Of a stretch of DNA of 64,000 bases, positions 1 to 64,000 are shown one piece after another. The position numbers and the translations under genes were made by a program. Positions within the stretch are counted from its first letter, which is position 1; each line of letters starts with the position of its first letter. Below the pieces are notes generated by a model, which saw only the letters and a program-made list of their open reading frames with translations, made no database searches and was not told the DNA's origin. This stretch comes from a virus: positions 11,161 to 75,160 of IMG/VR virus record IMGVR_UViG_3300046337_000201, one strand, 5' to 3'.

Positions 1-9236: not shown

Positions 9237-10058
9237 TTATTTAGTGTATCTAAATTGGTCGAAAAACCATTTGTAGTTATTCCAAACCCAGTCACAAATA
9301 TCTTGTCCCAATAACGCTTGTGCTTTAGATAGGACGGGTGATAATTTAGTTCTAATAACATGGTCTCCAAAAGCACCATACACTTCATCATCCTCTTTAG
9401 TAACTTGTTGTATATTGTCAAAATCGTGTTCAAAATAAGGTATTTCAAGATAATTGTATATTTTTTTCATTTGAGAATCAGGGTATAAACACAAGTCCTC
9501 AAACTTTATGAATAAAACATTATCAGATATTTTTAATCTAAACAACTCAGCTAGTCTTTCAATAGCCATCCCCACTGGTGGGTTTTGAGCCCATATATCC
9601 ATTCGCTTTTGAACATTAGTGCCTTGCATCTTACTCCAATCCAATATAGGGTCTTGTTTTTCAGGACTCTTTCTATAATTACCTTCCATAGAAGCAAAAA
9701 TGTCTCTAAGGTCTCTAACCATACAAATAATCTTTGGCTTTTCTCCAATAACGAATTGTAAGAAGTCATGATGAATACCCCATCCTCTTGACTTATCTAT
9801 TACATATTTTTTATCAGTTATTGCTTCGTAGAAAGAAATCATACCACCTTTGCAAAAGGCTTGAAAACCTTTTTTCATTGTTTCTGCATCTTGAGCTTTA
9901 AACTCAGGACTATTGGTATAATTGGCTCTTGCGGCAAACATCAACTCTAAAACACCACTCGTTGGAGTAGCGTAAATGTCAGGATTTTGAGCCATCAAAT
10001 TCTGTAACAGGGTACTGCCCGAGCGAGGCAAAGAGCTTTGATAAAAAATCTTTTTCAT
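9237..10058 (-). CDS. Sulfotransferase
   Basis: 5'-PSB SLPRSGSTLL, DKSRGW, 3'-PB VRDLRDIFAS, KFEDL. Confidence 0.9.
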   Translation of the reverse strand: MKKIFYQSSLPRSGSTLLQNLMAQNPDIYATPTSGVLELMFAARANYTNSPEFKAQDAETMKKGFQAFCKGGMISFYEAITDKKYVIDKSRGWGIHHDFLQFVIGEKPKIICMVRDLRDIFASMEGNYRKSPEKQDPILDWSKMQGTNVQKRMDIWAQNPPVGMAIERLAELFRLKISDNVLFIKFEDLCLYPDSQMKKIYNYLEIPYFEHDFDNIQQVTKEDDEVYGAFGDHVIRTKLSPVLSKAQALLGQDICDWVWNNYKWFFDQFRYTK

Positions 10059-10060
10059 GG

Positions 10061-10819
10061 TTATATTTTTTTAAAATGATGTTTACAACATGTTCCGTTG
10101 TTTTTTATTGATTGTCTTATTGCTTGATAACTAATATTAAATTTTTTTGCAGCATCAATATATGAATTAAAAATTTCGTTTGTTTCTTCACATAATATTT
10201 TTACTCCATATATTAACTTTCTTGAATTTGATAAATTTAACTTATGTTCTTTTGATTTTGGTTTTTTATTAATAATTTTTAAAATTTCTTTATTATGTTC
10301 AGTCATTGTTCTACCAATTTCTTTTTGTTTTTTAGAAATTTTCAATTTATGACTTTTAGATAAGCCTTTTACATAACCTAATTTTTCATAATAAATTAAA
10401 TCTTCTTTTTTTACATATTTTACTAATTCATCTTTATAAATCCATACTCTACCAAAACTAGGATTTTTATCTCCTTTAAATTTGTCTCTTAATTCTTGTA
10501 AACGATGCTCTGATAATTTTGTACCTCTAGTTGGATTTTCTATAAATTCACCAATATTAAATAATTCAATTCCATCATTTCTATATTTATTCGCCCAAAA
10601 TGTTTCTCTCTCTATTAAATCATTGATATTACATTCTTCTATAACTTCAAATAATAATGAATTAAATCCATATTTATTGTAACTATTTTGAAGATTAGGA
10701 TTTGAACAATTATATTTTAGATTTGATTTATGTCTAAACCATCTATTTTTTATATTAGAACTACTTCCAATATAAACTTTATTATTATTAATACAAGTTA
10801 TTTTATAAATACCTATCAT
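10061..10819 (-). CDS. Free-standing GIY-YIG homing endonuclease
   Basis: GIYKI...VYIGSS...R...H...E; NUMOD-like C-terminus. Confidence 0.9.
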   Translation of the reverse strand: MIGIYKITCINNNKVYIGSSSNIKNRWFRHKSNLKYNCSNPNLQNSYNKYGFNSLLFEVIEECNINDLIERETFWANKYRNDGIELFNIGEFIENPTRGTKLSEHRLQELRDKFKGDKNPSFGRVWIYKDELVKYVKKEDLIYYEKLGYVKGLSKSHKLKISKKQKEIGRTMTEHNKEILKIINKKPKSKEHKLNLSNSRKLIYGVKILCEETNEIFNSYIDAAKKFNISYQAIRQSIKNNGTCCKHHFKKI

Positions 10820-11691
10820 TATTTTAAAGACTCAATTATCTCATCTAAATTAAACATTTCTCTTTCATCATTGTAAGGAAACTCTTGTAAGTCACCTGAA
10901 ATGTTGTACTTGTTTAAATAAGAACTTCTTAATTGAATATTATTTGTTTCTTTATTTGCAATGATATTAGTATGCATATCATACCCGAAAACGATAGGGC
11001 TATTAGCTATCCATAAAACTGAAGAAGGCTTGTCTAATGCTGCTGCTGCGTGTTGAGCAAAGCTATCCATTAATAACCTTTTTTCACTCATAGCTATTAA
11101 AACAAGTAAACCTCTAAAATTATCTTGAACACCTATGGTGCCATCATATTTTATTTGGTCATCTCTTCTAATATGTACAATGTTGTAAGCTTGGCTATAC
11201 GTTTTGATAATTTCCAAAACGACATAAGAAGGAATATCTCTAGCCCATGAATATTTTAATTCAGATTGCCCACCTCCATTTGTTTGTAAAAGGAGAATAG
11301 GCTTATCTGAATTATATTTGTTTGCAAAGAAGTCAACTTCTCTTTTAGTAAGGAACAACTCACCTTTCTTCTTTACGATAGGCAAATTGAACATGTTACA
11401 CCAAGTTTCGATTAAATGTTCTTCACATTTTATGTTTTTAGTCTCAAGATAAGGGTCATGAGCTAAAACAAGTATTTCTTGATTTTCAATGTACTCTTTA
11501 TAAAAGTATTGTTGTCCTCCAAAAGCGTAAGTTCTATCTACATTTGGATTGTTTAGATAGACTTCAGGATAGCCTGAAACAACAATTAGTTTACTAGTAG
11601 GGTACTTTTGCTTAATGGAAGCACAAACTGCGGTAGAGGCAATACACTTACCAATTCCACCATTAATTTGAAAAATAATTACATTAGGCAT
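10819..11691 (-). CDS. GT-B glycosyltransferase, GT9 (heptosyltransferase)-like
   Basis: GGIGKCIASTAV...LNNPNVD...DSFAQHAAAAL. Confidence 0.75.
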   Translation of the reverse strand: MPNVIIFQINGGIGKCIASTAVCASIKQKYPTSKLIVVSGYPEVYLNNPNVDRTYAFGGQQYFYKEYIENQEILVLAHDPYLETKNIKCEEHLIETWCNMFNLPIVKKKGELFLTKREVDFFANKYNSDKPILLLQTNGGGQSELKYSWARDIPSYVVLEIIKTYSQAYNIVHIRRDDQIKYDGTIGVQDNFRGLLVLIAMSEKRLLMDSFAQHAAAALDKPSSVLWIANSPIVFGYDMHTNIIANKETNNIQLRSSYLNKYNISGDLQEFPYNDEREMFNLDEIIESLK

Positions 11692-11700
11692 ATATTATAT

Positions 11701-12435
11701 TTAATTGTTTACATATTTCCAATTGGGATAATTAATCGAATTTAATTTTCTCCATATTTTAGTTCTATTTACATTAAAATTTTTAGAGTAATGTATTATA
11801 GAATCATAAATAATTCCTTCGATTTCTATTTTTTTATAAAGTTTAATAGCTCTTTTATCTTTTTCTTCTTGAGATTGTTTTCTTCCTATTAACTTTTCTC
11901 TAGCCTTTATTGCATTCATCCAAGAATGTAAACTAGATTTACCAATATTACTTTCAGATATTTTTCGTTTATGTTCTTCGGATAACCTTTTTCCTTTTTT
12001 AGCATCTGAAAGTTTCTTTATGATAGCTAGATTTGACATAGCTTTCCTAGTAGCTATTTTAGTTTTTTCTCTATTATTTGGATTTTTATAATACTCAGTT
12101 AATGAAATTTTCAACTTCTCCTTTGTTTCATCAGAAATTTTACCATATCTTCCAGCACCTTTTAAATTTAACATTTCAAATCCACAATCTTTATATTGTT
12201 GTAAATATAATTCTTCATAATTATTCAATACTTCTTGAGATACATCATTTGGTAATTCTTGTACTACATTAAACAAATGGGCTTCCCATCCATATTTGGA
12301 TAAAGAAGCCCATAGTTTAACTTGACGCTTACAATTAAGTGATGAGTATTTCGATACCCTACTTTTTAAATTTATACTTTGTCCAATATAAATTTTATTA
12401 GTAGGAGATTGTATTTTATAAATACCTGAGTTCAT
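11701..12435 (-). CDS. Free-standing GIY-YIG homing endonuclease with NUMOD3 repeats
   Basis: SGIYKI...IYIGQS; SEEHKRKISES. Confidence 0.9.
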   Translation of the reverse strand: MNSGIYKIQSPTNKIYIGQSINLKSRVSKYSSLNCKRQVKLWASLSKYGWEAHLFNVVQELPNDVSQEVLNNYEELYLQQYKDCGFEMLNLKGAGRYGKISDETKEKLKISLTEYYKNPNNREKTKIATRKAMSNLAIIKKLSDAKKGKRLSEEHKRKISESNIGKSSLHSWMNAIKAREKLIGRKQSQEEKDKRAIKLYKKIEIEGIIYDSIIHYSKNFNVNRTKIWRKLNSINYPNWKYVNN

Positions 12436-12458
12436 TTATATTTAGTTAATTTATAAAA

Positions 12459-12466
12459 CAAATTTA
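12459..12466 (-). promoter_or_regulatory. Bacteroidota-type -7 promoter element TAAATTTG
   Basis: Matches TAnnTTTG about 25 nt upstream of the 12435 start. Confidence 0.5.
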
Positions 12467-12507
12467 ATTAAAAATGTGATATAAAATACTAAATGTAAAC
12501 ATATATT

Positions 12508-12834
12508 TTACATATATTGTACTTCTACAAAATCAGAAACCGCTACACCTAATTTTGCCGCAGCAATGGTTAATAAAATAGTGTCATCAGTTCCCCAAGT
12601 AGCTAAATCCTCTGAAGTTAATTCTAAATCAGAAGAACCTAATTCTTGTAAACGAGTTTTTTTACCTTTTACTTCTAAGTTACCAAATACAACTTGGAAG
12701 CGATTTTTAGCTGCTCCTGCTATATAAGGTCGACCAATAACACTCATATGGTTAGCTTCGATTACTTCAGGTTGGCTAAAAGGGTTAGTTTGTTTTTGAA
12801 ACTTAGCAGTTGGATTAATTTTTCCTACTAACAT
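12508..12834 (-). CDS. Hypothetical protein (possible fibre-associated chaperone)
   Basis: Directly downstream of the fibre cluster; WGTDD motif. Confidence 0.5.
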   Translation of the reverse strand: MLVGKINPTAKFQKQTNPFSQPEVIEANHMSVIGRPYIAGAAKNRFQVVFGNLEVKGKKTRLQELGSSDLELTSEDLATWGTDDTILLTIAAAKLGVAVSDFVEVQYM

Positions 12835-12913
12835 GATTTTTAATTTTTAATTTGATTGTAAATTTATACTTTTTTTGTTTATAGATTAAAGATAACTATT
12901 TTTTAAATATTTT

Positions 12914-14179
12914 TTATACGATTGTTAATACTCCACTATTAGACCATACTGCACCACTAGGAAGCCCTGCGGCACTTGTTGGTATAGACATTATAGATAA
13001 GTTGTTTACAAAAGTGGTACAATCTCTATTAGCAGTTATGCTAGTTCCTGATATTACAACATTATTATATCCACTATCCGTACTAGATTGCCCATTCAAA
13101 ATAGTTGAATAACAACCACTTGCAGTGTTACAATAACCATTAACAATAGATGAATGTCTTCCACTTGGAGTATTGTAACGACCACCTACTATTGTTGAAA
13201 AGCTTCCACTTATATTATTAAATTCTCCAGTTCCCAAATATGCAAAACACCCAGTGGCTACGTTACAAAAACCACTACCCATATATGAATAACATATACT
13301 TGAGGAGCAGTTACGATACCCACCACTAATAGTATTAAAAAGACCACAAGCCTCAATAAATCTACCATTACCTATGTAAGCGTATTCGCCACAAGCAATA
13401 TTATTGAAACCATTAACTATCGTTGCCCAACAACCACAAGTAGTATTACCTCTAATTGGGTTCACATCACCACCACCATTCCCTATAAAATTATATTGCC
13501 CACTTGCAGTATTCCCATGACCACCACCTACTATTGAATTACATGCACTAGCAGTATTAAGACACCCATTTAAAATTGTAGAATAATTTGCAGAAGATAA
13601 GTTAGACCATCCATTTAAAATAGATGAATATCTAGCACTATCACAATTATTATAACCACTACCTATAAACCCTCCATAACAACTAATAGTATTACAATTA
13701 CCACTACCTATAAAAGAATAATTTCCACTACTACTATTTTTAGTACCACCACCTATAATTGAATTATACCCACTTGCACTATTACAATAACCACCAATAA
13801 TAGTTGAAAAAAATAAAGTAGCACAATTGTAAAAACCACCACCTATAAAAGCAAAATATGAAGTAGCACAATTAGTAGTACCACCACCTACAAATGAATA
13901 TTGCCCACTTGCAGTATTATTACAACCATTACCTTTTATAGAACAAGTACCAGTACCTACAACCATTGGCGAAGAACCACCACCTCCACTTGCACAAATT
14001 GTTACATTACCAACACCACAAGTAGGGCTTATTGTTATGTTTGAACCCGCTATAATAGAAGTTACACCACCACCACTTCCTCCGCTTCCACTAACAACTA
14101 CTCCATTGCAACTAACTAAAGTACACCCATTAGGTATGCTTGGTATTTTAAGACCATTTTTTACTACAAATTCATTCAT
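12914..14179 (-). CDS. Cys/Gly-rich beta-helix fibre/adhesin 4
   Basis: 14-15 aa repeats NxASGxYSxIxGG; C-terminal IPTSAAGLPSGAVWSNSGVLTIV. Confidence 0.7.
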   Translation of the reverse strand: MNEFVVKNGLKIPSIPNGCTLVSCNGVVVSGSGGSGGGVTSIIAGSNITISPTCGVGNVTICASGGGGSSPMVVGTGTCSIKGNGCNNTASGQYSFVGGGTTNCATSYFAFIGGGFYNCATLFFSTIIGGYCNSASGYNSIIGGGTKNSSSGNYSFIGSGNCNTISCYGGFIGSGYNNCDSARYSSILNGWSNLSSANYSTILNGCLNTASACNSIVGGGHGNTASGQYNFIGNGGGDVNPIRGNTTCGCWATIVNGFNNIACGEYAYIGNGRFIEACGLFNTISGGYRNCSSSICYSYMGSGFCNVATGCFAYLGTGEFNNISGSFSTIVGGRYNTPSGRHSSIVNGYCNTASGCYSTILNGQSSTDSGYNNVVISGTSITANRDCTTFVNNLSIMSIPTSAAGLPSGAVWSNSGVLTIV

Positions 14180-14225
14180 TTTTTTTGTTTTTTAAATTCA
14201 CTATCCTTTAAAAAATTATAATACC

Positions 14226-15770
14226 TTAAGCTATATTTAAAACACCACTATTGTTCCATATTGTTCCTGTAGGTAAACCTGCTGCACTTGTTGGTAAGCC
14301 ACAAGACCATAAACCTGAAATATGCAAAGTGTTACTTGCCACTGCACAAATTCCATTTCCTATAATAGTAGCTTGAGTAAACCCACAAGTACAATTATTG
14401 TTACCAAATATAACACCTTGACTAGCATCTATTACGTTACAACTACCCATAATAAAAGAAGTCTCGTTATAATTACCACTAATAGTATTAAAATTACCAT
14501 TTAAAATAGCATTATTACTAGCAGCATTTATAATATTAGTATTACCATTACCTATAAATGAAAAATACCCTCTTTGTATTTGGCTATTACCTCCATTTAT
14601 TATCACTCCATTATCTCCATAAGATGCAGAAATACTATTTGAACCACCTTGTATAATTATGGATTGCCCACCACAAGCTATGTTTTGTTGCCCACCTAAT
14701 ACAATAGAGTATGCACCACTTGTTGTATTAGTTTTACCTCCAAGTATAAATGAACAATCAGCAAGTGCATTATTACAACACCCATTCAATACACTAGAAT
14801 TAGTACCACAAGCAGTGTTATGTGCTCCATTCCCTATAAATGCGTTTTGCCCAATATTGATAGAGTTATATGCTCCACTTCCTATAAATGAGGAATATGT
14901 ACTTATAGTATTATAAGAACCTGAAACTATTGCACTAAAATGAGCTCCACTACAAATAATATTATTTTGTCCACCACCTATTAAACCACCATTTGCAATA
15001 TTATTTCGACCACCAACTATTAAACCACCATTTGCAATATTATTTCTGCCTCCACCTATAAAACCACCTCCACTACAAGTAGTATTACAATAACCACCAC
15101 TTATAGTACCATATCCACCACTAATAGTGTTATGATAACCTCCACTAATGGTTGAATTACTCGTATACCCATTTATTGTGTTAAAAGAACCACCTGAAAT
15201 TGTATTAGCGTGATAACCACTATAAGTAGAAAAAGTTCCACTCTTAATTAAATACCCACTACAAGTATTAATTGTAGGGTCTACGCATATTGTTGTTGCA
15301 GTCCCATCAAATGAAGAACCACACACAACCATATCAAAATAATTAATTTGTGGGTCTCCATATAAATCTTGAGATGAAACTGTACTACCAACTGAATAAT
15401 ATGCAGTTAAATCTCCAAAACAAGCAGCTAATGTAGTTGCACCACTTACAAAACCATTAAAATATCCACCACTTTGGCTATTAGGTAAGGCATCACAAGC
15501 GATTACGTTAAAAGCACCACTTAAAATGCTACTATTTTCAGAAGCAACTACACTACCAAGACCACTTACACTTGAACTACAAGCACTTGCATTTATATGA
15601 TTACAACAACCATAAAATGGATTAGCAGTAGTAAACCCACCACCACCTCCTCCACCTACGTTACAAGCATAGGTAGAATACGTTACACCACATTGTTCAA
15701 TTGGTATTAAACTATTACATACATCTACGCTTGTAAGTAAAGGTAATTCGGTTATTTTAACATTAGACAT
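14226..15770 (-). CDS. Cys/Gly-rich beta-helix fibre/adhesin 3
   Basis: N-terminal VKITELP, same repeats, C-terminal LPTSAAGLPTGTIWNNSGVL. Confidence 0.7.
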   Translation of the reverse strand: MSNVKITELPLLTSVDVCNSLIPIEQCGVTYSTYACNVGGGGGGGFTTANPFYGCCNHINASACSSSVSGLGSVVASENSSILSGAFNVIACDALPNSQSGGYFNGFVSGATTLAACFGDLTAYYSVGSTVSSQDLYGDPQINYFDMVVCGSSFDGTATTICVDPTINTCSGYLIKSGTFSTYSGYHANTISGGSFNTINGYTSNSTISGGYHNTISGGYGTISGGYCNTTCSGGGFIGGGRNNIANGGLIVGGRNNIANGGLIGGGQNNIICSGAHFSAIVSGSYNTISTYSSFIGSGAYNSINIGQNAFIGNGAHNTACGTNSSVLNGCCNNALADCSFILGGKTNTTSGAYSIVLGGQQNIACGGQSIIIQGGSNSISASYGDNGVIINGGNSQIQRGYFSFIGNGNTNIINAASNNAILNGNFNTISGNYNETSFIMGSCNVIDASQGVIFGNNNCTCGFTQATIIGNGICAVASNTLHISGLWSCGLPTSAAGLPTGTIWNNSGVLNIA

Positions 15771-15792
15771 ATATCTATTTTTTAATATTTTT

Positions 15793-17148
15793 TTATACTA
15801 TTTTTAAAGTTCCTGCATCATTCCATACAGCACCTGTTGGCAACCCTGAAGCACTTGTTGGTAGATTCCCTAACCATAAGCAGTTTGCGTGAAGTGTACA
15901 AGAAGCAGTTGCAGTAATTCCTGTTCCTGCAATTATGGCATAATTAAACCCACTATCATTATTACAATTACCATTTAATATTGTTGAACAATTACCACAA
16001 GAAGTATTGCAATTACCACTACCTATAAATGAATATTGCCCACAAGCTACGTTATTATTACCACCTAATATACTTGAATAGTTTTGATAATTAGTATTAT
16101 TGCAACCACCTAATATACTTGAAAAATTTCCATAATTAGTATTACAATAACCACCACTAATTGTAGAATAATTACCACAAGATATATTTGTAAAACCTCC
16201 AACTATGGTTGAATAAGTTGCACAAGCAATATTATATCTACCACTTAATATACCTGACATATATCCACTTGCAGTGTTGCGATAACCACCACCTATAACT
16301 GAATAGGTATTAGTAGCACAATTGTAAAAACCACCACCTATAAAAGCATAACTACCACAATTAAAATTATTAACACCTGCACCTATAAAAGAATTATTAC
16401 CTTGTATACAATTACCTGCACCTGCACCTATAAAACCACTACCTTGATAGCAAAGACCAACAATATTATATTCTCCACCACCTATAAAGCTATACCCATT
16501 GCTAATAGTATTAAGATAGCCTCCACTAATAGTTGAAGCACTCGTATACCCACTTATTGTATTAAAAGCACCACCTGATATTGTATTAGGATGATAACTA
16601 CTATAAGTAGAGAAAGTTCCACTCTTTATAATGTACCCACTACAAGTATTAATTGTAGGGTCTACGCATATTGTTGTTGCAGTCCCATCAAATGAAGAAC
16701 CACACACAACCATATCAAAATAGTTACATTGCGTAGTGCCATATACATATTGAGATGAAACTGTGCTACCAACTGTATAATACGCAGTTAAATCTCCATA
16801 CCCTGCACTAAATGTAGTTTGACCACTTACAAAACCATTAAAATATCCACCACTTTGAGTGTTTGGTAAGGCATCACAAGCGATTACGTTAAAAGCACCA
16901 CTTAAAATGCTACTATTAGTAGAAGCAGCAACATTACCAAACCCACTTACCATTGAATTACAAGCACCTACATTTAAACTATTACAACATCCAACAATAG
17001 AGTTTGCTATTGTAAATCCACCACCACCTCCACCTACGTTACAAGCATAGGTAGAATACGTTACACCACCTTGCTCAATTGGTATCAAACTAGTACAACT
17101 ATTTACGCAAAGTAGTAAAGGTAATTCGGTTATTTTAACATTAGCCAT
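15793..17148 (-). CDS. Cys/Gly-rich beta-helix fibre/adhesin 2
   Basis: N-terminal about 210 aa closely similar to 14226..15770; same C-terminal cap. Confidence 0.7.
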   Translation of the reverse strand: MANVKITELPLLLCVNSCTSLIPIEQGGVTYSTYACNVGGGGGGFTIANSIVGCCNSLNVGACNSMVSGFGNVAASTNSSILSGAFNVIACDALPNTQSGGYFNGFVSGQTTFSAGYGDLTAYYTVGSTVSSQYVYGTTQCNYFDMVVCGSSFDGTATTICVDPTINTCSGYIIKSGTFSTYSSYHPNTISGGAFNTISGYTSASTISGGYLNTISNGYSFIGGGEYNIVGLCYQGSGFIGAGAGNCIQGNNSFIGAGVNNFNCGSYAFIGGGFYNCATNTYSVIGGGYRNTASGYMSGILSGRYNIACATYSTIVGGFTNISCGNYSTISGGYCNTNYGNFSSILGGCNNTNYQNYSSILGGNNNVACGQYSFIGSGNCNTSCGNCSTILNGNCNNDSGFNYAIIAGTGITATASCTLHANCLWLGNLPTSASGLPTGAVWNDAGTLKIV

Positions 17149-17162
17149 ATATATATAATATA

Positions 17163-19049
17163 TTAATTCGTTATTAAGAAATTATTGTCCTCAGTAACAA
17201 TGAAATCTCCACTTTGAGTAATAATGTAAGCATCAGGAACATATGAATTATCAGGTAATAATTGTTTAGATAAAACAATATTCCAAGCGTTAGTATAAGC
17301 TATATCCACTAATAATTGAGCAATTATATCCATACCACTAATTACAAAGTTAAATAAAGCCATTGAAGTATCTCCAATGCTTATTGTTGAGGTTTGATTA
17401 AAAGTAATTGCAGTAGGGTCGCTAATATTCCAACCAACTACAATAGAGCCTGATTCACTATTACCATTACTCTTAATATTATAGTTATAAATTATAGTAC
17501 TATTATTAACTCTAGGAGTAGTATCTACATTGATAACACCACTTGTTGGAACTTGATTGTATAATTGTATGATTGTAGCACCACCTCCACCACCCGCATA
17601 AGGTACTAACATACCATTGCTATCGGCACAAACTGCACATCCACCACTTCCTCCATTTGTTAAGTTAGTAGCAACTAATCTATTTGACATGAATGAACAA
17701 GCCACATTATTCGTTAACCCAAATCCAAATACACCTGAATAAGAAGCACATGCAAAGTTGTTTTTACCTCCAACTATTGCAGAATAAGTACTAGATATAG
17801 TATTAGCTTTACCACCACCTATGAAACTAGAATACCCACCGCTAATTGTATTATTTGCTCCTCCACTTATCGTTCCATTATAACCACCTCCACATATATA
17901 ATTTGTATCACCACCTCCAATTTGACTATTCTCTGTTGTTATGCAATTCCCTGCTCCACCACCTATGAATGATATATATGCACTTGCTGACATGTGGTTA
18001 ATATACCCACCAACAATAGAAGAATACCCACAAGAATCATTTATATTACCATTACCACCACCTATGAATGCATAATTACCACTAATAGTGTTATTAGCAC
18101 CATTACCTATTAAAGACCTTACACCATTAATACTATTATTAGTACCACCTACTATTGAAGAAAAATCACAAGTTACATGATTACCAATACCACTACCTAT
18201 GAATGCATAATTACCACTAATAGTATTACAATCCCCAAACCCATTTCCACCACCTACTATCGTTGAGTTAGCACCACTTACTGCGTTATAACATCCACCA
18301 AGTATAGAAGAAAAATCACCACTTACTACGTTACAATACCCATTTAAAACATTTGAATATAATCCACTTGCTGAGTTTGAATATCCATTTCCAACAAGAG
18401 AATATTGAGCACTTGCAGTGTTACGTTGACCATTTATAATAGTACTAAGACAACTTGCACTATTACAACTACCATTCAATATAGTTGACCAATAGTCACT
18501 AGCAGTATTACACCTACCATTACCTACAAAAGAATAATGACCACATGATTTGTTAATAGAACCAGTTCCTATGAATGAAAATACATTTGTAGAATTATTA
18601 CTAGCACCACCACCTACAATTGAATGAGATTCACAAGCATTATTAAAAGAACCACCACCTATAATTGAATAATGACCACTCGTTGTATTTCCTCTACCAC
18701 CTAATATTAAAGAATAATCAGCACTCGCAGTGTTACAACACCCAGTGCCTACTAATGCATAATCACAACTTGCTACGTTAAATCTACCATTTAAGATAGT
18801 TGAAAAACCTATACTTGCATTATTACAACTACCATTAAGAATTACTGAATATTGAGCACTAGCAGTGTTTGAATATCCACCAAGTGCACCACTATATAAA
18901 CCACATGCATTGTTCCCTACATCACATCTAATCGCTGAACAATAACCTAATCCATCTACTATAATACCATTGCCGCACCCTCCACCACCACAACTTGTGC
19001 CGCCACCTATAAAACCAAAAGAATCAGTTCCTAAAAATGAACTACTCAT
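17163..19049 (-). CDS. Cys/Gly-rich beta-helix fibre/adhesin 1
   Basis: Same repeats; C-terminal beta domain ending YIITQSGDFIVTEDNNFLIT. Confidence 0.7.
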   Translation of the reverse strand: MSSSFLGTDSFGFIGGGTSCGGGGCGNGIIVDGLGYCSAIRCDVGNNACGLYSGALGGYSNTASAQYSVILNGSCNNASIGFSTILNGRFNVASCDYALVGTGCCNTASADYSLILGGRGNTTSGHYSIIGGGSFNNACESHSIVGGGASNNSTNVFSFIGTGSINKSCGHYSFVGNGRCNTASDYWSTILNGSCNSASCLSTIINGQRNTASAQYSLVGNGYSNSASGLYSNVLNGYCNVVSGDFSSILGGCYNAVSGANSTIVGGGNGFGDCNTISGNYAFIGSGIGNHVTCDFSSIVGGTNNSINGVRSLIGNGANNTISGNYAFIGGGNGNINDSCGYSSIVGGYINHMSASAYISFIGGGAGNCITTENSQIGGGDTNYICGGGYNGTISGGANNTISGGYSSFIGGGKANTISSTYSAIVGGKNNFACASYSGVFGFGLTNNVACSFMSNRLVATNLTNGGSGGCAVCADSNGMLVPYAGGGGGATIIQLYNQVPTSGVINVDTTPRVNNSTIIYNYNIKSNGNSESGSIVVGWNISDPTAITFNQTSTISIGDTSMALFNFVISGMDIIAQLLVDIAYTNAWNIVLSKQLLPDNSYVPDAYIITQSGDFIVTEDNNFLITN

Positions 19050-19053
19050 AATA

Positions 19054-19461
19054 TTATTTTATCAAATCAAGTAAATAAACTTCCTTATAAAGTTTACCTT
19101 GATTGAATACGAAATAACGAACATCTTCGTCATCATCTTTATTCAAATAAACACATACTTCAATATCTTTCGACTCCATTTGCGTTTCAAGGTTCTCTAT
19201 AATCTTCTTAATTTGAGGTGGCACTAATTGACTTAATGGCAACCCAAATTCTATTCTTCCTACGTTTAAAACCTCTTTTATAGTCAATTCTCTATTAGGA
19301 ACATAATTATGACAAATTAAATACTTTACTTGTCTATCCTCTTCCTCACCTAACTTTAAAAGAATCGAAATATCCAATTCATCCATTTTGTCAACTTTAG
19401 CAAACCTTTTTATTGCTTTACTAAAAATTTCTCTAGTTTTAGAGATAATCATTTCTTCCAT
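19054..19461 (-). CDS. Hypothetical protein with two internal alpha/beta repeats
   Basis: EEDRQVKYLI and DDEDVRYFV halves. Confidence 0.55.
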   Translation of the reverse strand: MEEMIISKTREIFSKAIKRFAKVDKMDELDISILLKLGEEEDRQVKYLICHNYVPNRELTIKEVLNVGRIEFGLPLSQLVPPQIKKIIENLETQMESKDIEVCVYLNKDDDEDVRYFVFNQGKLYKEVYLLDLIK

Positions 19462-19491
19462 TTTTATGATTTTTTTGTTTTGTAAATATGT

Positions 19492-19770
19492 CTATCCAAA
19501 TGATAACATGACCTCAGTTACATCTAATGATGTTGGAGCACTTATGGTTATTCCATCTAAGGGTTGAGAAACAGAAATAGCACTTAAAGTAACACCTTGA
19601 CCTGCTGATAAACCATTAGCTACCGAAGTCAAGCCATTAAAACTAGAAGTACCTAAAAAGCTTAAAGTTCCTGCTTTGCATAAAACAGTTAATCTTACCA
19701 CGTTTTGAGAACTAGATATAGTTAAACTCCCATCAGTAAGAACATAAGTAAATACGTTTGTTGCTCCCAT
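19492..19770 (-). CDS. Small all-beta protein, candidate penton/decoration protein
   Basis: 92 aa of alternating beta strands, upstream of the fibre genes. Confidence 0.45.
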   Translation of the reverse strand: MGATNVFTYVLTDGSLTISSSQNVVRLTVLCKAGTLSFLGTSSFNGLTSVANGLSAGQGVTLSAISVSQPLDGITISAPTSLDVTEVMLSFG

Positions 19771-19776
19771 TTTATA

Positions 19777-20265
19777 TTATTTTAATAAACTTTTTAAGTT
19801 ATTCTCGTATGAAAAAGGAATAGTAGTATATATGAACCCACTATGCACTTTAACATACCCCTCTGCATTTATCCTTAAGTCTTTTAACTTCAAAGTTAAT
19901 GTAACCAAATTTACAATATTTTTCAATATTAATGTAGGATTGAACGAAAATCTATAAGAAACATCAGTAGATTTTGTTGGAAGGATTACTATATCTTGAA
20001 TTTCATTAATATTACCCACTTTGATACCATCTAAGTATATATCTAAATACACCTCAGTTACTACTGCTTCTACATTAGAAGCATTGTATACTCTTTGAGT
20101 AATATCCAATGCAACATCATCTTTTGATATATTGGCTATTTTGATACCAATAATCTTATATTGAATATCCTTCAAAAAGTTAATTTGTTTTTGATAATAA
20201 CGATAAAGAGCAAATCCAATTACTCCTAATCCACTAAATATCAAAATAGGTTTTAATGCTTTCAT
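19777..20265 (-). CDS. Membrane-anchored LEA_2/WHy-domain protein
   Basis: N-terminal TM; VYNASNVEAVVTEVYLDIYLDGIKVG fits the LEA_2 NPN-region pattern. Confidence 0.7.
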   Translation of the reverse strand: MKALKPILIFSGLGVIGFALYRYYQKQINFLKDIQYKIIGIKIANISKDDVALDITQRVYNASNVEAVVTEVYLDIYLDGIKVGNINEIQDIVILPTKSTDVSYRFSFNPTLILKNIVNLVTLTLKLKDLRINAEGYVKVHSGFIYTTIPFSYENNLKSLLK

Positions 20266-20876
20266 TATTTCTTTCTTAATAATACTATTAATAAAATTAC
20301 TCCTAATCCAATACCACCATATAGTAATAAATTCTTATTTGATGTAGTTGAAGTAGATGTATCAACACCTAATAAATCAGATTTAGCATTTTGTATTGAT
20401 TTCTCACTTAAAGTAGTCAAAGTAGCTAATGTTTCAGCTTTTGTTGCTTCTGATTGAGCTTTTGCTTGTATAGCAACACAATCTAATTGAGTTTGTATAC
20501 CTTTAAGTTTACCTTCTATTTCACGAACCACTGCCAATCTAACTGGCAAGAAAGCATCCTTTGGCTTTGCAGCTAATTCTTTTACAATAGATTCTCCTCT
20601 AGTAGACAAGCCATTCAATTTCTTTTGTATGTCATCGCAAGTCTTTTCAGGATATGCAGCCCACGCTTTTCTTTCTGCATCTTGATTTTCTTTCAAATGC
20701 TTTTTACGAAGTTGACTACCAAATAAGTTAGCCCAATCTTCGCCACCACCTTGAAAAAATTCTTGCCCCCCGGTGAAGTTTTTAAACTCTCTACTCTCAT
20801 CAGCAAATTGGTGGTTACCTAATCTACTAGGAGCATGTGCACCTTCGGTTGTTCTTTCAATCATATCTATTGCCAT
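20265..20876 (-). CDS. Tail-anchored membrane protein
   Basis: C-terminal LLLYGGIGLGVILLIVLL-RKK. Confidence 0.65.
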   Translation of the reverse strand: MAIDMIERTTEGAHAPSRLGNHQFADESREFKNFTGGQEFFQGGGEDWANLFGSQLRKKHLKENQDAERKAWAAYPEKTCDDIQKKLNGLSTRGESIVKELAAKPKDAFLPVRLAVVREIEGKLKGIQTQLDCVAIQAKAQSEATKAETLATLTTLSEKSIQNAKSDLLGVDTSTSTTSNKNLLLYGGIGLGVILLIVLLRKK

Positions 20877-20909
20877 AAAATAATTTTTTCTTGTTGTTAA
20901 TAATGCCTT

Positions 20910-21524
20910 TTATTTACTTTTGCTTTTAGCTAAAAAATAGATTAATGCAATAACACCTAATCCTAATGCACCTAGTCCTATGTACTTCATCGTATTATCA
21001 CCTTGAACACCTTGTGGTGGTGGATAATCGCCTTTAGCACCCATTGTAGTGTCATTTGTTACTACATTTGAGCCAACACTAGCTTCTTGACTAGGAGGTG
21101 TATATAATGGAGTTTTTAAAATTCCACTAGGAGTAGGTATTTTTATTCCTAAATCTTGGTTACCATATTTAGGTAATACGCTATAAGGAGTTTTACCTAA
21201 AAGACTATCAGCAGTTGGAGGAGCTATTGCTAATCCACTATCAATTGAACCAACACCTGATTGCATATCTTTTATAGTATTTTGCATTGTGTTAATCCAT
21301 GAAGATAACGCAGTTATATTTCTAGTCTTAATACGCTTACCACCTGAAGTACTTGGTTTTGAGTTTTTTAATGTAGATAGCTCAATAGTAGCTTTCCCTA
21401 TATTTTGTCTTACCTCGTTAATATCTTGACTTAAAGGGTATTTAGATGCGAACTCATTTGCAGCTTCCGCTTTTCGTTGAGCTTCTCCACCTATTAATGT
21501 TTTTCCAAATATTGCAATTGCCAT
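20910..21524 (-). CDS. Tail-anchored membrane protein
   Basis: C-terminal YIGLGALGLGVIALIYFL-AKSKSK. Confidence 0.65.
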   Translation of the reverse strand: MAIAIFGKTLIGGEAQRKAEAANEFASKYPLSQDINEVRQNIGKATIELSTLKNSKPSTSGGKRIKTRNITALSSWINTMQNTIKDMQSGVGSIDSGLAIAPPTADSLLGKTPYSVLPKYGNQDLGIKIPTPSGILKTPLYTPPSQEASVGSNVVTNDTTMGAKGDYPPPQGVQGDNTMKYIGLGALGLGVIALIYFLAKSKSK

Positions 21525-21535
21525 AACCTTTATTT

Positions 21536-22057
21536 TTAGATTTGATATTTAATTCCTTTTGCAGCCCAATCTTTGTTGATACTTGTTACTCTAGCACTAG
21601 TCAATCCACCCCACTCATTACCTAACTCACTTTTTACGAAAGTAAATAAGTCCATAGGATTACCGACAGGGATTCCAAAAGCATAATTTTGTCTATTTCC
21701 AAAAGCTGCTATCAATTTAGCAACATCTAAATTATTTTTCATACTTTTTAAAGTACTTTCCACCGCAGCGTAATCATCCCCAACTGCATATCTCATACCA
21801 TTATAAGCAGTATTAGCAAAAGTTACATAGTTACTATCTAAATACGTTGGCTTGTCACCATTAGATTGAGCAACCTTAATTTCACTACTAATGTTATTTA
21901 CAAGTTCTTGATTCTTTTTAGCTTGGTCAGTAGGAAATACTTTATCGTAAACTCTTTTACCTACTAAAAAAACTATTGCTCCACCACCAACAATAACGAT
22001 ACCTTTCGCCCATGATGGTAAGTCTTTGTAATAATCGTAAAATCCTGCTTTTGCCAT
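21536..22057 (-). CDS. Membrane protein with one annexin-like repeat
   Basis: N-terminal TM; AYNGMRYAVGDDYAAVESTL...LIAAFG...DLFTFVKSELG resembles the annexin repeat consensus. Confidence 0.5.
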   Translation of the reverse strand: MAKAGFYDYYKDLPSWAKGIVIVGGGAIVFLVGKRVYDKVFPTDQAKKNQELVNNISSEIKVAQSNGDKPTYLDSNYVTFANTAYNGMRYAVGDDYAAVESTLKSMKNNLDVAKLIAAFGNRQNYAFGIPVGNPMDLFTFVKSELGNEWGGLTSARVTSINKDWAAKGIKYQI

Positions 22058-22067
22058 AACTTTAATT

Positions 22068-22874
22068 TTAATAGCCTACTGCGTAGACATCTTTTATTTT
22101 ATATTCTTCTATATAATCTCTAATGAACTTATTGATTATATCATATCTTTTTTTATTTTGCTCACTTGGGTAACCTATAAAAGTATCTCCAAACGCAGCA
22201 TAAGCTTCTCTAATTGGATAACCTAATCCTAAGTATATAGTTAATCCATTCAAATCAGCCTCAGTTTCATTCGTTATATCACTATTTAAGTAAAAGTGAC
22301 TAAACTCGTGTAACAATATTGCCATTCTCATTGGAATGGTATAAGGTAAGAAAGACTCTTGAGATACTTGTATTCTACCATTTTTAGTAGAAATACGAGC
22401 AGGAGTAGCCATTTTCTCGCCACTTTTATTATTCTTAATGTATGGTAGGTATTCTATTTTAAAGCTCCCTACACTACTTACATAGTCTTTTGGGGCACTA
22501 ATCCAACCCGCATTGTAACAAAACTTTTGAGCAAATGCTACAAAGTTGCGTACCATTGAATTATCCATCTTTGTTTTACCCAAAGTAATATCTAACTCTT
22601 CTTTCTTAATATCTACTACTTGAAAGCTATTATCTTGCCCCTTTTGTAAATTGCCATTAGCCTTATTGTAAACCGATAAACTTGTTGAATATGGAGAAAG
22701 AGGCATTCTTACGAAAAGTTCTTCTTGTCCATTAATAGTTTTTTCTCTATCGGTGAAATAAGTATTAGCTTGGTTTTTATCGAACACTTTCACTACAATC
22801 ACTTGAGGTGTTTGAGTTTTAATCACGATTTTAACCATGATTGGTTCGTAAAGGGTAAGTAGCTTATAATTCAT
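22068..22874 (-). CDS. Zincin metallopeptidase, candidate virion maturation protease
   Basis: ILLHEFSH followed by NETEAD (HExxH plus third-ligand Glu). Confidence 0.7.
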   Translation of the reverse strand: MNYKLLTLYEPIMVKIVIKTQTPQVIVVKVFDKNQANTYFTDREKTINGQEELFVRMPLSPYSTSLSVYNKANGNLQKGQDNSFQVVDIKKEELDITLGKTKMDNSMVRNFVAFAQKFCYNAGWISAPKDYVSSVGSFKIEYLPYIKNNKSGEKMATPARISTKNGRIQVSQESFLPYTIPMRMAILLHEFSHFYLNSDITNETEADLNGLTIYLGLGYPIREAYAAFGDTFIGYPSEQNKKRYDIINKFIRDYIEEYKIKDVYAVGY

Positions 22875-22875
22875 A

Positions 22876-23157
22876 TTAGATATATAGTGGGGCTTGTATT
22901 CTTTGTGGTTGAATAGCGTATCTTCCTTGTGTTAATTGCTCTTTCTTAGCTTGTTGTTTCTTAGTTACAATGTCAACTGGCATCATAATATTATATTGAG
23001 CTAATAATGGGTTGCTATACTTAGCTGATTCCTCAACTAAAATAGTAGCCGCTGATACCTCACTCGCTTTTACACTATTTTTATTTTTATAATAATAATA
23101 TAAAGTAAGTGCACCCGCACCACCTAAAATCCACCAAATTAAATTATCTTTTTTCAT
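22876..23157 (-). CDS. Small membrane protein, N-terminal TM
   Basis: LIWWILGGAGALTLYYYY-KNK. Confidence 0.65.
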   Translation of the reverse strand: MKKDNLIWWILGGAGALTLYYYYKNKNSVKASEVSAATILVEESAKYSNPLLAQYNIMMPVDIVTKKQQAKKEQLTQGRYAIQPQRIQAPLYI

Positions 23158-23447
23158 TATGCTTTCTTTTTCATTAGTTGACTAATAACGATTGCACCTA
23201 CGATAACACCACCTACTATAAGTAAAGTGCTTGTTGGGAATCCAAATACTGTTTTGCTCATATTACTACTTTTAAGTTGTGACAACTTGTTATTAATATC
23301 TTCATTAAGATTAGCGTTTAATGGAAAAACACCTTTCTTTTTTTCTCTACTAAGCCAATCCGAAAAGTTTAACGTACCCCCTTCATCTTTATATAGTTTG
23401 AAGAGTTGATTTGCAGTTAGCTTTTGTTCCAAATTTACTTCTTCCAT
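23157..23447 (-). CDS. Tail-anchored membrane protein
   Basis: C-terminal LLIVGGVIVGAIVI...KKKA. Confidence 0.65.
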   Translation of the reverse strand: MEEVNLEQKLTANQLFKLYKDEGGTLNFSDWLSREKKKGVFPLNANLNEDINNKLSQLKSSNMSKTVFGFPTSTLLIVGGVIVGAIVISQLMKKKA

Positions 23448-23463
23448 TTTTTGTGGTTATTTT

Positions 23464-23916
23464 TTATTGTGGTATTGAAGGATTTATTGCATTTTTTAAT
23501 GCGTTTAAATCCATTTGAGTATCAATTGATTTTTTATTAATCCAAAATTGTAAAGCTTGTTCAGTCTTTGTACCAAATATACCATCTTCAACCAACTTAA
23601 TTAATTTCTTACCACTAAATTTATCTTGAGGTAACGAATATCCTTTTTGATTAATTAATTTTTGCAATTCAACAACTTTACCTTTTGGCATTAATGGAGC
23701 ACCATTATCCCTATCACCCTTCTTAATTGAATTAGGATTACTAGGTACTACACTCTTTGTAGGTGTAGTTTCTTTTGAGGTGTTAGTGGCATTACTATCT
23801 ATTGCAGCACCTTTACTTGAAGCTTTTTTACCTAATAAACTTTTTATTACGAAGTAAGCTCCAACGATTGCTACTATACTAGCACCAACCATTAATTGTT
23901 TCTTATCTAGCTTCAT
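23464..23916 (-). CDS. Membrane-anchored peptidoglycan-binding domain protein
   Basis: N-terminal TM; IKKGD...VVELQKLI...DGIFGTKTEQAL (PG_binding_1). Confidence 0.75.
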   Translation of the reverse strand: MKLDKKQLMVGASIVAIVGAYFVIKSLLGKKASSKGAAIDSNATNTSKETTPTKSVVPSNPNSIKKGDRDNGAPLMPKGKVVELQKLINQKGYSLPQDKFSGKKLIKLVEDGIFGTKTEQALQFWINKKSIDTQMDLNALKNAINPSIPQ

Positions 23917-24143
23917 TTATCTTCTAATTTAGGTAATAACAATTGAGATACGATACCACCAACCAAAGCTCCTATAAATGCCGAAGAAACTAGATTATAG
24001 CTTCTTGACATACCAATTAAAAGACCACCACCCATTCCTATAAAAGCTCCTGCAATAGTACCCTTAGTCTTTTTTAAAGCCATACTATCACTCTTGGATT
24101 TCAAAAGTTTTACTTTATCTAATATATCTTTTGCCTCTGCCAT
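23913..24143 (-). CDS. Small two-TM glycine-zipper membrane protein
   Basis: GAFIGMGGGLLIG and AFIGALVGGIV. Confidence 0.6.
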   Translation of the reverse strand: MAEAKDILDKVKLLKSKSDSMALKKTKGTIAGAFIGMGGGLLIGMSRSYNLVSSAFIGALVGGIVSQLLLPKLEDK

Positions 24144-24153
24144 TTGTTTAAAT

Positions 24154-24567
24154 TTACGCTATTTTAGGCAAATCTAGTGGTAGTTGTGTACCATTTGATT
24201 TTTGACCTAAATTAACTTTATTACAATTTTTTTGAATAACACCACCCGCTGCATTCATATATCCACTACAATTAACTTCCAACCCAATGTTATTATCATA
24301 AACATTTGGAATAGAGTTTGTAGGCTTGATGTAAATAGGCTTTTTTAAATTGATTAAAGTATCTATTGTACCACTATTAGTGTCATAGATGCGTTCACCA
24401 TTAGCGTTTAGTTCTTTGCCAGTTGCATATTTAACATTATCAGGTGTATCATTACTTGAACCTGATACTAAAACTGTGGGTTTCTTTTGATAATGTTTCC
24501 ATACATAATAGCCAATGATGTATAAAACACCACCACCAATTACATAATTTAAAGTCTTTTTATTCAT
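24154..24567 (-). CDS. Membrane protein, N-terminal TM
   Basis: YVIGGGVLYIIGYYVW-KHYQKK. Confidence 0.6.
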   Translation of the reverse strand: MNKKTLNYVIGGGVLYIIGYYVWKHYQKKPTVLVSGSSNDTPDNVKYATGKELNANGERIYDTNSGTIDTLINLKKPIYIKPTNSIPNVYDNNIGLEVNCSGYMNAAGGVIQKNCNKVNLGQKSNGTQLPLDLPKIA

Positions 24568-24585
24568 AACGATAATTTAAAGATA

Positions 24586-24855
24586 TTATCTTCCATAAGT
24601 TAATTTCTGACCTAATGTGTTTAATCCACTAGGCATATTTGCTGCTTTACCAAAACGAGGTACACCACTTGCATTTACATTAGGTTCGCCACTTGCATTG
24701 AAGTAAGAACCAGTCCAAGATGCTTCACTAGGAGTAGTTGTAGATTTAGCTGCTTTTGCTGCTTTATCTTTTTTCATTTTCATCCAATACCAATAAGCAC
24801 CACCTGCAACTACTGCAAGTACCAATAAATTTTTACCCTTTAACATATTTTTCAT
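24586..24855 (-). CDS. Small membrane protein, N-terminal TM
   Basis: LLVLAVVAGGAYWYW-MKMKK; two NASG motifs. Confidence 0.65.
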   Translation of the reverse strand: MKNMLKGKNLLVLAVVAGGAYWYWMKMKKDKAAKAAKSTTTPSEASWTGSYFNASGEPNVNASGVPRFGKAANMPSGLNTLGQKLTYGR

Positions 24856-24872
24856 TTTAAATTATGATTTAA

Positions 24873-25622
24873 TTATTTCTTATACTTTTTGTATGCCAAA
24901 AATACAATAACACTAACTGCTAATATTCCAACACCTACCCATACATAAGTCATCATATTAGATTGTGGTTGATTAGGTAAGTTTTGTTTCATTTGGTCTT
25001 GAACACCTTGTAATTGTAAAGATTGCTCTTGTAATGCGTTTTGCTTTGCTTGAGTCTTATTAGACATGCTTTGTAAGCCAATTTGAATACCCGCATTTAC
25101 GTTTTCAGATGTCAAAACATTATCTTTTAAGAATCCACCAATACTAGATAACGCTAATCCTACTTTAGTTTTACCTTGAGGATTTGTTGTTGTGTCAACT
25201 CTTGCAGCTTTCTTTTGTGCACTTGTTAATTTAGGAGTTGCTAATTTAGGAGTACTAGTTGTAGTGCTTTTACCTAACCCTAAAAAGCCTTTATCTTTAC
25301 CAATACCTAAAAAACCAAAGTATTCATCCTCTCCTACGAAAGAATAATCATCAATTCCAGTAAACCCAAAATCAACCGCAGTGAAGCTTTTAAAATCTTC
25401 AGTAGCCTTTGGTACTTGTGAGCTTAAATATGTTGTTAAATCGCTTCTAAACGTGCCACTCTTAGCATTAGCCATTAAGACTGCTAAAGTAACTTCATTA
25501 TCTGAAGGATTATTAGGCATTTGAATACCATTTCTTTCAAGTAATCTAATTAAACCATTCTTATCAGTTAAAACTGCGTAAGATAATGCTTCATTTACTA
25601 CTTGTGTTGCGTTTATTGCCAT
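24873..25622 (-). CDS. Tail-anchored membrane protein
   Basis: C-terminal YVWVGVGILAVSVIVFLAY-KKYKK. Confidence 0.65.
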   Translation of the reverse strand: MAINATQVVNEALSYAVLTDKNGLIRLLERNGIQMPNNPSDNEVTLAVLMANAKSGTFRSDLTTYLSSQVPKATEDFKSFTAVDFGFTGIDDYSFVGEDEYFGFLGIGKDKGFLGLGKSTTTSTPKLATPKLTSAQKKAARVDTTTNPQGKTKVGLALSSIGGFLKDNVLTSENVNAGIQIGLQSMSNKTQAKQNALQEQSLQLQGVQDQMKQNLPNQPQSNMMTYVWVGVGILAVSVIVFLAYKKYKK

Positions 25623-25626
25623 TGTA

Positions 25627-26037
25627 TTATTTTTTAATCATGATTGCAAAAGCTATTAACACTGTTCCAAATATCACTGCCATTGTTGTTTGGTTTGTTA
25701 ATTGCTTGTTTTCTGCGGTTTGTTGTGCCGCTTGTAATTGTCCTGAAAAATTCATGTAATTTTCAAGAATCTTTGTGTGCTCTCTTTCACTATCCTTTTC
25801 CACTAATTTCGAATCAAATTTCTTTTTAAAATAATCCATAAATAAATCCTTATCAGGATTATTCTCAATTATTTCCATCATTGCGGGTTCCCCCTCGTAG
25901 CTAACCAATTGTTGTAGTACGCTTGATAAAGGTTGGTCTTTATCAAATTCATACCCATACTTATGTGCAAGTGACCTTACAAAATAAGGATTTGCTTGTG
26001 CGGTGTATGTGAATATATTTACTCTAGGTAATGACAT
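25627..26037 (-). CDS. Tail-anchored membrane protein
   Basis: C-terminal AVIFGTVLIAFAIMI-KK. Confidence 0.65.
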   Translation of the reverse strand: MSLPRVNIFTYTAQANPYFVRSLAHKYGYEFDKDQPLSSVLQQLVSYEGEPAMMEIIENNPDKDLFMDYFKKKFDSKLVEKDSEREHTKILENYMNFSGQLQAAQQTAENKQLTNQTTMAVIFGTVLIAFAIMIKK

Positions 26038-26062
26038 AGTACGAATTTACTAAATTTTAATT

Positions 26063-26110
26063 AAAAAAAGGGTATAAGTATAAGATATTAAATCCCAACT
26101 TACACCCCTT
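26063..26110 (-). terminator. Putative intrinsic terminator after the capsid gene
   Basis: Imperfect inverted repeat AAGGGTATAAGT/ACTTACACCCCTT followed by a T-run on the minus strand. Confidence 0.55.
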
Positions 26111-26143
26111 TCTTATTTTTTTTATCTACTTTCTAAACTAGAA

Positions 26144-26839
26144 TTATCTAGTTGCAGGTCTGATAATCTTTGGACTACCATATTGCTTAGAAACTGGATT
26201 TCCACCCAATCCACGAGCAATGTTGATTGTATCAGAAGGGTAGAATTGGAACTGAACTGTTGTTGCAGCATAAAGTTGGAAAGTCAACTTTGTGAAACCA
26301 TCGATTCTGAATGGTTGCTTCAATTCAATTACACCGCTTTGTTGTTGATACGGGTCAATTGTTGGTGTCAAGATTTTAGTAGCTTGGTTACCATTCGCAT
26401 CTAATGTGCTTAATGTTAATGGAGCTAAAACTTGAGACGTTGTACCTGCTACTGAAGAAATCAAAGTACTACCAATTGTGAATGGAGATACACTTGATTG
26501 ATTCAATAAGTTGTAGTAAGTTACGTTTGATAAACCTGAACTAATTGTTACGTTAGATACAGTTAAAGAACCACCACTGAAACCAGTGTTGTTCAAATAA
26601 ATGTAAGCACCGAATACATCGATAGTTACTGCTGCGTTAGACGCATTAGAAACTGTTACGATATAAGGTTGAGAACGTAAAACTGGAGCTGCTGCCATTG
26701 GAGCTGCTTCGCCATCTGCACTGAAGAAATTTTCTCCACCTGCAAAATACATGTCATCATCTACGAATCCATCTACACCGATGAATTGCTCATTTACTTG
26801 GCGATTAGCCATTTGTAAATACTTTTGAATACTACTCAT
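26144..26839 (-). CDS. Candidate major capsid protein, single jelly-roll type
   Basis: About 8 amphipathic beta strands, C-ending codons (TTC, ATC, TAC, AAC) suggesting high expression, own promoter and terminator, near the packaging ATPase, has a paralog next to the spike. Confidence 0.65.
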   Translation of the reverse strand: MSSIQKYLQMANRQVNEQFIGVDGFVDDDMYFAGGENFFSADGEAAPMAAAPVLRSQPYIVTVSNASNAAVTIDVFGAYIYLNNTGFSGGSLTVSNVTISSGLSNVTYYNLLNQSSVSPFTIGSTLISSVAGTTSQVLAPLTLSTLDANGNQATKILTPTIDPYQQQSGVIELKQPFRIDGFTKLTFQLYAATTVQFQFYPSDTINIARGLGGNPVSKQYGSPKIIRPATR

Positions 26840-26894
26840 TTTTAATGAATTTTAATTTTTAATTGAATTTGTTTTAAATTCAGTTACTTCTTGA

Positions 26895-27002
26895 TTACGC
26901 ACCGATTTTAGCCTTGTCTAATAGTGGCTTTGCAACCAACATATATAGAGCAACACCTCCTGCAACGATAAGTAATTGTCCTGCGATTTTTTTGAAATCC
27001 AT
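26895..27002 (-). CDS. 35-aa membrane protein upstream of the capsid gene (not in ORF track)
   Basis: MDFKKIAGQLLIVAGGVALYMLVAKPLLDKAKIGA. Confidence 0.7.
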   Translation of the reverse strand: MDFKKIAGQLLIVAGGVALYMLVAKPLLDKAKIGA

Positions 27003-27066
27003 TTTGTAAGATTTTAGATTTTTAAATTGGGTCAACTATTAAATACAGATTCAATGATTGACACTC

Positions 27067-27074
27067 CAAATTTA
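27067..27074 (-). promoter_or_regulatory. Bacteroidota-type -7 element TAAATTTG of the capsid operon
   Basis: TAnnTTTG followed by a leader hairpin (GTCAA...TTGAC, 27031..27062). Confidence 0.6.
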
Positions 27075-27225
27075 TGTAATTATAAGGCATTAATATATTT
27101 TAATTACTTACTTTATTGTAACTTTTTTTTTCTATTGTTTCGTATGGTTACAATTTGTATATAAAACAAATAACCCCTAAAATCTTTCGATAATAAGGGC
27201 TATTATAGGTTAGTAAAATGTGTAA

Positions 27226-28050
27226 TTATGAGAAATAAGAGTGAATCATCCTTTCTTTTATCTCTTTTATAGCACTTTCTTCAGTGTGTTTTTTCTTATT
27301 TCCTTCTTTTTGAACAAGATATGGTTTCAATATCTGCTTGTAATTTTCATTGATATATTGATTCAAAGCTTCCTCCCTTACATCATCAGGTATATTACCT
27401 CTAATCTTAGATTCATCCATATCTACATATAAGAAGTATCTAATATTACCCCTACCATATTCATTGTTTACCATTATTTCAGCGATACGCATAAACTCAA
27501 ACTTATCAGGGAATTTTTGAGCATGTCTTTCCACACTCTCATTATTCTTATGAAATCTTAATTGATTTAGATTACCCCATATCTTAGTATTAATACGACC
27601 TAATGATTGATAAGATAAAATAATATCCAATCCAATATGTCTATTGGTACAAATAGCACCAATTAAATCACCAGGCATGTGGTCATAGATAAACTTATTA
27701 ATATCCTCAATTAGTAATAATCCATTCTGAAATCTATTGAGTACATAGAATAATGCTTGAGCCCATTCATCTAGGGTCATTCTAGCTCCATTTGGATGAA
27801 ATGGTCTAACTCTACGAATTTGTACGCTTGGATGAACAGTGAATAGGGGTACATCCTTTAATGATATTGCTTGAACTCCATAAGTACCCGCACCATATTC
27901 ATCATTCACATCCATTATTAAGCACTTCCTTCCTTTAATACCTTGATAGTAGTCACCTTGAACGTATTGGTTCATCATTATCATATGTTGATATGACTTA
28001 CCAACTCCTTTTTTACCACAAGCTGCCATTAACATTGGTTCTCTACCCAT
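27226..28050 (-). CDS. Genome packaging ATPase, FtsK/HerA superfamily (A32/PRD1-P9-like)
   Basis: Walker A GKKGVGKS near the N-terminus, IMDVNDEY, Walker B LLIED, Arg finger NRH, sensor SYQ; 274 aa with no nuclease domain. Confidence 0.8.
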   Translation of the reverse strand: MGREPMLMAACGKKGVGKSYQHMIMMNQYVQGDYYQGIKGRKCLIMDVNDEYGAGTYGVQAISLKDVPLFTVHPSVQIRRVRPFHPNGARMTLDEWAQALFYVLNRFQNGLLLIEDINKFIYDHMPGDLIGAICTNRHIGLDIILSYQSLGRINTKIWGNLNQLRFHKNNESVERHAQKFPDKFEFMRIAEIMVNNEYGRGNIRYFLYVDMDESKIRGNIPDDVREEALNQYINENYKQILKPYLVQKEGNKKKHTEESAIKEIKERMIHSYFS

Positions 28051-28055
28051 AATAC

Positions 28056-28340
28056 TTATTTTCTATCTTTTAAAGTTATTTCGAATCTAGCCGAGTCTTT
28101 ATATTTAGAAAAAGACAATGTTCTAATTTTTGTTACGCAAAAAGTAAAATCATACTCTACTTTTAAAAAATCCTCCTTCTTAGTAAATATTGGATTTACG
28201 ATACAATCTTCCACTAACATTTTAAAATCCTCTTCATCTTCTATTGGATAATCAAAATGTATACTTTCCTCTTCAAATGTTTTTACAAATGATATGATTG
28301 TTTTTTTAAAATTAATCCATTCTTGGTTTTTGATTCTCAT
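28056..28340 (-). CDS. Hypothetical protein
   Basis: Tightly packed ORF. Confidence 0.5.
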   Translation of the reverse strand: MRIKNQEWINFKKTIISFVKTFEEESIHFDYPIEDEEDFKMLVEDCIVNPIFTKKEDFLKVEYDFTFCVTKIRTLSFSKYKDSARFEITLKDRK

Positions 28341-28341
28341 A

Positions 28342-29490
28342 TTAATCTAAATCCGCATAGGGGTCTTTTTCCTTCTTTGGTTGGTTAATAGTTTCATTCA
28401 AAATAATAGCTTCTGCAATTTCTTCTTCATCTAATGGAATAGAATCAGACTTTGCTTTTCTACCTCTTTTGCCATTATTAGTTCTATTCTTCATTGCTAG
28501 TTCGTAAGCACTTGGTGTTCCTTCTGCATCCTTCTTCCACTTTTTCTCTTTAGCCAATTGTTGAATAACTCGTGCCTTACCAGTGCTTGGAACTTGCATT
28601 TGTTGAACACTACTATTCATTACACTCTCATTTGTTTGAAAGTTGAAGTCAGCAGCATTAGTATTTATCGTTTGGTCATGATATACTTGTTGAGTAGGAG
28701 AAGGTGTTGTCGTTGGTTGTGTTGGATTTGGTTGAGTACTTGTTGGTCTACTCATTCCACTCTCTTTAAACGCTAATGTATGGTCTTTTATAATATTAAT
28801 CATATCATTCATAGTACCACGCATTTGAGCTATAATAACCCCTTTAACTGCAAGGTCTTTACCAAAAGCAAAAAGTAGATATTGCTCATCAGTCATACCC
28901 GCACCTCTTTTTTGCAATACTCTAATTAATGGAGGTTTTACATCTTTCTTAAACTCTTTACTTACGCTTAGAGTATCTTTATTTTGTTCATTAAATTCTT
29001 GAATAAACTCACCCGCAGTTATTGTCTTTCCATATTCATATGGTATTTCAATACCTAAATCTATCTCTCCTTCACTTTGTAACTTCCTAAGTTTTCTTTC
29101 AGGAAATTGTAATAGTTGATTACCAAAAACGTGTAATTGCTCATAGCCATCTAAAATCAGATTAGCCATGTGTTCAGCACCCATTTTCTTTTCAGCATCA
29201 GACAAGTCGTTCATCATAGGGTTTATTGGAGGAGGAGTGCTTTTAGCACCACCGCCACCACCACTAGGAGCCGCATCACCACCTAGCATATCGTAGGGAT
29301 TCTCGCCAGTGTCTATGGAGTGAGGTTGAAATGTTGGTTCAGGAATAGCATTTGTCATTTGTTCTTGACTAACACCTACCGATAAATTGGTATATGGTTT
29401 CTCGTTTACATTCTCAAAAAATGGATTGTAAGTTCTAGTAGGTTGACTAATAGGAGCTTCTTGCGTGGTTATTTTTTGTTCTTCACTCAT
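28342..29490 (-). CDS. Hypothetical protein, helical core with disordered ends (possible packaging accessory)
   Basis: 382 aa, upstream of the ATPase; role inferred from position only. Confidence 0.5.
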   Translation of the reverse strand: MSEEQKITTQEAPISQPTRTYNPFFENVNEKPYTNLSVGVSQEQMTNAIPEPTFQPHSIDTGENPYDMLGGDAAPSGGGGGAKSTPPPINPMMNDLSDAEKKMGAEHMANLILDGYEQLHVFGNQLLQFPERKLRKLQSEGEIDLGIEIPYEYGKTITAGEFIQEFNEQNKDTLSVSKEFKKDVKPPLIRVLQKRGAGMTDEQYLLFAFGKDLAVKGVIIAQMRGTMNDMINIIKDHTLAFKESGMSRPTSTQPNPTQPTTTPSPTQQVYHDQTINTNAADFNFQTNESVMNSSVQQMQVPSTGKARVIQQLAKEKKWKKDAEGTPSAYELAMKNRTNNGKRGRKAKSDSIPLDEEEIAEAIILNETINQPKKEKDPYADLD

Positions 29491-29497
29491 TTAATTA

Positions 29498-29908
29498 CTA
29501 TTTAAAGTTTTCTATTTTTTTATCTAAATCGTTTCTTATTTCTAAATAAGCTAAATCGTTTTTCTTTAGGTCTAATATCATTTGTCTATATCTAGTCAAT
29601 AACGCTTTATTCTTATTCTTGAATATATTTTTCCTAATCTCCCCTAAAGACATTTTTTGATATAGATAATGTACGCAAAAACCTATTGCATACTTTCTTT
29701 CCCCTCTTACATATCTGCTATACAATAAATCTTCTCTTGTTATTGTGAATTTTTCACAAATAGCATCTATTACATAAGATTCATAGCCATCAGCTATTTC
29801 AGAAACTTTATGATTACTCTCTAGCATGTTTAATGTGTTCTTATAACCTCTATTTTTAATGCTAACTAGTAATGTTTCTAGTAATTCTACGTTTTGATTT
29901 TGATTCAT
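29498..29908 (-). CDS. DnaA C-terminal-like HTH protein
   Basis: VIDAICEKFTITREDLL...R...YLYQKMSLGEI. Confidence 0.55.
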   Translation of the reverse strand: MNQNQNVELLETLLVSIKNRGYKNTLNMLESNHKVSEIADGYESYVIDAICEKFTITREDLLYSRYVRGERKYAIGFCVHYLYQKMSLGEIRKNIFKNKNKALLTRYRQMILDLKKNDLAYLEIRNDLDKKIENFK

Positions 29909-29927
29909 GCCTTAATTTTATACAATA

Positions 29928-29935
29928 CAAATATA
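29928..29935 (-). promoter_or_regulatory. Bacteroidota-type -7 element TATATTTG
   Basis: TAnnTTTG about 20 nt upstream of the 29908 start. Confidence 0.55.
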
Positions 29936-29943
29936 TTTACAAT

Positions 29944-30348
29944 TTACCAATCTTTAATTATTTTTTTTAAATATTTTGTGCTTTCTTTAAACCACACTTT
30001 ATCTATTACTCTTAGCTTAATAGTAGGATGGTATTTAGCCATTCTTTTATACTTAGTTCTATCTTTACTAGTTTCATATCCTTTTACCTCAAAGTATTCA
30101 AAATTACCACTTGGAAATAAAACTTTCCAATCTGGTTTATAATTGTTAGTACCACGCTTTATACCATCAAACCAAAAAGTATCAGGTTCATACCAATAAT
30201 CTACTATATGACCATGTTTTTTCATAAATGATAAGTATAAGCAGTATCTACGTTCCCAATTTGATTTTAAATACATCCTCTTATCATCTATTTCAAACCA
30301 ACCTTTTTGTGTTGCTGCTACATTTCCACCATTATGTGTTAATTGCAT
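29944..30348 (-). CDS. PD-(D/E)xK endonuclease
   Basis: KSNWE...YEP...YKPDW...EVKG. Confidence 0.8.
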   Translation of the reverse strand: MQLTHNGGNVAATQKGWFEIDDKRMYLKSNWERRYCLYLSFMKKHGHIVDYWYEPDTFWFDGIKRGTNNYKPDWKVLFPSGNFEYFEVKGYETSKDRTKYKRMAKYHPTIKLRVIDKVWFKESTKYLKKIIKDW

Positions 30349-31036
30349 TTTTTTCCTTTTTTTTCTTTAATGCTTCTTTTGTACATTTTGAAATTTTATC
30401 TTTATGTTCTTGTGTCATAATAGCCAAAACACTTTGCCTAACTTTTTCTTTTGATTCTTCTGACATTTTTTTCCCCTTATTCCATGCAATGCAACCTTTT
30501 CTTAAATTAGAAATCTTATTTTTAACTTCTTGTGACCTTTTTTTACCTAAATTAGATTTTGAAATTTTATCTTTGTGCTCTTGTGTAATATGTTTTCTTG
30601 GATTATTATTTAAAGACATTTTTTCTTTTATATGTATTGAATGCTTTTTACCATAATATGGATTTTTTTCACCACTTACCATATTTGAATATTTTTCCTT
30701 TCTTTCTTGAGTCCATGCATTTTTAATACTTATATTTCGTTTTATTTTTATATCTTCTGATAAATTTAATGTGCCTTCTCCTCCATCTGTTAAATTACAT
30801 AAATTAATCTTACTATTTTCTTTCCAAAATGATATAAGATATTTTTCAATTGAACAAGCCTCTTCCCAAATAATATTATTGTGAGTTATTTCAACTACAT
30901 AATCATATTTATTGACAACATTATGCCAATGATTATTTCTATTAATTTTTTTATATGCTCTTGTTTGATTTTTACCAATGCCAATATAAAAAATTTCATT
31001 ATTATCTTTTCTTCTATGTAGATAGACTATTGCCAT
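30332..31036 (-). CDS. GIY-YIG-like homing endonuclease with NUMOD3 repeats
   Basis: VYLHRR...FYIGIG...RA...E...NLTDGGEG; HSxExKxKIS repeats. Confidence 0.85.
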   Translation of the reverse strand: MAIVYLHRRKDNNEIFYIGIGKNQTRAYKKINRNNHWHNVVNKYDYVVEITHNNIIWEEACSIEKYLISFWKENSKINLCNLTDGGEGTLNLSEDIKIKRNISIKNAWTQERKEKYSNMVSGEKNPYYGKKHSIHIKEKMSLNNNPRKHITQEHKDKISKSNLGKKRSQEVKNKISNLRKGCIAWNKGKKMSEESKEKVRQSVLAIMTQEHKDKISKCTKEALKKKKEKNAINT

Positions 31037-31683
31037 TATAGTTTGTATTTCTCTTTAAATTCTTTGTCTTTTGTAATTAGCTCGTATATGTACATAGAAT
31101 AATCATTATCTGATTCATAGTGTACTCCTAAAAAGAGTCTACTATACTCAATGTCTTTGGCTAATTTTTCAAAATAATCAAATTTTTCAGGGAAATGGTT
31201 ACCCAAAACGTAGCAAATTAAATGTGCTTGTAGGGTATGACCACTTGGGTAAGAAGGGCTATCACTAGATTTGGTAGCGTATGGGAATAGCTTCAGCTTA
31301 TAAGCATGAGCTAATTGATATGGTCTAGGTCTTTGAAAAAAGAACTTTAACTTAATAAGTAATGGTAATGTATCATCTAGTAGTCTATCTACTATTTCAA
31401 TACCTTTTTCTCCTAACTCTTGTTCTACGATAACATCCGCAAATGTTTTAGTTAGTGATTTATCGTATGATTTATACCTTTTTAGAATTTCAGGATTATT
31501 CTTCATCACTTCGATATTGTCCACTAAAGCATTTAATTCCTCTCTAGTAGACTTTGAAGTGTTCTTAGGAAAACTAAATTTTATAAGTTGAGGTACATGC
31601 TTTTCAAGAAAACTAGTACCTTCTTGTTCTAAATAAGGCAAATGCTTTTGGAGTGGATTACCCCAAGTAATTGAATCTATCAT
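31036..31683 (-). CDS. PAP2-superfamily phosphatase/haloperoxidase-like protein
   Basis: KFFFQRPRP, YPSGH, SRLFLGVHYESD. Confidence 0.85.
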   Translation of the reverse strand: MIDSITWGNPLQKHLPYLEQEGTSFLEKHVPQLIKFSFPKNTSKSTREELNALVDNIEVMKNNPEILKRYKSYDKSLTKTFADVIVEQELGEKGIEIVDRLLDDTLPLLIKLKFFFQRPRPYQLAHAYKLKLFPYATKSSDSPSYPSGHTLQAHLICYVLGNHFPEKFDYFEKLAKDIEYSRLFLGVHYESDNDYSMYIYELITKDKEFKEKYKL

Positions 31684-31708
31684 TCTTTTATGGTTTTTTT
31701 ATTAAATA

Positions 31709-32128
31709 TTATCCAATCCTCATAAGAGGTCTCTTTCTCATCTTATCCATTCTACCACTTGCGTTCATTTCAGCTTTTTGAGCTGCGATTGAACTTTCAA
31801 GCTTTTGAAGTTTTGTGCTTAAGTCAGCATATCCTGATTTCTCAAGCATCATCATAAATCTAGTGTATTGAACTTGATATATAATAGCTCCAAAAACGAT
31901 AGCCATAAAAGTAACATCCAATACATTTATATCTTCAAAGAATGCTTTTATACCACCACTTTTTTTAATGAATGCACCGCCTCCACCACCCATATCATCG
32001 ACTCCACCCATAGGAGGTGTTGCCATTGGTGGGGTTGCCATTGGTGGGGTTGCCATTGGAGGAGTTGCCATAGGTGGTGTTGCCATTGGAGGTTGACCAC
32101 CCATATTATTATTTACTATTGGTTCCAT
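31709..32128 (-). CDS. Membrane protein with PPMAT repeats
   Basis: 5-6 PPMAT units, central TM, EMNASGR. Confidence 0.65.
   Translation of the reverse strand: MEPIVNNNMGGQPPMATPPMATPPMATPPMATPPMATPPMGGVDDMGGGGGAFIKKSGGIKAFFEDINVLDVTFMAIVFGAIIYQVQYTRFMMMLEKSGYADLSTKLQKLESSIAAQKAEMNASGRMDKMRKRPLMRIG
32009..32092. repeat. 15-bp coding tandem repeat (PPMAT)
   Basis: ttgccattggtgggg-type units with synonymous variation. Confidence 0.85.
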
Positions 32129-32132
32129 TTAA

Positions 32133-33245
32133 TTATTTCTTATATTTTTTATAAAGATAGTATGCTAAACCCGCAGCGGCTACATAGTACCAAAAATAAC
32201 TTTTCTTAGGAGCTACTGCTTTAGGTGTTTCATCAGGGAATGCACTTCCACCACCACCACCACTAGTCCCACCAATTGTTGGAGCAGTACCTAATCCTAT
32301 TGGAATATTTACATCCACTTGGTTACTAGGAGATTGAGTTGTTGTAGTTGTTGTAGTAGTAGTTGTTATAGTACCACTAGTTTCAACACATTGACCTAAA
32401 GTATCATCCCAAAGATAACCTGATGGACAAGGAGCATGACCTTGAGTTGGTGTTTTCATGCACATACCACTAGGTATGTCATAATAATAACCTGCTTCAC
32501 AATACATACTACCACCTATTGTTGTTGTACTTGTTGTTGTACTTGTTGTTGCCAATATACCTGATTCTCTTGTTGCAACTACATTGCTACCTTCAGTACC
32601 CGCAGTTGGTTGACCTGCACCTACATCTACTTTACTGCCAGGAATGCATTGATTACTTATAGCATCGTATACTAACCCATATCCGCAAATAGGCACACTA
32701 TCTTTACTTCTTGGAGTATCGGTAAGTGTTACACTTGCTCTTCCTTCCTCAACTGCTTTTCTTTGTGCATCAGTTAATAAAGCAGGATTAGGAGTAAGAA
32801 TATTTTGAATAGGCTCGGTAATTCTACCACCCGAAGAGTTTGGTTGTGCAACTAAACCCGCAGCGATGCCTGGACCTCTAACACCAGTTGTGTCATCAAA
32901 TACTTTAGCAGCGGCAGCAGCAGCTTCAGCGGCTCTTTGTTCTATTAATGCTAATTTTCTATCAGCAGCGGTTCCTACATCTTCTACACTCCCTTTAGGA
33001 ATGAAAGTTGTAATAGGAGCTACGCTTTCAGAAGTAGTTGAACTAGTAGTTGTACTTGGTACAATAGTAGACTTAATAGCCCTAACATCAGATGCTACGA
33101 CATTTTCATCAGGATTTGTGCTAGTAGCAAGTGCACCTACCGCATTTGCGTACTCGGCTTTGCCCTTAGTCTTACTATATACATGTTTCTTTGGTTTGAT
33201 AAATTTATCTTCACCATCGAAAATAATGACATTCTCTTTAGCCAT
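32133..33245 (-). CDS. Tail-anchored protein with poly-Thr linkers and three small Cys modules
   Basis: CGYGLVYD...C, CEAGYYYD...C, CPSGYLWD...C; C-terminal TM plus KKYKK. Confidence 0.65.
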   Translation of the reverse strand: MAKENVIIFDGEDKFIKPKKHVYSKTKGKAEYANAVGALATSTNPDENVVASDVRAIKSTIVPSTTTSSTTSESVAPITTFIPKGSVEDVGTAADRKLALIEQRAAEAAAAAAKVFDDTTGVRGPGIAAGLVAQPNSSGGRITEPIQNILTPNPALLTDAQRKAVEEGRASVTLTDTPRSKDSVPICGYGLVYDAISNQCIPGSKVDVGAGQPTAGTEGSNVVATRESGILATTSTTTSTTTIGGSMYCEAGYYYDIPSGMCMKTPTQGHAPCPSGYLWDDTLGQCVETSGTITTTTTTTTTTQSPSNQVDVNIPIGLGTAPTIGGTSGGGGGSAFPDETPKAVAPKKSYFWYYVAAAGLAYYLYKKYKK

Positions 33246-33260
33246 TTTTTTATTTTTAAT

Positions 33261-33995
33261 TTAACCTACCACTTTTTTATAAGTTATTCCAATTTTAGAA
33301 TCTCTCATCTTCTTTTTTGTTTCATCTGAATGCTTTCTCCCTAATTGAGCTTTAGCCATATTTTTTCTTATCTCTTCGTCAAAAACTCTTCCAAAGTTAG
33401 GATTTTTTTCTCCTTTTCTACTTTCACTCATTTTTAATTTGGTTTCCTCTGAAGCTTTCTTTCCTATTTTTGATAACCTCATTTTTTCCTTTGTTTCATC
33501 TGAATGCTTTTTCCCTAAATTAGCTTTTCTAAGTTTGTCTCTTGTTGATTCGCTATGAGTTTTACCAAGCCAATTAAATACAAGCTTTTCCCTTGTTTCA
33601 ATAGAAATAATTTTATTTTTATTAGCTTGTCTCATTTTTTCTATATGTTCAGGAGAAAGCTTTCTTCCAATTGCTTTATTTCTAATTTTATCTTTCCTTT
33701 CTTGAGTAAAAATAACTTTAGAAACACCATCTCCTCCATCAGTTAAATTACAAAGAGAACCATTAGATAAATCATTCCTACCATAAAAAGAAATCAAATA
33801 TTTTTCTATTGAACAAGCTTCTTCCCAAATTATATTATCATGAGTTATTTCAATAGAATAGCCAAATTTATTTACAATGTTATGCCAATGTTTGTTTCTG
33901 CCAATCTTTAAGTATGCTCTTTTAGATTGAGCTCCAATACCAACATAAAAAACATCATTAGTATCTAACCTTCGATGTAAATAAACTATTGCCAT
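33261..33995 (-). CDS. GIY-YIG-like homing endonuclease with NUMOD3 repeats, paralog of 30332..31036
   Basis: MAIVYLHRR...FYVGIG; shared IIWEEACSIEKYLISF. Confidence 0.85.
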   Translation of the reverse strand: MAIVYLHRRLDTNDVFYVGIGAQSKRAYLKIGRNKHWHNIVNKFGYSIEITHDNIIWEEACSIEKYLISFYGRNDLSNGSLCNLTDGGDGVSKVIFTQERKDKIRNKAIGRKLSPEHIEKMRQANKNKIISIETREKLVFNWLGKTHSESTRDKLRKANLGKKHSDETKEKMRLSKIGKKASEETKLKMSESRKGEKNPNFGRVFDEEIRKNMAKAQLGRKHSDETKKKMRDSKIGITYKKVVG

Positions 33996-33996
33996 T

Positions 33997-34122
33997 TTAT
34001 CCTTTTTTTAAAGAATTACTAGCTCTTTTAATAGCAGCAATCCAAGATTCACCCTCTTTTCTAATCTTTTTTGCAAGTTTAGAAATATCTGCAACATTGA
34101 TTTTTTTTGTAGCCTTTGCCAT
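33997..34122 (-). CDS. 41-aa basic protein, candidate DNA-binding core protein (not in ORF track)
   Basis: MAKATKKINVADISKLAKKIRKEGESWIAAIKRASNSLKKG. Confidence 0.6.
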   Translation of the reverse strand: MAKATKKINVADISKLAKKIRKEGESWIAAIKRASNSLKKG

Positions 34123-34140
34123 AATATTATTATTTTATAA

Positions 34141-34254
34141 TTATTTACCTTGACCTTTAGCCCATCCTGCTGAAGCTATACGAAATACTAAATAGATACC
34201 CGCTAAACCTAAAGCATAACCAATAACCATTGGTACTATATTTTTATTATTCAT
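34141..34254 (-). CDS. 37-aa membrane protein (not in ORF track)
   Basis: MNNKNIVPMVIGYALGLAGIYLVFRIASAGWAKGQGK. Confidence 0.65.
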   Translation of the reverse strand: MNNKNIVPMVIGYALGLAGIYLVFRIASAGWAKGQGK

Positions 34255-34309
34255 AACTATTTTTTTTTAAAATTACAATTTTTTAATTATATTTTGTTCT
34301 TATTATATT

Positions 34310-34630
34310 TTATTTTCTTGTTTGAGACCAATACCATAAACCATATATAGCTAAAGTACCTCCAATTAACCATCCCCACTTTGCTTTATTAGTCATTGCC
34401 TCTACTCCACTAACTTCTTTTATATTGTCAATTGGTAACGCAATTCTAGGTTGTGTTATAGTCCAATTAGGCTCTTCCCCATTAACATCGGTATATATAG
34501 TTACATCTTTAGGGTCTTTGGGGTTTGTGCTACCCTCAACGATTTCATCTACTAAAAATGCTCTATTAGCTTTAACTCCACCTATTTCATAAGTAGTGAA
34601 AGTATCTTTTAGTAATTTGTATTTTGCCAT
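34310..34630 (-). CDS. SH3-like domain with C-terminal TM
   Basis: beta-barrel-like pattern; WLIGGTLAIYGLWYW. Confidence 0.55.
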   Translation of the reverse strand: MAKYKLLKDTFTTYEIGGVKANRAFLVDEIVEGSTNPKDPKDVTIYTDVNGEEPNWTITQPRIALPIDNIKEVSGVEAMTNKAKWGWLIGGTLAIYGLWYWSQTRK

Positions 34631-34647
34631 ATTATTATATTTTATAT

Positions 34648-35094
34648 TTATTTATCTCCATTAAATGCATCGTTCCAAAATGTAGCTTCATCACCAACGA
34701 ATGACTTTGTTGGATTTTGAGCAAGTCTTTTTTTAACTTCTTTGTCTACTTCAATATTTTTATTAACTGCCCCTAGAACCAATCCCCCCGCTGCTATTGC
34801 TAATAACACTCTAGCATTGTTTTTGTATTTACCACCAAAAGCATATATACCTGAAAATAAAGCAACATACCATAATGAAGTCCATAAGTAATATTCCCCT
34901 GCTACATGCCATTCTAGGTTTTCAGCGGTAATTAAATTCTCATCGTAGTCTCTTTGTAACTTATTTACTCTTCTAAAATATATACCATCAAAAGGAGTAG
35001 GCATAGTATTAGCTATTGCCGCTGCTATCAATGCAGTATAAATTAATGTATTTCCATTTCCCTCTTTAACTACCTTACTTATTCCTAAATCCAT
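34648..35094 (-). CDS. Multi-TM membrane protein
   Basis: Three hydrophobic segments. Confidence 0.6.
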   Translation of the reverse strand: MDLGISKVVKEGNGNTLIYTALIAAAIANTMPTPFDGIYFRRVNKLQRDYDENLITAENLEWHVAGEYYLWTSLWYVALFSGIYAFGGKYKNNARVLLAIAAGGLVLGAVNKNIEVDKEVKKRLAQNPTKSFVGDEATFWNDAFNGDK

Positions 35095-35106
35095 AATATT
35101 TTACAT

Positions 35107-35634
35107 TTATGCGTTATATTCTATACATTTAACTCGATTCATCCAACCTTTAATAAACTTCTTTTGAGAAGGGTTTGCAGCTACTATTCTATTGTATCTA
35201 TCGGTTCTCATTTGTTTCAATGTATTGAATAACATTTTAGAATCACAAGAGTTAATAGCTTGAAGGGTTTTACTACCAATGATTGCATCAGGTGTAACCT
35301 TTAAAATACTTTGAACATATTTTGCAATTAGGTATTTACCTTGATTAATTGCTCCATCCACAATGTATTCAGCTAATGATTGATTTTTTATATTGTCAGC
35401 TTTGAAAAAGTCCCAATAAAGCTTTTTATAGACCATTTTAGCATCTTCTAATGTTAATGCTAATACATCGTCACAAGTGTATTTGCCATCATGGTTCTTG
35501 TCCAAATGGAACTCTATTAATGTCTCCAAAATAATTCCAAAATGAGTACAGCCGCCTAAATCAGTGGGGTCATTCTCGTACTTTGTACCTTCAGAAGATA
35601 ATATCTTAGGAAAGAAAATATCAAAATTAGCCAT
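35107..35634 (-). CDS. Endolysin, glycoside hydrolase family 108 with PG_binding_3
   Basis: EGTKYENDPTDLGGCTHFGI; QKKFIKGWMNRV. Confidence 0.88.
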   Translation of the reverse strand: MANFDIFFPKILSSEGTKYENDPTDLGGCTHFGIILETLIEFHLDKNHDGKYTCDDVLALTLEDAKMVYKKLYWDFFKADNIKNQSLAEYIVDGAINQGKYLIAKYVQSILKVTPDAIIGSKTLQAINSCDSKMLFNTLKQMRTDRYNRIVAANPSQKKFIKGWMNRVKCIEYNA

Positions 35635-35635
35635 G

Positions 35636-35851
35636 TTATAAGCTATTTGATTTTATTGGTTCATCATCAGAGAATAAATTCGATAAAAATTTACCTACGA
35701 ATGCAGAACTTAGAGTAACGTATGCTACTACTTTGTAATCTTGTGCAAATCCAATAGTAGATGCAGCTAATGCAGCTACACTTAGACTATCAGCGAACTT
35801 TCTTACCTTTTTAGGTGTAGGTTTCCAATATTCACTTATTCCAAATTTCAT
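35636..35851 (-). CDS. Putative holin
   Basis: Two TMs, YWKPTPKK, immediately upstream of the endolysin. Confidence 0.6.
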   Translation of the reverse strand: MKFGISEYWKPTPKKVRKFADSLSVAALAASTIGFAQDYKVVAYVTLSSAFVGKFLSNLFSDDEPIKSNSL

Positions 35852-35893
35852 AGTATAAATTTTTATTAATGCTTTAATAAATTAATGCTTTAA

Positions 35894-35901
35894 CAAATTT
35901 A
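35894..35901 (-). promoter_or_regulatory. Bacteroidota-type -7 element TAAATTTG upstream of the lysis genes
   Basis: TAnnTTTG in the intergenic gap. Confidence 0.5.
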
Positions 35902-35935
35902 TGCTAAAAAACCAAACAAATAAAAAAAACGTAAT

Positions 35936-36109
35936 TTATCTTACATAACCAACTATATCATCAATCTTATTAGTGATAGTTATTATATCATTATCTTGAT
36001 TAGTAAAATGTAGATAAAGTATATAAAATTGGAACGAAATTGAAATAACCACCCATGTTACTGCAAATACTAATATTACTTGCAAAAGGTTGTTTATAAA
36101 GTTTTTCAT
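35936..36109 (-). CDS. Small membrane protein (start re-called at MKNFINN)
   Basis: One TM; the shorter start avoids overlap with the upstream gene. Confidence 0.5.
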   Translation of the reverse strand: MKNFINNLLQVILVFAVTWVVISISFQFYILYLHFTNQDNDIITITNKIDDIVGYVR

Positions 36110-36134
36110 GGTTTTTGTTTTTTTAATGGTTAAT

Positions 36135-36416
36135 CTACCAAAGTAGTTTATCAGCAAACCAACCATTACTATTTCTAATATGTCTATCCGATTCGTGTCT
36201 TTGCTTATATAATTTTCTTCTATTGTCAGCATATTCTTTGCCATGCGTAACCTTGAATGTAGGATAATCCCCATATCCAATGGCTCCTATACTAGCTAAT
36301 TTTTCTCCTTTCTTATTAAACACATCAATCTTTTTGCCTTTAACTTGAGAAGGTTTAACAATGACTCCTAATTTAGAAGCTTGTTCTTTAGTGTATGGTA
36401 GAATATGATAAGCCAT
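36135..36416 (-). CDS. Tlr6F/DUF5754-like protein (start re-called at MAYHILPY)
   Basis: KKIDV...GAIGYGDY...RRKLYKQRH...WFADKLLW matches the recalled family signature. Confidence 0.7.
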   Translation of the reverse strand: MAYHILPYTKEQASKLGVIVKPSQVKGKKIDVFNKKGEKLASIGAIGYGDYPTFKVTHGKEYADNRRKLYKQRHESDRHIRNSNGWFADKLLW

Positions 36417-36418
36417 AA

Positions 36419-36952
36419 TTATTTTTTTCTTAAAACAACTGCTCCTAATGTCAAAGCTCCAACTATACCTGCAAAAATTAACCAACTATAATCAGTTTTC
36501 TCCTCTTCTTTTGGTGTAGCAATTGGCTCTACTTTTGGTGTAGGAGTTGGAGTAGGTGCAGGAGTTGGTTCTACTATTGGTGCAGGAGTAGGAATAGGTG
36601 CAGGAGTAGGACTAGGAATAGGTGCAGGTTGACCTTGAGCTTTTGCTAATTTTGCTCTTTCACGACCCTCAGCCATTTTTCTTAATTTTTCATCGTATGA
36701 TGCCTTGTTAAGATTGTATTTTTCAATTTTCTCAACTAATAGCTCGTCAAAATCATTTAAAGCATCTTCTGCTTCATTAATATCGTTTTCAATTTCATCT
36801 ACATCTTCAGCTTCAGCGGTTTCTAACGACTCTCTAAGTTGATTTACTTCATTAATACCTTTGTAATATTCACTAACCTCAGCGTTTAAGGACTTAGATA
36901 ATTTACCAATTTCTAATCCTAATTCTTGTGCTTTTTGTTCAAACTTTGTCAT
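36419..36952 (-). CDS. Tail-anchored coiled-coil protein with Pro-rich linker
   Basis: Acidic coiled coil, PTPAP repeats, C-terminal TM plus RKK. Confidence 0.65.
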   Translation of the reverse strand: MTKFEQKAQELGLEIGKLSKSLNAEVSEYYKGINEVNQLRESLETAEAEDVDEIENDINEAEDALNDFDELLVEKIEKYNLNKASYDEKLRKMAEGRERAKLAKAQGQPAPIPSPTPAPIPTPAPIVEPTPAPTPTPTPKVEPIATPKEEEKTDYSWLIFAGIVGALTLGAVVLRKK

Positions 36953-36982
36953 TTTGTTGGTTTTTTTGTATGTATAAAATTA

Positions 36983-37126
36983 CTATATTTTTTCTAATTT
37001 TTTCAAAGCATCTTCATAAGATACTGGAGTTTCATCAATTTTTTTATTTCTTTGATTTCTATAAAATAGCCAACCACCTAGTCCTATTACTAATATTGAG
37101 GTTATTATACCTAATTTCTTATTCAT
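36983..37126 (-). CDS. 47-aa membrane protein (not in ORF track)
   Basis: MNKKLGIITSILVIGLGGWLFYRNQRNKK... Confidence 0.65.
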   Translation of the reverse strand: MNKKLGIITSILVIGLGGWLFYRNQRNKKIDETPVSYEDALKKLEKI

Positions 37127-37136
37127 ATTAATTGAT

Positions 37137-37631
37137 TTAATTGATTCTACCTAATTGTGCAATGTCCCTAACTGCTTCAATAATCCCTTTCATACTATTT
37201 AAGTACACAATAGGATTAGTAGTAGTGTATTTAGCTTTTGCTATCATAATTATTTGTTCTTCAGGAGTTTTAGCATTGTTTCTAGCATCTTTGTATCTAT
37301 CCCCTAAAAGTACATCTATGTGAGCTTTAAAGCCTGATTGCACATCTTTGAACTTAGCAAATTTAGCTTTTGTTTTTACTTTCTTACCTTTTACGAACTC
37401 AGTAGTATCTTGTAATACATACCCAACAACTCCTGGCAATGATGGATTGTATTTTATACCCGCAAAGTTATTGCTTCCTTCAGGGATGTATTTACCATAT
37501 CCACTTTCTAAAGCAGATTGAGCCATAACCGCAGGGAAGAATAAATTAGTTCCTTTTATGGCACTAGCTACTCCAATACCATATAGTTGGATAAATTTCT
37601 TTGTTGCGTTATATGTTGCTATTCCATACAT
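37137..37631 (-). CDS. GH73 glucosaminidase/muramidase (FlgJ-like)
   Basis: AQSALESGYG, NNFAGIK, TTEF, YTT..Y. Confidence 0.88.
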   Translation of the reverse strand: MYGIATYNATKKFIQLYGIGVASAIKGTNLFFPAVMAQSALESGYGKYIPEGSNNFAGIKYNPSLPGVVGYVLQDTTEFVKGKKVKTKAKFAKFKDVQSGFKAHIDVLLGDRYKDARNNAKTPEEQIIMIAKAKYTTTNPIVYLNSMKGIIEAVRDIAQLGRIN

Positions 37632-37633
37632 AA

Positions 37634-38176
37634 TTATTTATTTTTATTTTTTAAGTAGTAATACCCACCAATTCCTATCAAAATTAAACCAATTCCCAAC
37701 GTTGTTATGTTATTTTTTATAAACTCAATTACGTTGATTTTTAAAAGTTTTGCTTTTAGTCCATTAGCGTAATTAGTAATATCACTTGTTGCTTGACTAG
37801 TACCATAAGGAGTTGAGCCATAGTACCCTCTTTTCTTTAACTTATTGGCAAAATCATTGACATCAGTAGAGTCTTTTAATTGTTTAGGTGTAACACCTCC
37901 CATAGTAATATTATAGAGTCTTACTATTTTGTCATTAATAGAATCTTGTATTGTATTGAATTTTGCGTAATAGTTACCTTCAGGGGAAAGCGTACCTTGA
38001 ACTGCATTAGGTTGACCAATAAACTTTATACCACTTGTATTGTTATTGTTTTTAAATACGTTTGAGGTATAGTCAGCACTCTCAAAACGAGCTTGTGCCA
38101 CTATTAGTTTAGCCGCTTTTGGGTTGAATCCTTGTGAGATTGCGGTATCATATATCATTTGGTCAATACTTGCCAT
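37634..38176 (-). CDS. GH73-like peptidoglycan hydrolase with C-terminal membrane anchor
   Basis: AQARFES, NNTSGIK, LKKRGYY; C-terminal TM plus Lys-rich tail. Confidence 0.8.
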   Translation of the reverse strand: MASIDQMIYDTAISQGFNPKAAKLIVAQARFESADYTSNVFKNNNNTSGIKFIGQPNAVQGTLSPEGNYYAKFNTIQDSINDKIVRLYNITMGGVTPKQLKDSTDVNDFANKLKKRGYYGSTPYGTSQATSDITNYANGLKAKLLKINVIEFIKNNITTLGIGLILIGIGGYYYLKNKNK

Positions 38177-38179
38177 ATC

Positions 38180-39796
38180 TTATTTTTTATTTCTTTCTTT
38201 CCACTTAGCAGTTTGAGCACCAATAATTCTTAATGCAGATTCGTGAGCTTCTTTTTTGTTATAAGTTTTACCATAGTCTTTTTGAACTTTTGGAGCTACT
38301 TTTTTACGTTCTAATAGGCTTTTTTCAACTGCTTTTACCTTGTCAGCAAATTTTACTTCGCCACCCATAGCGTAAAATCCTTCTTTTTCATATCTTGACT
38401 TTGACATATTACCCATAGAATTGTATTCACCACTTTCCCATAGCTTTTTCATTTTCATATCAGCGGCTCTCATAGACTTAAATTCGCCTAATAACTCTCT
38501 TTTGTTTCCATCTTTAGAAACCCAAACTATGTATGGAACTACTTCGCCACCTCTAGCATATTCATCTATTCTTTTGCCAGTTTCTAGGTCTATTTGAGCT
38601 CTTTTGTGTGTTTTTAAATTTTCTACAACTATTTGATTATCCCAAAACATATCAGTTGTCACCTTGTCTCCTATTCTTAAACCATGTTCCATCATGCCGC
38701 CATGAGCCATTTTAGGAAAAATTCTAAATTGATTTTCAAATTTATTTTTGTCAGCTAATAATCTCATACCCGATTCTTTGCCATCTTCATCTAAATAGGA
38801 ATACTCATATTTTGTATCAGTTATTTTAGTGATTTTAGCCTCTCCACCTTCAAACATACCTTCATCGCCTACATTTAATTCACCACCTTCTTCAAAAATG
38901 CCAAAAAGTTTTCTTTCTTTTGGTCTCTCTTCAAATTCTTCTTCATCTTTTGTAACTATCTTCTCTCCATCATTAAATAGCATTTTACCTTGACTTTCGC
39001 CTATGTATCTAAATTCTTTGCCGCTATTGTCTTTGTACCAACGACCCGCAGTCATACCGCCATGAGCATATTTATGCTTAATCAATGCTATCCATAATGC
39101 TTGAATACCTCTTGTTTCAAATATTATATCATCATTATCATTATCTACTAAAAAGTATAATAATTCTTTGTCAATATTTATTTTAATTAAAGGTTTCATA
39201 CCTCCAATTGCAGATGTACGATTGAAATATCTATATATCTTTTCTCCTTCTTTTAATTTAATGTCTTTTACCAAATTTTGGTCATAATCATTTAATTTAT
39301 ATAAATATCCATCAGCCATTTTGCCACTGCTAGTTTTCCAACCAAAATTACCTACATAATCTTCTTCGGTATGTTGAACTTTTTGAAGTATGTCTTTTTC
39401 TATACTACCACTTGGTCTACTTAACCTCCACTCATCATTTTGGTCATAAAATTTAACATTTCCACCTTTAGCAAATCTTTCTCCTCTCGATACTCCTTCC
39501 CATACTTCTTTTGCAGGTTTTGGAGTAAAATATATATCTCTTTCAAGTCCTAATCCAAATGGAGGCACTTTAATTGTTTGAAACTCGGAACGACTTACGC
39601 TACCCATTTCAGGTTCAAATAAGTCTACTATTGCCCAAATATAATCAGGGTCTTCAGGGTCTGAGTTCAATAAATACCAAACACCATTTGAATATGGATT
39701 AAAAATTTTGGCAACAACCATCTGCTTGTCCAAATCAGCTCCATACTTGTATTGTTCAAACAATTTTTTATCAATCTCTTTTGTAAATAGACGCAT
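38180..39796 (-). CDS. Modular polyvalent-type protein (N-terminal DUF2958-like) with repeated xxGG motifs
   Basis: AKIFNPY...WYL...EMGSVS..E...GLGLERD; six [FYM][AE]xGG motifs plus one variant between short domains. Confidence 0.7.
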   Translation of the reverse strand: MRLFTKEIDKKLFEQYKYGADLDKQMVVAKIFNPYSNGVWYLLNSDPEDPDYIWAIVDLFEPEMGSVSRSEFQTIKVPPFGLGLERDIYFTPKPAKEVWEGVSRGERFAKGGNVKFYDQNDEWRLSRPSGSIEKDILQKVQHTEEDYVGNFGWKTSSGKMADGYLYKLNDYDQNLVKDIKLKEGEKIYRYFNRTSAIGGMKPLIKINIDKELLYFLVDNDNDDIIFETRGIQALWIALIKHKYAHGGMTAGRWYKDNSGKEFRYIGESQGKMLFNDGEKIVTKDEEEFEERPKERKLFGIFEEGGELNVGDEGMFEGGEAKITKITDTKYEYSYLDEDGKESGMRLLADKNKFENQFRIFPKMAHGGMMEHGLRIGDKVTTDMFWDNQIVVENLKTHKRAQIDLETGKRIDEYARGGEVVPYIVWVSKDGNKRELLGEFKSMRAADMKMKKLWESGEYNSMGNMSKSRYEKEGFYAMGGEVKFADKVKAVEKSLLERKKVAPKVQKDYGKTYNKKEAHESALRIIGAQTAKWKERNKK

Positions 39797-39802
39797 TTTT
39801 TA

Positions 39803-40351
39803 TTAATTTTTATATTCAAATGAATGATTTCTAACTGATTTTTGTCTCTTTTTTAATACATTAACAATATCACTTTTTGTACATGAAAGATAATTTGAGG
39901 CTTCTGATATTGATTTAAACTCCTTAACAAATTCTGAACTACCTTTTTTATACATTAAAACCGCCTTTTCATTATTAATTTGTGGTATTTTTAAATTTGC
40001 TTTATAAGCATGAATTTGATTTTCAGATTGATTACACCATTCTAAATTACTTACGGTATTGTCTGTTTTAATTCCATTTATATGATTTATTTGATTTTTA
40101 TTTTCAAATACTTCTAAAAATGCAAAACCTACCAAACGATGTACTTTAAAAAACTTACCCTTACCTTCTTTATACAAATCTAAAACTAAATAACCATCAC
40201 TATCTAAACTTGGATTTCTTAATTTTTCAGGCAAAACTCTATTGCCACCACGAAAATGTGCTATTAACTTTTCACAGCTTTTCACTCTACCAAGATTACT
40301 TACTTGATAGAGTCCTTCATAACCAATAATATCTTTCCAAATCTCTGACAT
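39803..40351 (-). CDS. NUMOD4-HNH homing endonuclease
   Basis: EIWKDIIGYEGLYQVSNLGRVKS; VHRLV...NHINGIKTDN...NLEW. Confidence 0.92.
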   Translation of the reverse strand: MSEIWKDIIGYEGLYQVSNLGRVKSCEKLIAHFRGGNRVLPEKLRNPSLDSDGYLVLDLYKEGKGKFFKVHRLVGFAFLEVFENKNQINHINGIKTDNTVSNLEWCNQSENQIHAYKANLKIPQINNEKAVLMYKKGSSEFVKEFKSISEASNYLSCTKSDIVNVLKKRQKSVRNHSFEYKN

Positions 40352-40354
40352 ATT

Positions 40355-40555
40355 TTATTCTTGTGTTCTGTGAATTTCTCCGCCCATTGCCATTTTCTTA
40401 GTTTGATATTCTAAGTAATGAGTAATATCGCTTAAATCGGTACTTGCTCTTTCAATTTTAGCTACTACCCAAGCTTCAATATCACTTTTAGTAGATACGA
40501 TATGAGATAATTCATCAGCATGATGCTTAACTGCTTTAATTTGACTTAAAACCAT
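40355..40555 (-). CDS. Short xxGG-motif protein, probably the frameshifted continuation of 40573..41505
   Basis: EAWVVAKI...HYLEY, MAMGGEI; frame stays open upstream into the previous gene. Confidence 0.6.
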   Translation of the reverse strand: MVLSQIKAVKHHADELSHIVSTKSDIEAWVVAKIERASTDLSDITHYLEYQTKKMAMGGEIHRTQE

Positions 40556-40572
40556 TTCACTATTGCTTTCTA

Positions 40573-41505
40573 CTACTTCTTTTTCAGATACACCCCACCA
40601 TCAGCCATTTTTTGTTCTTTTACACTATCCCATTTTTTAATTAATTTCAAATGTAAGTCTCTTCTTTTTTTACCATTTTCAGAAGATAAGTGACCTTCTT
40701 TTTCATGTAATTCTAAAATTCTTTTAGCTTCTTTTAAATCTGCTTCATTACCGAAATGTTTTGCCAAAAGAACAACATTTTCAGAATGATAGTTATTATC
40801 TTCATTATCTAAATATTCTTTTTCAATCTCTTCTAATTCATCTTTAGTCATTCCACCTTTAGCCATTTTATTAGAAAATTTCCAAAACTTTAATTCTCCC
40901 TCTCCCAACACTCTTTCTCCTCTATTGTTTCTTATTTCCCAAATATGAGGATTTTTATTGTATAAAGATTTTACTACATAAACACCATAATCCGCTTCTT
41001 TTGATTCAATTCTATCTCCAATTTTTATATTATCCTTTGTAATTTCTCCACCATCACCCATGTAGCCACCATGCTCTAATTTAGGGTATTTTTGAGCCTT
41101 TTTTGGTTGTTTTACATCAACACGATTTGCTCTATATTCATAATAAACATGACCTTTTGAACTCTTTTTATCGCTAAATTGGTTTCCTTTTAATCCTTTT
41201 GATACTCTACGACCAACGTGCAATGCTCCCTCTTCTGCATCCTTTTTCAAGTCTACACCCGCACCCTTATATATACCATATTTCTTTTTAGCAACTAATG
41301 CTTGAAGCTTAGATAATGTAGTAGCAGTACCTTTTGTAGTACTTACTTTACGAGGTTTAGCTCCTCCTTTCATTGATTCAAGCTCATTTTGAGCCTTTTC
41401 TAATTGAGCTTTTAGTTTAGATTTAATAGTAGCATTCAATCCTTTACTAGTCAAAGCCCCCTTTAATTTTTTAATATCACTCTTTAATTTTATTATAGTA
41501 GCCAT
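40573..41505 (-). CDS. Basic modular protein with repeated xxGG motifs
   Basis: YYEYRANR.D; LEHGG, MGDGG, MAKGG, MADGG. Confidence 0.65.
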   Translation of the reverse strand: MATIIKLKSDIKKLKGALTSKGLNATIKSKLKAQLEKAQNELESMKGGAKPRKVSTTKGTATTLSKLQALVAKKKYGIYKGAGVDLKKDAEEGALHVGRRVSKGLKGNQFSDKKSSKGHVYYEYRANRVDVKQPKKAQKYPKLEHGGYMGDGGEITKDNIKIGDRIESKEADYGVYVVKSLYNKNPHIWEIRNNRGERVLGEGELKFWKFSNKMAKGGMTKDELEEIEKEYLDNEDNNYHSENVVLLAKHFGNEADLKEAKRILELHEKEGHLSSENGKKRRDLHLKLIKKWDSVKEQKMADGGVYLKKK

Positions 41506-41529
41506 GTTATTTTGTTTATATGTTTAAAA

Positions 41530-42360
41530 TTACGAATTTTTTAGTTTTAATGCTTGTAATTCCTTCTTCTTTTTTTCCAATTCATCTTTTACCTCATCGT
41601 CAAACTCGGCTAATACTTCTAATCCATCTATTTCCTTTTGTAATCTCTTTATTTCTTTATCCTCTTTAGATATGGTTTTCTTAGGTAATTTTGCAATAAA
41701 ACCACTATTTGAAGCTTGTACTACATTAATAGATTTTTTAGGAATGTATTTATTATAATAGTTACTTCTAACCCCATCTAGGAATTTTTCTTTTTCCATT
41801 GTAACCTTCAATCCATCGCTTATGTACTCAACGAGTAAGGTTTCAGTAGATATACTTTTAATTTCAAATACTAAATCAGTTCCATTTACTATAAATTGCT
41901 CTCCTACTTCAAATGGAAAAATAACTTTCTCTTCTTTTATTTCATCCAATACTTTTACCCATTGACCACCATTAAAATAATCTTTTGCGTTTTCTATCTT
42001 TTCATTATATGATTTGTCAATTTTATCTACATTGGAATACCAAGATATTTTTGCCTCTCCCTTATCCAAATTAATATCAGATATGGTATATATATTATTT
42101 TTTGAACTTTTATCTAATGGTACTATAAATTTAGTGCCTTCTTCAAATGGTAAATTGCTTTCTACAACTTGTTCAACTATTGGCTTTTCAACAATTTTAG
42201 TTTTCTCAGCAGTACCAAATCTTTTAGAAAGGAAATCCAACGCAGATATAGTAGCATCAAACAACGCAGGATTTTCAGTTGAAATATTATTTAACTCACT
42301 ATCATTTGATACGACAAAATTATCAATCAAATCTTGTGCTTGTTCTTTATTTAAAGGCAT
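41530..42360 (-). CDS. Protein with two SH3-like modules and a C-terminal helical hairpin
   Basis: LPFEEGTKFIV and FPFEVGEQFIV repeats. Confidence 0.55.
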   Translation of the reverse strand: MPLNKEQAQDLIDNFVVSNDSELNNISTENPALFDATISALDFLSKRFGTAEKTKIVEKPIVEQVVESNLPFEEGTKFIVPLDKSSKNNIYTISDINLDKGEAKISWYSNVDKIDKSYNEKIENAKDYFNGGQWVKVLDEIKEEKVIFPFEVGEQFIVNGTDLVFEIKSISTETLLVEYISDGLKVTMEKEKFLDGVRSNYYNKYIPKKSINVVQASNSGFIAKLPKKTISKEDKEIKRLQKEIDGLEVLAEFDDEVKDELEKKKKELQALKLKNS

Positions 42361-42361
42361 A

Positions 42362-42700
42362 TTAATCTATTTTATCATATTGTGTTTCATCATCTATATT
42401 TAATGGCAATGATTCGCTTAAAAAAGATGCTCTTTCAAAAATATCTTTAAACTTATGGTCAATAAAGTTAATTTGTGCATCTTGACCAATAGTTGCTATT
42501 CTAAATTCGTAGTCTCTTTCCCCCGCTAATACTGACTCTTTCTCGTATTTAATAACGATGGTATTAGGTAATCCTTGATTTTGCATGATAGTAACATTAG
42601 ATATTGAACCATACCTTTTATCTACAAAATCCTTTAGGTTCTTTAATAATGTCATTGCAGCCATCAATTGTTTTGTGGTTATTTGTGGTTTTACTCTCAT
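42362..42700 (-). CDS. Hypothetical protein
   Basis: Tightly packed ORF. Confidence 0.55.
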   Translation of the reverse strand: MRVKPQITTKQLMAAMTLLKNLKDFVDKRYGSISNVTIMQNQGLPNTIVIKYEKESVLAGERDYEFRIATIGQDAQINFIDHKFKDIFERASFLSESLPLNIDDETQYDKID

Positions 42701-42701
42701 A

Positions 42702-44333
42702 TTAAAAGTTTTGTAATTCGTTTAAGACATTTTTCAGTAGTTCGTTTCTAACTTCTTGTCTATCCTCTTCAGTTTCGAAGAATATTCCCTCAGCATAGGT
42801 TGTAATCTCCAAAGTGATGTTGGTGATATACTTTTTAAAAGTAAATCTACCTTGTTTATCTATTATAGAATATCCAAATTCATTTAAGCTTTCATCGGTT
42901 CCTTGCAAAATTTTTGCTCCTAACTCTTTGAAAAAAACACCTAATGTCTGCCCTTGATAAATCAAATTTACATCTGCTTTAGATACAATGTCATCTAATT
43001 CCAATACAAAATTGTATACTTCATTGCTAATAGCTGACAAATCCTTTCTTAGCTCATTGGAGTTTACAATATCAATTTTATTCTTTAAGATAGTTGCACT
43101 TAGTCTCATCCACCAATTAAAAAATGGATTTATATTTATATCAATAAGCACATCTGCATCATTATATTTATTTCTTATATAATTTTTTACCCCATATAAA
43201 AAAGAATCAAGTCTATTCTTGATAACCATATCATGAAAAAACAACATAGCTTCAGGTAATACCTCTTTACTCTTAAAAAGACCTAATTTAACGTACTCTT
43301 GATATTTATTTCTATACCTCTCAATTCCCTCAAAATATTCATTTTGGCTAAAATTTGGTTGACCATAAATATCTTCTTTTTCAATAAAAGATGCAGTAAC
43401 TTCTTTTTCAACAGCCCACATTGCTAAATATTCATATACTTTCCTAAAACTATCTGAAGAAATCATAAAACCTAATGACTTATCAAATTCTTGACCAAAA
43501 TCTTTAGCTATGATAGGTTGTATTAATAAGCTATTTTTAAAATTTTTATCCTTAGCCACTTTGTACATTGGCAATTCTACTCCATTTGGTGTATTTTGTT
43601 TTAATGTCCATTTGGTATTCAACTTAACAAATCTAGTCATGTAGATTCTAGTCATTACCCCTATTGATTCAAGATAATCTGCAACCATCATCGCAGGTAT
43701 GTGTCTAATAGCGAATTGAGTGTCACCACTTAAACTAGTAAAATAGAATAAGCTATATATTTCCACATACTTTACCTTACCCTTGTTTCTTTTGTGTGTT
43801 AAATACACTTTTCTGTTTCTAGTTGCATATTTTAACTTAGCCCCTTTTACTCCATCTTCAATTGCAGTTTCTCCTTTTTGTCTAATAACGCAATCAAAAA
43901 TACCATTATCATCTTCGTAAATGTATATTTTCTCCCCATTATCAACCTTTTGAACCACCAAATTAGGTGGCACTACTCCACTAGGAAGCTCAAAGTCTTT
44001 AAATTTATCGGGATATTCATTTGCCAATTTTTGAGAAAAATACTCAGGAACTTTATACATACCCATAGAAGCCAATGAGAAATCAAATATTCCCATAGGT
44101 TTATCGGTAGCAACTAATTTGCTTTTTTCGGTTTTACCACCTAAATTCAATTTGAATGGTGCTGAATCAAATAGTAAATTTATTTTACTAAATGAGTTAT
44201 CATTATAATCGTTTAAATATTGTTGAAGATTGAAAAAAGAAGATTGCTCTTTTATAGAACTATAAAATTGCTCCCAATCGTCAATAGCCCAACATAATAT
44301 AGGATAACCTTCAAATCTGTTTTGAAAAGCCAT
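42702..44333 (-). CDS. Probable divergent vWA-like partner of the MoxR ATPase
   Basis: Abuts the ATPase; AMMVADYLESIGVMTRIY helix-strand; no clear MIDAS motif. Confidence 0.45.
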   Translation of the reverse strand: MAFQNRFEGYPILCWAIDDWEQFYSSIKEQSSFFNLQQYLNDYNDNSFSKINLLFDSAPFKLNLGGKTEKSKLVATDKPMGIFDFSLASMGMYKVPEYFSQKLANEYPDKFKDFELPSGVVPPNLVVQKVDNGEKIYIYEDDNGIFDCVIRQKGETAIEDGVKGAKLKYATRNRKVYLTHKRNKGKVKYVEIYSLFYFTSLSGDTQFAIRHIPAMMVADYLESIGVMTRIYMTRFVKLNTKWTLKQNTPNGVELPMYKVAKDKNFKNSLLIQPIIAKDFGQEFDKSLGFMISSDSFRKVYEYLAMWAVEKEVTASFIEKEDIYGQPNFSQNEYFEGIERYRNKYQEYVKLGLFKSKEVLPEAMLFFHDMVIKNRLDSFLYGVKNYIRNKYNDADVLIDININPFFNWWMRLSATILKNKIDIVNSNELRKDLSAISNEVYNFVLELDDIVSKADVNLIYQGQTLGVFFKELGAKILQGTDESLNEFGYSIIDKQGRFTFKKYITNITLEITTYAEGIFFETEEDRQEVRNELLKNVLNELQNF

Positions 44334-45727
44334 TATATAGTTTTTTGAGTTGCTTTATAATCCGATATTACCTTTTGTACTTCCATCAATTCGGCATCAG
44401 TGTCAAAATTAGGAGCACTTGAGTTATATGGCATTTTATTCTTTTCTTCAACTATCGCTTTAAATCTAGGGAAATCAACATCATTCAAAATAGCTTCTTT
44501 TGTTGCTGGTTTAAACAATCCAAAGAAATTTTCCATTGATTCAACAATAGTTTTAGGATTAGTTATCGCATCATTACTAATTTTACCTCTTTGTTGTGCT
44601 ACGTTATCTACAACTTCACGATATGCTACATATGTAGATTTAACATTACCCATTAAACGTAATGACACAAAAGCTTGTCCACTTGCTCTATTTTTCTCAA
44701 TAGATTGTCTAACCTTAACTAAGAATAACCAAATGAATGAGAATCCTTTCATGATTGTTTCAGCTTCAAATTGATAATCCACAAATACTCTATATGTAGA
44801 ACCAATGAATCTATCTTGTAAAGACAAATCTTGCTTAAAGTTAGCCTCGTAATCAGGGTCAATTGTGTTTAATGGTACGTTACCCGTTGCTATAACATAC
44901 AAGTTACCTAATTCTAAAACCTTGTTTTTACCATTTCTAATGGTAGGAGGTTTTGCAATACCCGTTGCAGGGTCTACTTTATAATCTTTTACTTTAGCTA
45001 AAGCTTCATTTAGAATACCCGCAGTGTTTGGGTCAATTTTAGGTAACTCATCCAATATAAGTACGCAACCATCTACTTTTTTCTCTGAACCATCTGCATT
45101 TACAATAACATTTGACCAAGCCATTGATAATTTACCTTCTTGGTAGCCATCAATAGTTTGACCTCCTAAAATATCCAATGGAGAAGTAAATTGGTTACAA
45201 TTCAATGTTATTTTCTCCCATCCAAGCATATCTGCAATTTCTTCTGCAAGGTAGGTTTTACCAGTACCTGCACCGCCATACAAATAACTATTGTTTCTAG
45301 CTATAATATCACTCAAAATCAATTGAGTCAAAGGTCTAGCCAATGTTTTAGGACTAACATCCTTAGTTGTTTGAATACCTAATAGTTTACCAATTGTAAG
45401 CTTAACATTTCTTGTTGAATTTAACAAAGCAATTAATGAAGGGCTTAAATCACTTTCGGTAATTTTTCTTTTAGAAAGTTCTTCATTTACCGCTTTTCGT
45501 ACTTCACTCATGCTTACGTTGGCACCCCCACTTTTCAAGGCACTTTGTAAAGCATTAAGCACTGCCATTAATTCGGCATCGCCTTCACCACTTATTGCAG
45601 CAGTTTGTACTTGTGCACTACCCACTGATTGAAGTCTAGCTAAGTTTTTTTGTGCTAATTCTCTATTAGCATCAGTAGTGTTAGGGTCGTTTATTATTCC
45701 TTCTAAAAGTTCAATTTGAGTTGCCAT
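44333..45727 (-). CDS. MoxR/CobS-like AAA+ ATPase
   Basis: YLYGGAGTGKT, LILDE, ATGN, LQDRF. Confidence 0.88.
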   Translation of the reverse strand: MATQIELLEGIINDPNTTDANRELAQKNLARLQSVGSAQVQTAAISGEGDAELMAVLNALQSALKSGGANVSMSEVRKAVNEELSKRKITESDLSPSLIALLNSTRNVKLTIGKLLGIQTTKDVSPKTLARPLTQLILSDIIARNNSYLYGGAGTGKTYLAEEIADMLGWEKITLNCNQFTSPLDILGGQTIDGYQEGKLSMAWSNVIVNADGSEKKVDGCVLILDELPKIDPNTAGILNEALAKVKDYKVDPATGIAKPPTIRNGKNKVLELGNLYVIATGNVPLNTIDPDYEANFKQDLSLQDRFIGSTYRVFVDYQFEAETIMKGFSFIWLFLVKVRQSIEKNRASGQAFVSLRLMGNVKSTYVAYREVVDNVAQQRGKISNDAITNPKTIVESMENFFGLFKPATKEAILNDVDFPRFKAIVEEKNKMPYNSSAPNFDTDAELMEVQKVISDYKATQKTI

Positions 45728-45728
45728 A

Positions 45729-46832
45729 TTATTTTTTTGAATTTATTATTTGTCGACTTAGTTCTCTAGCGGTAATGTTTGTTGGTAGATTTAAGTCTTT
45801 TTTTATTTTTGTAAAATTATTTGATAATAACCATAATTCCCCACTTTCTTCATTCCTAAAGATACTTAGTAACTCACTAGGGTTATATTCCCCATCGGTA
45901 GATTTAGAAATTTCTTGAATAGTACTAGAAAATTCCATTTTTTCTAGTTGGCTAGAAGCTTTAGTTTCTCCCTCGCTAGGTTCTCCTTTATCTTCACTTG
46001 GTTTATCACTTGGCTTACCTTCTCCCTCTCCTTCGCCTTCCTCACCCTCTCCTTCTCCTTGACCTTGACCTTCTCCCTCTCCTTCTCCTTCCTCACCTTC
46101 ACCTTCACCTTCTCCCTCTCCTTCCTCGCCTTTTTCACCTTTCTCTCCTTTTTCACCTTTCTCACCTTTCTCACCTTTTTCACCTTTTTCTCCTTCTTCG
46201 CCTTCACCTTTTTCACTCTCTTGACCTTTTTCAGTGTTACCACCTTCTTCTCCACCTTGATTAGTGATTGATTTAGGTATAAATAAGAATACTTTTTTAC
46301 TTGGCTCCTCTTCGAAAGTTACATCTTCATATCTTTTTAATAATACTTCACATTTTAATAGTTGTGGAATATCTTCGCCACTCCAATCTATTGTAAATAC
46401 GTTATCAGGTAATGGTTGAGGCATTGTGTCCATGCTTACTTCAAAATCAAAAATCTTTACTTGGCTCTTATCATCCATAACTACAAATAGACTAATGGTT
46501 CTAAATCCATTTTGTTTTGCACTCCCAATAGCCAATAATGGCAATATATTAGGATTTTGTTGTGGATTATTACCTAAGTTACCTCCACCACTAGACCCTT
46601 GCTCTCCACTACAAACACTTAATAAGTTTTCAAAATAGTTCCATGCTTCTAAAGAATCATTAGTTTTTAGCTCATTTTGTCTATCATCTATACTTCCACT
46701 AAATACTTTAATGTTTCTATTTTTATTTTGACCAATAAGCTCAAGGTAAAAGTCAGTATCATTACAATTATAGGAATATCTAACAATATCCCCATCCATA
46801 GTTTTCTTAAAATTATCTCTATTTAGTTTCAT
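45729..46832 (-). CDS. Protein with long Gly/Glu/Lys low-complexity linker (CobT-like acidic linker)
   Basis: (GEK)n and (GE)n run at about 46020..46250. Confidence 0.6.
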   Translation of the reverse strand: MKLNRDNFKKTMDGDIVRYSYNCNDTDFYLELIGQNKNRNIKVFSGSIDDRQNELKTNDSLEAWNYFENLLSVCSGEQGSSGGGNLGNNPQQNPNILPLLAIGSAKQNGFRTISLFVVMDDKSQVKIFDFEVSMDTMPQPLPDNVFTIDWSGEDIPQLLKCEVLLKRYEDVTFEEEPSKKVFLFIPKSITNQGGEEGGNTEKGQESEKGEGEEGEKGEKGEKGEKGEKGEKGEKGEEGEGEGEGEGEEGEGEGEGQGQGEGEGEEGEGEGEGKPSDKPSEDKGEPSEGETKASSQLEKMEFSSTIQEISKSTDGEYNPSELLSIFRNEESGELWLLSNNFTKIKKDLNLPTNITARELSRQIINSKK

Positions 46833-46835
46833 ATT

Positions 46836-49025
46836 TTAAATTTTACCTCCTTTTTCTAATAGGAATGATTTTAAAGAAGCAAATAACAACATACCTCTAT
46901 TTGGGTCAGCAATTTTACATTGGTTAGCATCAAATATGATATAAGCCTCAGTTTTATGTGCATTTGAACTTTTATCAGGAACATTTGGATTGCTCTCGTA
47001 AAAATTAATGCCATCGTATATGTGCGTTTGAGCTATCTTTTGTAACATTTTAGGGTTATTCCTTATATATACCCATGTTTCTAATGCAGGAGTGCTATTA
47101 GATAAGAATAAAGGATTAACTTCTAATTGCTCCATTGTGAGACCAGTTGTTAGGTACATGTAATCAAAAAATTCTTTTGACTTAATGAGTTCAGTTCCAA
47201 AATGTGTTAAATCTAATGGATTCCTAATATTTAAAAAGAAAGGGATAACATATCCATTACCACCACCTTGTAAATCTGAAAAGAATTGTGAGTACTCTCT
47301 ATTCACCGCAAAATATGCAGCAGGGAATTTATCAAAAATGAAATAAGAAAACTCTTGACCCGTCCCATGCCAAACCACTCTAGGTTCATAATTAGATGTC
47401 AATACCTTTGAACATTCCAATTCAATTGCATCAGTGTCTTTATATATGAATGAAAGCTCCCAATCACCAAACCACTCTTTGAATTGTGGAGTTCTAATAA
47501 TTTCGTTTAGCCCAATGCTTAAATCACTTGTTTCACCATTTGGTGTAAAAAAGTCAGTTGCCTCCGAAGTAGGAGCATATACTCCCTGATATTCGTGTTT
47601 TATTTCAATAAATGATTGCTCAAAAAGGTCATCAAAAAATTGGTCAGTAGCCATTTTCTCTTCAATACCTTTAAAATTTAGCTCATTTATCTTCTTTTGC
47701 TTTTCATCAATAAGTTGAGTAATCTCTATTTTTTGTTCAAATTCAATTGGACTAACTAATGTCCTCATAAATAGCAATTGACCTAAATCTTTTTTAACTT
47801 GGTCTATTTCACTAAGTGTTGTGCTATTAGGTGTTATTGGTGTTGTACCACTATCTGCTTTTGGAACTAAAATAGGTTTGTCAAATATTTCCTCTAAATT
47901 GTAATATTCTTCAATAAATAAATGATAATTTTTAAATAAAGTTTCAAATGATATTGTAGTAGTTACTTGTGATTTTTCATTAATATTAAAAAACTCTATT
48001 TCTTTTTCTAATATATTAATATTAACAATTTTTAATAGATATTCAATTTTTTGAGATTTTGCAACTGCTTTAATCACATCGCCTATTACAAAAAACTCGC
48101 TTCTATATAATATAGTAGAATTTTTTGTATCTACATAAATAATATCCCACTTAGAATTTTCTTGTTTATTAGCTTTTTCATTAACACCATCAATTATAAT
48201 ACCTTCTAAAGTAATAAGAGATATGCCATAATTCTCACCTCCACTAGCACTTTTACTATTTGCTTTAATGATTTGAATATCGTACTTTTTACTTTCTATT
48301 AATTCTTTCCAATAATCATCATATAGACTCCTAGTAAATCCTCTATCAATACCATTTATAGACCAAAAAGTTGGTTTTTTTGTAATAGATTCAACATTCA
48401 TTTCATTGTAGATGCTACCATCTGATTTTATTGTTGTTTTAACAACATCCCCTTTTTTAACTTTTTGTAACTCCTCTAATATATCCATATTTGAAACTTG
48501 AGGCTGATTTACAAATATTTGTTTAATCTTGCCATTTGCAACGTCATTTTCAAATGTTTTTTTATTTAAAAATAGTAAACTACCGCTTCTAGCTTTTTTT
48601 AATGCATATTGTTGTACACTTTTAATAGTATCATCAATAGTCCACGTTTCTCCTGATGACATATCCTCAAAAGTATCGCCAACTTTAAACTTAAATGAAT
48701 TATCTATTGTTGTAGTTGTTGGTGAAGATGCAAATATTCTACCTAATAGACGATTAATACCATCCATTAATTCTCTTTCTCTTTGAATATCAGTTACTTT
48801 AACATTAAAATAAAAATATACAAAATCAGTACGAGAGTCATTTAATTTCCTATTAATTACAATACTATATTCTCCTAACTCATTAAAAATATCTTGAGCA
48901 TCATCATTATTTATTAAATTTCTAGGAATAAAAAAATATCTTTCAGTAGTATTACCAATTTGATATAATTCTAAAGTAAAATTTTTATTTGGGAATGGTA
49001 TGCTAACTCTTATTTTGTATGCCAT
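46836..49025 (-). CDS. Polyvalent protein with SH3-like modules and C-terminal ADP-ribosyltransferase (ART-PolyVal-like)
   Basis: RTPQFKEWFGDW...EPRVVWHGT...YFA...FLNIRNP...YDGI...YIIFDANQ; ends LEKGGKI. Confidence 0.75.
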   Translation of the reverse strand: MAYKIRVSIPFPNKNFTLELYQIGNTTERYFFIPRNLINNDDAQDIFNELGEYSIVINRKLNDSRTDFVYFYFNVKVTDIQRERELMDGINRLLGRIFASSPTTTTIDNSFKFKVGDTFEDMSSGETWTIDDTIKSVQQYALKKARSGSLLFLNKKTFENDVANGKIKQIFVNQPQVSNMDILEELQKVKKGDVVKTTIKSDGSIYNEMNVESITKKPTFWSINGIDRGFTRSLYDDYWKELIESKKYDIQIIKANSKSASGGENYGISLITLEGIIIDGVNEKANKQENSKWDIIYVDTKNSTILYRSEFFVIGDVIKAVAKSQKIEYLLKIVNINILEKEIEFFNINEKSQVTTTISFETLFKNYHLFIEEYYNLEEIFDKPILVPKADSGTTPITPNSTTLSEIDQVKKDLGQLLFMRTLVSPIEFEQKIEITQLIDEKQKKINELNFKGIEEKMATDQFFDDLFEQSFIEIKHEYQGVYAPTSEATDFFTPNGETSDLSIGLNEIIRTPQFKEWFGDWELSFIYKDTDAIELECSKVLTSNYEPRVVWHGTGQEFSYFIFDKFPAAYFAVNREYSQFFSDLQGGGNGYVIPFFLNIRNPLDLTHFGTELIKSKEFFDYMYLTTGLTMEQLEVNPLFLSNSTPALETWVYIRNNPKMLQKIAQTHIYDGINFYESNPNVPDKSSNAHKTEAYIIFDANQCKIADPNRGMLLFASLKSFLLEKGGKI

Positions 49026-49027
49026 TA

Positions 49028-50230
49028 TTATGCGTTTATATATTTGTCAACAAGCTTTTGATTACCCAATAGTAAAGCCATTTGAATCTTGTGTGGCAAT
49101 TCATCAAAAACAATATTGTGTGTATTTTTTAAATAATTCTTATAATTACTTTTAGTAATATGAAAATCTTGATTACCATTTTCCAATTGAAATAATGTAA
49201 ATGGTGGTACTACTTTATCAATAATTTGAATCATTCCCCCTTTTTCTAGTTTATGACCATATAATTTTTTGAAAGCTTCACTTGGAGGTAAATGATGGTG
49301 TTTAACTCCATATTCTTTTTGACTAGGTATTTTATAGGTACCATCGTCTCCTATTTCAAACCCTTCATAGAATTTACTATTTGTTACTCCACCCTCTTGC
49401 ATTTTATGTTGACAACCACATGAGGAAACTATTTCGCTATCCTTCATTGTTTTTCCACCATACTTGTATGACTTTCCACTAACCATTATGTGTTTAGGCA
49501 CATCACCTCCTTTTGCAAAAGAGACACCCCCACCACCTTCATTGATACGAGAAAGAATTTCTCTATTAGTTAGCATTTCACCTTCAAACTCCCTTTTTTC
49601 ATTATCACTAACTGCGTTACGAGTAATTACAACCTCACCTCCCTCCATTTCTAGTGGACTATTGGTTGACTTGTTTATTGCTTTTATTCCACCCTCACTA
49701 TGTCTTTTCCCAACTAGCAAACCACCAACACTACCTGATTTATGAATCATTTCATTTTTTATCTTTGCATTGTCAGGATTAACTTCTCCACCTTTTTCCA
49801 TTTTATTTGTTTTACTATGGTATTCCAAATAATCTTTTAATTCATTTAAAGTTGTTGTTTCTTTATAATATTCTCCATCATAACTTTGGGCAATCCATGT
49901 TCCCTTAGTATATTGTTTATTAATATTATATAACATACCATTTATTATTGTAGTATAACCTCCACCACCTTTATTATATATTTTTTTATATATTAAACCA
50001 CCTTTTTCAAAGGTTGATTCCATTTTAGCTAATTTCTTATAATAATCTATATTTTCATCTAAATGTTGTAAAGCAATTGTTCTTTGCACATCCTTAGAAT
50101 TAGAATGCTCACTTTCTACCTTCATACCTTTCCTTAATTGCGTACTTGCATAAAGTAAAGACACACCCTTTTCCTTAGCTATTTTAGAAATATTCTTAGA
50201 CGACTTTAAAGGTTTTAAGGTATTTTTCAT
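49028..50230 (-). CDS. Modular protein (DUF5661-like N-terminus) with repeated xxGG motifs
   Basis: QLRKGMKVESEH...IALQHLDE..DYY..L; GKRHSEGGI...EMEGGE; FEKGG, MEKGG, FAKGG, MQEGG, LEKGG. Confidence 0.65.
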   Translation of the reverse strand: MKNTLKPLKSSKNISKIAKEKGVSLLYASTQLRKGMKVESEHSNSKDVQRTIALQHLDENIDYYKKLAKMESTFEKGGLIYKKIYNKGGGGYTTIINGMLYNINKQYTKGTWIAQSYDGEYYKETTTLNELKDYLEYHSKTNKMEKGGEVNPDNAKIKNEMIHKSGSVGGLLVGKRHSEGGIKAINKSTNSPLEMEGGEVVITRNAVSDNEKREFEGEMLTNREILSRINEGGGGVSFAKGGDVPKHIMVSGKSYKYGGKTMKDSEIVSSCGCQHKMQEGGVTNSKFYEGFEIGDDGTYKIPSQKEYGVKHHHLPPSEAFKKLYGHKLEKGGMIQIIDKVVPPFTLFQLENGNQDFHITKSNYKNYLKNTHNIVFDELPHKIQMALLLGNQKLVDKYINA

Positions 50231-50241
50231 TAAAAAACAAA

Positions 50242-50269
50242 TTTGATATAAAAATAAGTATTAAATTTG
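50242..50269 (+). promoter_or_regulatory. Bacteroidota-type promoter (TTTG ... TAAATTTG)
   Basis: TTTG 50242..50245 and TAnnTTTG 50262..50269 upstream of a small + strand ORF. Confidence 0.55.
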
Positions 50270-50306
50270 ATATGTAATATATTTTTCACCCCTAAATCTA
50301 TCAATC

Positions 50307-50423
50307 ATGGGAACAGGTTTCTTAGACATCAAGTCTCCAAACTGGTTAGGCGGTAACAATGTACACAATACAATCGTAATTGTGGGTGTTGCTTACTTAG
50401 TTTACAAGGCTTGGAAAAAGTAG
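50307..50423 (+). CDS. 38-aa tail-anchored membrane peptide (not in ORF track)
   Basis: MGTGFLDIKSPNWLGGNNVHNTIVIVGVAYLVYKAWKK, with own promoter and terminator. Confidence 0.7.
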   Translation: MGTGFLDIKSPNWLGGNNVHNTIVIVGVAYLVYKAWKK

Positions 50424-50454
50424 TAGCTCACCTGCGTGAGCCAATCTTTGGACA

Positions 50455-50495
50455 CTAAATACCCTATATTTCGAGATGATTTATAGGGTTTTTAG
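50455..50495. terminator. Putative bidirectional intrinsic terminator
   Basis: CTAAATACCCTATA ... TATAGGGTTTTTAG inverted repeat between convergent genes. Confidence 0.65.
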
Positions 50496-50498
50496 ATT

Positions 50499-51746
50499 TT
50501 ATGATAGTCTTTTTATATCCTCACTAAATGTTTTTGCAATATCCCTCCAATCTAAACCTCTTATAAATTCTAAAGCTTTGTCTAGTCTATTTTCTAAATC
50601 AATGCTATCTTCTTGCTTTTGATTGTAAATTAATTCCAATGTATCAGATATTTCATAAAGGTCACTTTGAAAACGTATGATATTATCTACCATAGCCACA
50701 ATAGGGTACAATGTTTCTATAAAATAGCTTCTTTCTCCATTTGCACCTCCTAAAGTTAGGAATGAAGTGTGTCTTGGTATGATTGTAGGCACACGACAAG
50801 CCATCGCCTCAGTCACTGTAAGTTCCCATCCACCCCCCGTAGCGGTAGTCAAAAACACATCCAATGAGTTGTAAATCATATTTAATTTCTCTACGCTAAC
50901 TCCTACATGACCCTCTTCTATTGGCATAAACATGTAATCAATACCCTCTTGTAATGGTGTCTGAGACATAATAGTCCTTAAATTCCAACCCATAGGGTCA
51001 TTTGGGTCACAATGTAGGTATAAGAATGATTTTGGGTTTTTCTCCCAATATTCCATAAATCCAAAAATTGTTGTTGGAATGTCTTTCCTAGATTGATTTC
51101 TATTTACGCATCCAACTATAAACTTGCTTACATTGGCTTCTCCAAAATACTCTTTTTTAAATTTTTTAAGTTTTGCTTCCTCCTCATTTTCCAATATTGG
51201 GTAAAAGTCTTTTGTGTTTCCACCATGTGGGATAACCTTAATCTTGGTTTTTAAGTCAGGTCTAAGTATATTGAACATACTACGACCATATTCGGTGAAT
51301 GTAGCCAATTGGTCAAAAAACTCTAATCCTTTAACTAAATTAGGTGTAAGTGCAAAATCAATAGGAAAGTATAGAATGCTTTTAAATAGCTTTTTGTTTT
51401 CCTTTTTCTTATCGTCTAATATCTTTTTAACATGTGGAACCATTGGAGTGACTACTCCTAAATCTTGTAATATGAATGATATGTCATAATTGCCATCCAT
51501 TAATGATTTCATGAATACATATCTACCAAAGTCATCTTTGGCTACATCGTTCCTTTTAGCAGATATTACTCGTATGTTCTCATCTACTGAGTAGTTTTCC
51601 TCGAAATAGTTAACCGCAACTATATCTAGTTTTAGGCTACTACCAAATATCTTTTTCCAATTATTGACTAAGTTTTTAGAAACTGTGCTAAAACCCGTAA
51701 TGCTATTGTAGTCAAACAAAGCAATCATTTTTATTTCTTTCTTCAT
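50499..51746 (-). CDS. GT4-like glycosyltransferase
   Basis: TGFSTV, IPHG, VNRNQSRK, GGGWELTVTEAMAC. Confidence 0.85.
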   Translation of the reverse strand: MKKEIKMIALFDYNSITGFSTVSKNLVNNWKKIFGSSLKLDIVAVNYFEENYSVDENIRVISAKRNDVAKDDFGRYVFMKSLMDGNYDISFILQDLGVVTPMVPHVKKILDDKKKENKKLFKSILYFPIDFALTPNLVKGLEFFDQLATFTEYGRSMFNILRPDLKTKIKVIPHGGNTKDFYPILENEEEAKLKKFKKEYFGEANVSKFIVGCVNRNQSRKDIPTTIFGFMEYWEKNPKSFLYLHCDPNDPMGWNLRTIMSQTPLQEGIDYMFMPIEEGHVGVSVEKLNMIYNSLDVFLTTATGGGWELTVTEAMACRVPTIIPRHTSFLTLGGANGERSYFIETLYPIVAMVDNIIRFQSDLYEISDTLELIYNQKQEDSIDLENRLDKALEFIRGLDWRDIAKTFSEDIKRLS

Positions 51747-51773
51747 TTTGTGGTCTTTTTTTAAATTTAAAAT

Positions 51774-51825
51774 AGGGGAGGATAAGCCCCAACGGAATAC
51801 TAAAACGTTATATTATTCCTCCCCT
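51774..51825. other. GC-rich inverted repeat/hairpin
   Basis: AGGGGAGGATAA ... TTATTCCTCCCCT. Confidence 0.55.
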
Positions 51826-51863
51826 TTGCCCTTCATATTTACTTCGTCTAGGCTATCGAAGTG

Positions 51864-51953
51864 CAGTCAGGATAGGATTCGAACCTATAATAGCCGTAAT
51901 GCGTACGAAAGCCCACACCCAACTCTATTTGACACCAACACTGCCACCTGACT
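51864..51953 (-). ncRNA. tRNA-like RNA with no canonical anticodon arm
   Basis: Acceptor stem AGTCAGG/CCTGACT, T arm ATAGG-TTCGAAT-CCTAT, D-like arm; middle forms a long irregular hairpin. Confidence 0.6.
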
Positions 51954-52070
51954 ATGATACCATTTTTGCTAAAGGACACCAACGATATTACTACCTTATT
52001 TGGCTATAAATGGTCAAACCTTTGGAGACCTACGATACTAAGACCATAGGAAAGCCATTAAATGCTATTT

Positions 52071-52487
52071 TTAATGTTTTATTATTAGATAAGTTGAAGC
52101 AGCTCCAACCACTAGATATACCCATTTTTGTATCTTTTGTGATTTTAGTTGCTTAATCTGAATATCGTATATTCTTTGACTATTTTGCACATATTGGTTT
52201 AAATGAAATATCTTTTTATTATTTGTGCTATCTACCTTTCTCCAATATTGGTCTTTTTGACCATACCTCAATAATAGACTATCTTTTATAATTATTCTAT
52301 TTTGCAAATACGCAACCTTCTGCTTAGTGTCAATAAGTTCTTCTTCAGTTACCTTTCCTCTTTCTATTACGTTAATTGCTATTCTAAGCTTGGAATTAGG
52401 TATTGCAGTTAAGCTATCTAAGTTCTGAGAAATAGCGTTGTATTTCGATAGAATTAAAATTATTAGAATGACGATTAGCTTTTTCAT
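52071..52487 (-). CDS. Spanin-like outer component (signal peptide, coiled coil, hydrophobic C-terminus)
   Basis: Overlaps 52414..52770; no lipobox Cys. Confidence 0.5.
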   Translation of the reverse strand: MKKLIVILIILILSKYNAISQNLDSLTAIPNSKLRIAINVIERGKVTEEELIDTKQKVAYLQNRIIIKDSLLLRYGQKDQYWRKVDSTNNKKIFHLNQYVQNSQRIYDIQIKQLKSQKIQKWVYLVVGAASTYLIIKH

Positions 52488-52770
52488 ACTTTTTATTTAG
52501 GGATTGAATTTTAATATCTAATTGTTCTAGTTTAAACTTCAAATTGTCATCTTTTGACTTCAATACGAGTATTTCGTATGATTTTAGGTTTATGCTATCG
52601 TGTAACTTACCATTTATTGAATCTAAAATTTTGTTATCCAACAATAGGGAGTCATTTTCTAGTTTTAATGCCTTAACTGCATTTTCGCCTATTCCCTTTT
52701 CGTTTTGAACATAAGTTAGAATTATCATTCCAATGAATGCACTAACCATAACTAATACAAAGTATTTCAT
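52414..52770 (-). CDS. i-spanin-like protein
   Basis: N-terminal TM followed by a long coiled coil. Confidence 0.55.
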   Translation of the reverse strand: MKYFVLVMVSAFIGMIILTYVQNEKGIGENAVKALKLENDSLLLDNKILDSINGKLHDSINLKSYEILVLKSKDDNLKFKLEQLDIKIQSLNKKYEKANRHSNNFNSIEIQRYFSELR

Positions 52771-52979
52771 AAAATTTCCATTTCAAGTGAATTAATTTCT
52801 TTTGCTTCCTTATCGTCAAAACCTTTTATAAACTTATTTACAAATCTTCGTGTAACTCCTTTCAAAGTAGTTTTATAGAATATCCTTCCTTTTCTAAGCA
52901 TATTAATAAAAAGTAATTTCTTTTCATTATCGTGTAAGAAAATACAAGTACAATATTTAAGGTCTTTTGTCTTTGTCAT
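52767..52979 (-). CDS. Hypothetical protein
   Basis: Overlapping start/stop with neighbours. Confidence 0.45.
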   Translation of the reverse strand: MTKTKDLKYCTCIFLHDNEKKLLFINMLRKGRIFYKTTLKGVTRRFVNKFIKGFDDKEAKEINSLEMEIL

Positions 52980-53184
52980 CTTGATGCCACCTCTTTAAAA
53001 GTATTTCGCCTAATGCAAATGTTGTTAAGAATAGATATATAAATAAAATTACAAAATTGGTTTGAGAAATATGTATTTTATCAAAATAACTTAATATTAA
53101 ATATGCTTGACCTATAAGGATATTTAATAAGAATAAGAAAAAGACTATTATCTCTATTGTTCTATGAAAAGTGTATTTAATCAT
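52957..53184 (-). CDS. Small two-TM membrane protein
   Basis: Two hydrophobic stretches. Confidence 0.5.
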   Translation of the reverse strand: MIKYTFHRTIEIIVFFLFLLNILIGQAYLILSYFDKIHISQTNFVILFIYLFLTTFALGEILLKRWHQDDKDKRP

Positions 53185-53185
53185 A

Positions 53186-53815
53186 TTATTTGTTAAAGGG
53201 GGTTTTATAAGATTCTGCTAAAGGGAGTCCACCCCATTTGCTCATATAGTATTCTCTATTATCTATATAATTGTTTAAGAATGGTTCCTTTTGAATAGTC
53301 ATTGAATTTCTATATACATCAGGGTTCAAAATTCTATTATGTATTATATTGATTCCTTCTAAGCTCATTCTATAAGCATAGTCATTATCTTCAAAATAGC
53401 ACTTTTTAAACCCTTCGTCAAACTCCCCTACTAGGTCGTAAATGTGTTTATTCAATATAAAGCTAGACCAATTACAATGTGGCTGACAAACATTGAAGTC
53501 ATTATTAGCATTATTTTGTATGATACTATTTAATGAATCCTCATCTTTTTGCAAAATAACATCGTCATTTAAAACTAGGAAATTGGTATGATTGTTCGAA
53601 ATGGCTTGTTTAATTAAAAAGTTCCAAGAACCTGACACCCCTAAATTCTCATCTGCTTCGTGTATGGTTGTTTTCAAATATTGATTATCTATGTTTTGTT
53701 TACCATTATCTAATACAATCTTATCTACATTTGGTAGATTTATTGAATACCATTCTAATGCTTCTATTAATAAGTCTTTTCTATTAATAGTAGGTATTAG
53801 TATACAAAAACTCAT
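53186..53815 (-). CDS. GT2 glycosyltransferase
   Basis: ILIPTINR, LDNG, NLGVSGSWN, LNDD, FDE, YFEDNDY. Confidence 0.88.
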   Translation of the reverse strand: MSFCILIPTINRKDLLIEALEWYSINLPNVDKIVLDNGKQNIDNQYLKTTIHEADENLGVSGSWNFLIKQAISNNHTNFLVLNDDVILQKDEDSLNSIIQNNANNDFNVCQPHCNWSSFILNKHIYDLVGEFDEGFKKCYFEDNDYAYRMSLEGINIIHNRILNPDVYRNSMTIQKEPFLNNYIDNREYYMSKWGGLPLAESYKTPFNK

Positions 53816-54027
53816 TTTGATTTATTTTTTATTAGTTTAGATATGTATTCTTTTTCCTCAGTATTTAGCAATTGAAACCAATCAGGTTTTAAATCCAAGA
53901 ACTTAATGCCTTTGCCAATATCAGGTAATGCGTTTGAATCACAAGGATAAACGCTATCTTCCCCTACCCATGCACAAATTGATTTTAGTTGATAATACCT
54001 CATATTATTTATTTTTTGATACCCCAA
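53812..54027 (-). CDS. Hypothetical protein
   Basis: Packed ORF; likely start MRYYQLK. Confidence 0.45.
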   Translation of the reverse strand: MGYQKINNMRYYQLKSICAWVGEDSVYPCDSNALPDIGKGIKFLDLKPDWFQLLNTEEKEYISKLIKNKSK

Positions 54028-54551
54028 AAGTATAAGTCATGGCTATTTTCATTAATAGCAAAATGATAAGATGAGAATATGTTATCTACATCTATTGCTG
54101 CTCTTATATCTTCTATGGTTAAATTTTTGTAATAATCCTTCCATTCCTCTTGTGCTGATGTCAATGGAGAGCAACCTGAATTTTGTCTACTAGTGCCATG
54201 CTCGGCTCTACCTATTGTTGCACATGTAAACAAGAATAGTCCATTTTCACTTAAAAGATTGTGAACTATGTTATTCAATGTCTTTTCGTAAAACATATCG
54301 TGTTCAAAACACTCAGTGGATATTATAGTGTCAAATTTAACCTCACTTGTAAATTCGTGACCTTTTGAGACAATATCTACATTATTGCCATTCCCAACAT
54401 CAATACCTACATAATCGCAATTAGTGAATAAGTATCTATTATTACCATTAATATCTAATGAACCTACATCTAGTACCTTAACTCCTTCAAAATACTTAGG
54501 GTGTAAAGCCAATACTGACATGCAAAAGTCTCTTTGTTCAATGTGTGCCAT
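54009..54551 (-). CDS. Class I SAM-dependent methyltransferase
   Basis: VLDVGSLDING, GIDV, FDTIISTECFEHD. Confidence 0.85.
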   Translation of the reverse strand: MAHIEQRDFCMSVLALHPKYFEGVKVLDVGSLDINGNNRYLFTNCDYVGIDVGNGNNVDIVSKGHEFTSEVKFDTIISTECFEHDMFYEKTLNNIVHNLLSENGLFLFTCATIGRAEHGTSRQNSGCSPLTSAQEEWKDYYKNLTIEDIRAAIDVDNIFSSYHFAINENSHDLYFWGIKK

Positions 54552-54553
54552 TT

Positions 54554-54646
54554 TTATTTATTTAATTTTCTGAAAATATAGTAAGCTAACTCTTTAAGCA
54601 TTTCCCAAATGAATACTATTAAAAATATATATAAGAATGTTTTCAT
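54554..54646 (-). CDS. 30-aa membrane peptide (not in ORF track)
   Basis: MKTFLYIFLIVFIWEMLKELAYYIFRKLNK fills the gap between genes. Confidence 0.45.
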   Translation of the reverse strand: MKTFLYIFLIVFIWEMLKELAYYIFRKLNK

Positions 54647-54648
54647 AG

Positions 54649-54858
54649 CTATTTTTTAATTCCAAATTTAATGTATTTATACCAGAATCTTTCGTGAAGG
54701 TAATACTGAATTGGCTTGTAAACAAGCTCCGCTACTCCAAAAGTAGCCCCAACCTTTACACTACCACTTACCCACCACATGATGGCAAATCCTATTAATG
54801 TGCTTATTATACGATAACTAATAGTTTTAGCCAAGTGTCTTTTTTTGTCTATGGTCAT
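54649..54858 (-). CDS. DUF2061 membrane protein
   Basis: RHLAKTISYR...YYLHERFW. Confidence 0.8.
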   Translation of the reverse strand: MTIDKKRHLAKTISYRIISTLIGFAIMWWVSGSVKVGATFGVAELVYKPIQYYLHERFWYKYIKFGIKK

Positions 54859-54947
54859 GGTGTTTGTATTTTATGTACAATAAAGCTCATGAATACCATC
54901 CCAATTAAAGTTAAAATGAATAGTACCAATGCGTTTTTGATTTTCAT
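54855..54947 (-). CDS. 30-aa membrane peptide (not in ORF track)
   Basis: MKIKNALVLFILTLIGMVFMSFIVHKIQTP, ATGA overlap with the next gene. Confidence 0.45.
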   Translation of the reverse strand: MKIKNALVLFILTLIGMVFMSFIVHKIQTP

Positions 54948-54949
54948 GG

Positions 54950-56152
54950 TTATTTTTTTGTAATTGTTGAATTTAAGGTTTTAAGAAGGTACTCTTGTAT
55001 GATACCAATAGCATCGTTATACTTTTTGGTTTTAAATATAGGAGGTTCTACCAATGTCAAATTGTTTAGATATTCTTTATACTTATCTAAGTCACTTAAT
55101 CCATCTATTCTAGCTTGTTCTGCAATTTTAGCCTCTTCTTGCTCTTTTTTCAACTTATTAGCTGCATCCTCTTCGGCTTGTTTCTTTAAAGCCTCTAAAC
55201 GATTATACTCCTCTATTTCTCTTTGTTTTTGAATTTCTACATCTATTAATTGTAGTTTCAATATCTCTTTCTTCCAAAATTCAATATTTTCATCCCACTC
55301 AGCTTTTGTAGCATTTTCTATTAGGTCTTTACCAATAATAGGGTTAAATGTATTTTGTTTGTCTTTATAGCAATAGGAATTACCACTAAGTACCAAACCT
55401 AGATTGTTGACTATTTCCATCCTCATATTAGTCCTAGCTTCTTTCATCTCTAGCATTTCCTTAGCCATAGCCTCCTGCTCTAATTTGAGCTTATTTTGCT
55501 CTTCTAATAACTTAGATTGTTGTTTTTGAAATTCGGCTCTTTCTATTGCTTCCTTTTCCTCTTGTTGTTTAAGCTCCAATGCTTCGTTATCAATAATCTT
55601 TTGAAAATCGTTACACCATGTATCAAACTTGTCATCTTCCCAATCTTCTACGTTCAATTGATGTATAGAGTGCTTTAATCTATCCCCTACTTTGGAATAC
55701 CAAGCGTACTCACTTGAGAATAGGACAAACCCCATTTCAAACAATCTATTGTGTCTTTTTAACTTTTTTTCTTGAATTGCCTTTTCTTCTGCTTCTTTAA
55801 GTTCCCTAATTTCATCGTCTATTCTATCCTTTTGAGATTTAAGGTGTTCTTCAATAGGGGCAATCATTGCTTGTATTTCTTTGGCTTTCTCATCCACTGC
55901 TCTACCAAATTTCAGACTATCGGCTTTTAATTCCTTACGTTTATCCTCTATGTCATGTCTTTTGCCAATCATAAACTTCAAGGCATTCTTAACTAGTTCA
56001 TAACCTTCTTTGTCATCAATGGAGGTAATTTTAAGTGGGAGGTATTCTTTTTTAAGTTCTTCTACTTTAGGAATGATGTCATTGTACTTTTGTAATTCGG
56101 TACTAATAAGTTCGTCAAAAGTTGGGATTGCTAGTTCTTTAGTGTCTTTCAT
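54950..56152 (-). CDS. Long coiled-coil protein, DUF1351-like
   Basis: LKITSIDDKEGY...IEDKRKELK...VDEKAKEI...PIEEHL. Confidence 0.65.
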   Translation of the reverse strand: MKDTKELAIPTFDELISTELQKYNDIIPKVEELKKEYLPLKITSIDDKEGYELVKNALKFMIGKRHDIEDKRKELKADSLKFGRAVDEKAKEIQAMIAPIEEHLKSQKDRIDDEIRELKEAEEKAIQEKKLKRHNRLFEMGFVLFSSEYAWYSKVGDRLKHSIHQLNVEDWEDDKFDTWCNDFQKIIDNEALELKQQEEKEAIERAEFQKQQSKLLEEQNKLKLEQEAMAKEMLEMKEARTNMRMEIVNNLGLVLSGNSYCYKDKQNTFNPIIGKDLIENATKAEWDENIEFWKKEILKLQLIDVEIQKQREIEEYNRLEALKKQAEEDAANKLKKEQEEAKIAEQARIDGLSDLDKYKEYLNNLTLVEPPIFKTKKYNDAIGIIQEYLLKTLNSTITKK

Positions 56153-56213
56153 GGTTATTTTTTAGGTTATAAAATTACTATATATTATTGATATTGATAG
56201 TAATTAATTTTAA

Positions 56214-56435
56214 TTACTTTTTCCAATTATCGGGTATTTTAATATCTTGATGCTTTAGCTTCATTAGATTACCATATATAAGAATGTCATTTGAATCGTA
56301 GTGTTTTACTATACCCCCTGATAAACGAACTACCCAAATTGAGTTTGTATTGATATTATAGTCTATTAATAATATAGCTTCTCCCTTTCCATGTGGGGTA
56401 TGTACTTCTATTGGAGTATTAAATTCGTGAATCAT
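56214..56435 (-). CDS. Hypothetical phage protein
   Basis: TPHGKGEAILLIDY, SH3-like pattern. Confidence 0.55.
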   Translation of the reverse strand: MIHEFNTPIEVHTPHGKGEAILLIDYNINTNSIWVVRLSGGIVKHYDSNDILIYGNLMKLKHQDIKIPDNWKK

Positions 56436-56451
56436 TGTTAATTAATTTTAA

Positions 56452-56694
56452 TTAATGGTATTTTTTATTTCTACCCCACCATAATCTTTTGTTGGTAAGT
56501 CTTTGTTGTTTGTTTTCATCAGTTCTTATGTATTTTGCAATCCTACCATACATCCCCCTGCCAATTGAACCACCAACAACATGATACTTTTTTAATCTAT
56601 TTATGATATAATAGCATTTACCTACGCAATAGTGAATATAACTAGGTTGACCAAAGACACCCCTTTTACCAGTATAATTATGTTTTAGATTCAT
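56452..56694 (-). CDS. Hypothetical basic protein
   Basis: Packed ORF. Confidence 0.45.
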   Translation of the reverse strand: MNLKHNYTGKRGVFGQPSYIHYCVGKCYYIINRLKKYHVVGGSIGRGMYGRIAKYIRTDENKQQRLTNKRLWWGRNKKYH

Positions 56695-56710
56695 TGTTAA
56701 TTATTTTTAA

Positions 56711-56986
56711 TTACTTCCAAAATTGATACCATTTTTTAGGTGGCATATGACATTGACTAAATGGATTATCAGAATAAGATACTCTCCCCAAATACCTTGA
56801 GGTTATCATATTTGAAAATACTTCATGGTATTTCTCAGGTATGGTACTTAAGTCAGCACTTATGTTTACATCTAATTCTACCCAAACATCTGCATCTTTA
56901 AGTGTCAATGTATTGCTTACTTGCACCATCTTAGTTGTATGTAGTGTGATATTATTACCATTACCTATGTAGTGATTATGACTCAT
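56711..56986 (-). CDS. Hypothetical protein
   Basis: Ends KKWYQFWK (amphipathic tail). Confidence 0.5.
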   Translation of the reverse strand: MSHNHYIGNGNNITLHTTKMVQVSNTLTLKDADVWVELDVNISADLSTIPEKYHEVFSNMITSRYLGRVSYSDNPFSQCHMPPKKWYQFWK

Positions 56987-56992
56987 GTGTAA

Positions 56993-57226
56993 TTATTTAA
57001 TAATTGAGTTATGCATAAATTCTAGGAAATTAGTAGCTTTCTCTTCATCGTATGTATCAAAAGCACTATCCCTAACTTCCTCTTTGTCAAAAGATACTTT
57101 AGCCTGATGTGTTTGATTTTTTACGTTAATAAACATAAGAAGGTCGAATTTCTCTTCTTCTTGAGATTTAACTAATAATACTTGTTCTTCGCTTTGCTCT
57201 AGGTTGATTACTTTAAAAAATTCCAT
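56993..57226 (-). CDS. Hypothetical protein
   Basis: Packed ORF. Confidence 0.5.
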   Translation of the reverse strand: MEFFKVINLEQSEEQVLLVKSQEEEKFDLLMFINVKNQTHQAKVSFDKEEVRDSAFDTYDEEKATNFLEFMHNSIIK

Positions 57227-57265
57227 TTGTTTTGTTTTTATCTGTTAATTAAAATTAATTACTTT

Positions 57266-58576
57266 TTACAATTGACTAAATAAGTCTCTTTTTATTATTT
57301 TCTCTTCTCCTTCTATTGAATAATCTGAATAAGGTTTATTTGTATCGTCTAAGATACCATTATTTAGTAAATGTCTCCTAATAAAATGAGCACTACTAGT
57401 ACCCCAATCATTCCCATACACTTTACGAACTATGCTTTGCTTATCGGTTATATTGTTCTTTATACAATCAATCCACTTGTCGGTATTACTAGGCACGTTC
57501 TTCGTATCGTACCAATACTTATTCATAGCACTCTTTAATTGAAGCTCAAATAAGAAGTCATGTTCATATAATATATCCTTATCTACTTTAGGTAGGTTTT
57601 CTAATAAATGGTAAAACTCATCCTTAGTCTTAAAGGAACCTAAGTTCTTATTACCTACAACCAATTCTATGGTTTTATGCTTAAAGTATAATAAGGGTAT
57701 TCCTGCAAGTAAAGAATCCTGAGCACTTAGATTCCATGTTGAATATCCTGATATAAAACATAATGAAGCGTAACAATTGTTTACAAGATGAACATAATCA
57801 CTATACTTTAAATGCTTAACCATGAATCTAGGGTCTTTTACATCGCAACTTTCATCAGTAACCCATATTAGGTATTCATCTGATATATCCTTAGTAAATT
57901 CAATAAGCTTTTCTATACCGCTGCTTTTATTCCATCTATGATTAAATAGCAGTATCTTCTTATTAGGAAGGTCAAAAGGAGTAGGTTCAACTTCTAGCTT
58001 TGAGCTTAAAGGCATATGGTATACATCTTTTAATAAGCTAGTACAATCTATATTCTTAAAATTAGACTTAAAATACTCTAAGCTTACATCGGAGTGTACA
58101 AAGTTAGCATCTAATATATGCATTGACTCAAGTTGTCTCATATAGAAAGAAGGACATCCACTTGTGCTACCTCTACTTGCGTTGCAGTCAATCCAATGGT
58201 AAAATCCAAAATAAGCTACATCCTCGTAATACCTATTCGTATGAAACCATTGTTGTATGTTGAACGTCAATTCAGGTTGATGAGTAAACACGAAGTCAAC
58301 GTCTATTTTCTTGAAATCAAACTTAACTTGTCTATAATCAAATATTCCCCTATTAATCTGAACGCTTTTAGGATAGTTGTATCTAATGAATGAAACATTA
58401 TCTCTATCATTAAGCTTTATATCATGGCTCAATGGAACTAGTACATAATGATGGCAGTTAGGTAGAAAGTTGATTGTCTTTTCGCAAACCTTCCAATTGG
58501 AATCTGCTGAAGAGTTAAAAGTATCGTTATTCCACTTCACTGGGCTCAAAACATGTAATATCCTAAGATTCTTCAT
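57266..58576 (-). CDS. GT-B fold glycosyltransferase-like protein (possibly DNA-modifying)
   Basis: RILHV, DFVFTHQPE, LFNHRW...G, WNLSAQDSLLAGIP. Confidence 0.6.
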   Translation of the reverse strand: MKNLRILHVLSPVKWNNDTFNSSADSNWKVCEKTINFLPNCHHYVLVPLSHDIKLNDRDNVSFIRYNYPKSVQINRGIFDYRQVKFDFKKIDVDFVFTHQPELTFNIQQWFHTNRYYEDVAYFGFYHWIDCNASRGSTSGCPSFYMRQLESMHILDANFVHSDVSLEYFKSNFKNIDCTSLLKDVYHMPLSSKLEVEPTPFDLPNKKILLFNHRWNKSSGIEKLIEFTKDISDEYLIWVTDESCDVKDPRFMVKHLKYSDYVHLVNNCYASLCFISGYSTWNLSAQDSLLAGIPLLYFKHKTIELVVGNKNLGSFKTKDEFYHLLENLPKVDKDILYEHDFLFELQLKSAMNKYWYDTKNVPSNTDKWIDCIKNNITDKQSIVRKVYGNDWGTSSAHFIRRHLLNNGILDDTNKPYSDYSIEGEEKIIKRDLFSQL

Positions 58577-58577
58577 A

Positions 58578-58874
58578 TTAATTAATTTTAATTAACTTTC
58601 TTAATTTAATTACATCGTTTCTCATTCTATTATCATATTTACTATCCATCTGAACTTGTACCTTTTGTATAGAATGTATAATCGTTGGATATTTCCTATC
58701 ATAGATAAGTCCTATATCTTTTAAGCTTAATTCAGTCATCTCTCTTATAAGATATTGTGAAACGTGTCTAGGTATGACTATCTTATCTTCTCTATTCCTA
58801 GAGTTAACTATATCGTTTTTATCTACATTATAGTAATTAGCTACTATATCAATAATATGATTTGCTTCTTTCAT
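58578..58874 (-). CDS. DnaA C-terminal DNA-binding domain protein
   Basis: IIDIVANYY...IVIPRHVSQYLIREMTELSLKDIG...TIIHSIQKV. Confidence 0.85.
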   Translation of the reverse strand: MKEANHIIDIVANYYNVDKNDIVNSRNREDKIVIPRHVSQYLIREMTELSLKDIGLIYDRKYPTIIHSIQKVQVQMDSKYDNRMRNDVIKLRKLIKIN

Positions 58875-58876
58875 GG

Positions 58877-59170
58877 TTATTTTAATAATTGGTCTACAAA
58901 TGTTTCAATCTCTTTGATTCTTTCTTTGTTAATAGAATAGTATATGAATTTACCTTCTCTATTAGCTATAACAATATTTGCCATTCTTAATACATGAAGA
59001 TGCTGAGAAGCTATGGATTGCTCTATTCCAAGTTTTGTATAAATGTTAGTTACAATAGAAGAACCTTCTTCGTCAATAACCTTCATAATATCTTGTCTAA
59101 GCTTATGGTTTATTGCTCTTAATACTAAGGAAGCTTTCTTTACCTTTTTCAAGTCTAATTGATTTTTCAT
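58877..59170 (-). CDS. ArsR/SmtB-family transcriptional regulator
   Basis: LRAINHKLRQDI...EQSIASQHL..LR...REGKFIYYS. Confidence 0.9.
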   Translation of the reverse strand: MKNQLDLKKVKKASLVLRAINHKLRQDIMKVIDEEGSSIVTNIYTKLGIEQSIASQHLHVLRMANIVIANREGKFIYYSINKERIKEIETFVDQLLK

Positions 59171-59182
59171 GATTGTTTTGTT

Positions 59183-60043
59183 TTATTTGTTTTGAAATTG
59201 TTCTAATTTGATATAAGATACTAATTGTCCTAATCCTACCTTGTCAAAGAATTTGCTTATAACATATTCCCTAGCAAACTTCTTCTTACGAGTTTCATCG
59301 TCTTGGGATTGTAAGTACTTAGTAAGTTGCTTAAATTTATCCCTATCTTCTATTTCTAGCTTTCTAAGTTCTCTTAATTTGGTTTCACCATAAATCATGG
59401 CATCATTAATATCCTGCTTTGAAGGATTGAAGATTTTATTGTTCTTCATCCAATTGTATACAAAATCCCCTAAGTCATTAAAGGAACCTTTGTTTTTATA
59501 GTCATCATAAGCATCAATAAGAATGGTCTTGAAAGTATCAGCTTTCTCTTGTGGGGTTACTTGTATAATTTCATCCCTGCTTTTCTTTCTCTCATATGCT
59601 GCTTTTGACTCGGCAATCCTATTGACTATGTTTCTCTTTTCCTCTTCATATAGGTTGATAGCTTTGGAAACGTACATAGCTGACATTGACTTAACGCTAA
59701 CGTATGACATATCGGTTTTACCACTAATAGCCCAATTCATGGCTAGGGTGACATCAGATAGTGTAAATCGTTTAAAGTTACCATACACGAACTTGCATAT
59801 CTCAATAAGCTCCTGACTAGTTGTTTCAGTGGTGACTCCTAGCAATAGTTTCCATTTAGCCATTAGTTCGACTAGCTTGGTCATATCTTGTTTGTCAAAA
59901 TCCCCAATACGCTTTTCTTCAAATGTTTTAGCAATAGCTAATTCAGTGTCATTCCTTATCCAATCCCCAATCAATGTCCCTCGTCCCTTCGACTGCGTTA
60001 ATGATTTGTTCAATTTTGTTTGTTGTAGTTCGTTGTTTTTCAT
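59183..60043 (-). CDS. Helical protein coupled to the replication initiator-like gene (possible helicase loader)
   Basis: Overlaps 59949..60284; FTLSDVTLAM pattern; role inferred from position. Confidence 0.45.
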   Translation of the reverse strand: MKNNELQQTKLNKSLTQSKGRGTLIGDWIRNDTELAIAKTFEEKRIGDFDKQDMTKLVELMAKWKLLLGVTTETTSQELIEICKFVYGNFKRFTLSDVTLAMNWAISGKTDMSYVSVKSMSAMYVSKAINLYEEEKRNIVNRIAESKAAYERKKSRDEIIQVTPQEKADTFKTILIDAYDDYKNKGSFNDLGDFVYNWMKNNKIFNPSKQDINDAMIYGETKLRELRKLEIEDRDKFKQLTKYLQSQDDETRKKKFAREYVISKFFDKVGLGQLVSYIKLEQFQNK

Positions 60044-60284
60044 TTAAGTAATTTTCGAATTTTGCACCAAATAAAGTGTATGGTCTTAAATACTGCTCAA
60101 AATTAGTTCCTTTCCAATCTTGCACCTTTTTGTCAATGACTAGTTTGAAATGGTCGTAGTTGTAACCTACCTCAATAAGTTTTAGCATTTGTGGGTCATT
60201 TGCATAAAGTTCTTTTTTGAAATCGGTGTTCGCTTTCGAGTTCAAGTATTGAATGGCTTTGTATATGATTAGGTTCTTGCTCAT
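59949..60284 (-). CDS. Phage replication protein C-terminal domain (Phg_2220_C-like)
   Basis: YLNSKA...FKLVIDKK..DW...QYLRPYTLFGAKFENYLN. Confidence 0.8.
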   Translation of the reverse strand: MSKNLIIYKAIQYLNSKANTDFKKELYANDPQMLKLIEVGYNYDHFKLVIDKKVQDWKGTNFEQYLRPYTLFGAKFENYLNEKQRTTTNKIEQIINAVEGTRDIDWGLDKE

Positions 60285-60508
60285 AGTATATCAGTTATAG
60301 GCACCTCTAATGTATCGGCAAACATTTTAGCTATATCAATCTTTTTAATAGGTCTAAACCCTGTGCAATAATTCGATAAGTTGGTTACTGCGATGAAGTA
60401 CCCAGTCTTTTCGTAAACCATAGCAGCAAAGTCTCGTAAGGTTAATTCTCTCTCAATAAGTAAATTACCTAGCTTACTCCTTTGGTATTCTTTTTCTTTT
60501 TGTGACAT
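60281..60508 (-). CDS. XRE-family HTH protein
   Basis: LTLRDFA...NLSNYCTG...FADTLEV. Confidence 0.7.
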   Translation of the reverse strand: MSQKEKEYQRSKLGNLLIERELTLRDFAAMVYEKTGYFIAVTNLSNYCTGFRPIKKIDIAKMFADTLEVPITDIL

Positions 60509-60574
60509 TGTGTTAATTTATTTTAATTATACTTTATTTTAATTATAATTTATATTTATTATAATTTGTTTTAA

Positions 60575-60724
60575 TTACTTCTTTACTAGAAAGTAAATTA
60601 ATATGATAGTAGTTAAAAACCATAATATATATGGTAAGCATCCCATTAATTCCCTTTCGTTATCAGTTGCGTATTCATTGTATTTGATTTGATTTCTCAA
60701 TCTTTCTAAATCTTGCTCATCCAT
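60575..60724 (-). CDS. 49-aa membrane protein (not in ORF track)
   Basis: MDEQDLERL...GCLPYILWFLTTIILIYFLVKK. Confidence 0.5.
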   Translation of the reverse strand: MDEQDLERLRNQIKYNEYATDNERELMGCLPYILWFLTTIILIYFLVKK

Positions 60725-60730
60725 AACTTA

Positions 60731-60937
60731 TCATTTATTAAGTGATTGAATATATTCTAAATAGAATGGGTGGAATGGGTGTTGAGTATTTAATTCCTTA
60801 CCTACTACTTCACCTTGTAAGAAGATGAAAGCTTTTGATAAAATCTTATTTTTATCTCTTTCTTTCTTTATTTGTTCCCTTAATGTTTCTATTTCAATTT
60901 CCTGCATTTGAAATGAATTTGATTCGGTTCTATTCAT
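60731..60937 (-). CDS. Hypothetical coiled-coil protein
   Basis: Packed ORF. Confidence 0.5.
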   Translation of the reverse strand: MNRTESNSFQMQEIEIETLREQIKKERDKNKILSKAFIFLQGEVVGKELNTQHPFHPFYLEYIQSLNK

Positions 60938-60952
60938 GGTAATTAATTTTAA

Positions 60953-61234
60953 TTATATACTTGAGCAATTAAATTGAAACAAAATTTTTCTTTTGCCATT
61001 TTGCTCAGAATCTAGCATTTGTATTGTATAATTACTTTGAAAAGCAAATGGCATACTAATATTTTTTGCTGAGTTTACACAATATTCAGTATAAACCTTT
61101 GTTGCAGCGTCATATTGATTATAGGTATATGTATACTCTTGTTCTTGTATTTCATTGTATGGATAATTTGCATCAGGTCTTGTACCTATGTACTTATTTA
61201 ATTTGTGTATTCTAACTTGGTAATCGATTTTCAT
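60953..61234 (-). CDS. Hypothetical protein
   Basis: Packed ORF. Confidence 0.5.
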   Translation of the reverse strand: MKIDYQVRIHKLNKYIGTRPDANYPYNEIQEQEYTYTYNQYDAATKVYTEYCVNSAKNISMPFAFQSNYTIQMLDSEQNGKRKILFQFNCSSI

Positions 61235-61257
61235 GTTTGATGGTTTTTTTGTGTTTA

Positions 61258-61662
61258 TTAAAAAGATGTAAATTCAAATGATGGACTAGGAAGATTTTCG
61301 ATGGGTTCCCAAATAATTATATCTCTAATTGCTTGTACATTCAATGTATGGCTAATTGATTCCCCTTCCTCATCAATACCTACTATAATACCATTACCAC
61401 TTAATGTTTGACTAACATATGAAAGTGGGTGCATAGATATTGAGAAAGCTCCAATTGGGATTGTTTTTAAAAGACCTTCATCGTCTACAAATAAAGCATG
61501 ATTGACTTGGCTAAATATTTCCCCACAAGCTGAGGTAATGTATTCGCACTTAATTTCATTGTACATGTTACGATTGTAGCTACCATTTTCATTGATAAGC
61601 TCAACCTCTCGTACTTCTTTTTTTTCGCTATCTATTAATATAGCTTTGATAGTTTTTTTCAT
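61258..61662 (-). CDS. DUF3846-like protein
   Basis: KAILID...LFVDDEGLL...LSGNGIIVG.DEEGE. Confidence 0.6.
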   Translation of the reverse strand: MKKTIKAILIDSEKKEVREVELINENGSYNRNMYNEIKCEYITSACGEIFSQVNHALFVDDEGLLKTIPIGAFSISMHPLSYVSQTLSGNGIIVGIDEEGESISHTLNVQAIRDIIIWEPIENLPSPSFEFTSF

Positions 61663-61685
61663 TTTGATGGTTATTTTGTGTTATG

Positions 61686-61693
61686 CAAATATA
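61686..61693 (-). promoter_or_regulatory. Bacteroidota-type -7 element TATATTTG
   Basis: AGTATATTTGCA upstream of the 61662 start. Confidence 0.65.
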
Positions 61694-61726
61694 CTTAATT
61701 TTAATTATAATGCAATTTAATTATAA

Positions 61727-61960
61727 TTATTTCTCTATTTGAAAAAAGTCCAATAATTCATTTAGGAACTTCATCTGACCTTCTATTGAACCATGACTCT
61801 TACCTACATTATACATAGAGTTTAGTGCCTCACTAACACTAACTACTTTTTGAGGTTCTTCAGGTTTTTGTAATTGTAATAAAATATTTTCTCCTTGAAG
61901 CTCATCAAACTTCTTTAAAAGAAACTTTCTAATATCTTCGTGTTGGAATTGTACTTTCAT
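61727..61960 (-). CDS. Hypothetical protein
   Basis: Packed ORF. Confidence 0.5.
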   Translation of the reverse strand: MKVQFQHEDIRKFLLKKFDELQGENILLQLQKPEEPQKVVSVSEALNSMYNVGKSHGSIEGQMKFLNELLDFFQIEK

Positions 61961-61963
61961 AGG

Positions 61964-62323
61964 TTATTTGTTTTGGTATGTTTTACAATTATTAAAATGC
62001 CATCTTTTCATAATATATTTTCCACCTATTTTTTTACAATAAGGACAACATACTTTTACATTAAATCCTTTTTTAAATGAAGTATTATTTAACATCTTAT
62101 TATATTCAGTAGGTTCTAAGTGGTATTTTATTTTTAATCTAGTTAAATACCTAAAACATTTAACTGAATTATTATTTTCATATACTACTTTAATATTTAA
62201 TTTTTTATTAAACTTATTTTTTAATTCACGATGTCTTTTTTCAATATCAAATGTCATACCTACATATTCTACATTGTTGTCATTTAATAAAAGAAAAACA
62301 TATTTTAAATTGTCATATATCAT
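61964..62323 (-). CDS. Degenerate GIY-YIG-like endonuclease with zinc ribbon
   Basis: YVF...YVGMT...R; CPYC...WHFNNC. Confidence 0.55.
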   Translation of the reverse strand: MIYDNLKYVFLLLNDNNVEYVGMTFDIEKRHRELKNKFNKKLNIKVVYENNNSVKCFRYLTRLKIKYHLEPTEYNKMLNNTSFKKGFNVKVCCPYCKKIGGKYIMKRWHFNNCKTYQNK

Positions 62324-62422
62324 ATAATTATAAAATAGGGTGTTGCATTGTGTATAGGCTTAGCCAACTCTGCCTTCCTCGGTTACATTGCTGTATCATA
62401 CACTTTTATCTCCCTTCATAGG

Positions 62423-62758
62423 TTATTTGTTTTTAGCTATTTCAATTAATTTTTTAAGACAAGCAAGTTCTGCTTCTTCGTAGGTATCATATCCTACTAC
62501 ATTTAATAATATCCACCATTCGTAAAAACCTTTATTATATTCTATATGAGATTGTAAATTATGCTTCTCTCTAAACCATCTAAATGCTTGTTGGTATAGT
62601 GGTGCAGGTAAACACCATTCGTGGTCAAATGGTTTAACTAAGTTAAATGTAGGATTAGGAAGGTATGGGTCTAAATTATGATAACCTAAACATTCATAAT
62701 CAAAACCTAATTCTTTCATATATAATGCTTGTTCGGATGGCACAAATTCTTTATTCAT
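62423..62758 (-). CDS. Hypothetical phage protein
   Basis: KELGFD...APLYQQAFRWFREKH...TYEEAE, a pattern I recall from Bacteroidota phages. Confidence 0.6.
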   Translation of the reverse strand: MNKEFVPSEQALYMKELGFDYECLGYHNLDPYLPNPTFNLVKPFDHEWCLPAPLYQQAFRWFREKHNLQSHIEYNKGFYEWWILLNVVGYDTYEEAELACLKKLIEIAKNK

Positions 62759-62773
62759 GGTAATTAAAATTAA

Positions 62774-62860
62774 TTAAAGGTTTTGAATATACGCAGTTAA
62801 TAAAAAAGCGACAATAACGATAATAACTGCTTGTTGATTTACATTTAGTTTCTGATTCAT
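62774..62860 (-). CDS. 28-aa hydrophobic peptide (not in ORF track)
   Basis: MNQKLNVNQQAVIIVIVAFLLTAYIQNL. Confidence 0.4.
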   Translation of the reverse strand: MNQKLNVNQQAVIIVIVAFLLTAYIQNL

Positions 62861-62920
62861 GGTTTATAGTTTTATGGTTTTAAAAAATATGCGTTACAGT
62901 CGCACCCCTGACTTTTTGAA

Positions 62921-63157
62921 TTAGTTATTTAAATATTGAAATGCAATTTTTCCATTTGCATAAGTAGTTGTTGAAACTAAACCTTTTTTAATTAAAGAAC
63001 TTAAAACACCTCTAATTGATTTAATACAAATTCCTGTAGATTCAGTTAAATTACCTACGCTTGATGTTGGCATTTCATCATACTCATCTTGTTCGCTTAA
63101 AGACTTAAGAACTAAAATTTCTAATTCAGTAAGTTTTAAATCTAATTGAGTTTTCAT
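62921..63157 (-). CDS. Winged-helix protein
   Basis: LTELEILVL...SIRGVLSSLIKKGLV. Confidence 0.6.
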   Translation of the reverse strand: MKTQLDLKLTELEILVLKSLSEQDEYDEMPTSSVGNLTESTGICIKSIRGVLSSLIKKGLVSTTTYANGKIAFQYLNN

Positions 63158-63249
63158 GTGGTTTATGTGTTTTATGGTTATTTGATAGAGCTAAATTACT
63201 ACTTATCTACATACGAACAAAATATATTTGTTAAAAATATCATAATATA

Positions 63250-64000
63250 TCCAACAAAGCACGTTTACATTTACACAAACACCCCCCACTCCTCCAATAC
63301 ATTGAGGTCTCCCACAACACAAACAACCCAAAATAAGCCATTTTAAGCCCTCACACCCCACACACCAACAAAACACCCACAACCAAAAAGAAACAAGAAA
63401 TTCAATACTATAACCTACCCTAAAACCACCATCCTAACACCACAACCACCATACGCTTTTCGCATACTCTCACTCCTCAACCTATTTGAGCTCACCCTCC
63501 CACAACAAAAAAAACCCCTCAACGTAGAAACGTAAGGGGGATTCCTCTATTACATATAAATTTAAACTAACTCAAAGATAAAAAAAAACCCCAACTAAAT
63601 TAATAGCTAGGGCTTAACACAAATACCAAGAAACCATCCAAACCAAATCCATAAACTATAAAAAAAAAATAAACCACAACACTCATACTTCAATGCCTTA
63701 ACCCTATTCCCTATCTAGGCATTTATCTACATAACCCAACACCCATAGCTATCCGCATACTCTCAGCCTTTCTCCTATTTCTTATTTTAAAGCTTATTAA
63801 GGCATTATCTTTTTTAAAATGATAAAATACCTTACTCGTTATTTATCTTTAAAATTTGATACTTAAAACTAGGCAGCAATCAACATTATCTAAATATCAT
63901 CACATCCATACATTCACATACTCCCCTAATTCCATATCTTATCTTAGCTATCAGTCTTTCCTATATCCATACACCCATAGCCTGATTGACCCTATACATC
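63250..64000. other. Non-coding, C/A-rich and G-poor region with hairpins (candidate origin or genome end)
   Basis: Strong strand skew; CGCATACTCTCA twice; hairpins at about 63510-63540 and 63580-63616. Confidence 0.5.

What the first reader, a model, noticed from the sequence alone, without database searches (positions are those of the whole stretch)
19492..29490. Candidate large tailless, internal-membrane bacteriophage with a single-jelly-roll capsid and an A32/P9-type packaging ATPase
Seen: a 274-aa P-loop ATPase with the Walker A / Walker B / RH / Q layout and no nuclease domain. Next to it is a beta-rich 231-aa gene with its own promoter and terminator, embedded in a long run of single-TM genes. 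No terminase, portal, HK97 or tail gene appears in a structural block of about 38 kb. Known: FtsK/HerA packaging ATPases with jelly-roll capsids and an inner membrane define Varidnaviria (PRD1, PM2, sphaerolipoviruses), whose prokaryotic members mostly have genomes of tens of kb or less. Inference: a lineage of 64 kb or more infecting Bacteroidota, with a single-jelly-roll capsid.
Basis: partly seen in the sequence, partly recalled or inferred. Interest (0 to 1): 0.92.

Follow-up and report, generated by a model that had tools for sequence, protein, structure and literature searches.

The report
Large tailless-type jelly-roll membrane phage
This stretch is the particle-building core of an uncultured 75-kb freshwater virus of Bacteroidota: it has the DNA-packaging motor, a jelly-roll coat-type protein and the many small membrane proteins typical of tailless, membrane-lined viruses such as PRD1 and PM2, on a genome far larger than any cultured bacterial virus of that build that I compared.

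Summary
The 274-aa protein (27226-28050, -) is a compact FtsK/HerA-class ATPase. Its model matches the STIV2 packaging NTPase B204 over B204's whole length (Z 18.0, 2.6 A, 187 of 204 residues). The 231-aa protein (26144-26839, -) models confidently as an eight-stranded beta-sandwich. Its best matches are viral jelly-roll capsid and penton proteins, at modest scores (Z up to 6.5). It has the most expression-biased codon usage in the genome, a strong terminator, and relatives in 528 clusters at 50% identity. The order ATPase, 35-aa membrane miniprotein, jelly-roll gene, run of single-pass membrane proteins mirrors PRD1 and PM2. About 13 of 20 genes in the interval have one TM helix. No terminase, portal, HK97 capsid or B-family polymerase profile matched four related records of 75-102 kb. 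Upstream regions lack Shine-Dalgarno motifs. Diverged copies of the module lie with a tyrosine integrase in chromosomes of Flavobacteriales, including the isolate Fluviicola chungangensis. Capsid role, internal membrane and taillessness are inferred, not shown. This scan reached the same reading on other DNA in at least 11 genomes. I found no paper describing the lineage.

The parts
28342..29490 (-). 382-aa conserved protein directly upstream of the ATPase. Function unknown; possibly a packaging or assembly accessory. It has a low-complexity N-terminal third and a basic C-terminus.
   Evidence: A homologue sits next to the ATPase in nearly all distant loci and proviruses. No Pfam or PHROG match. 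The Atlas model is poor (pLDDT 0.53) and gave no informative neighbours.
28056..28340 (-). 94-aa core protein between the 382-aa gene and the ATPase; function unknown.
   Evidence: Conserved in G001 and G002. No Pfam match.
27226..28050 (-). 274-aa genome-packaging ATPase of the B204/P9/A32 type (FtsK/HerA superfamily).
   Evidence: Motifs are invariant in 35 relatives. Model pLDDT 88.7. Foldseek ranks 1-15 are all B204, E 8.5e-10. VIA-align Z 18.0, rmsd 2.6 A, 187 of 204 residues. 21 of 35 relatives touch Pfam DUF87/HerA. hhalign to the P23-77 ATPase gives E 7e-5.
27067..27074 (-). TAAATTTG box, which fits the Bacteroidota -7 promoter consensus TAnnTTTG; candidate promoter of the miniORF and capsid-gene unit.
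   Evidence: Sequence read; position. The motif is not enriched window-wide, so this is only a candidate.
26895..27002 (-). 35-aa single-TM miniprotein between the ATPase and the jelly-roll gene.
   Evidence: Read from the sequence. It occupies the same position as PRD1 P20 and PM2 P7. Proviruses carry a 64-73-aa TM protein at this position.
26144..26839 (-). 231-aa single jelly-roll protein; candidate major capsid protein.
   Evidence: Model pLDDT 84. Jelly-roll capsid and penton proteins head the fold searches, Z up to 6.5. 1047 close homologues and 528 clusters at 50% identity. Highest share of C-ending NNY codons of 101 genes, 0.51 against a median of 0.22.
26063..26107 (-). Intrinsic terminator after the jelly-roll gene.
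   Evidence: Hairpin of -26 kcal/mol, z -6.3, followed by U7.
22876..26037 (-). Eight consecutive small genes (136, 249, 89, 137, 76, 150, 96 and 93 aa), each with one terminal TM helix; candidate virion-membrane proteins. The 150-aa protein has a weak peptidoglycan-binding motif.
   Evidence: Translations. Hydropathy scan. PG_binding_1 at E 0.002, below the cut-off. Most are core genes in G001 and G002. Equivalent runs of tail-anchored proteins follow the jelly-roll gene in proviruses.
22068..22874 (-). 268-aa protein with an HExxH motif (zincin-like); conserved core gene. Possibly a maturation or entry metallopeptidase.
   Evidence: HEFSH motif seen in the translation. Conserved in distant loci and proviruses. 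No Pfam family above the cut-off.
19492..22057 (-). Five further core genes: 173 aa (N-terminal TM), 204 and 203 aa (C-terminal TM), 162 aa (N-terminal TM plus LEA_2-type beta-sandwich) and a 92-aa beta-rich protein.
5185..5715 (-). 176-aa paralogue of the jelly-roll protein, lying outside the finding's interval and next to the 1295-aa Ser/Thr-rich spike gene (1308-5195); candidate vertex (penton) protein.
   Evidence: BLASTP E 5e-6. Family HMM E 1.5e-13 over HMM positions 103-200; one such paralogue is present in each of G000, G001 and G002.
31036..31683 (-). 215-aa PAP2-type lipid phosphatase; core gene shared with distant relatives.
   Evidence: Pfam PAP2, E 1.7e-9. Conserved in L016-L018 and in G001 and G002.
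35107..38176 (-). Cell-wall hydrolases: GH108 plus PG_binding_3 (35107-35634) and two glucosaminidases (37137-37631 and 37634-38176).
   Evidence: Pfam E 6e-16, 3.5e-15 and 1.4e-10. The GH108 lysin is conserved in proviruses.

Best explanation
The interval is the morphogenesis core of a lineage of dsDNA viruses of Bacteroidota (order Flavobacteriales) that I could not find described. Its members have genomes of about 75-102 kb. They most likely build tailless icosahedral particles with an internal lipid membrane.

Proposed working (all inferred):
- The 231-aa single jelly-roll protein is made in the largest amount and forms the shell.
- A shorter paralogue (176 aa), encoded beside the spike and fibre genes, forms the vertices.
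- A dozen or more small single-pass membrane proteins encoded right after the shell gene populate a host-derived inner membrane. A PAP2 lipid phosphatase may help shape it.
- The 274-aa B204/P9-type ATPase docks at one vertex, probably through the 35-aa membrane miniprotein and the conserved 94-aa and 382-aa neighbours, and pumps the genome into a preformed particle.
- Cell-wall hydrolases serve entry and lysis.

Shown here: the ATPase class, the jelly-roll-type fold, the gene order, the membrane-protein density, the lack of detectable tailed-phage genes, and the link to Flavobacteriales.
For: ATPase. The model matches the B204 packaging NTPase over B204's full length: Foldseek E 8.5e-10, filling ranks 1-15, and Z 18.0, rmsd 2.6 A, 187 of 204 residues, ahead of DndH and HerA at Z 15.9 and 15.8. 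The family profile finds the STIV ATPase (E 2e-4). hhalign aligns Walker A through the NRHxG...SxQ motif with the P23-77, STIV and PM2 packaging ATPases.

P-loop census. The only P-loop proteins in the genome are an APS kinase, this ATPase and a MoxR-like AAA protein. In G002 only the first two are present.

Jelly-roll protein. The model is confident. Best matches include GFLV, CPMV and STMV coat proteins, PRD1/PR772 P31 pentons, a chain of the PBCV-1 capsid, the Faustovirus major capsid protein and the PM2 P1 base. It has the strongest codon bias of 101 genes and a strong terminator. The family is very large and well conserved.

Gene order. ATPase, tiny TM protein, capsid gene, then small membrane proteins is the order in PRD1 and PM2; in P23-77 the ATPase is likewise followed by small ORFs and the two capsid genes. 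It is conserved from this virus to proviruses whose ATPases are 32-39% identical.

Negative evidence. No Terminase_6N, TerL_ATPase, Terminase_6C, Phage_portal or Phage_capsid match at E <= 1 in four records, one rated 100% complete and one 90% complete, while control genomes gave matches.

Host. Only 5 of 119 genes have an SD-like motif, and upstream regions are A-rich at -11 to -13 and at -3. Peptidoglycan hydrolases are present. Every ATPase locus on a contig above 200 kb is labelled Bacteroidota, apart from one record labelled Glaciecola that the genome tool places in Fluviicola's order. The Parvicellaceae proviruses carry a tyrosine integrase. 10 of 301 sampled genomes of Fluviicola's order carry the jelly-roll gene.
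Against: No virion has been seen, so shape, membrane and lack of a tail are inferred from genes alone.

The jelly-roll matches are modest (Z <= 6.5). That range can reflect a common beta-sandwich: lectins, CBMs, nucleoplasmin, TNF/C1q and Ena pilus subunits score alike.

Penton proteins (PRD1 P31, PM2 P1) rank among the best hits, so the 231-aa protein could be a vertex protein rather than the shell protein.

Profile searches can miss very diverged terminase, portal or HK97 genes.

Weak sub-threshold hits exist:
- a non-core 367-aa protein (45729-46832) to PHROG tail-fibre families, E 1e-6;
- a 177-aa protein (36419-36952) to 59 residues of Phi29_MCP, E 9e-4.

HerA-like cellular and defence ATPases score only about 2 Z units below B204.

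CheckV rates this record 67% complete, and one public contig runs 92 nt past its end, so some genes may be unseen here.
Confidence: 0.68

Rival explanations
1. The virus is a tailless membrane-containing virus as proposed, but the 231-aa jelly-roll protein is a vertex (penton), cementing or receptor-binding protein. The real shell protein is another, unrecognised gene product.
For: PRD1/PR772 P31 and the PM2 P1 base (penton proteins), and TNF/C1q-like trimeric heads, are among the best structural matches. The family has several paralogues per genome, up to six matches in G010, which shows the fold is used for more than one role.
Against: No other core protein looks like a shell protein. The other conserved neighbour (382 aa) has a poor, uninformative Atlas model with no jelly-roll neighbour. 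The remaining core proteins of 250 aa or more include the spike, a RecT protein, two glycosyltransferases, the zincin-like protein and polyvalent-type proteins, plus several of unknown function. The 231-aa gene is the best conserved, the most codon-biased, and sits in the capsid-gene position beside the ATPase. A shorter paralogue beside the spike fits the penton role better.
Confidence: 0.15
2. It is a tailed phage (Caudoviricetes) whose terminase, portal and HK97 capsid genes are too diverged for profile searches. The small ATPase and jelly-roll protein then have accessory roles.
For: Automatic labels on the Atlas clusters of the two neighbouring proteins I searched say Uroviricota. There are weak PHROG tail-fibre hits on one protein and a 59-residue sub-threshold Phi29_MCP hit. 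Fibre-like beta-roll proteins are present.
Against: There was no match even at E <= 1 to five hallmark Pfam families in four records of 75-102 kb, while control genomes gave matches. No further P-loop protein could serve as a large terminase. The proteins with tail-like hits are not core genes or are too short. The positive evidence for a B204-type motor with PRD1/PM2-like gene order is strong. Fibres and spikes also occur on tailless viruses; the PRD1 and PM2 records annotate spike proteins.
Confidence: 0.08
3. It is not an icosahedral virus. It is either a mobile element that moves DNA through a membrane apparatus driven by a HerA/VirB4-like ATPase, or a pleomorphic vesicle-type virus. The jelly-roll protein would then form a fibre or surface layer.
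For: HerA, DndH and VirB4 ATPases score Z 14-16. Ena pilus subunits are among the jelly-roll matches. Polyvalent-protein domains typical of conjugative elements and phages are present (DUF2958, ART-PolyVal, DUF5661, LPD1, LPD29). Many membrane proteins are encoded.
Against: There is no relaxase, coupling protein or other secretion-system component among the proteins scanned. Three peptidoglycan hydrolases, spikes and fibres are encoded. B204 is the best match and the only one of the same compact size. The gene order matches PRD1 and PM2.
Confidence: 0.07

Closest known systems
STIV / STIV2 (Turriviridae) genome-packaging NTPase B204, the solved member of the A32/P9-type ATPases
   Same: Same compact single-domain fold over the whole of B204 (Z 18.0, rmsd 2.6 A, 187 of 204 residues). 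Same Walker A, Walker B and NRHxG...LSxQ motif. A detectable profile match (E 2e-4).
   Different: Only 16-19% identity. This ATPase has about 55 extra C-terminal helical residues. STIV is a 17.7-kb archaeal virus with, from my own knowledge, a double jelly-roll capsid. This virus is bacterial, 75 kb, with a single jelly-roll candidate.
PRD1 (Tectiviridae) and PM2 (Corticoviridae), internal-membrane tailless phages
   Same: The order packaging ATPase, tiny membrane protein, capsid gene, run of small membrane proteins is the same. They also have a lysin, a spike and a separate vertex protein. The PM2 P9 alignment covers Walker A to the R...Q motif.
   Different: Their genomes are 14.9 and 10.1 kb, against 75-102 kb here. 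From my own knowledge, their capsid proteins are double jelly rolls. No profile similarity of capsid proteins was seen. The PRD1 P9 alignment is limited to Walker A. No protein-primed polymerase was found here.
Thermus phage P23-77 and other Helvetiavirae (now realm Singelaviria; PMC12714852)
   Same: Single jelly-roll capsid proteins, an internal membrane, and an ATPase gene just upstream of the capsid genes. This gave the best hhalign score of the four reference ATPases (E 7e-5, 147 columns).
   Different: P23-77 has two adjacent capsid genes (VP16 and VP17) and 17 kb. Here there is one jelly-roll gene by the ATPase and a paralogue 21 kb away. There was no profile match to VP16 or VP17, and these proteins are not among the top structural matches.
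[quoted passage not shown]
   Same: A tailless, membrane-containing icosahedral phage with PRD1-type architecture and two capsid protein types (PMC6356626). Its host genus Salisaeta belongs to the Bacteroidetes by my own knowledge. It has a comparatively large genome (43,788 bp).
   Different: No match of either family profile to any SSIP-1 ORF and no tblastn hit in the phage collection. Genomes here are 1.7-2.3 times larger. SSIP-1 comes from a hypersaline habitat; this virus is found in runs labelled freshwater.
Sulfolobus polyhedral virus 1 (Portogloboviridae); recalled from memory, not tested here
   Same: As I recall, its shell is built from one single jelly-roll protein in hexamers and a second single jelly-roll protein at the pentons, over a lipid layer. 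That is the architecture suggested here by one main gene plus one shorter paralogue.
   Different: It is an archaeal virus of about 20 kb with no packaging ATPase. I made no sequence or structure comparison.

Membership tests
A32/P9/B204-type packaging ATPases (FtsK/HerA superfamily) | Walker A and Walker B motifs of an ASCE P-loop NTPase | tested here: met
   GKKGVGKS (12-19) and LLLIED (110-116), invariant in 35 relatives.
A32/P9/B204-type packaging ATPases (FtsK/HerA superfamily) | Conserved motif downstream of Walker B (Arg ... Gln), shared by packaging ATPases of membrane-containing viruses | tested here: met
   TNRHxGLDIxLSYQS aligns with ANRHAGIGLILSTQR of STIV, GGRENGHNVVFVTQM of P23-77 and KGRKYGVQLYVATQS of PM2. 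It did not align with PRD1 P9.
A32/P9/B204-type packaging ATPases (FtsK/HerA superfamily) | Small single-domain protein with no nuclease domain, structurally closest to B204 | tested here: met
   274 aa. B204 fills Foldseek ranks 1-15. Z 18.0 against 15.9 for the next family.
A32/P9/B204-type packaging ATPases (FtsK/HerA superfamily) | Match to a curated family model (Pox_A32, or DUF87/HerA) | tested here: inconclusive
   The window protein matches nothing relevant above a cut-off. 21 of 35 relatives hit DUF87 (best E 9e-8) and 11 hit Zot. Pox_A32 is not among the listed families.
A32/P9/B204-type packaging ATPases (FtsK/HerA superfamily) | ATP-driven packaging of the genome at a unique vertex | not testable with these tools
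   Needs virions and a packaging assay.
Helvetiavirae / Singelaviria (vertical single jelly-roll capsid viruses) | Two single jelly-roll major capsid genes side by side after the ATPase | tested here: not met
   There is one jelly-roll gene next to the ATPase; the paralogue lies 21 kb away. One distant relative (L029) does have two adjacent copies.
Helvetiavirae / Singelaviria (vertical single jelly-roll capsid viruses) | Capsid proteins homologous to VP16/VP17-type proteins | tested here: inconclusive
   hhalign probabilities were 0.1% and 0.5%. These proteins were not listed among the fold matches. A weak or missing match does not exclude the fold.
Bamfordvirae / Tectiliviricetes (double jelly-roll capsid viruses) | [quoted passage not shown] | tested here: inconclusive
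   None was recognised among the proteins scanned. I folded only two proteins. A 102-kb relative encodes a tandem double copy of this jelly-roll domain in addition to the single one.
Caudoviricetes (tailed phages) | Large terminase (ATPase plus nuclease) | tested here: not met
   Terminase_6N, TerL_ATPase and Terminase_6C gave no match at E <= 1 in four records. No spare P-loop protein exists. Very diverged forms cannot be excluded.
Caudoviricetes (tailed phages) | Portal protein and HK97-fold capsid protein | tested here: inconclusive
   Phage_portal and Phage_capsid gave no match in four records. Only one model of each kind was searched, and fold-level tests of all proteins were not possible.
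SSIP-1-like phages | Sequence similarity of core proteins | tested here: not met
   Neither family profile matched any SSIP-1 ORF.

The most novel reading that the evidence does not exclude
These viruses found a new high-rank group of dsDNA viruses. Its shell would be built from a jelly-roll family unrelated to both the double jelly-roll (Bamfordvirae) and the vertical single jelly-roll (Helvetiavirae) capsid proteins, and combined with a B204-type motor and an inner membrane. The genomes reach 75-102 kb, several times larger than any cultured bacterial virus of this build that I compared. If so, jelly-roll, membrane-lined capsids scale to large genomes in bacteria, as they do in eukaryotic giant viruses. 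These viruses might also make up part of the unexplained non-tailed particles seen in lakes and seas. The tandem double-jelly-roll paralogue in a 102-kb relative would be a second, independent single-to-double duplication.
Probability: 0.3. Interest if true: 0.92.

Novelty: new variant of a known kind. Interest (0 to 1): 0.8.

Why it matters
Cultured tailless, membrane-containing bacterial viruses are few and small. The ones I compared range from about 10 kb to 43.8 kb.

This lineage is diverse: relatives of its coat-type protein fall in 528 clusters at 50% identity. Six runs labelled freshwater metagenome hold a quarter or more of this stretch.

It would extend that architecture to 75-102 kb in bacteria and add a new capsid-protein family.

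It also offers a cultured handle. Fluviicola chungangensis MAH-3 carries a related provirus, so the morphology, lipid content and packaging mechanism can be tested directly.

It bears on two open questions: how the jelly-roll virus lineages arose, and what the many non-tailed aquatic virus particles are.

Tried and rejected
- tblastn of the ATPase and the jelly-roll protein against 50,697 cultured phage records: no match.
- phmmer of the ATPase against PDB sequences: only chance hits. The family profile gave HerA at E 0.012.
- BFVD (viral) fold search of the jelly-roll model: only generic jelly-roll, C1q and collagen-head hits around E 1e-4 to 1e-3.
- Family profiles against SSIP-1, PRD1, PM2 and P23-77 capsid proteins: nothing.
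- Effective number of codons as an expression proxy: uninformative in this AT-rich genome. Replaced by the share of C-ending NNY codons.
- TAnnTTTG count across the window: 98 found against 107 expected, so not enriched. I use it only for single intergenic sites. The sigma-70 scan was at chance level.
- Terminal repeats: no direct or inverted terminal repeat in G000 or G001. G002 has a 114-bp inverted match between its start and a site about 800 bp from its end, which I cannot interpret.
- Atlas lead that the 245-aa early protein resembles protein-primed B-family polymerases (score 0.88): DNA_pol_B_2 and DNA_pol_B profiles gave no match in four records, so I rejected it.
- Weak Adeno_Penton_B hit of the same protein (E 0.002, below the cut-off): not pursued further.
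- No RNA holder listed among public runs. The runs laid were contigs only and fragmentary, so they gave no transcript ends and no firm genome end.
The context of two of the three tandem forms, and self-assembly of the jelly-roll protein, therefore could not be tested.
- Only two structure predictions were allowed, so the other core proteins were not folded.

Full report
WHAT IS THERE

The window is bases 11161-75160 of a 75,160-bp IMG/VR virus record, classed as linear and rated 67% complete by CheckV. All window genes lie on the - strand, packed head to tail, at about 31% G+C. The finding's interval, 19492-29490, holds 19 called genes plus a 35-aa miniORF at 26895-27002 that I read from the sequence.

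THE ATPASE (27226-28050)

It has 548 homologues in metagenomes. In an alignment of 35 relatives at 51-91% identity, these residues never vary: Walker A (GKKGVGKS), Walker B (LLLIED), T135, R137-H138, Q148 and G151-R152.

The window protein matches no relevant Pfam model. However, 21 of 35 relatives touch DUF87 (the HerA central domain) and 11 touch Zot.

An AlphaFold model built from the alignment is confident (pLDDT 88.7). Foldseek ranks 1-15 are all the STIV or STIV2 genome-packaging NTPase B204 (E 8.5e-10). Next come Zot at 1.5e-6 and HerA at 3.3e-6. VIA-align gives Z 18.0, rmsd 2.6 A over 187 of B204's 204 residues. DndH-C scores 15.9, HerA 15.8, VirB4 about 14 and FtsK 11.7.

The family profile finds the STIV ATPase among the ORFs of five reference viruses (E 2e-4). 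hhalign aligns Walker A through the NRHxG...SxQ motif with three packaging ATPases:
- P23-77: E 7e-5, 147 columns.
- STIV: E 1e-3.
- PM2 P9: E 1e-3.

With PRD1 P9 only Walker A aligns.

A census of GxxxxGK[ST] motifs finds just three real P-loop proteins in the genome: an APS kinase, this ATPase and a MoxR-like AAA protein. In relative G002 only the first two are present. So this ATPase is the only conserved candidate for a DNA-packaging motor.

THE 231-AA PROTEIN (26144-26839)

It has 1047 homologues at E <= 0.001; the 120 best listed are 78-95% identical. Relatives fall in 528 clusters of a library clustered at 50% identity. None is in cultured phages.

A model from 79 diverse sequences is confident (pLDDT 84, residues 53-211 above 94). 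It has an N-terminal helix, a disordered acidic arm and an eight- to nine-stranded beta-sandwich.

Fold searches give:
- Foldseek best matches: CPMV small subunit, STMV and picornavirus VP3, mixed with TNF and concanavalin-type lectins, at E about 1e-3.
- An exhaustive VIA-align search: GFLV coat protein (Z 6.5), PR772 P31 penton (6.1), a chain of the PBCV-1 capsid (5.4), Faustovirus MCP, phiCjT23 capsid, STMV, PM2 P1 base and PRD1 P31, interleaved with CBMs, nucleoplasmin and Ena pilus subunits.

These Z values are in the range the tool calls middling. The safe statement is therefore 'jelly-roll-type sandwich of a family with no close solved relative'.

Three further observations point to a very highly expressed structural protein:
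- The gene has the highest share of C-ending codons at two-fold NNY sites of 101 genes: 0.51, with the next at 0.39 and a median of 0.22.
- It ends in a strong hairpin plus U7 (-26 kcal/mol, z -6.3).
- A TAAATTTG box lies upstream of the miniORF.

GENE ORDER AND MEMBRANE PROTEINS

The order here is: 382-aa protein, 94-aa protein, ATPase, 35-aa TM miniprotein, jelly-roll gene, eight consecutive single-TM proteins, an HExxH protein, then five more small proteins, four of them with a TM helix.

- In PRD1 the order is P9 ATPase, gpi, P20 (DNA packaging), P3 capsid, P22, then further small proteins.
- In PM2 it is P9, P7, P2 capsid, then the small structural proteins P3, P4 and P8.
- In P23-77 the ATPase is followed by two small ORFs and the two capsid genes.

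TM-bearing genes make up 14 of 36 genes between 19.4 and 38.2 kb, against 3 of 36 beyond 38.2 kb.

A PAP2 lipid phosphatase is a core gene of the block. So are a GH108 lysin with a peptidoglycan-binding domain and one of the two glucosaminidases.

A SECOND JELLY-ROLL GENE

The 176-aa protein at 5185-5715 is a paralogue of the 231-aa protein (BLASTP E 5e-6; family HMM E 1.5e-13). It overlaps the start of the 1295-aa Ser/Thr-rich spike gene. G001 and G002 each have one such paralogue in the same place.

Read as a penton protein next to its spike, this gives a coherent shell-plus-vertex model. That is inference.

ABSENCE OF TAILED-PHAGE GENES

I scanned about 70 proteins of this record with Pfam, and 20 of them also with PHROGs. 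Neither library returned a terminase, portal or HK97 capsid family. Ten of the largest proteins unique to two relatives had none either.

I also ran six-frame profile searches on four records:
- G000: 75 kb.
- G001: 84 kb.
- G002: 84 kb, rated 90% complete.
- G010: 102 kb, rated 100% complete.

The profiles were Terminase_6N, TerL_ATPase, Terminase_6C, Phage_portal and Phage_capsid. None matched at E <= 1, while control genomes gave matches (the Terminase_6N search covered a 68-kb relative in place of G010).

Two weak contrary signals remain:
- PHROG tail-fibre hits (E 1e-6) on a non-core 367-aa protein.
- A 59-residue sub-threshold Phi29_MCP hit on a 177-aa protein.

HOST AND RELATIVES

Only 5 of 119 genes have an SD-like motif, below the 10% background. 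Upstream regions are A-rich, with peaks at -11 to -13 and at -3. From my own knowledge, this is the pattern described for Bacteroidota.

A scan of one genome for each of 185,579 species found 17 loci encoding relatives of the ATPase. Every locus on a contig above 200 kb is labelled Bacteroidota, with one exception noted below:
- a Crocinitomicaceae MAG;
- two Parvicellaceae chromosomes;
- the isolate Fluviicola chungangensis MAH-3;
- Raineya.

The exception is a record labelled Glaciecola amylolytica. It is syntenic with the Fluviicola locus, flanks included, and the genome tool places it in Fluviicola's order.

In these genomes the jelly-roll gene lies 0.4-37 kb from the ATPase. In the Parvicellaceae chromosomes the element has two arms:
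- One arm holds a polyvalent-type protein, a TM protein, a 160-aa protein, the homologue of the 382-aa protein and the ATPase.
- The other arm holds the TM miniprotein, the jelly-roll gene, a run of tail-anchored proteins, the HExxH protein, the lysin, a patatin-like phospholipase and a tyrosine integrase.

10 of 301 sampled genomes of that order carry the jelly-roll gene, several at megabase positions on large contigs.

Public runs that hold this stretch are labelled freshwater metagenomes. Six runs from six studies hold a quarter or more of its words; three of them may be the source sample.

GENOME SIZE AND ENDS

G000 and G001 are collinear end to end, and their ends coincide within about 2 kb. 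In G002 the early block is inverted.

I found no terminal repeats. One public contig runs 92 nt past the record's end. The ends are therefore unresolved.

Relatives reach 84 kb and 102 kb.

COMPARISON WITH KNOWN GROUPS

The ATPase meets every testable criterion of the A32/P9/B204-type packaging ATPases.

The capsid candidate belongs to no known capsid family. It has no profile match to P23-77 VP16 or VP17 or to any PRD1, PM2, STIV or SSIP-1 protein.

SSIP-1 is a membrane-containing tailless phage with PRD1-type architecture and two capsid protein types (PMC6356626). Its genome is 43,788 bp. It is the nearest cultured analogue by size, and by host phylum as far as I recall, but it shows no sequence relation.

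ICTV now places the single jelly-roll Helvetiavirae in their own realm, Singelaviria (PMC12714852). Placing this lineage there is not justified by my tests.

Four full-text searches found no paper describing this lineage. The 2018 census of prokaryotic double jelly-roll viruses, which searched with double jelly-roll capsid protein queries, does not cover it.

Earlier notes of this scan report the same kind of module on other DNA in at least 11 genomes, with the same reading. I re-tested the points I took from them.

VERDICT

The ATPase class, the fold type, the gene order, the host phylum and the genome size rest on tool results. The capsid role, the inner membrane and taillessness are the most likely reading (about 0.68) but need particles to be seen.

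Noticed in passing
window 26895-27002 (-): An unannotated 35-aa single-TM miniORF lies in what looked like a 386-nt gap between the ATPase and the jelly-roll gene. It is in the same position as PRD1 P20 and PM2 P7.
   Followed up: partly
L057 10001-11194 (G010:C1:17381-18406): A 102-kb relative encodes an intact 397-aa protein made of two complete tandem copies of this jelly-roll domain. It also has the canonical single copy beside the ATPase and three more paralogues, one of them with a stop codon. Three such tandem forms exist among the representative clusters (P0255, P0381, P0388).
   Followed up: partly
window 12914-19049 (-) versus G002:C1:26815-35256: The four beta-roll fibre genes here (421, 514, 451 and 628 aa) all match one 2813-aa ORF in relative G002. 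G001 has collagen-repeat fibres instead. The fibre region is therefore the most changeable part of the genome.
   Followed up: no
window 30332-31036, 33261-33995 and 39803-40351 (-): Three homing-endonuclease-like genes (two with NUMOD3 repeats, one HNH with NUMOD4) sit inside the structural block. They are present in only some close relatives.
   Followed up: no
window about 63160-64000: The last ~800 bases of the record have no ORF of 60 aa or more and are strikingly G-poor on the + strand. Public-contig depth falls there, and one contig continues 92 nt past the end.
   Followed up: partly
window 62438-62605: A short stretch inside a 111-aa ORF has several-fold higher contig depth in four runs. 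Many contigs there run on into sequence that does not match this window, as if the piece were shared with other genomes or repeated.
   Followed up: no
L026 (CP034120.1, labelled Glaciecola amylolytica THG-3.7): This complete genome is syntenic with Fluviicola chungangensis around the provirus, host flanks included. The genome tool groups it in Fluviicola's order, so its species label looks wrong.
   Followed up: partly
L045 17308-18420 (Parvicellaceae chromosome 1); window 31036-31683: Lipid-active enzymes travel with the module: a patatin-like phospholipase beside the integrase in the proviruses, and a PAP2 phosphatase as a core gene here.
   Followed up: no
G000:C1:1-7852 (+), upstream of the window: The early block, which includes a RecT recombinase (6929-7852), is transcribed towards the structural genes here but is inverted in relative G002. 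No DNA polymerase was found in any of the four records.
   Followed up: partly
window 38180-50230 (-): This block holds proteins with polyvalent-protein domains (DUF2958, ART-PolyVal, DUF5661). Relatives and proviruses carry LPD1, LPD29, DUF6908 and DUF3560 in the equivalent place. From my own knowledge, such proteins are often delivered with the DNA.
   Followed up: no
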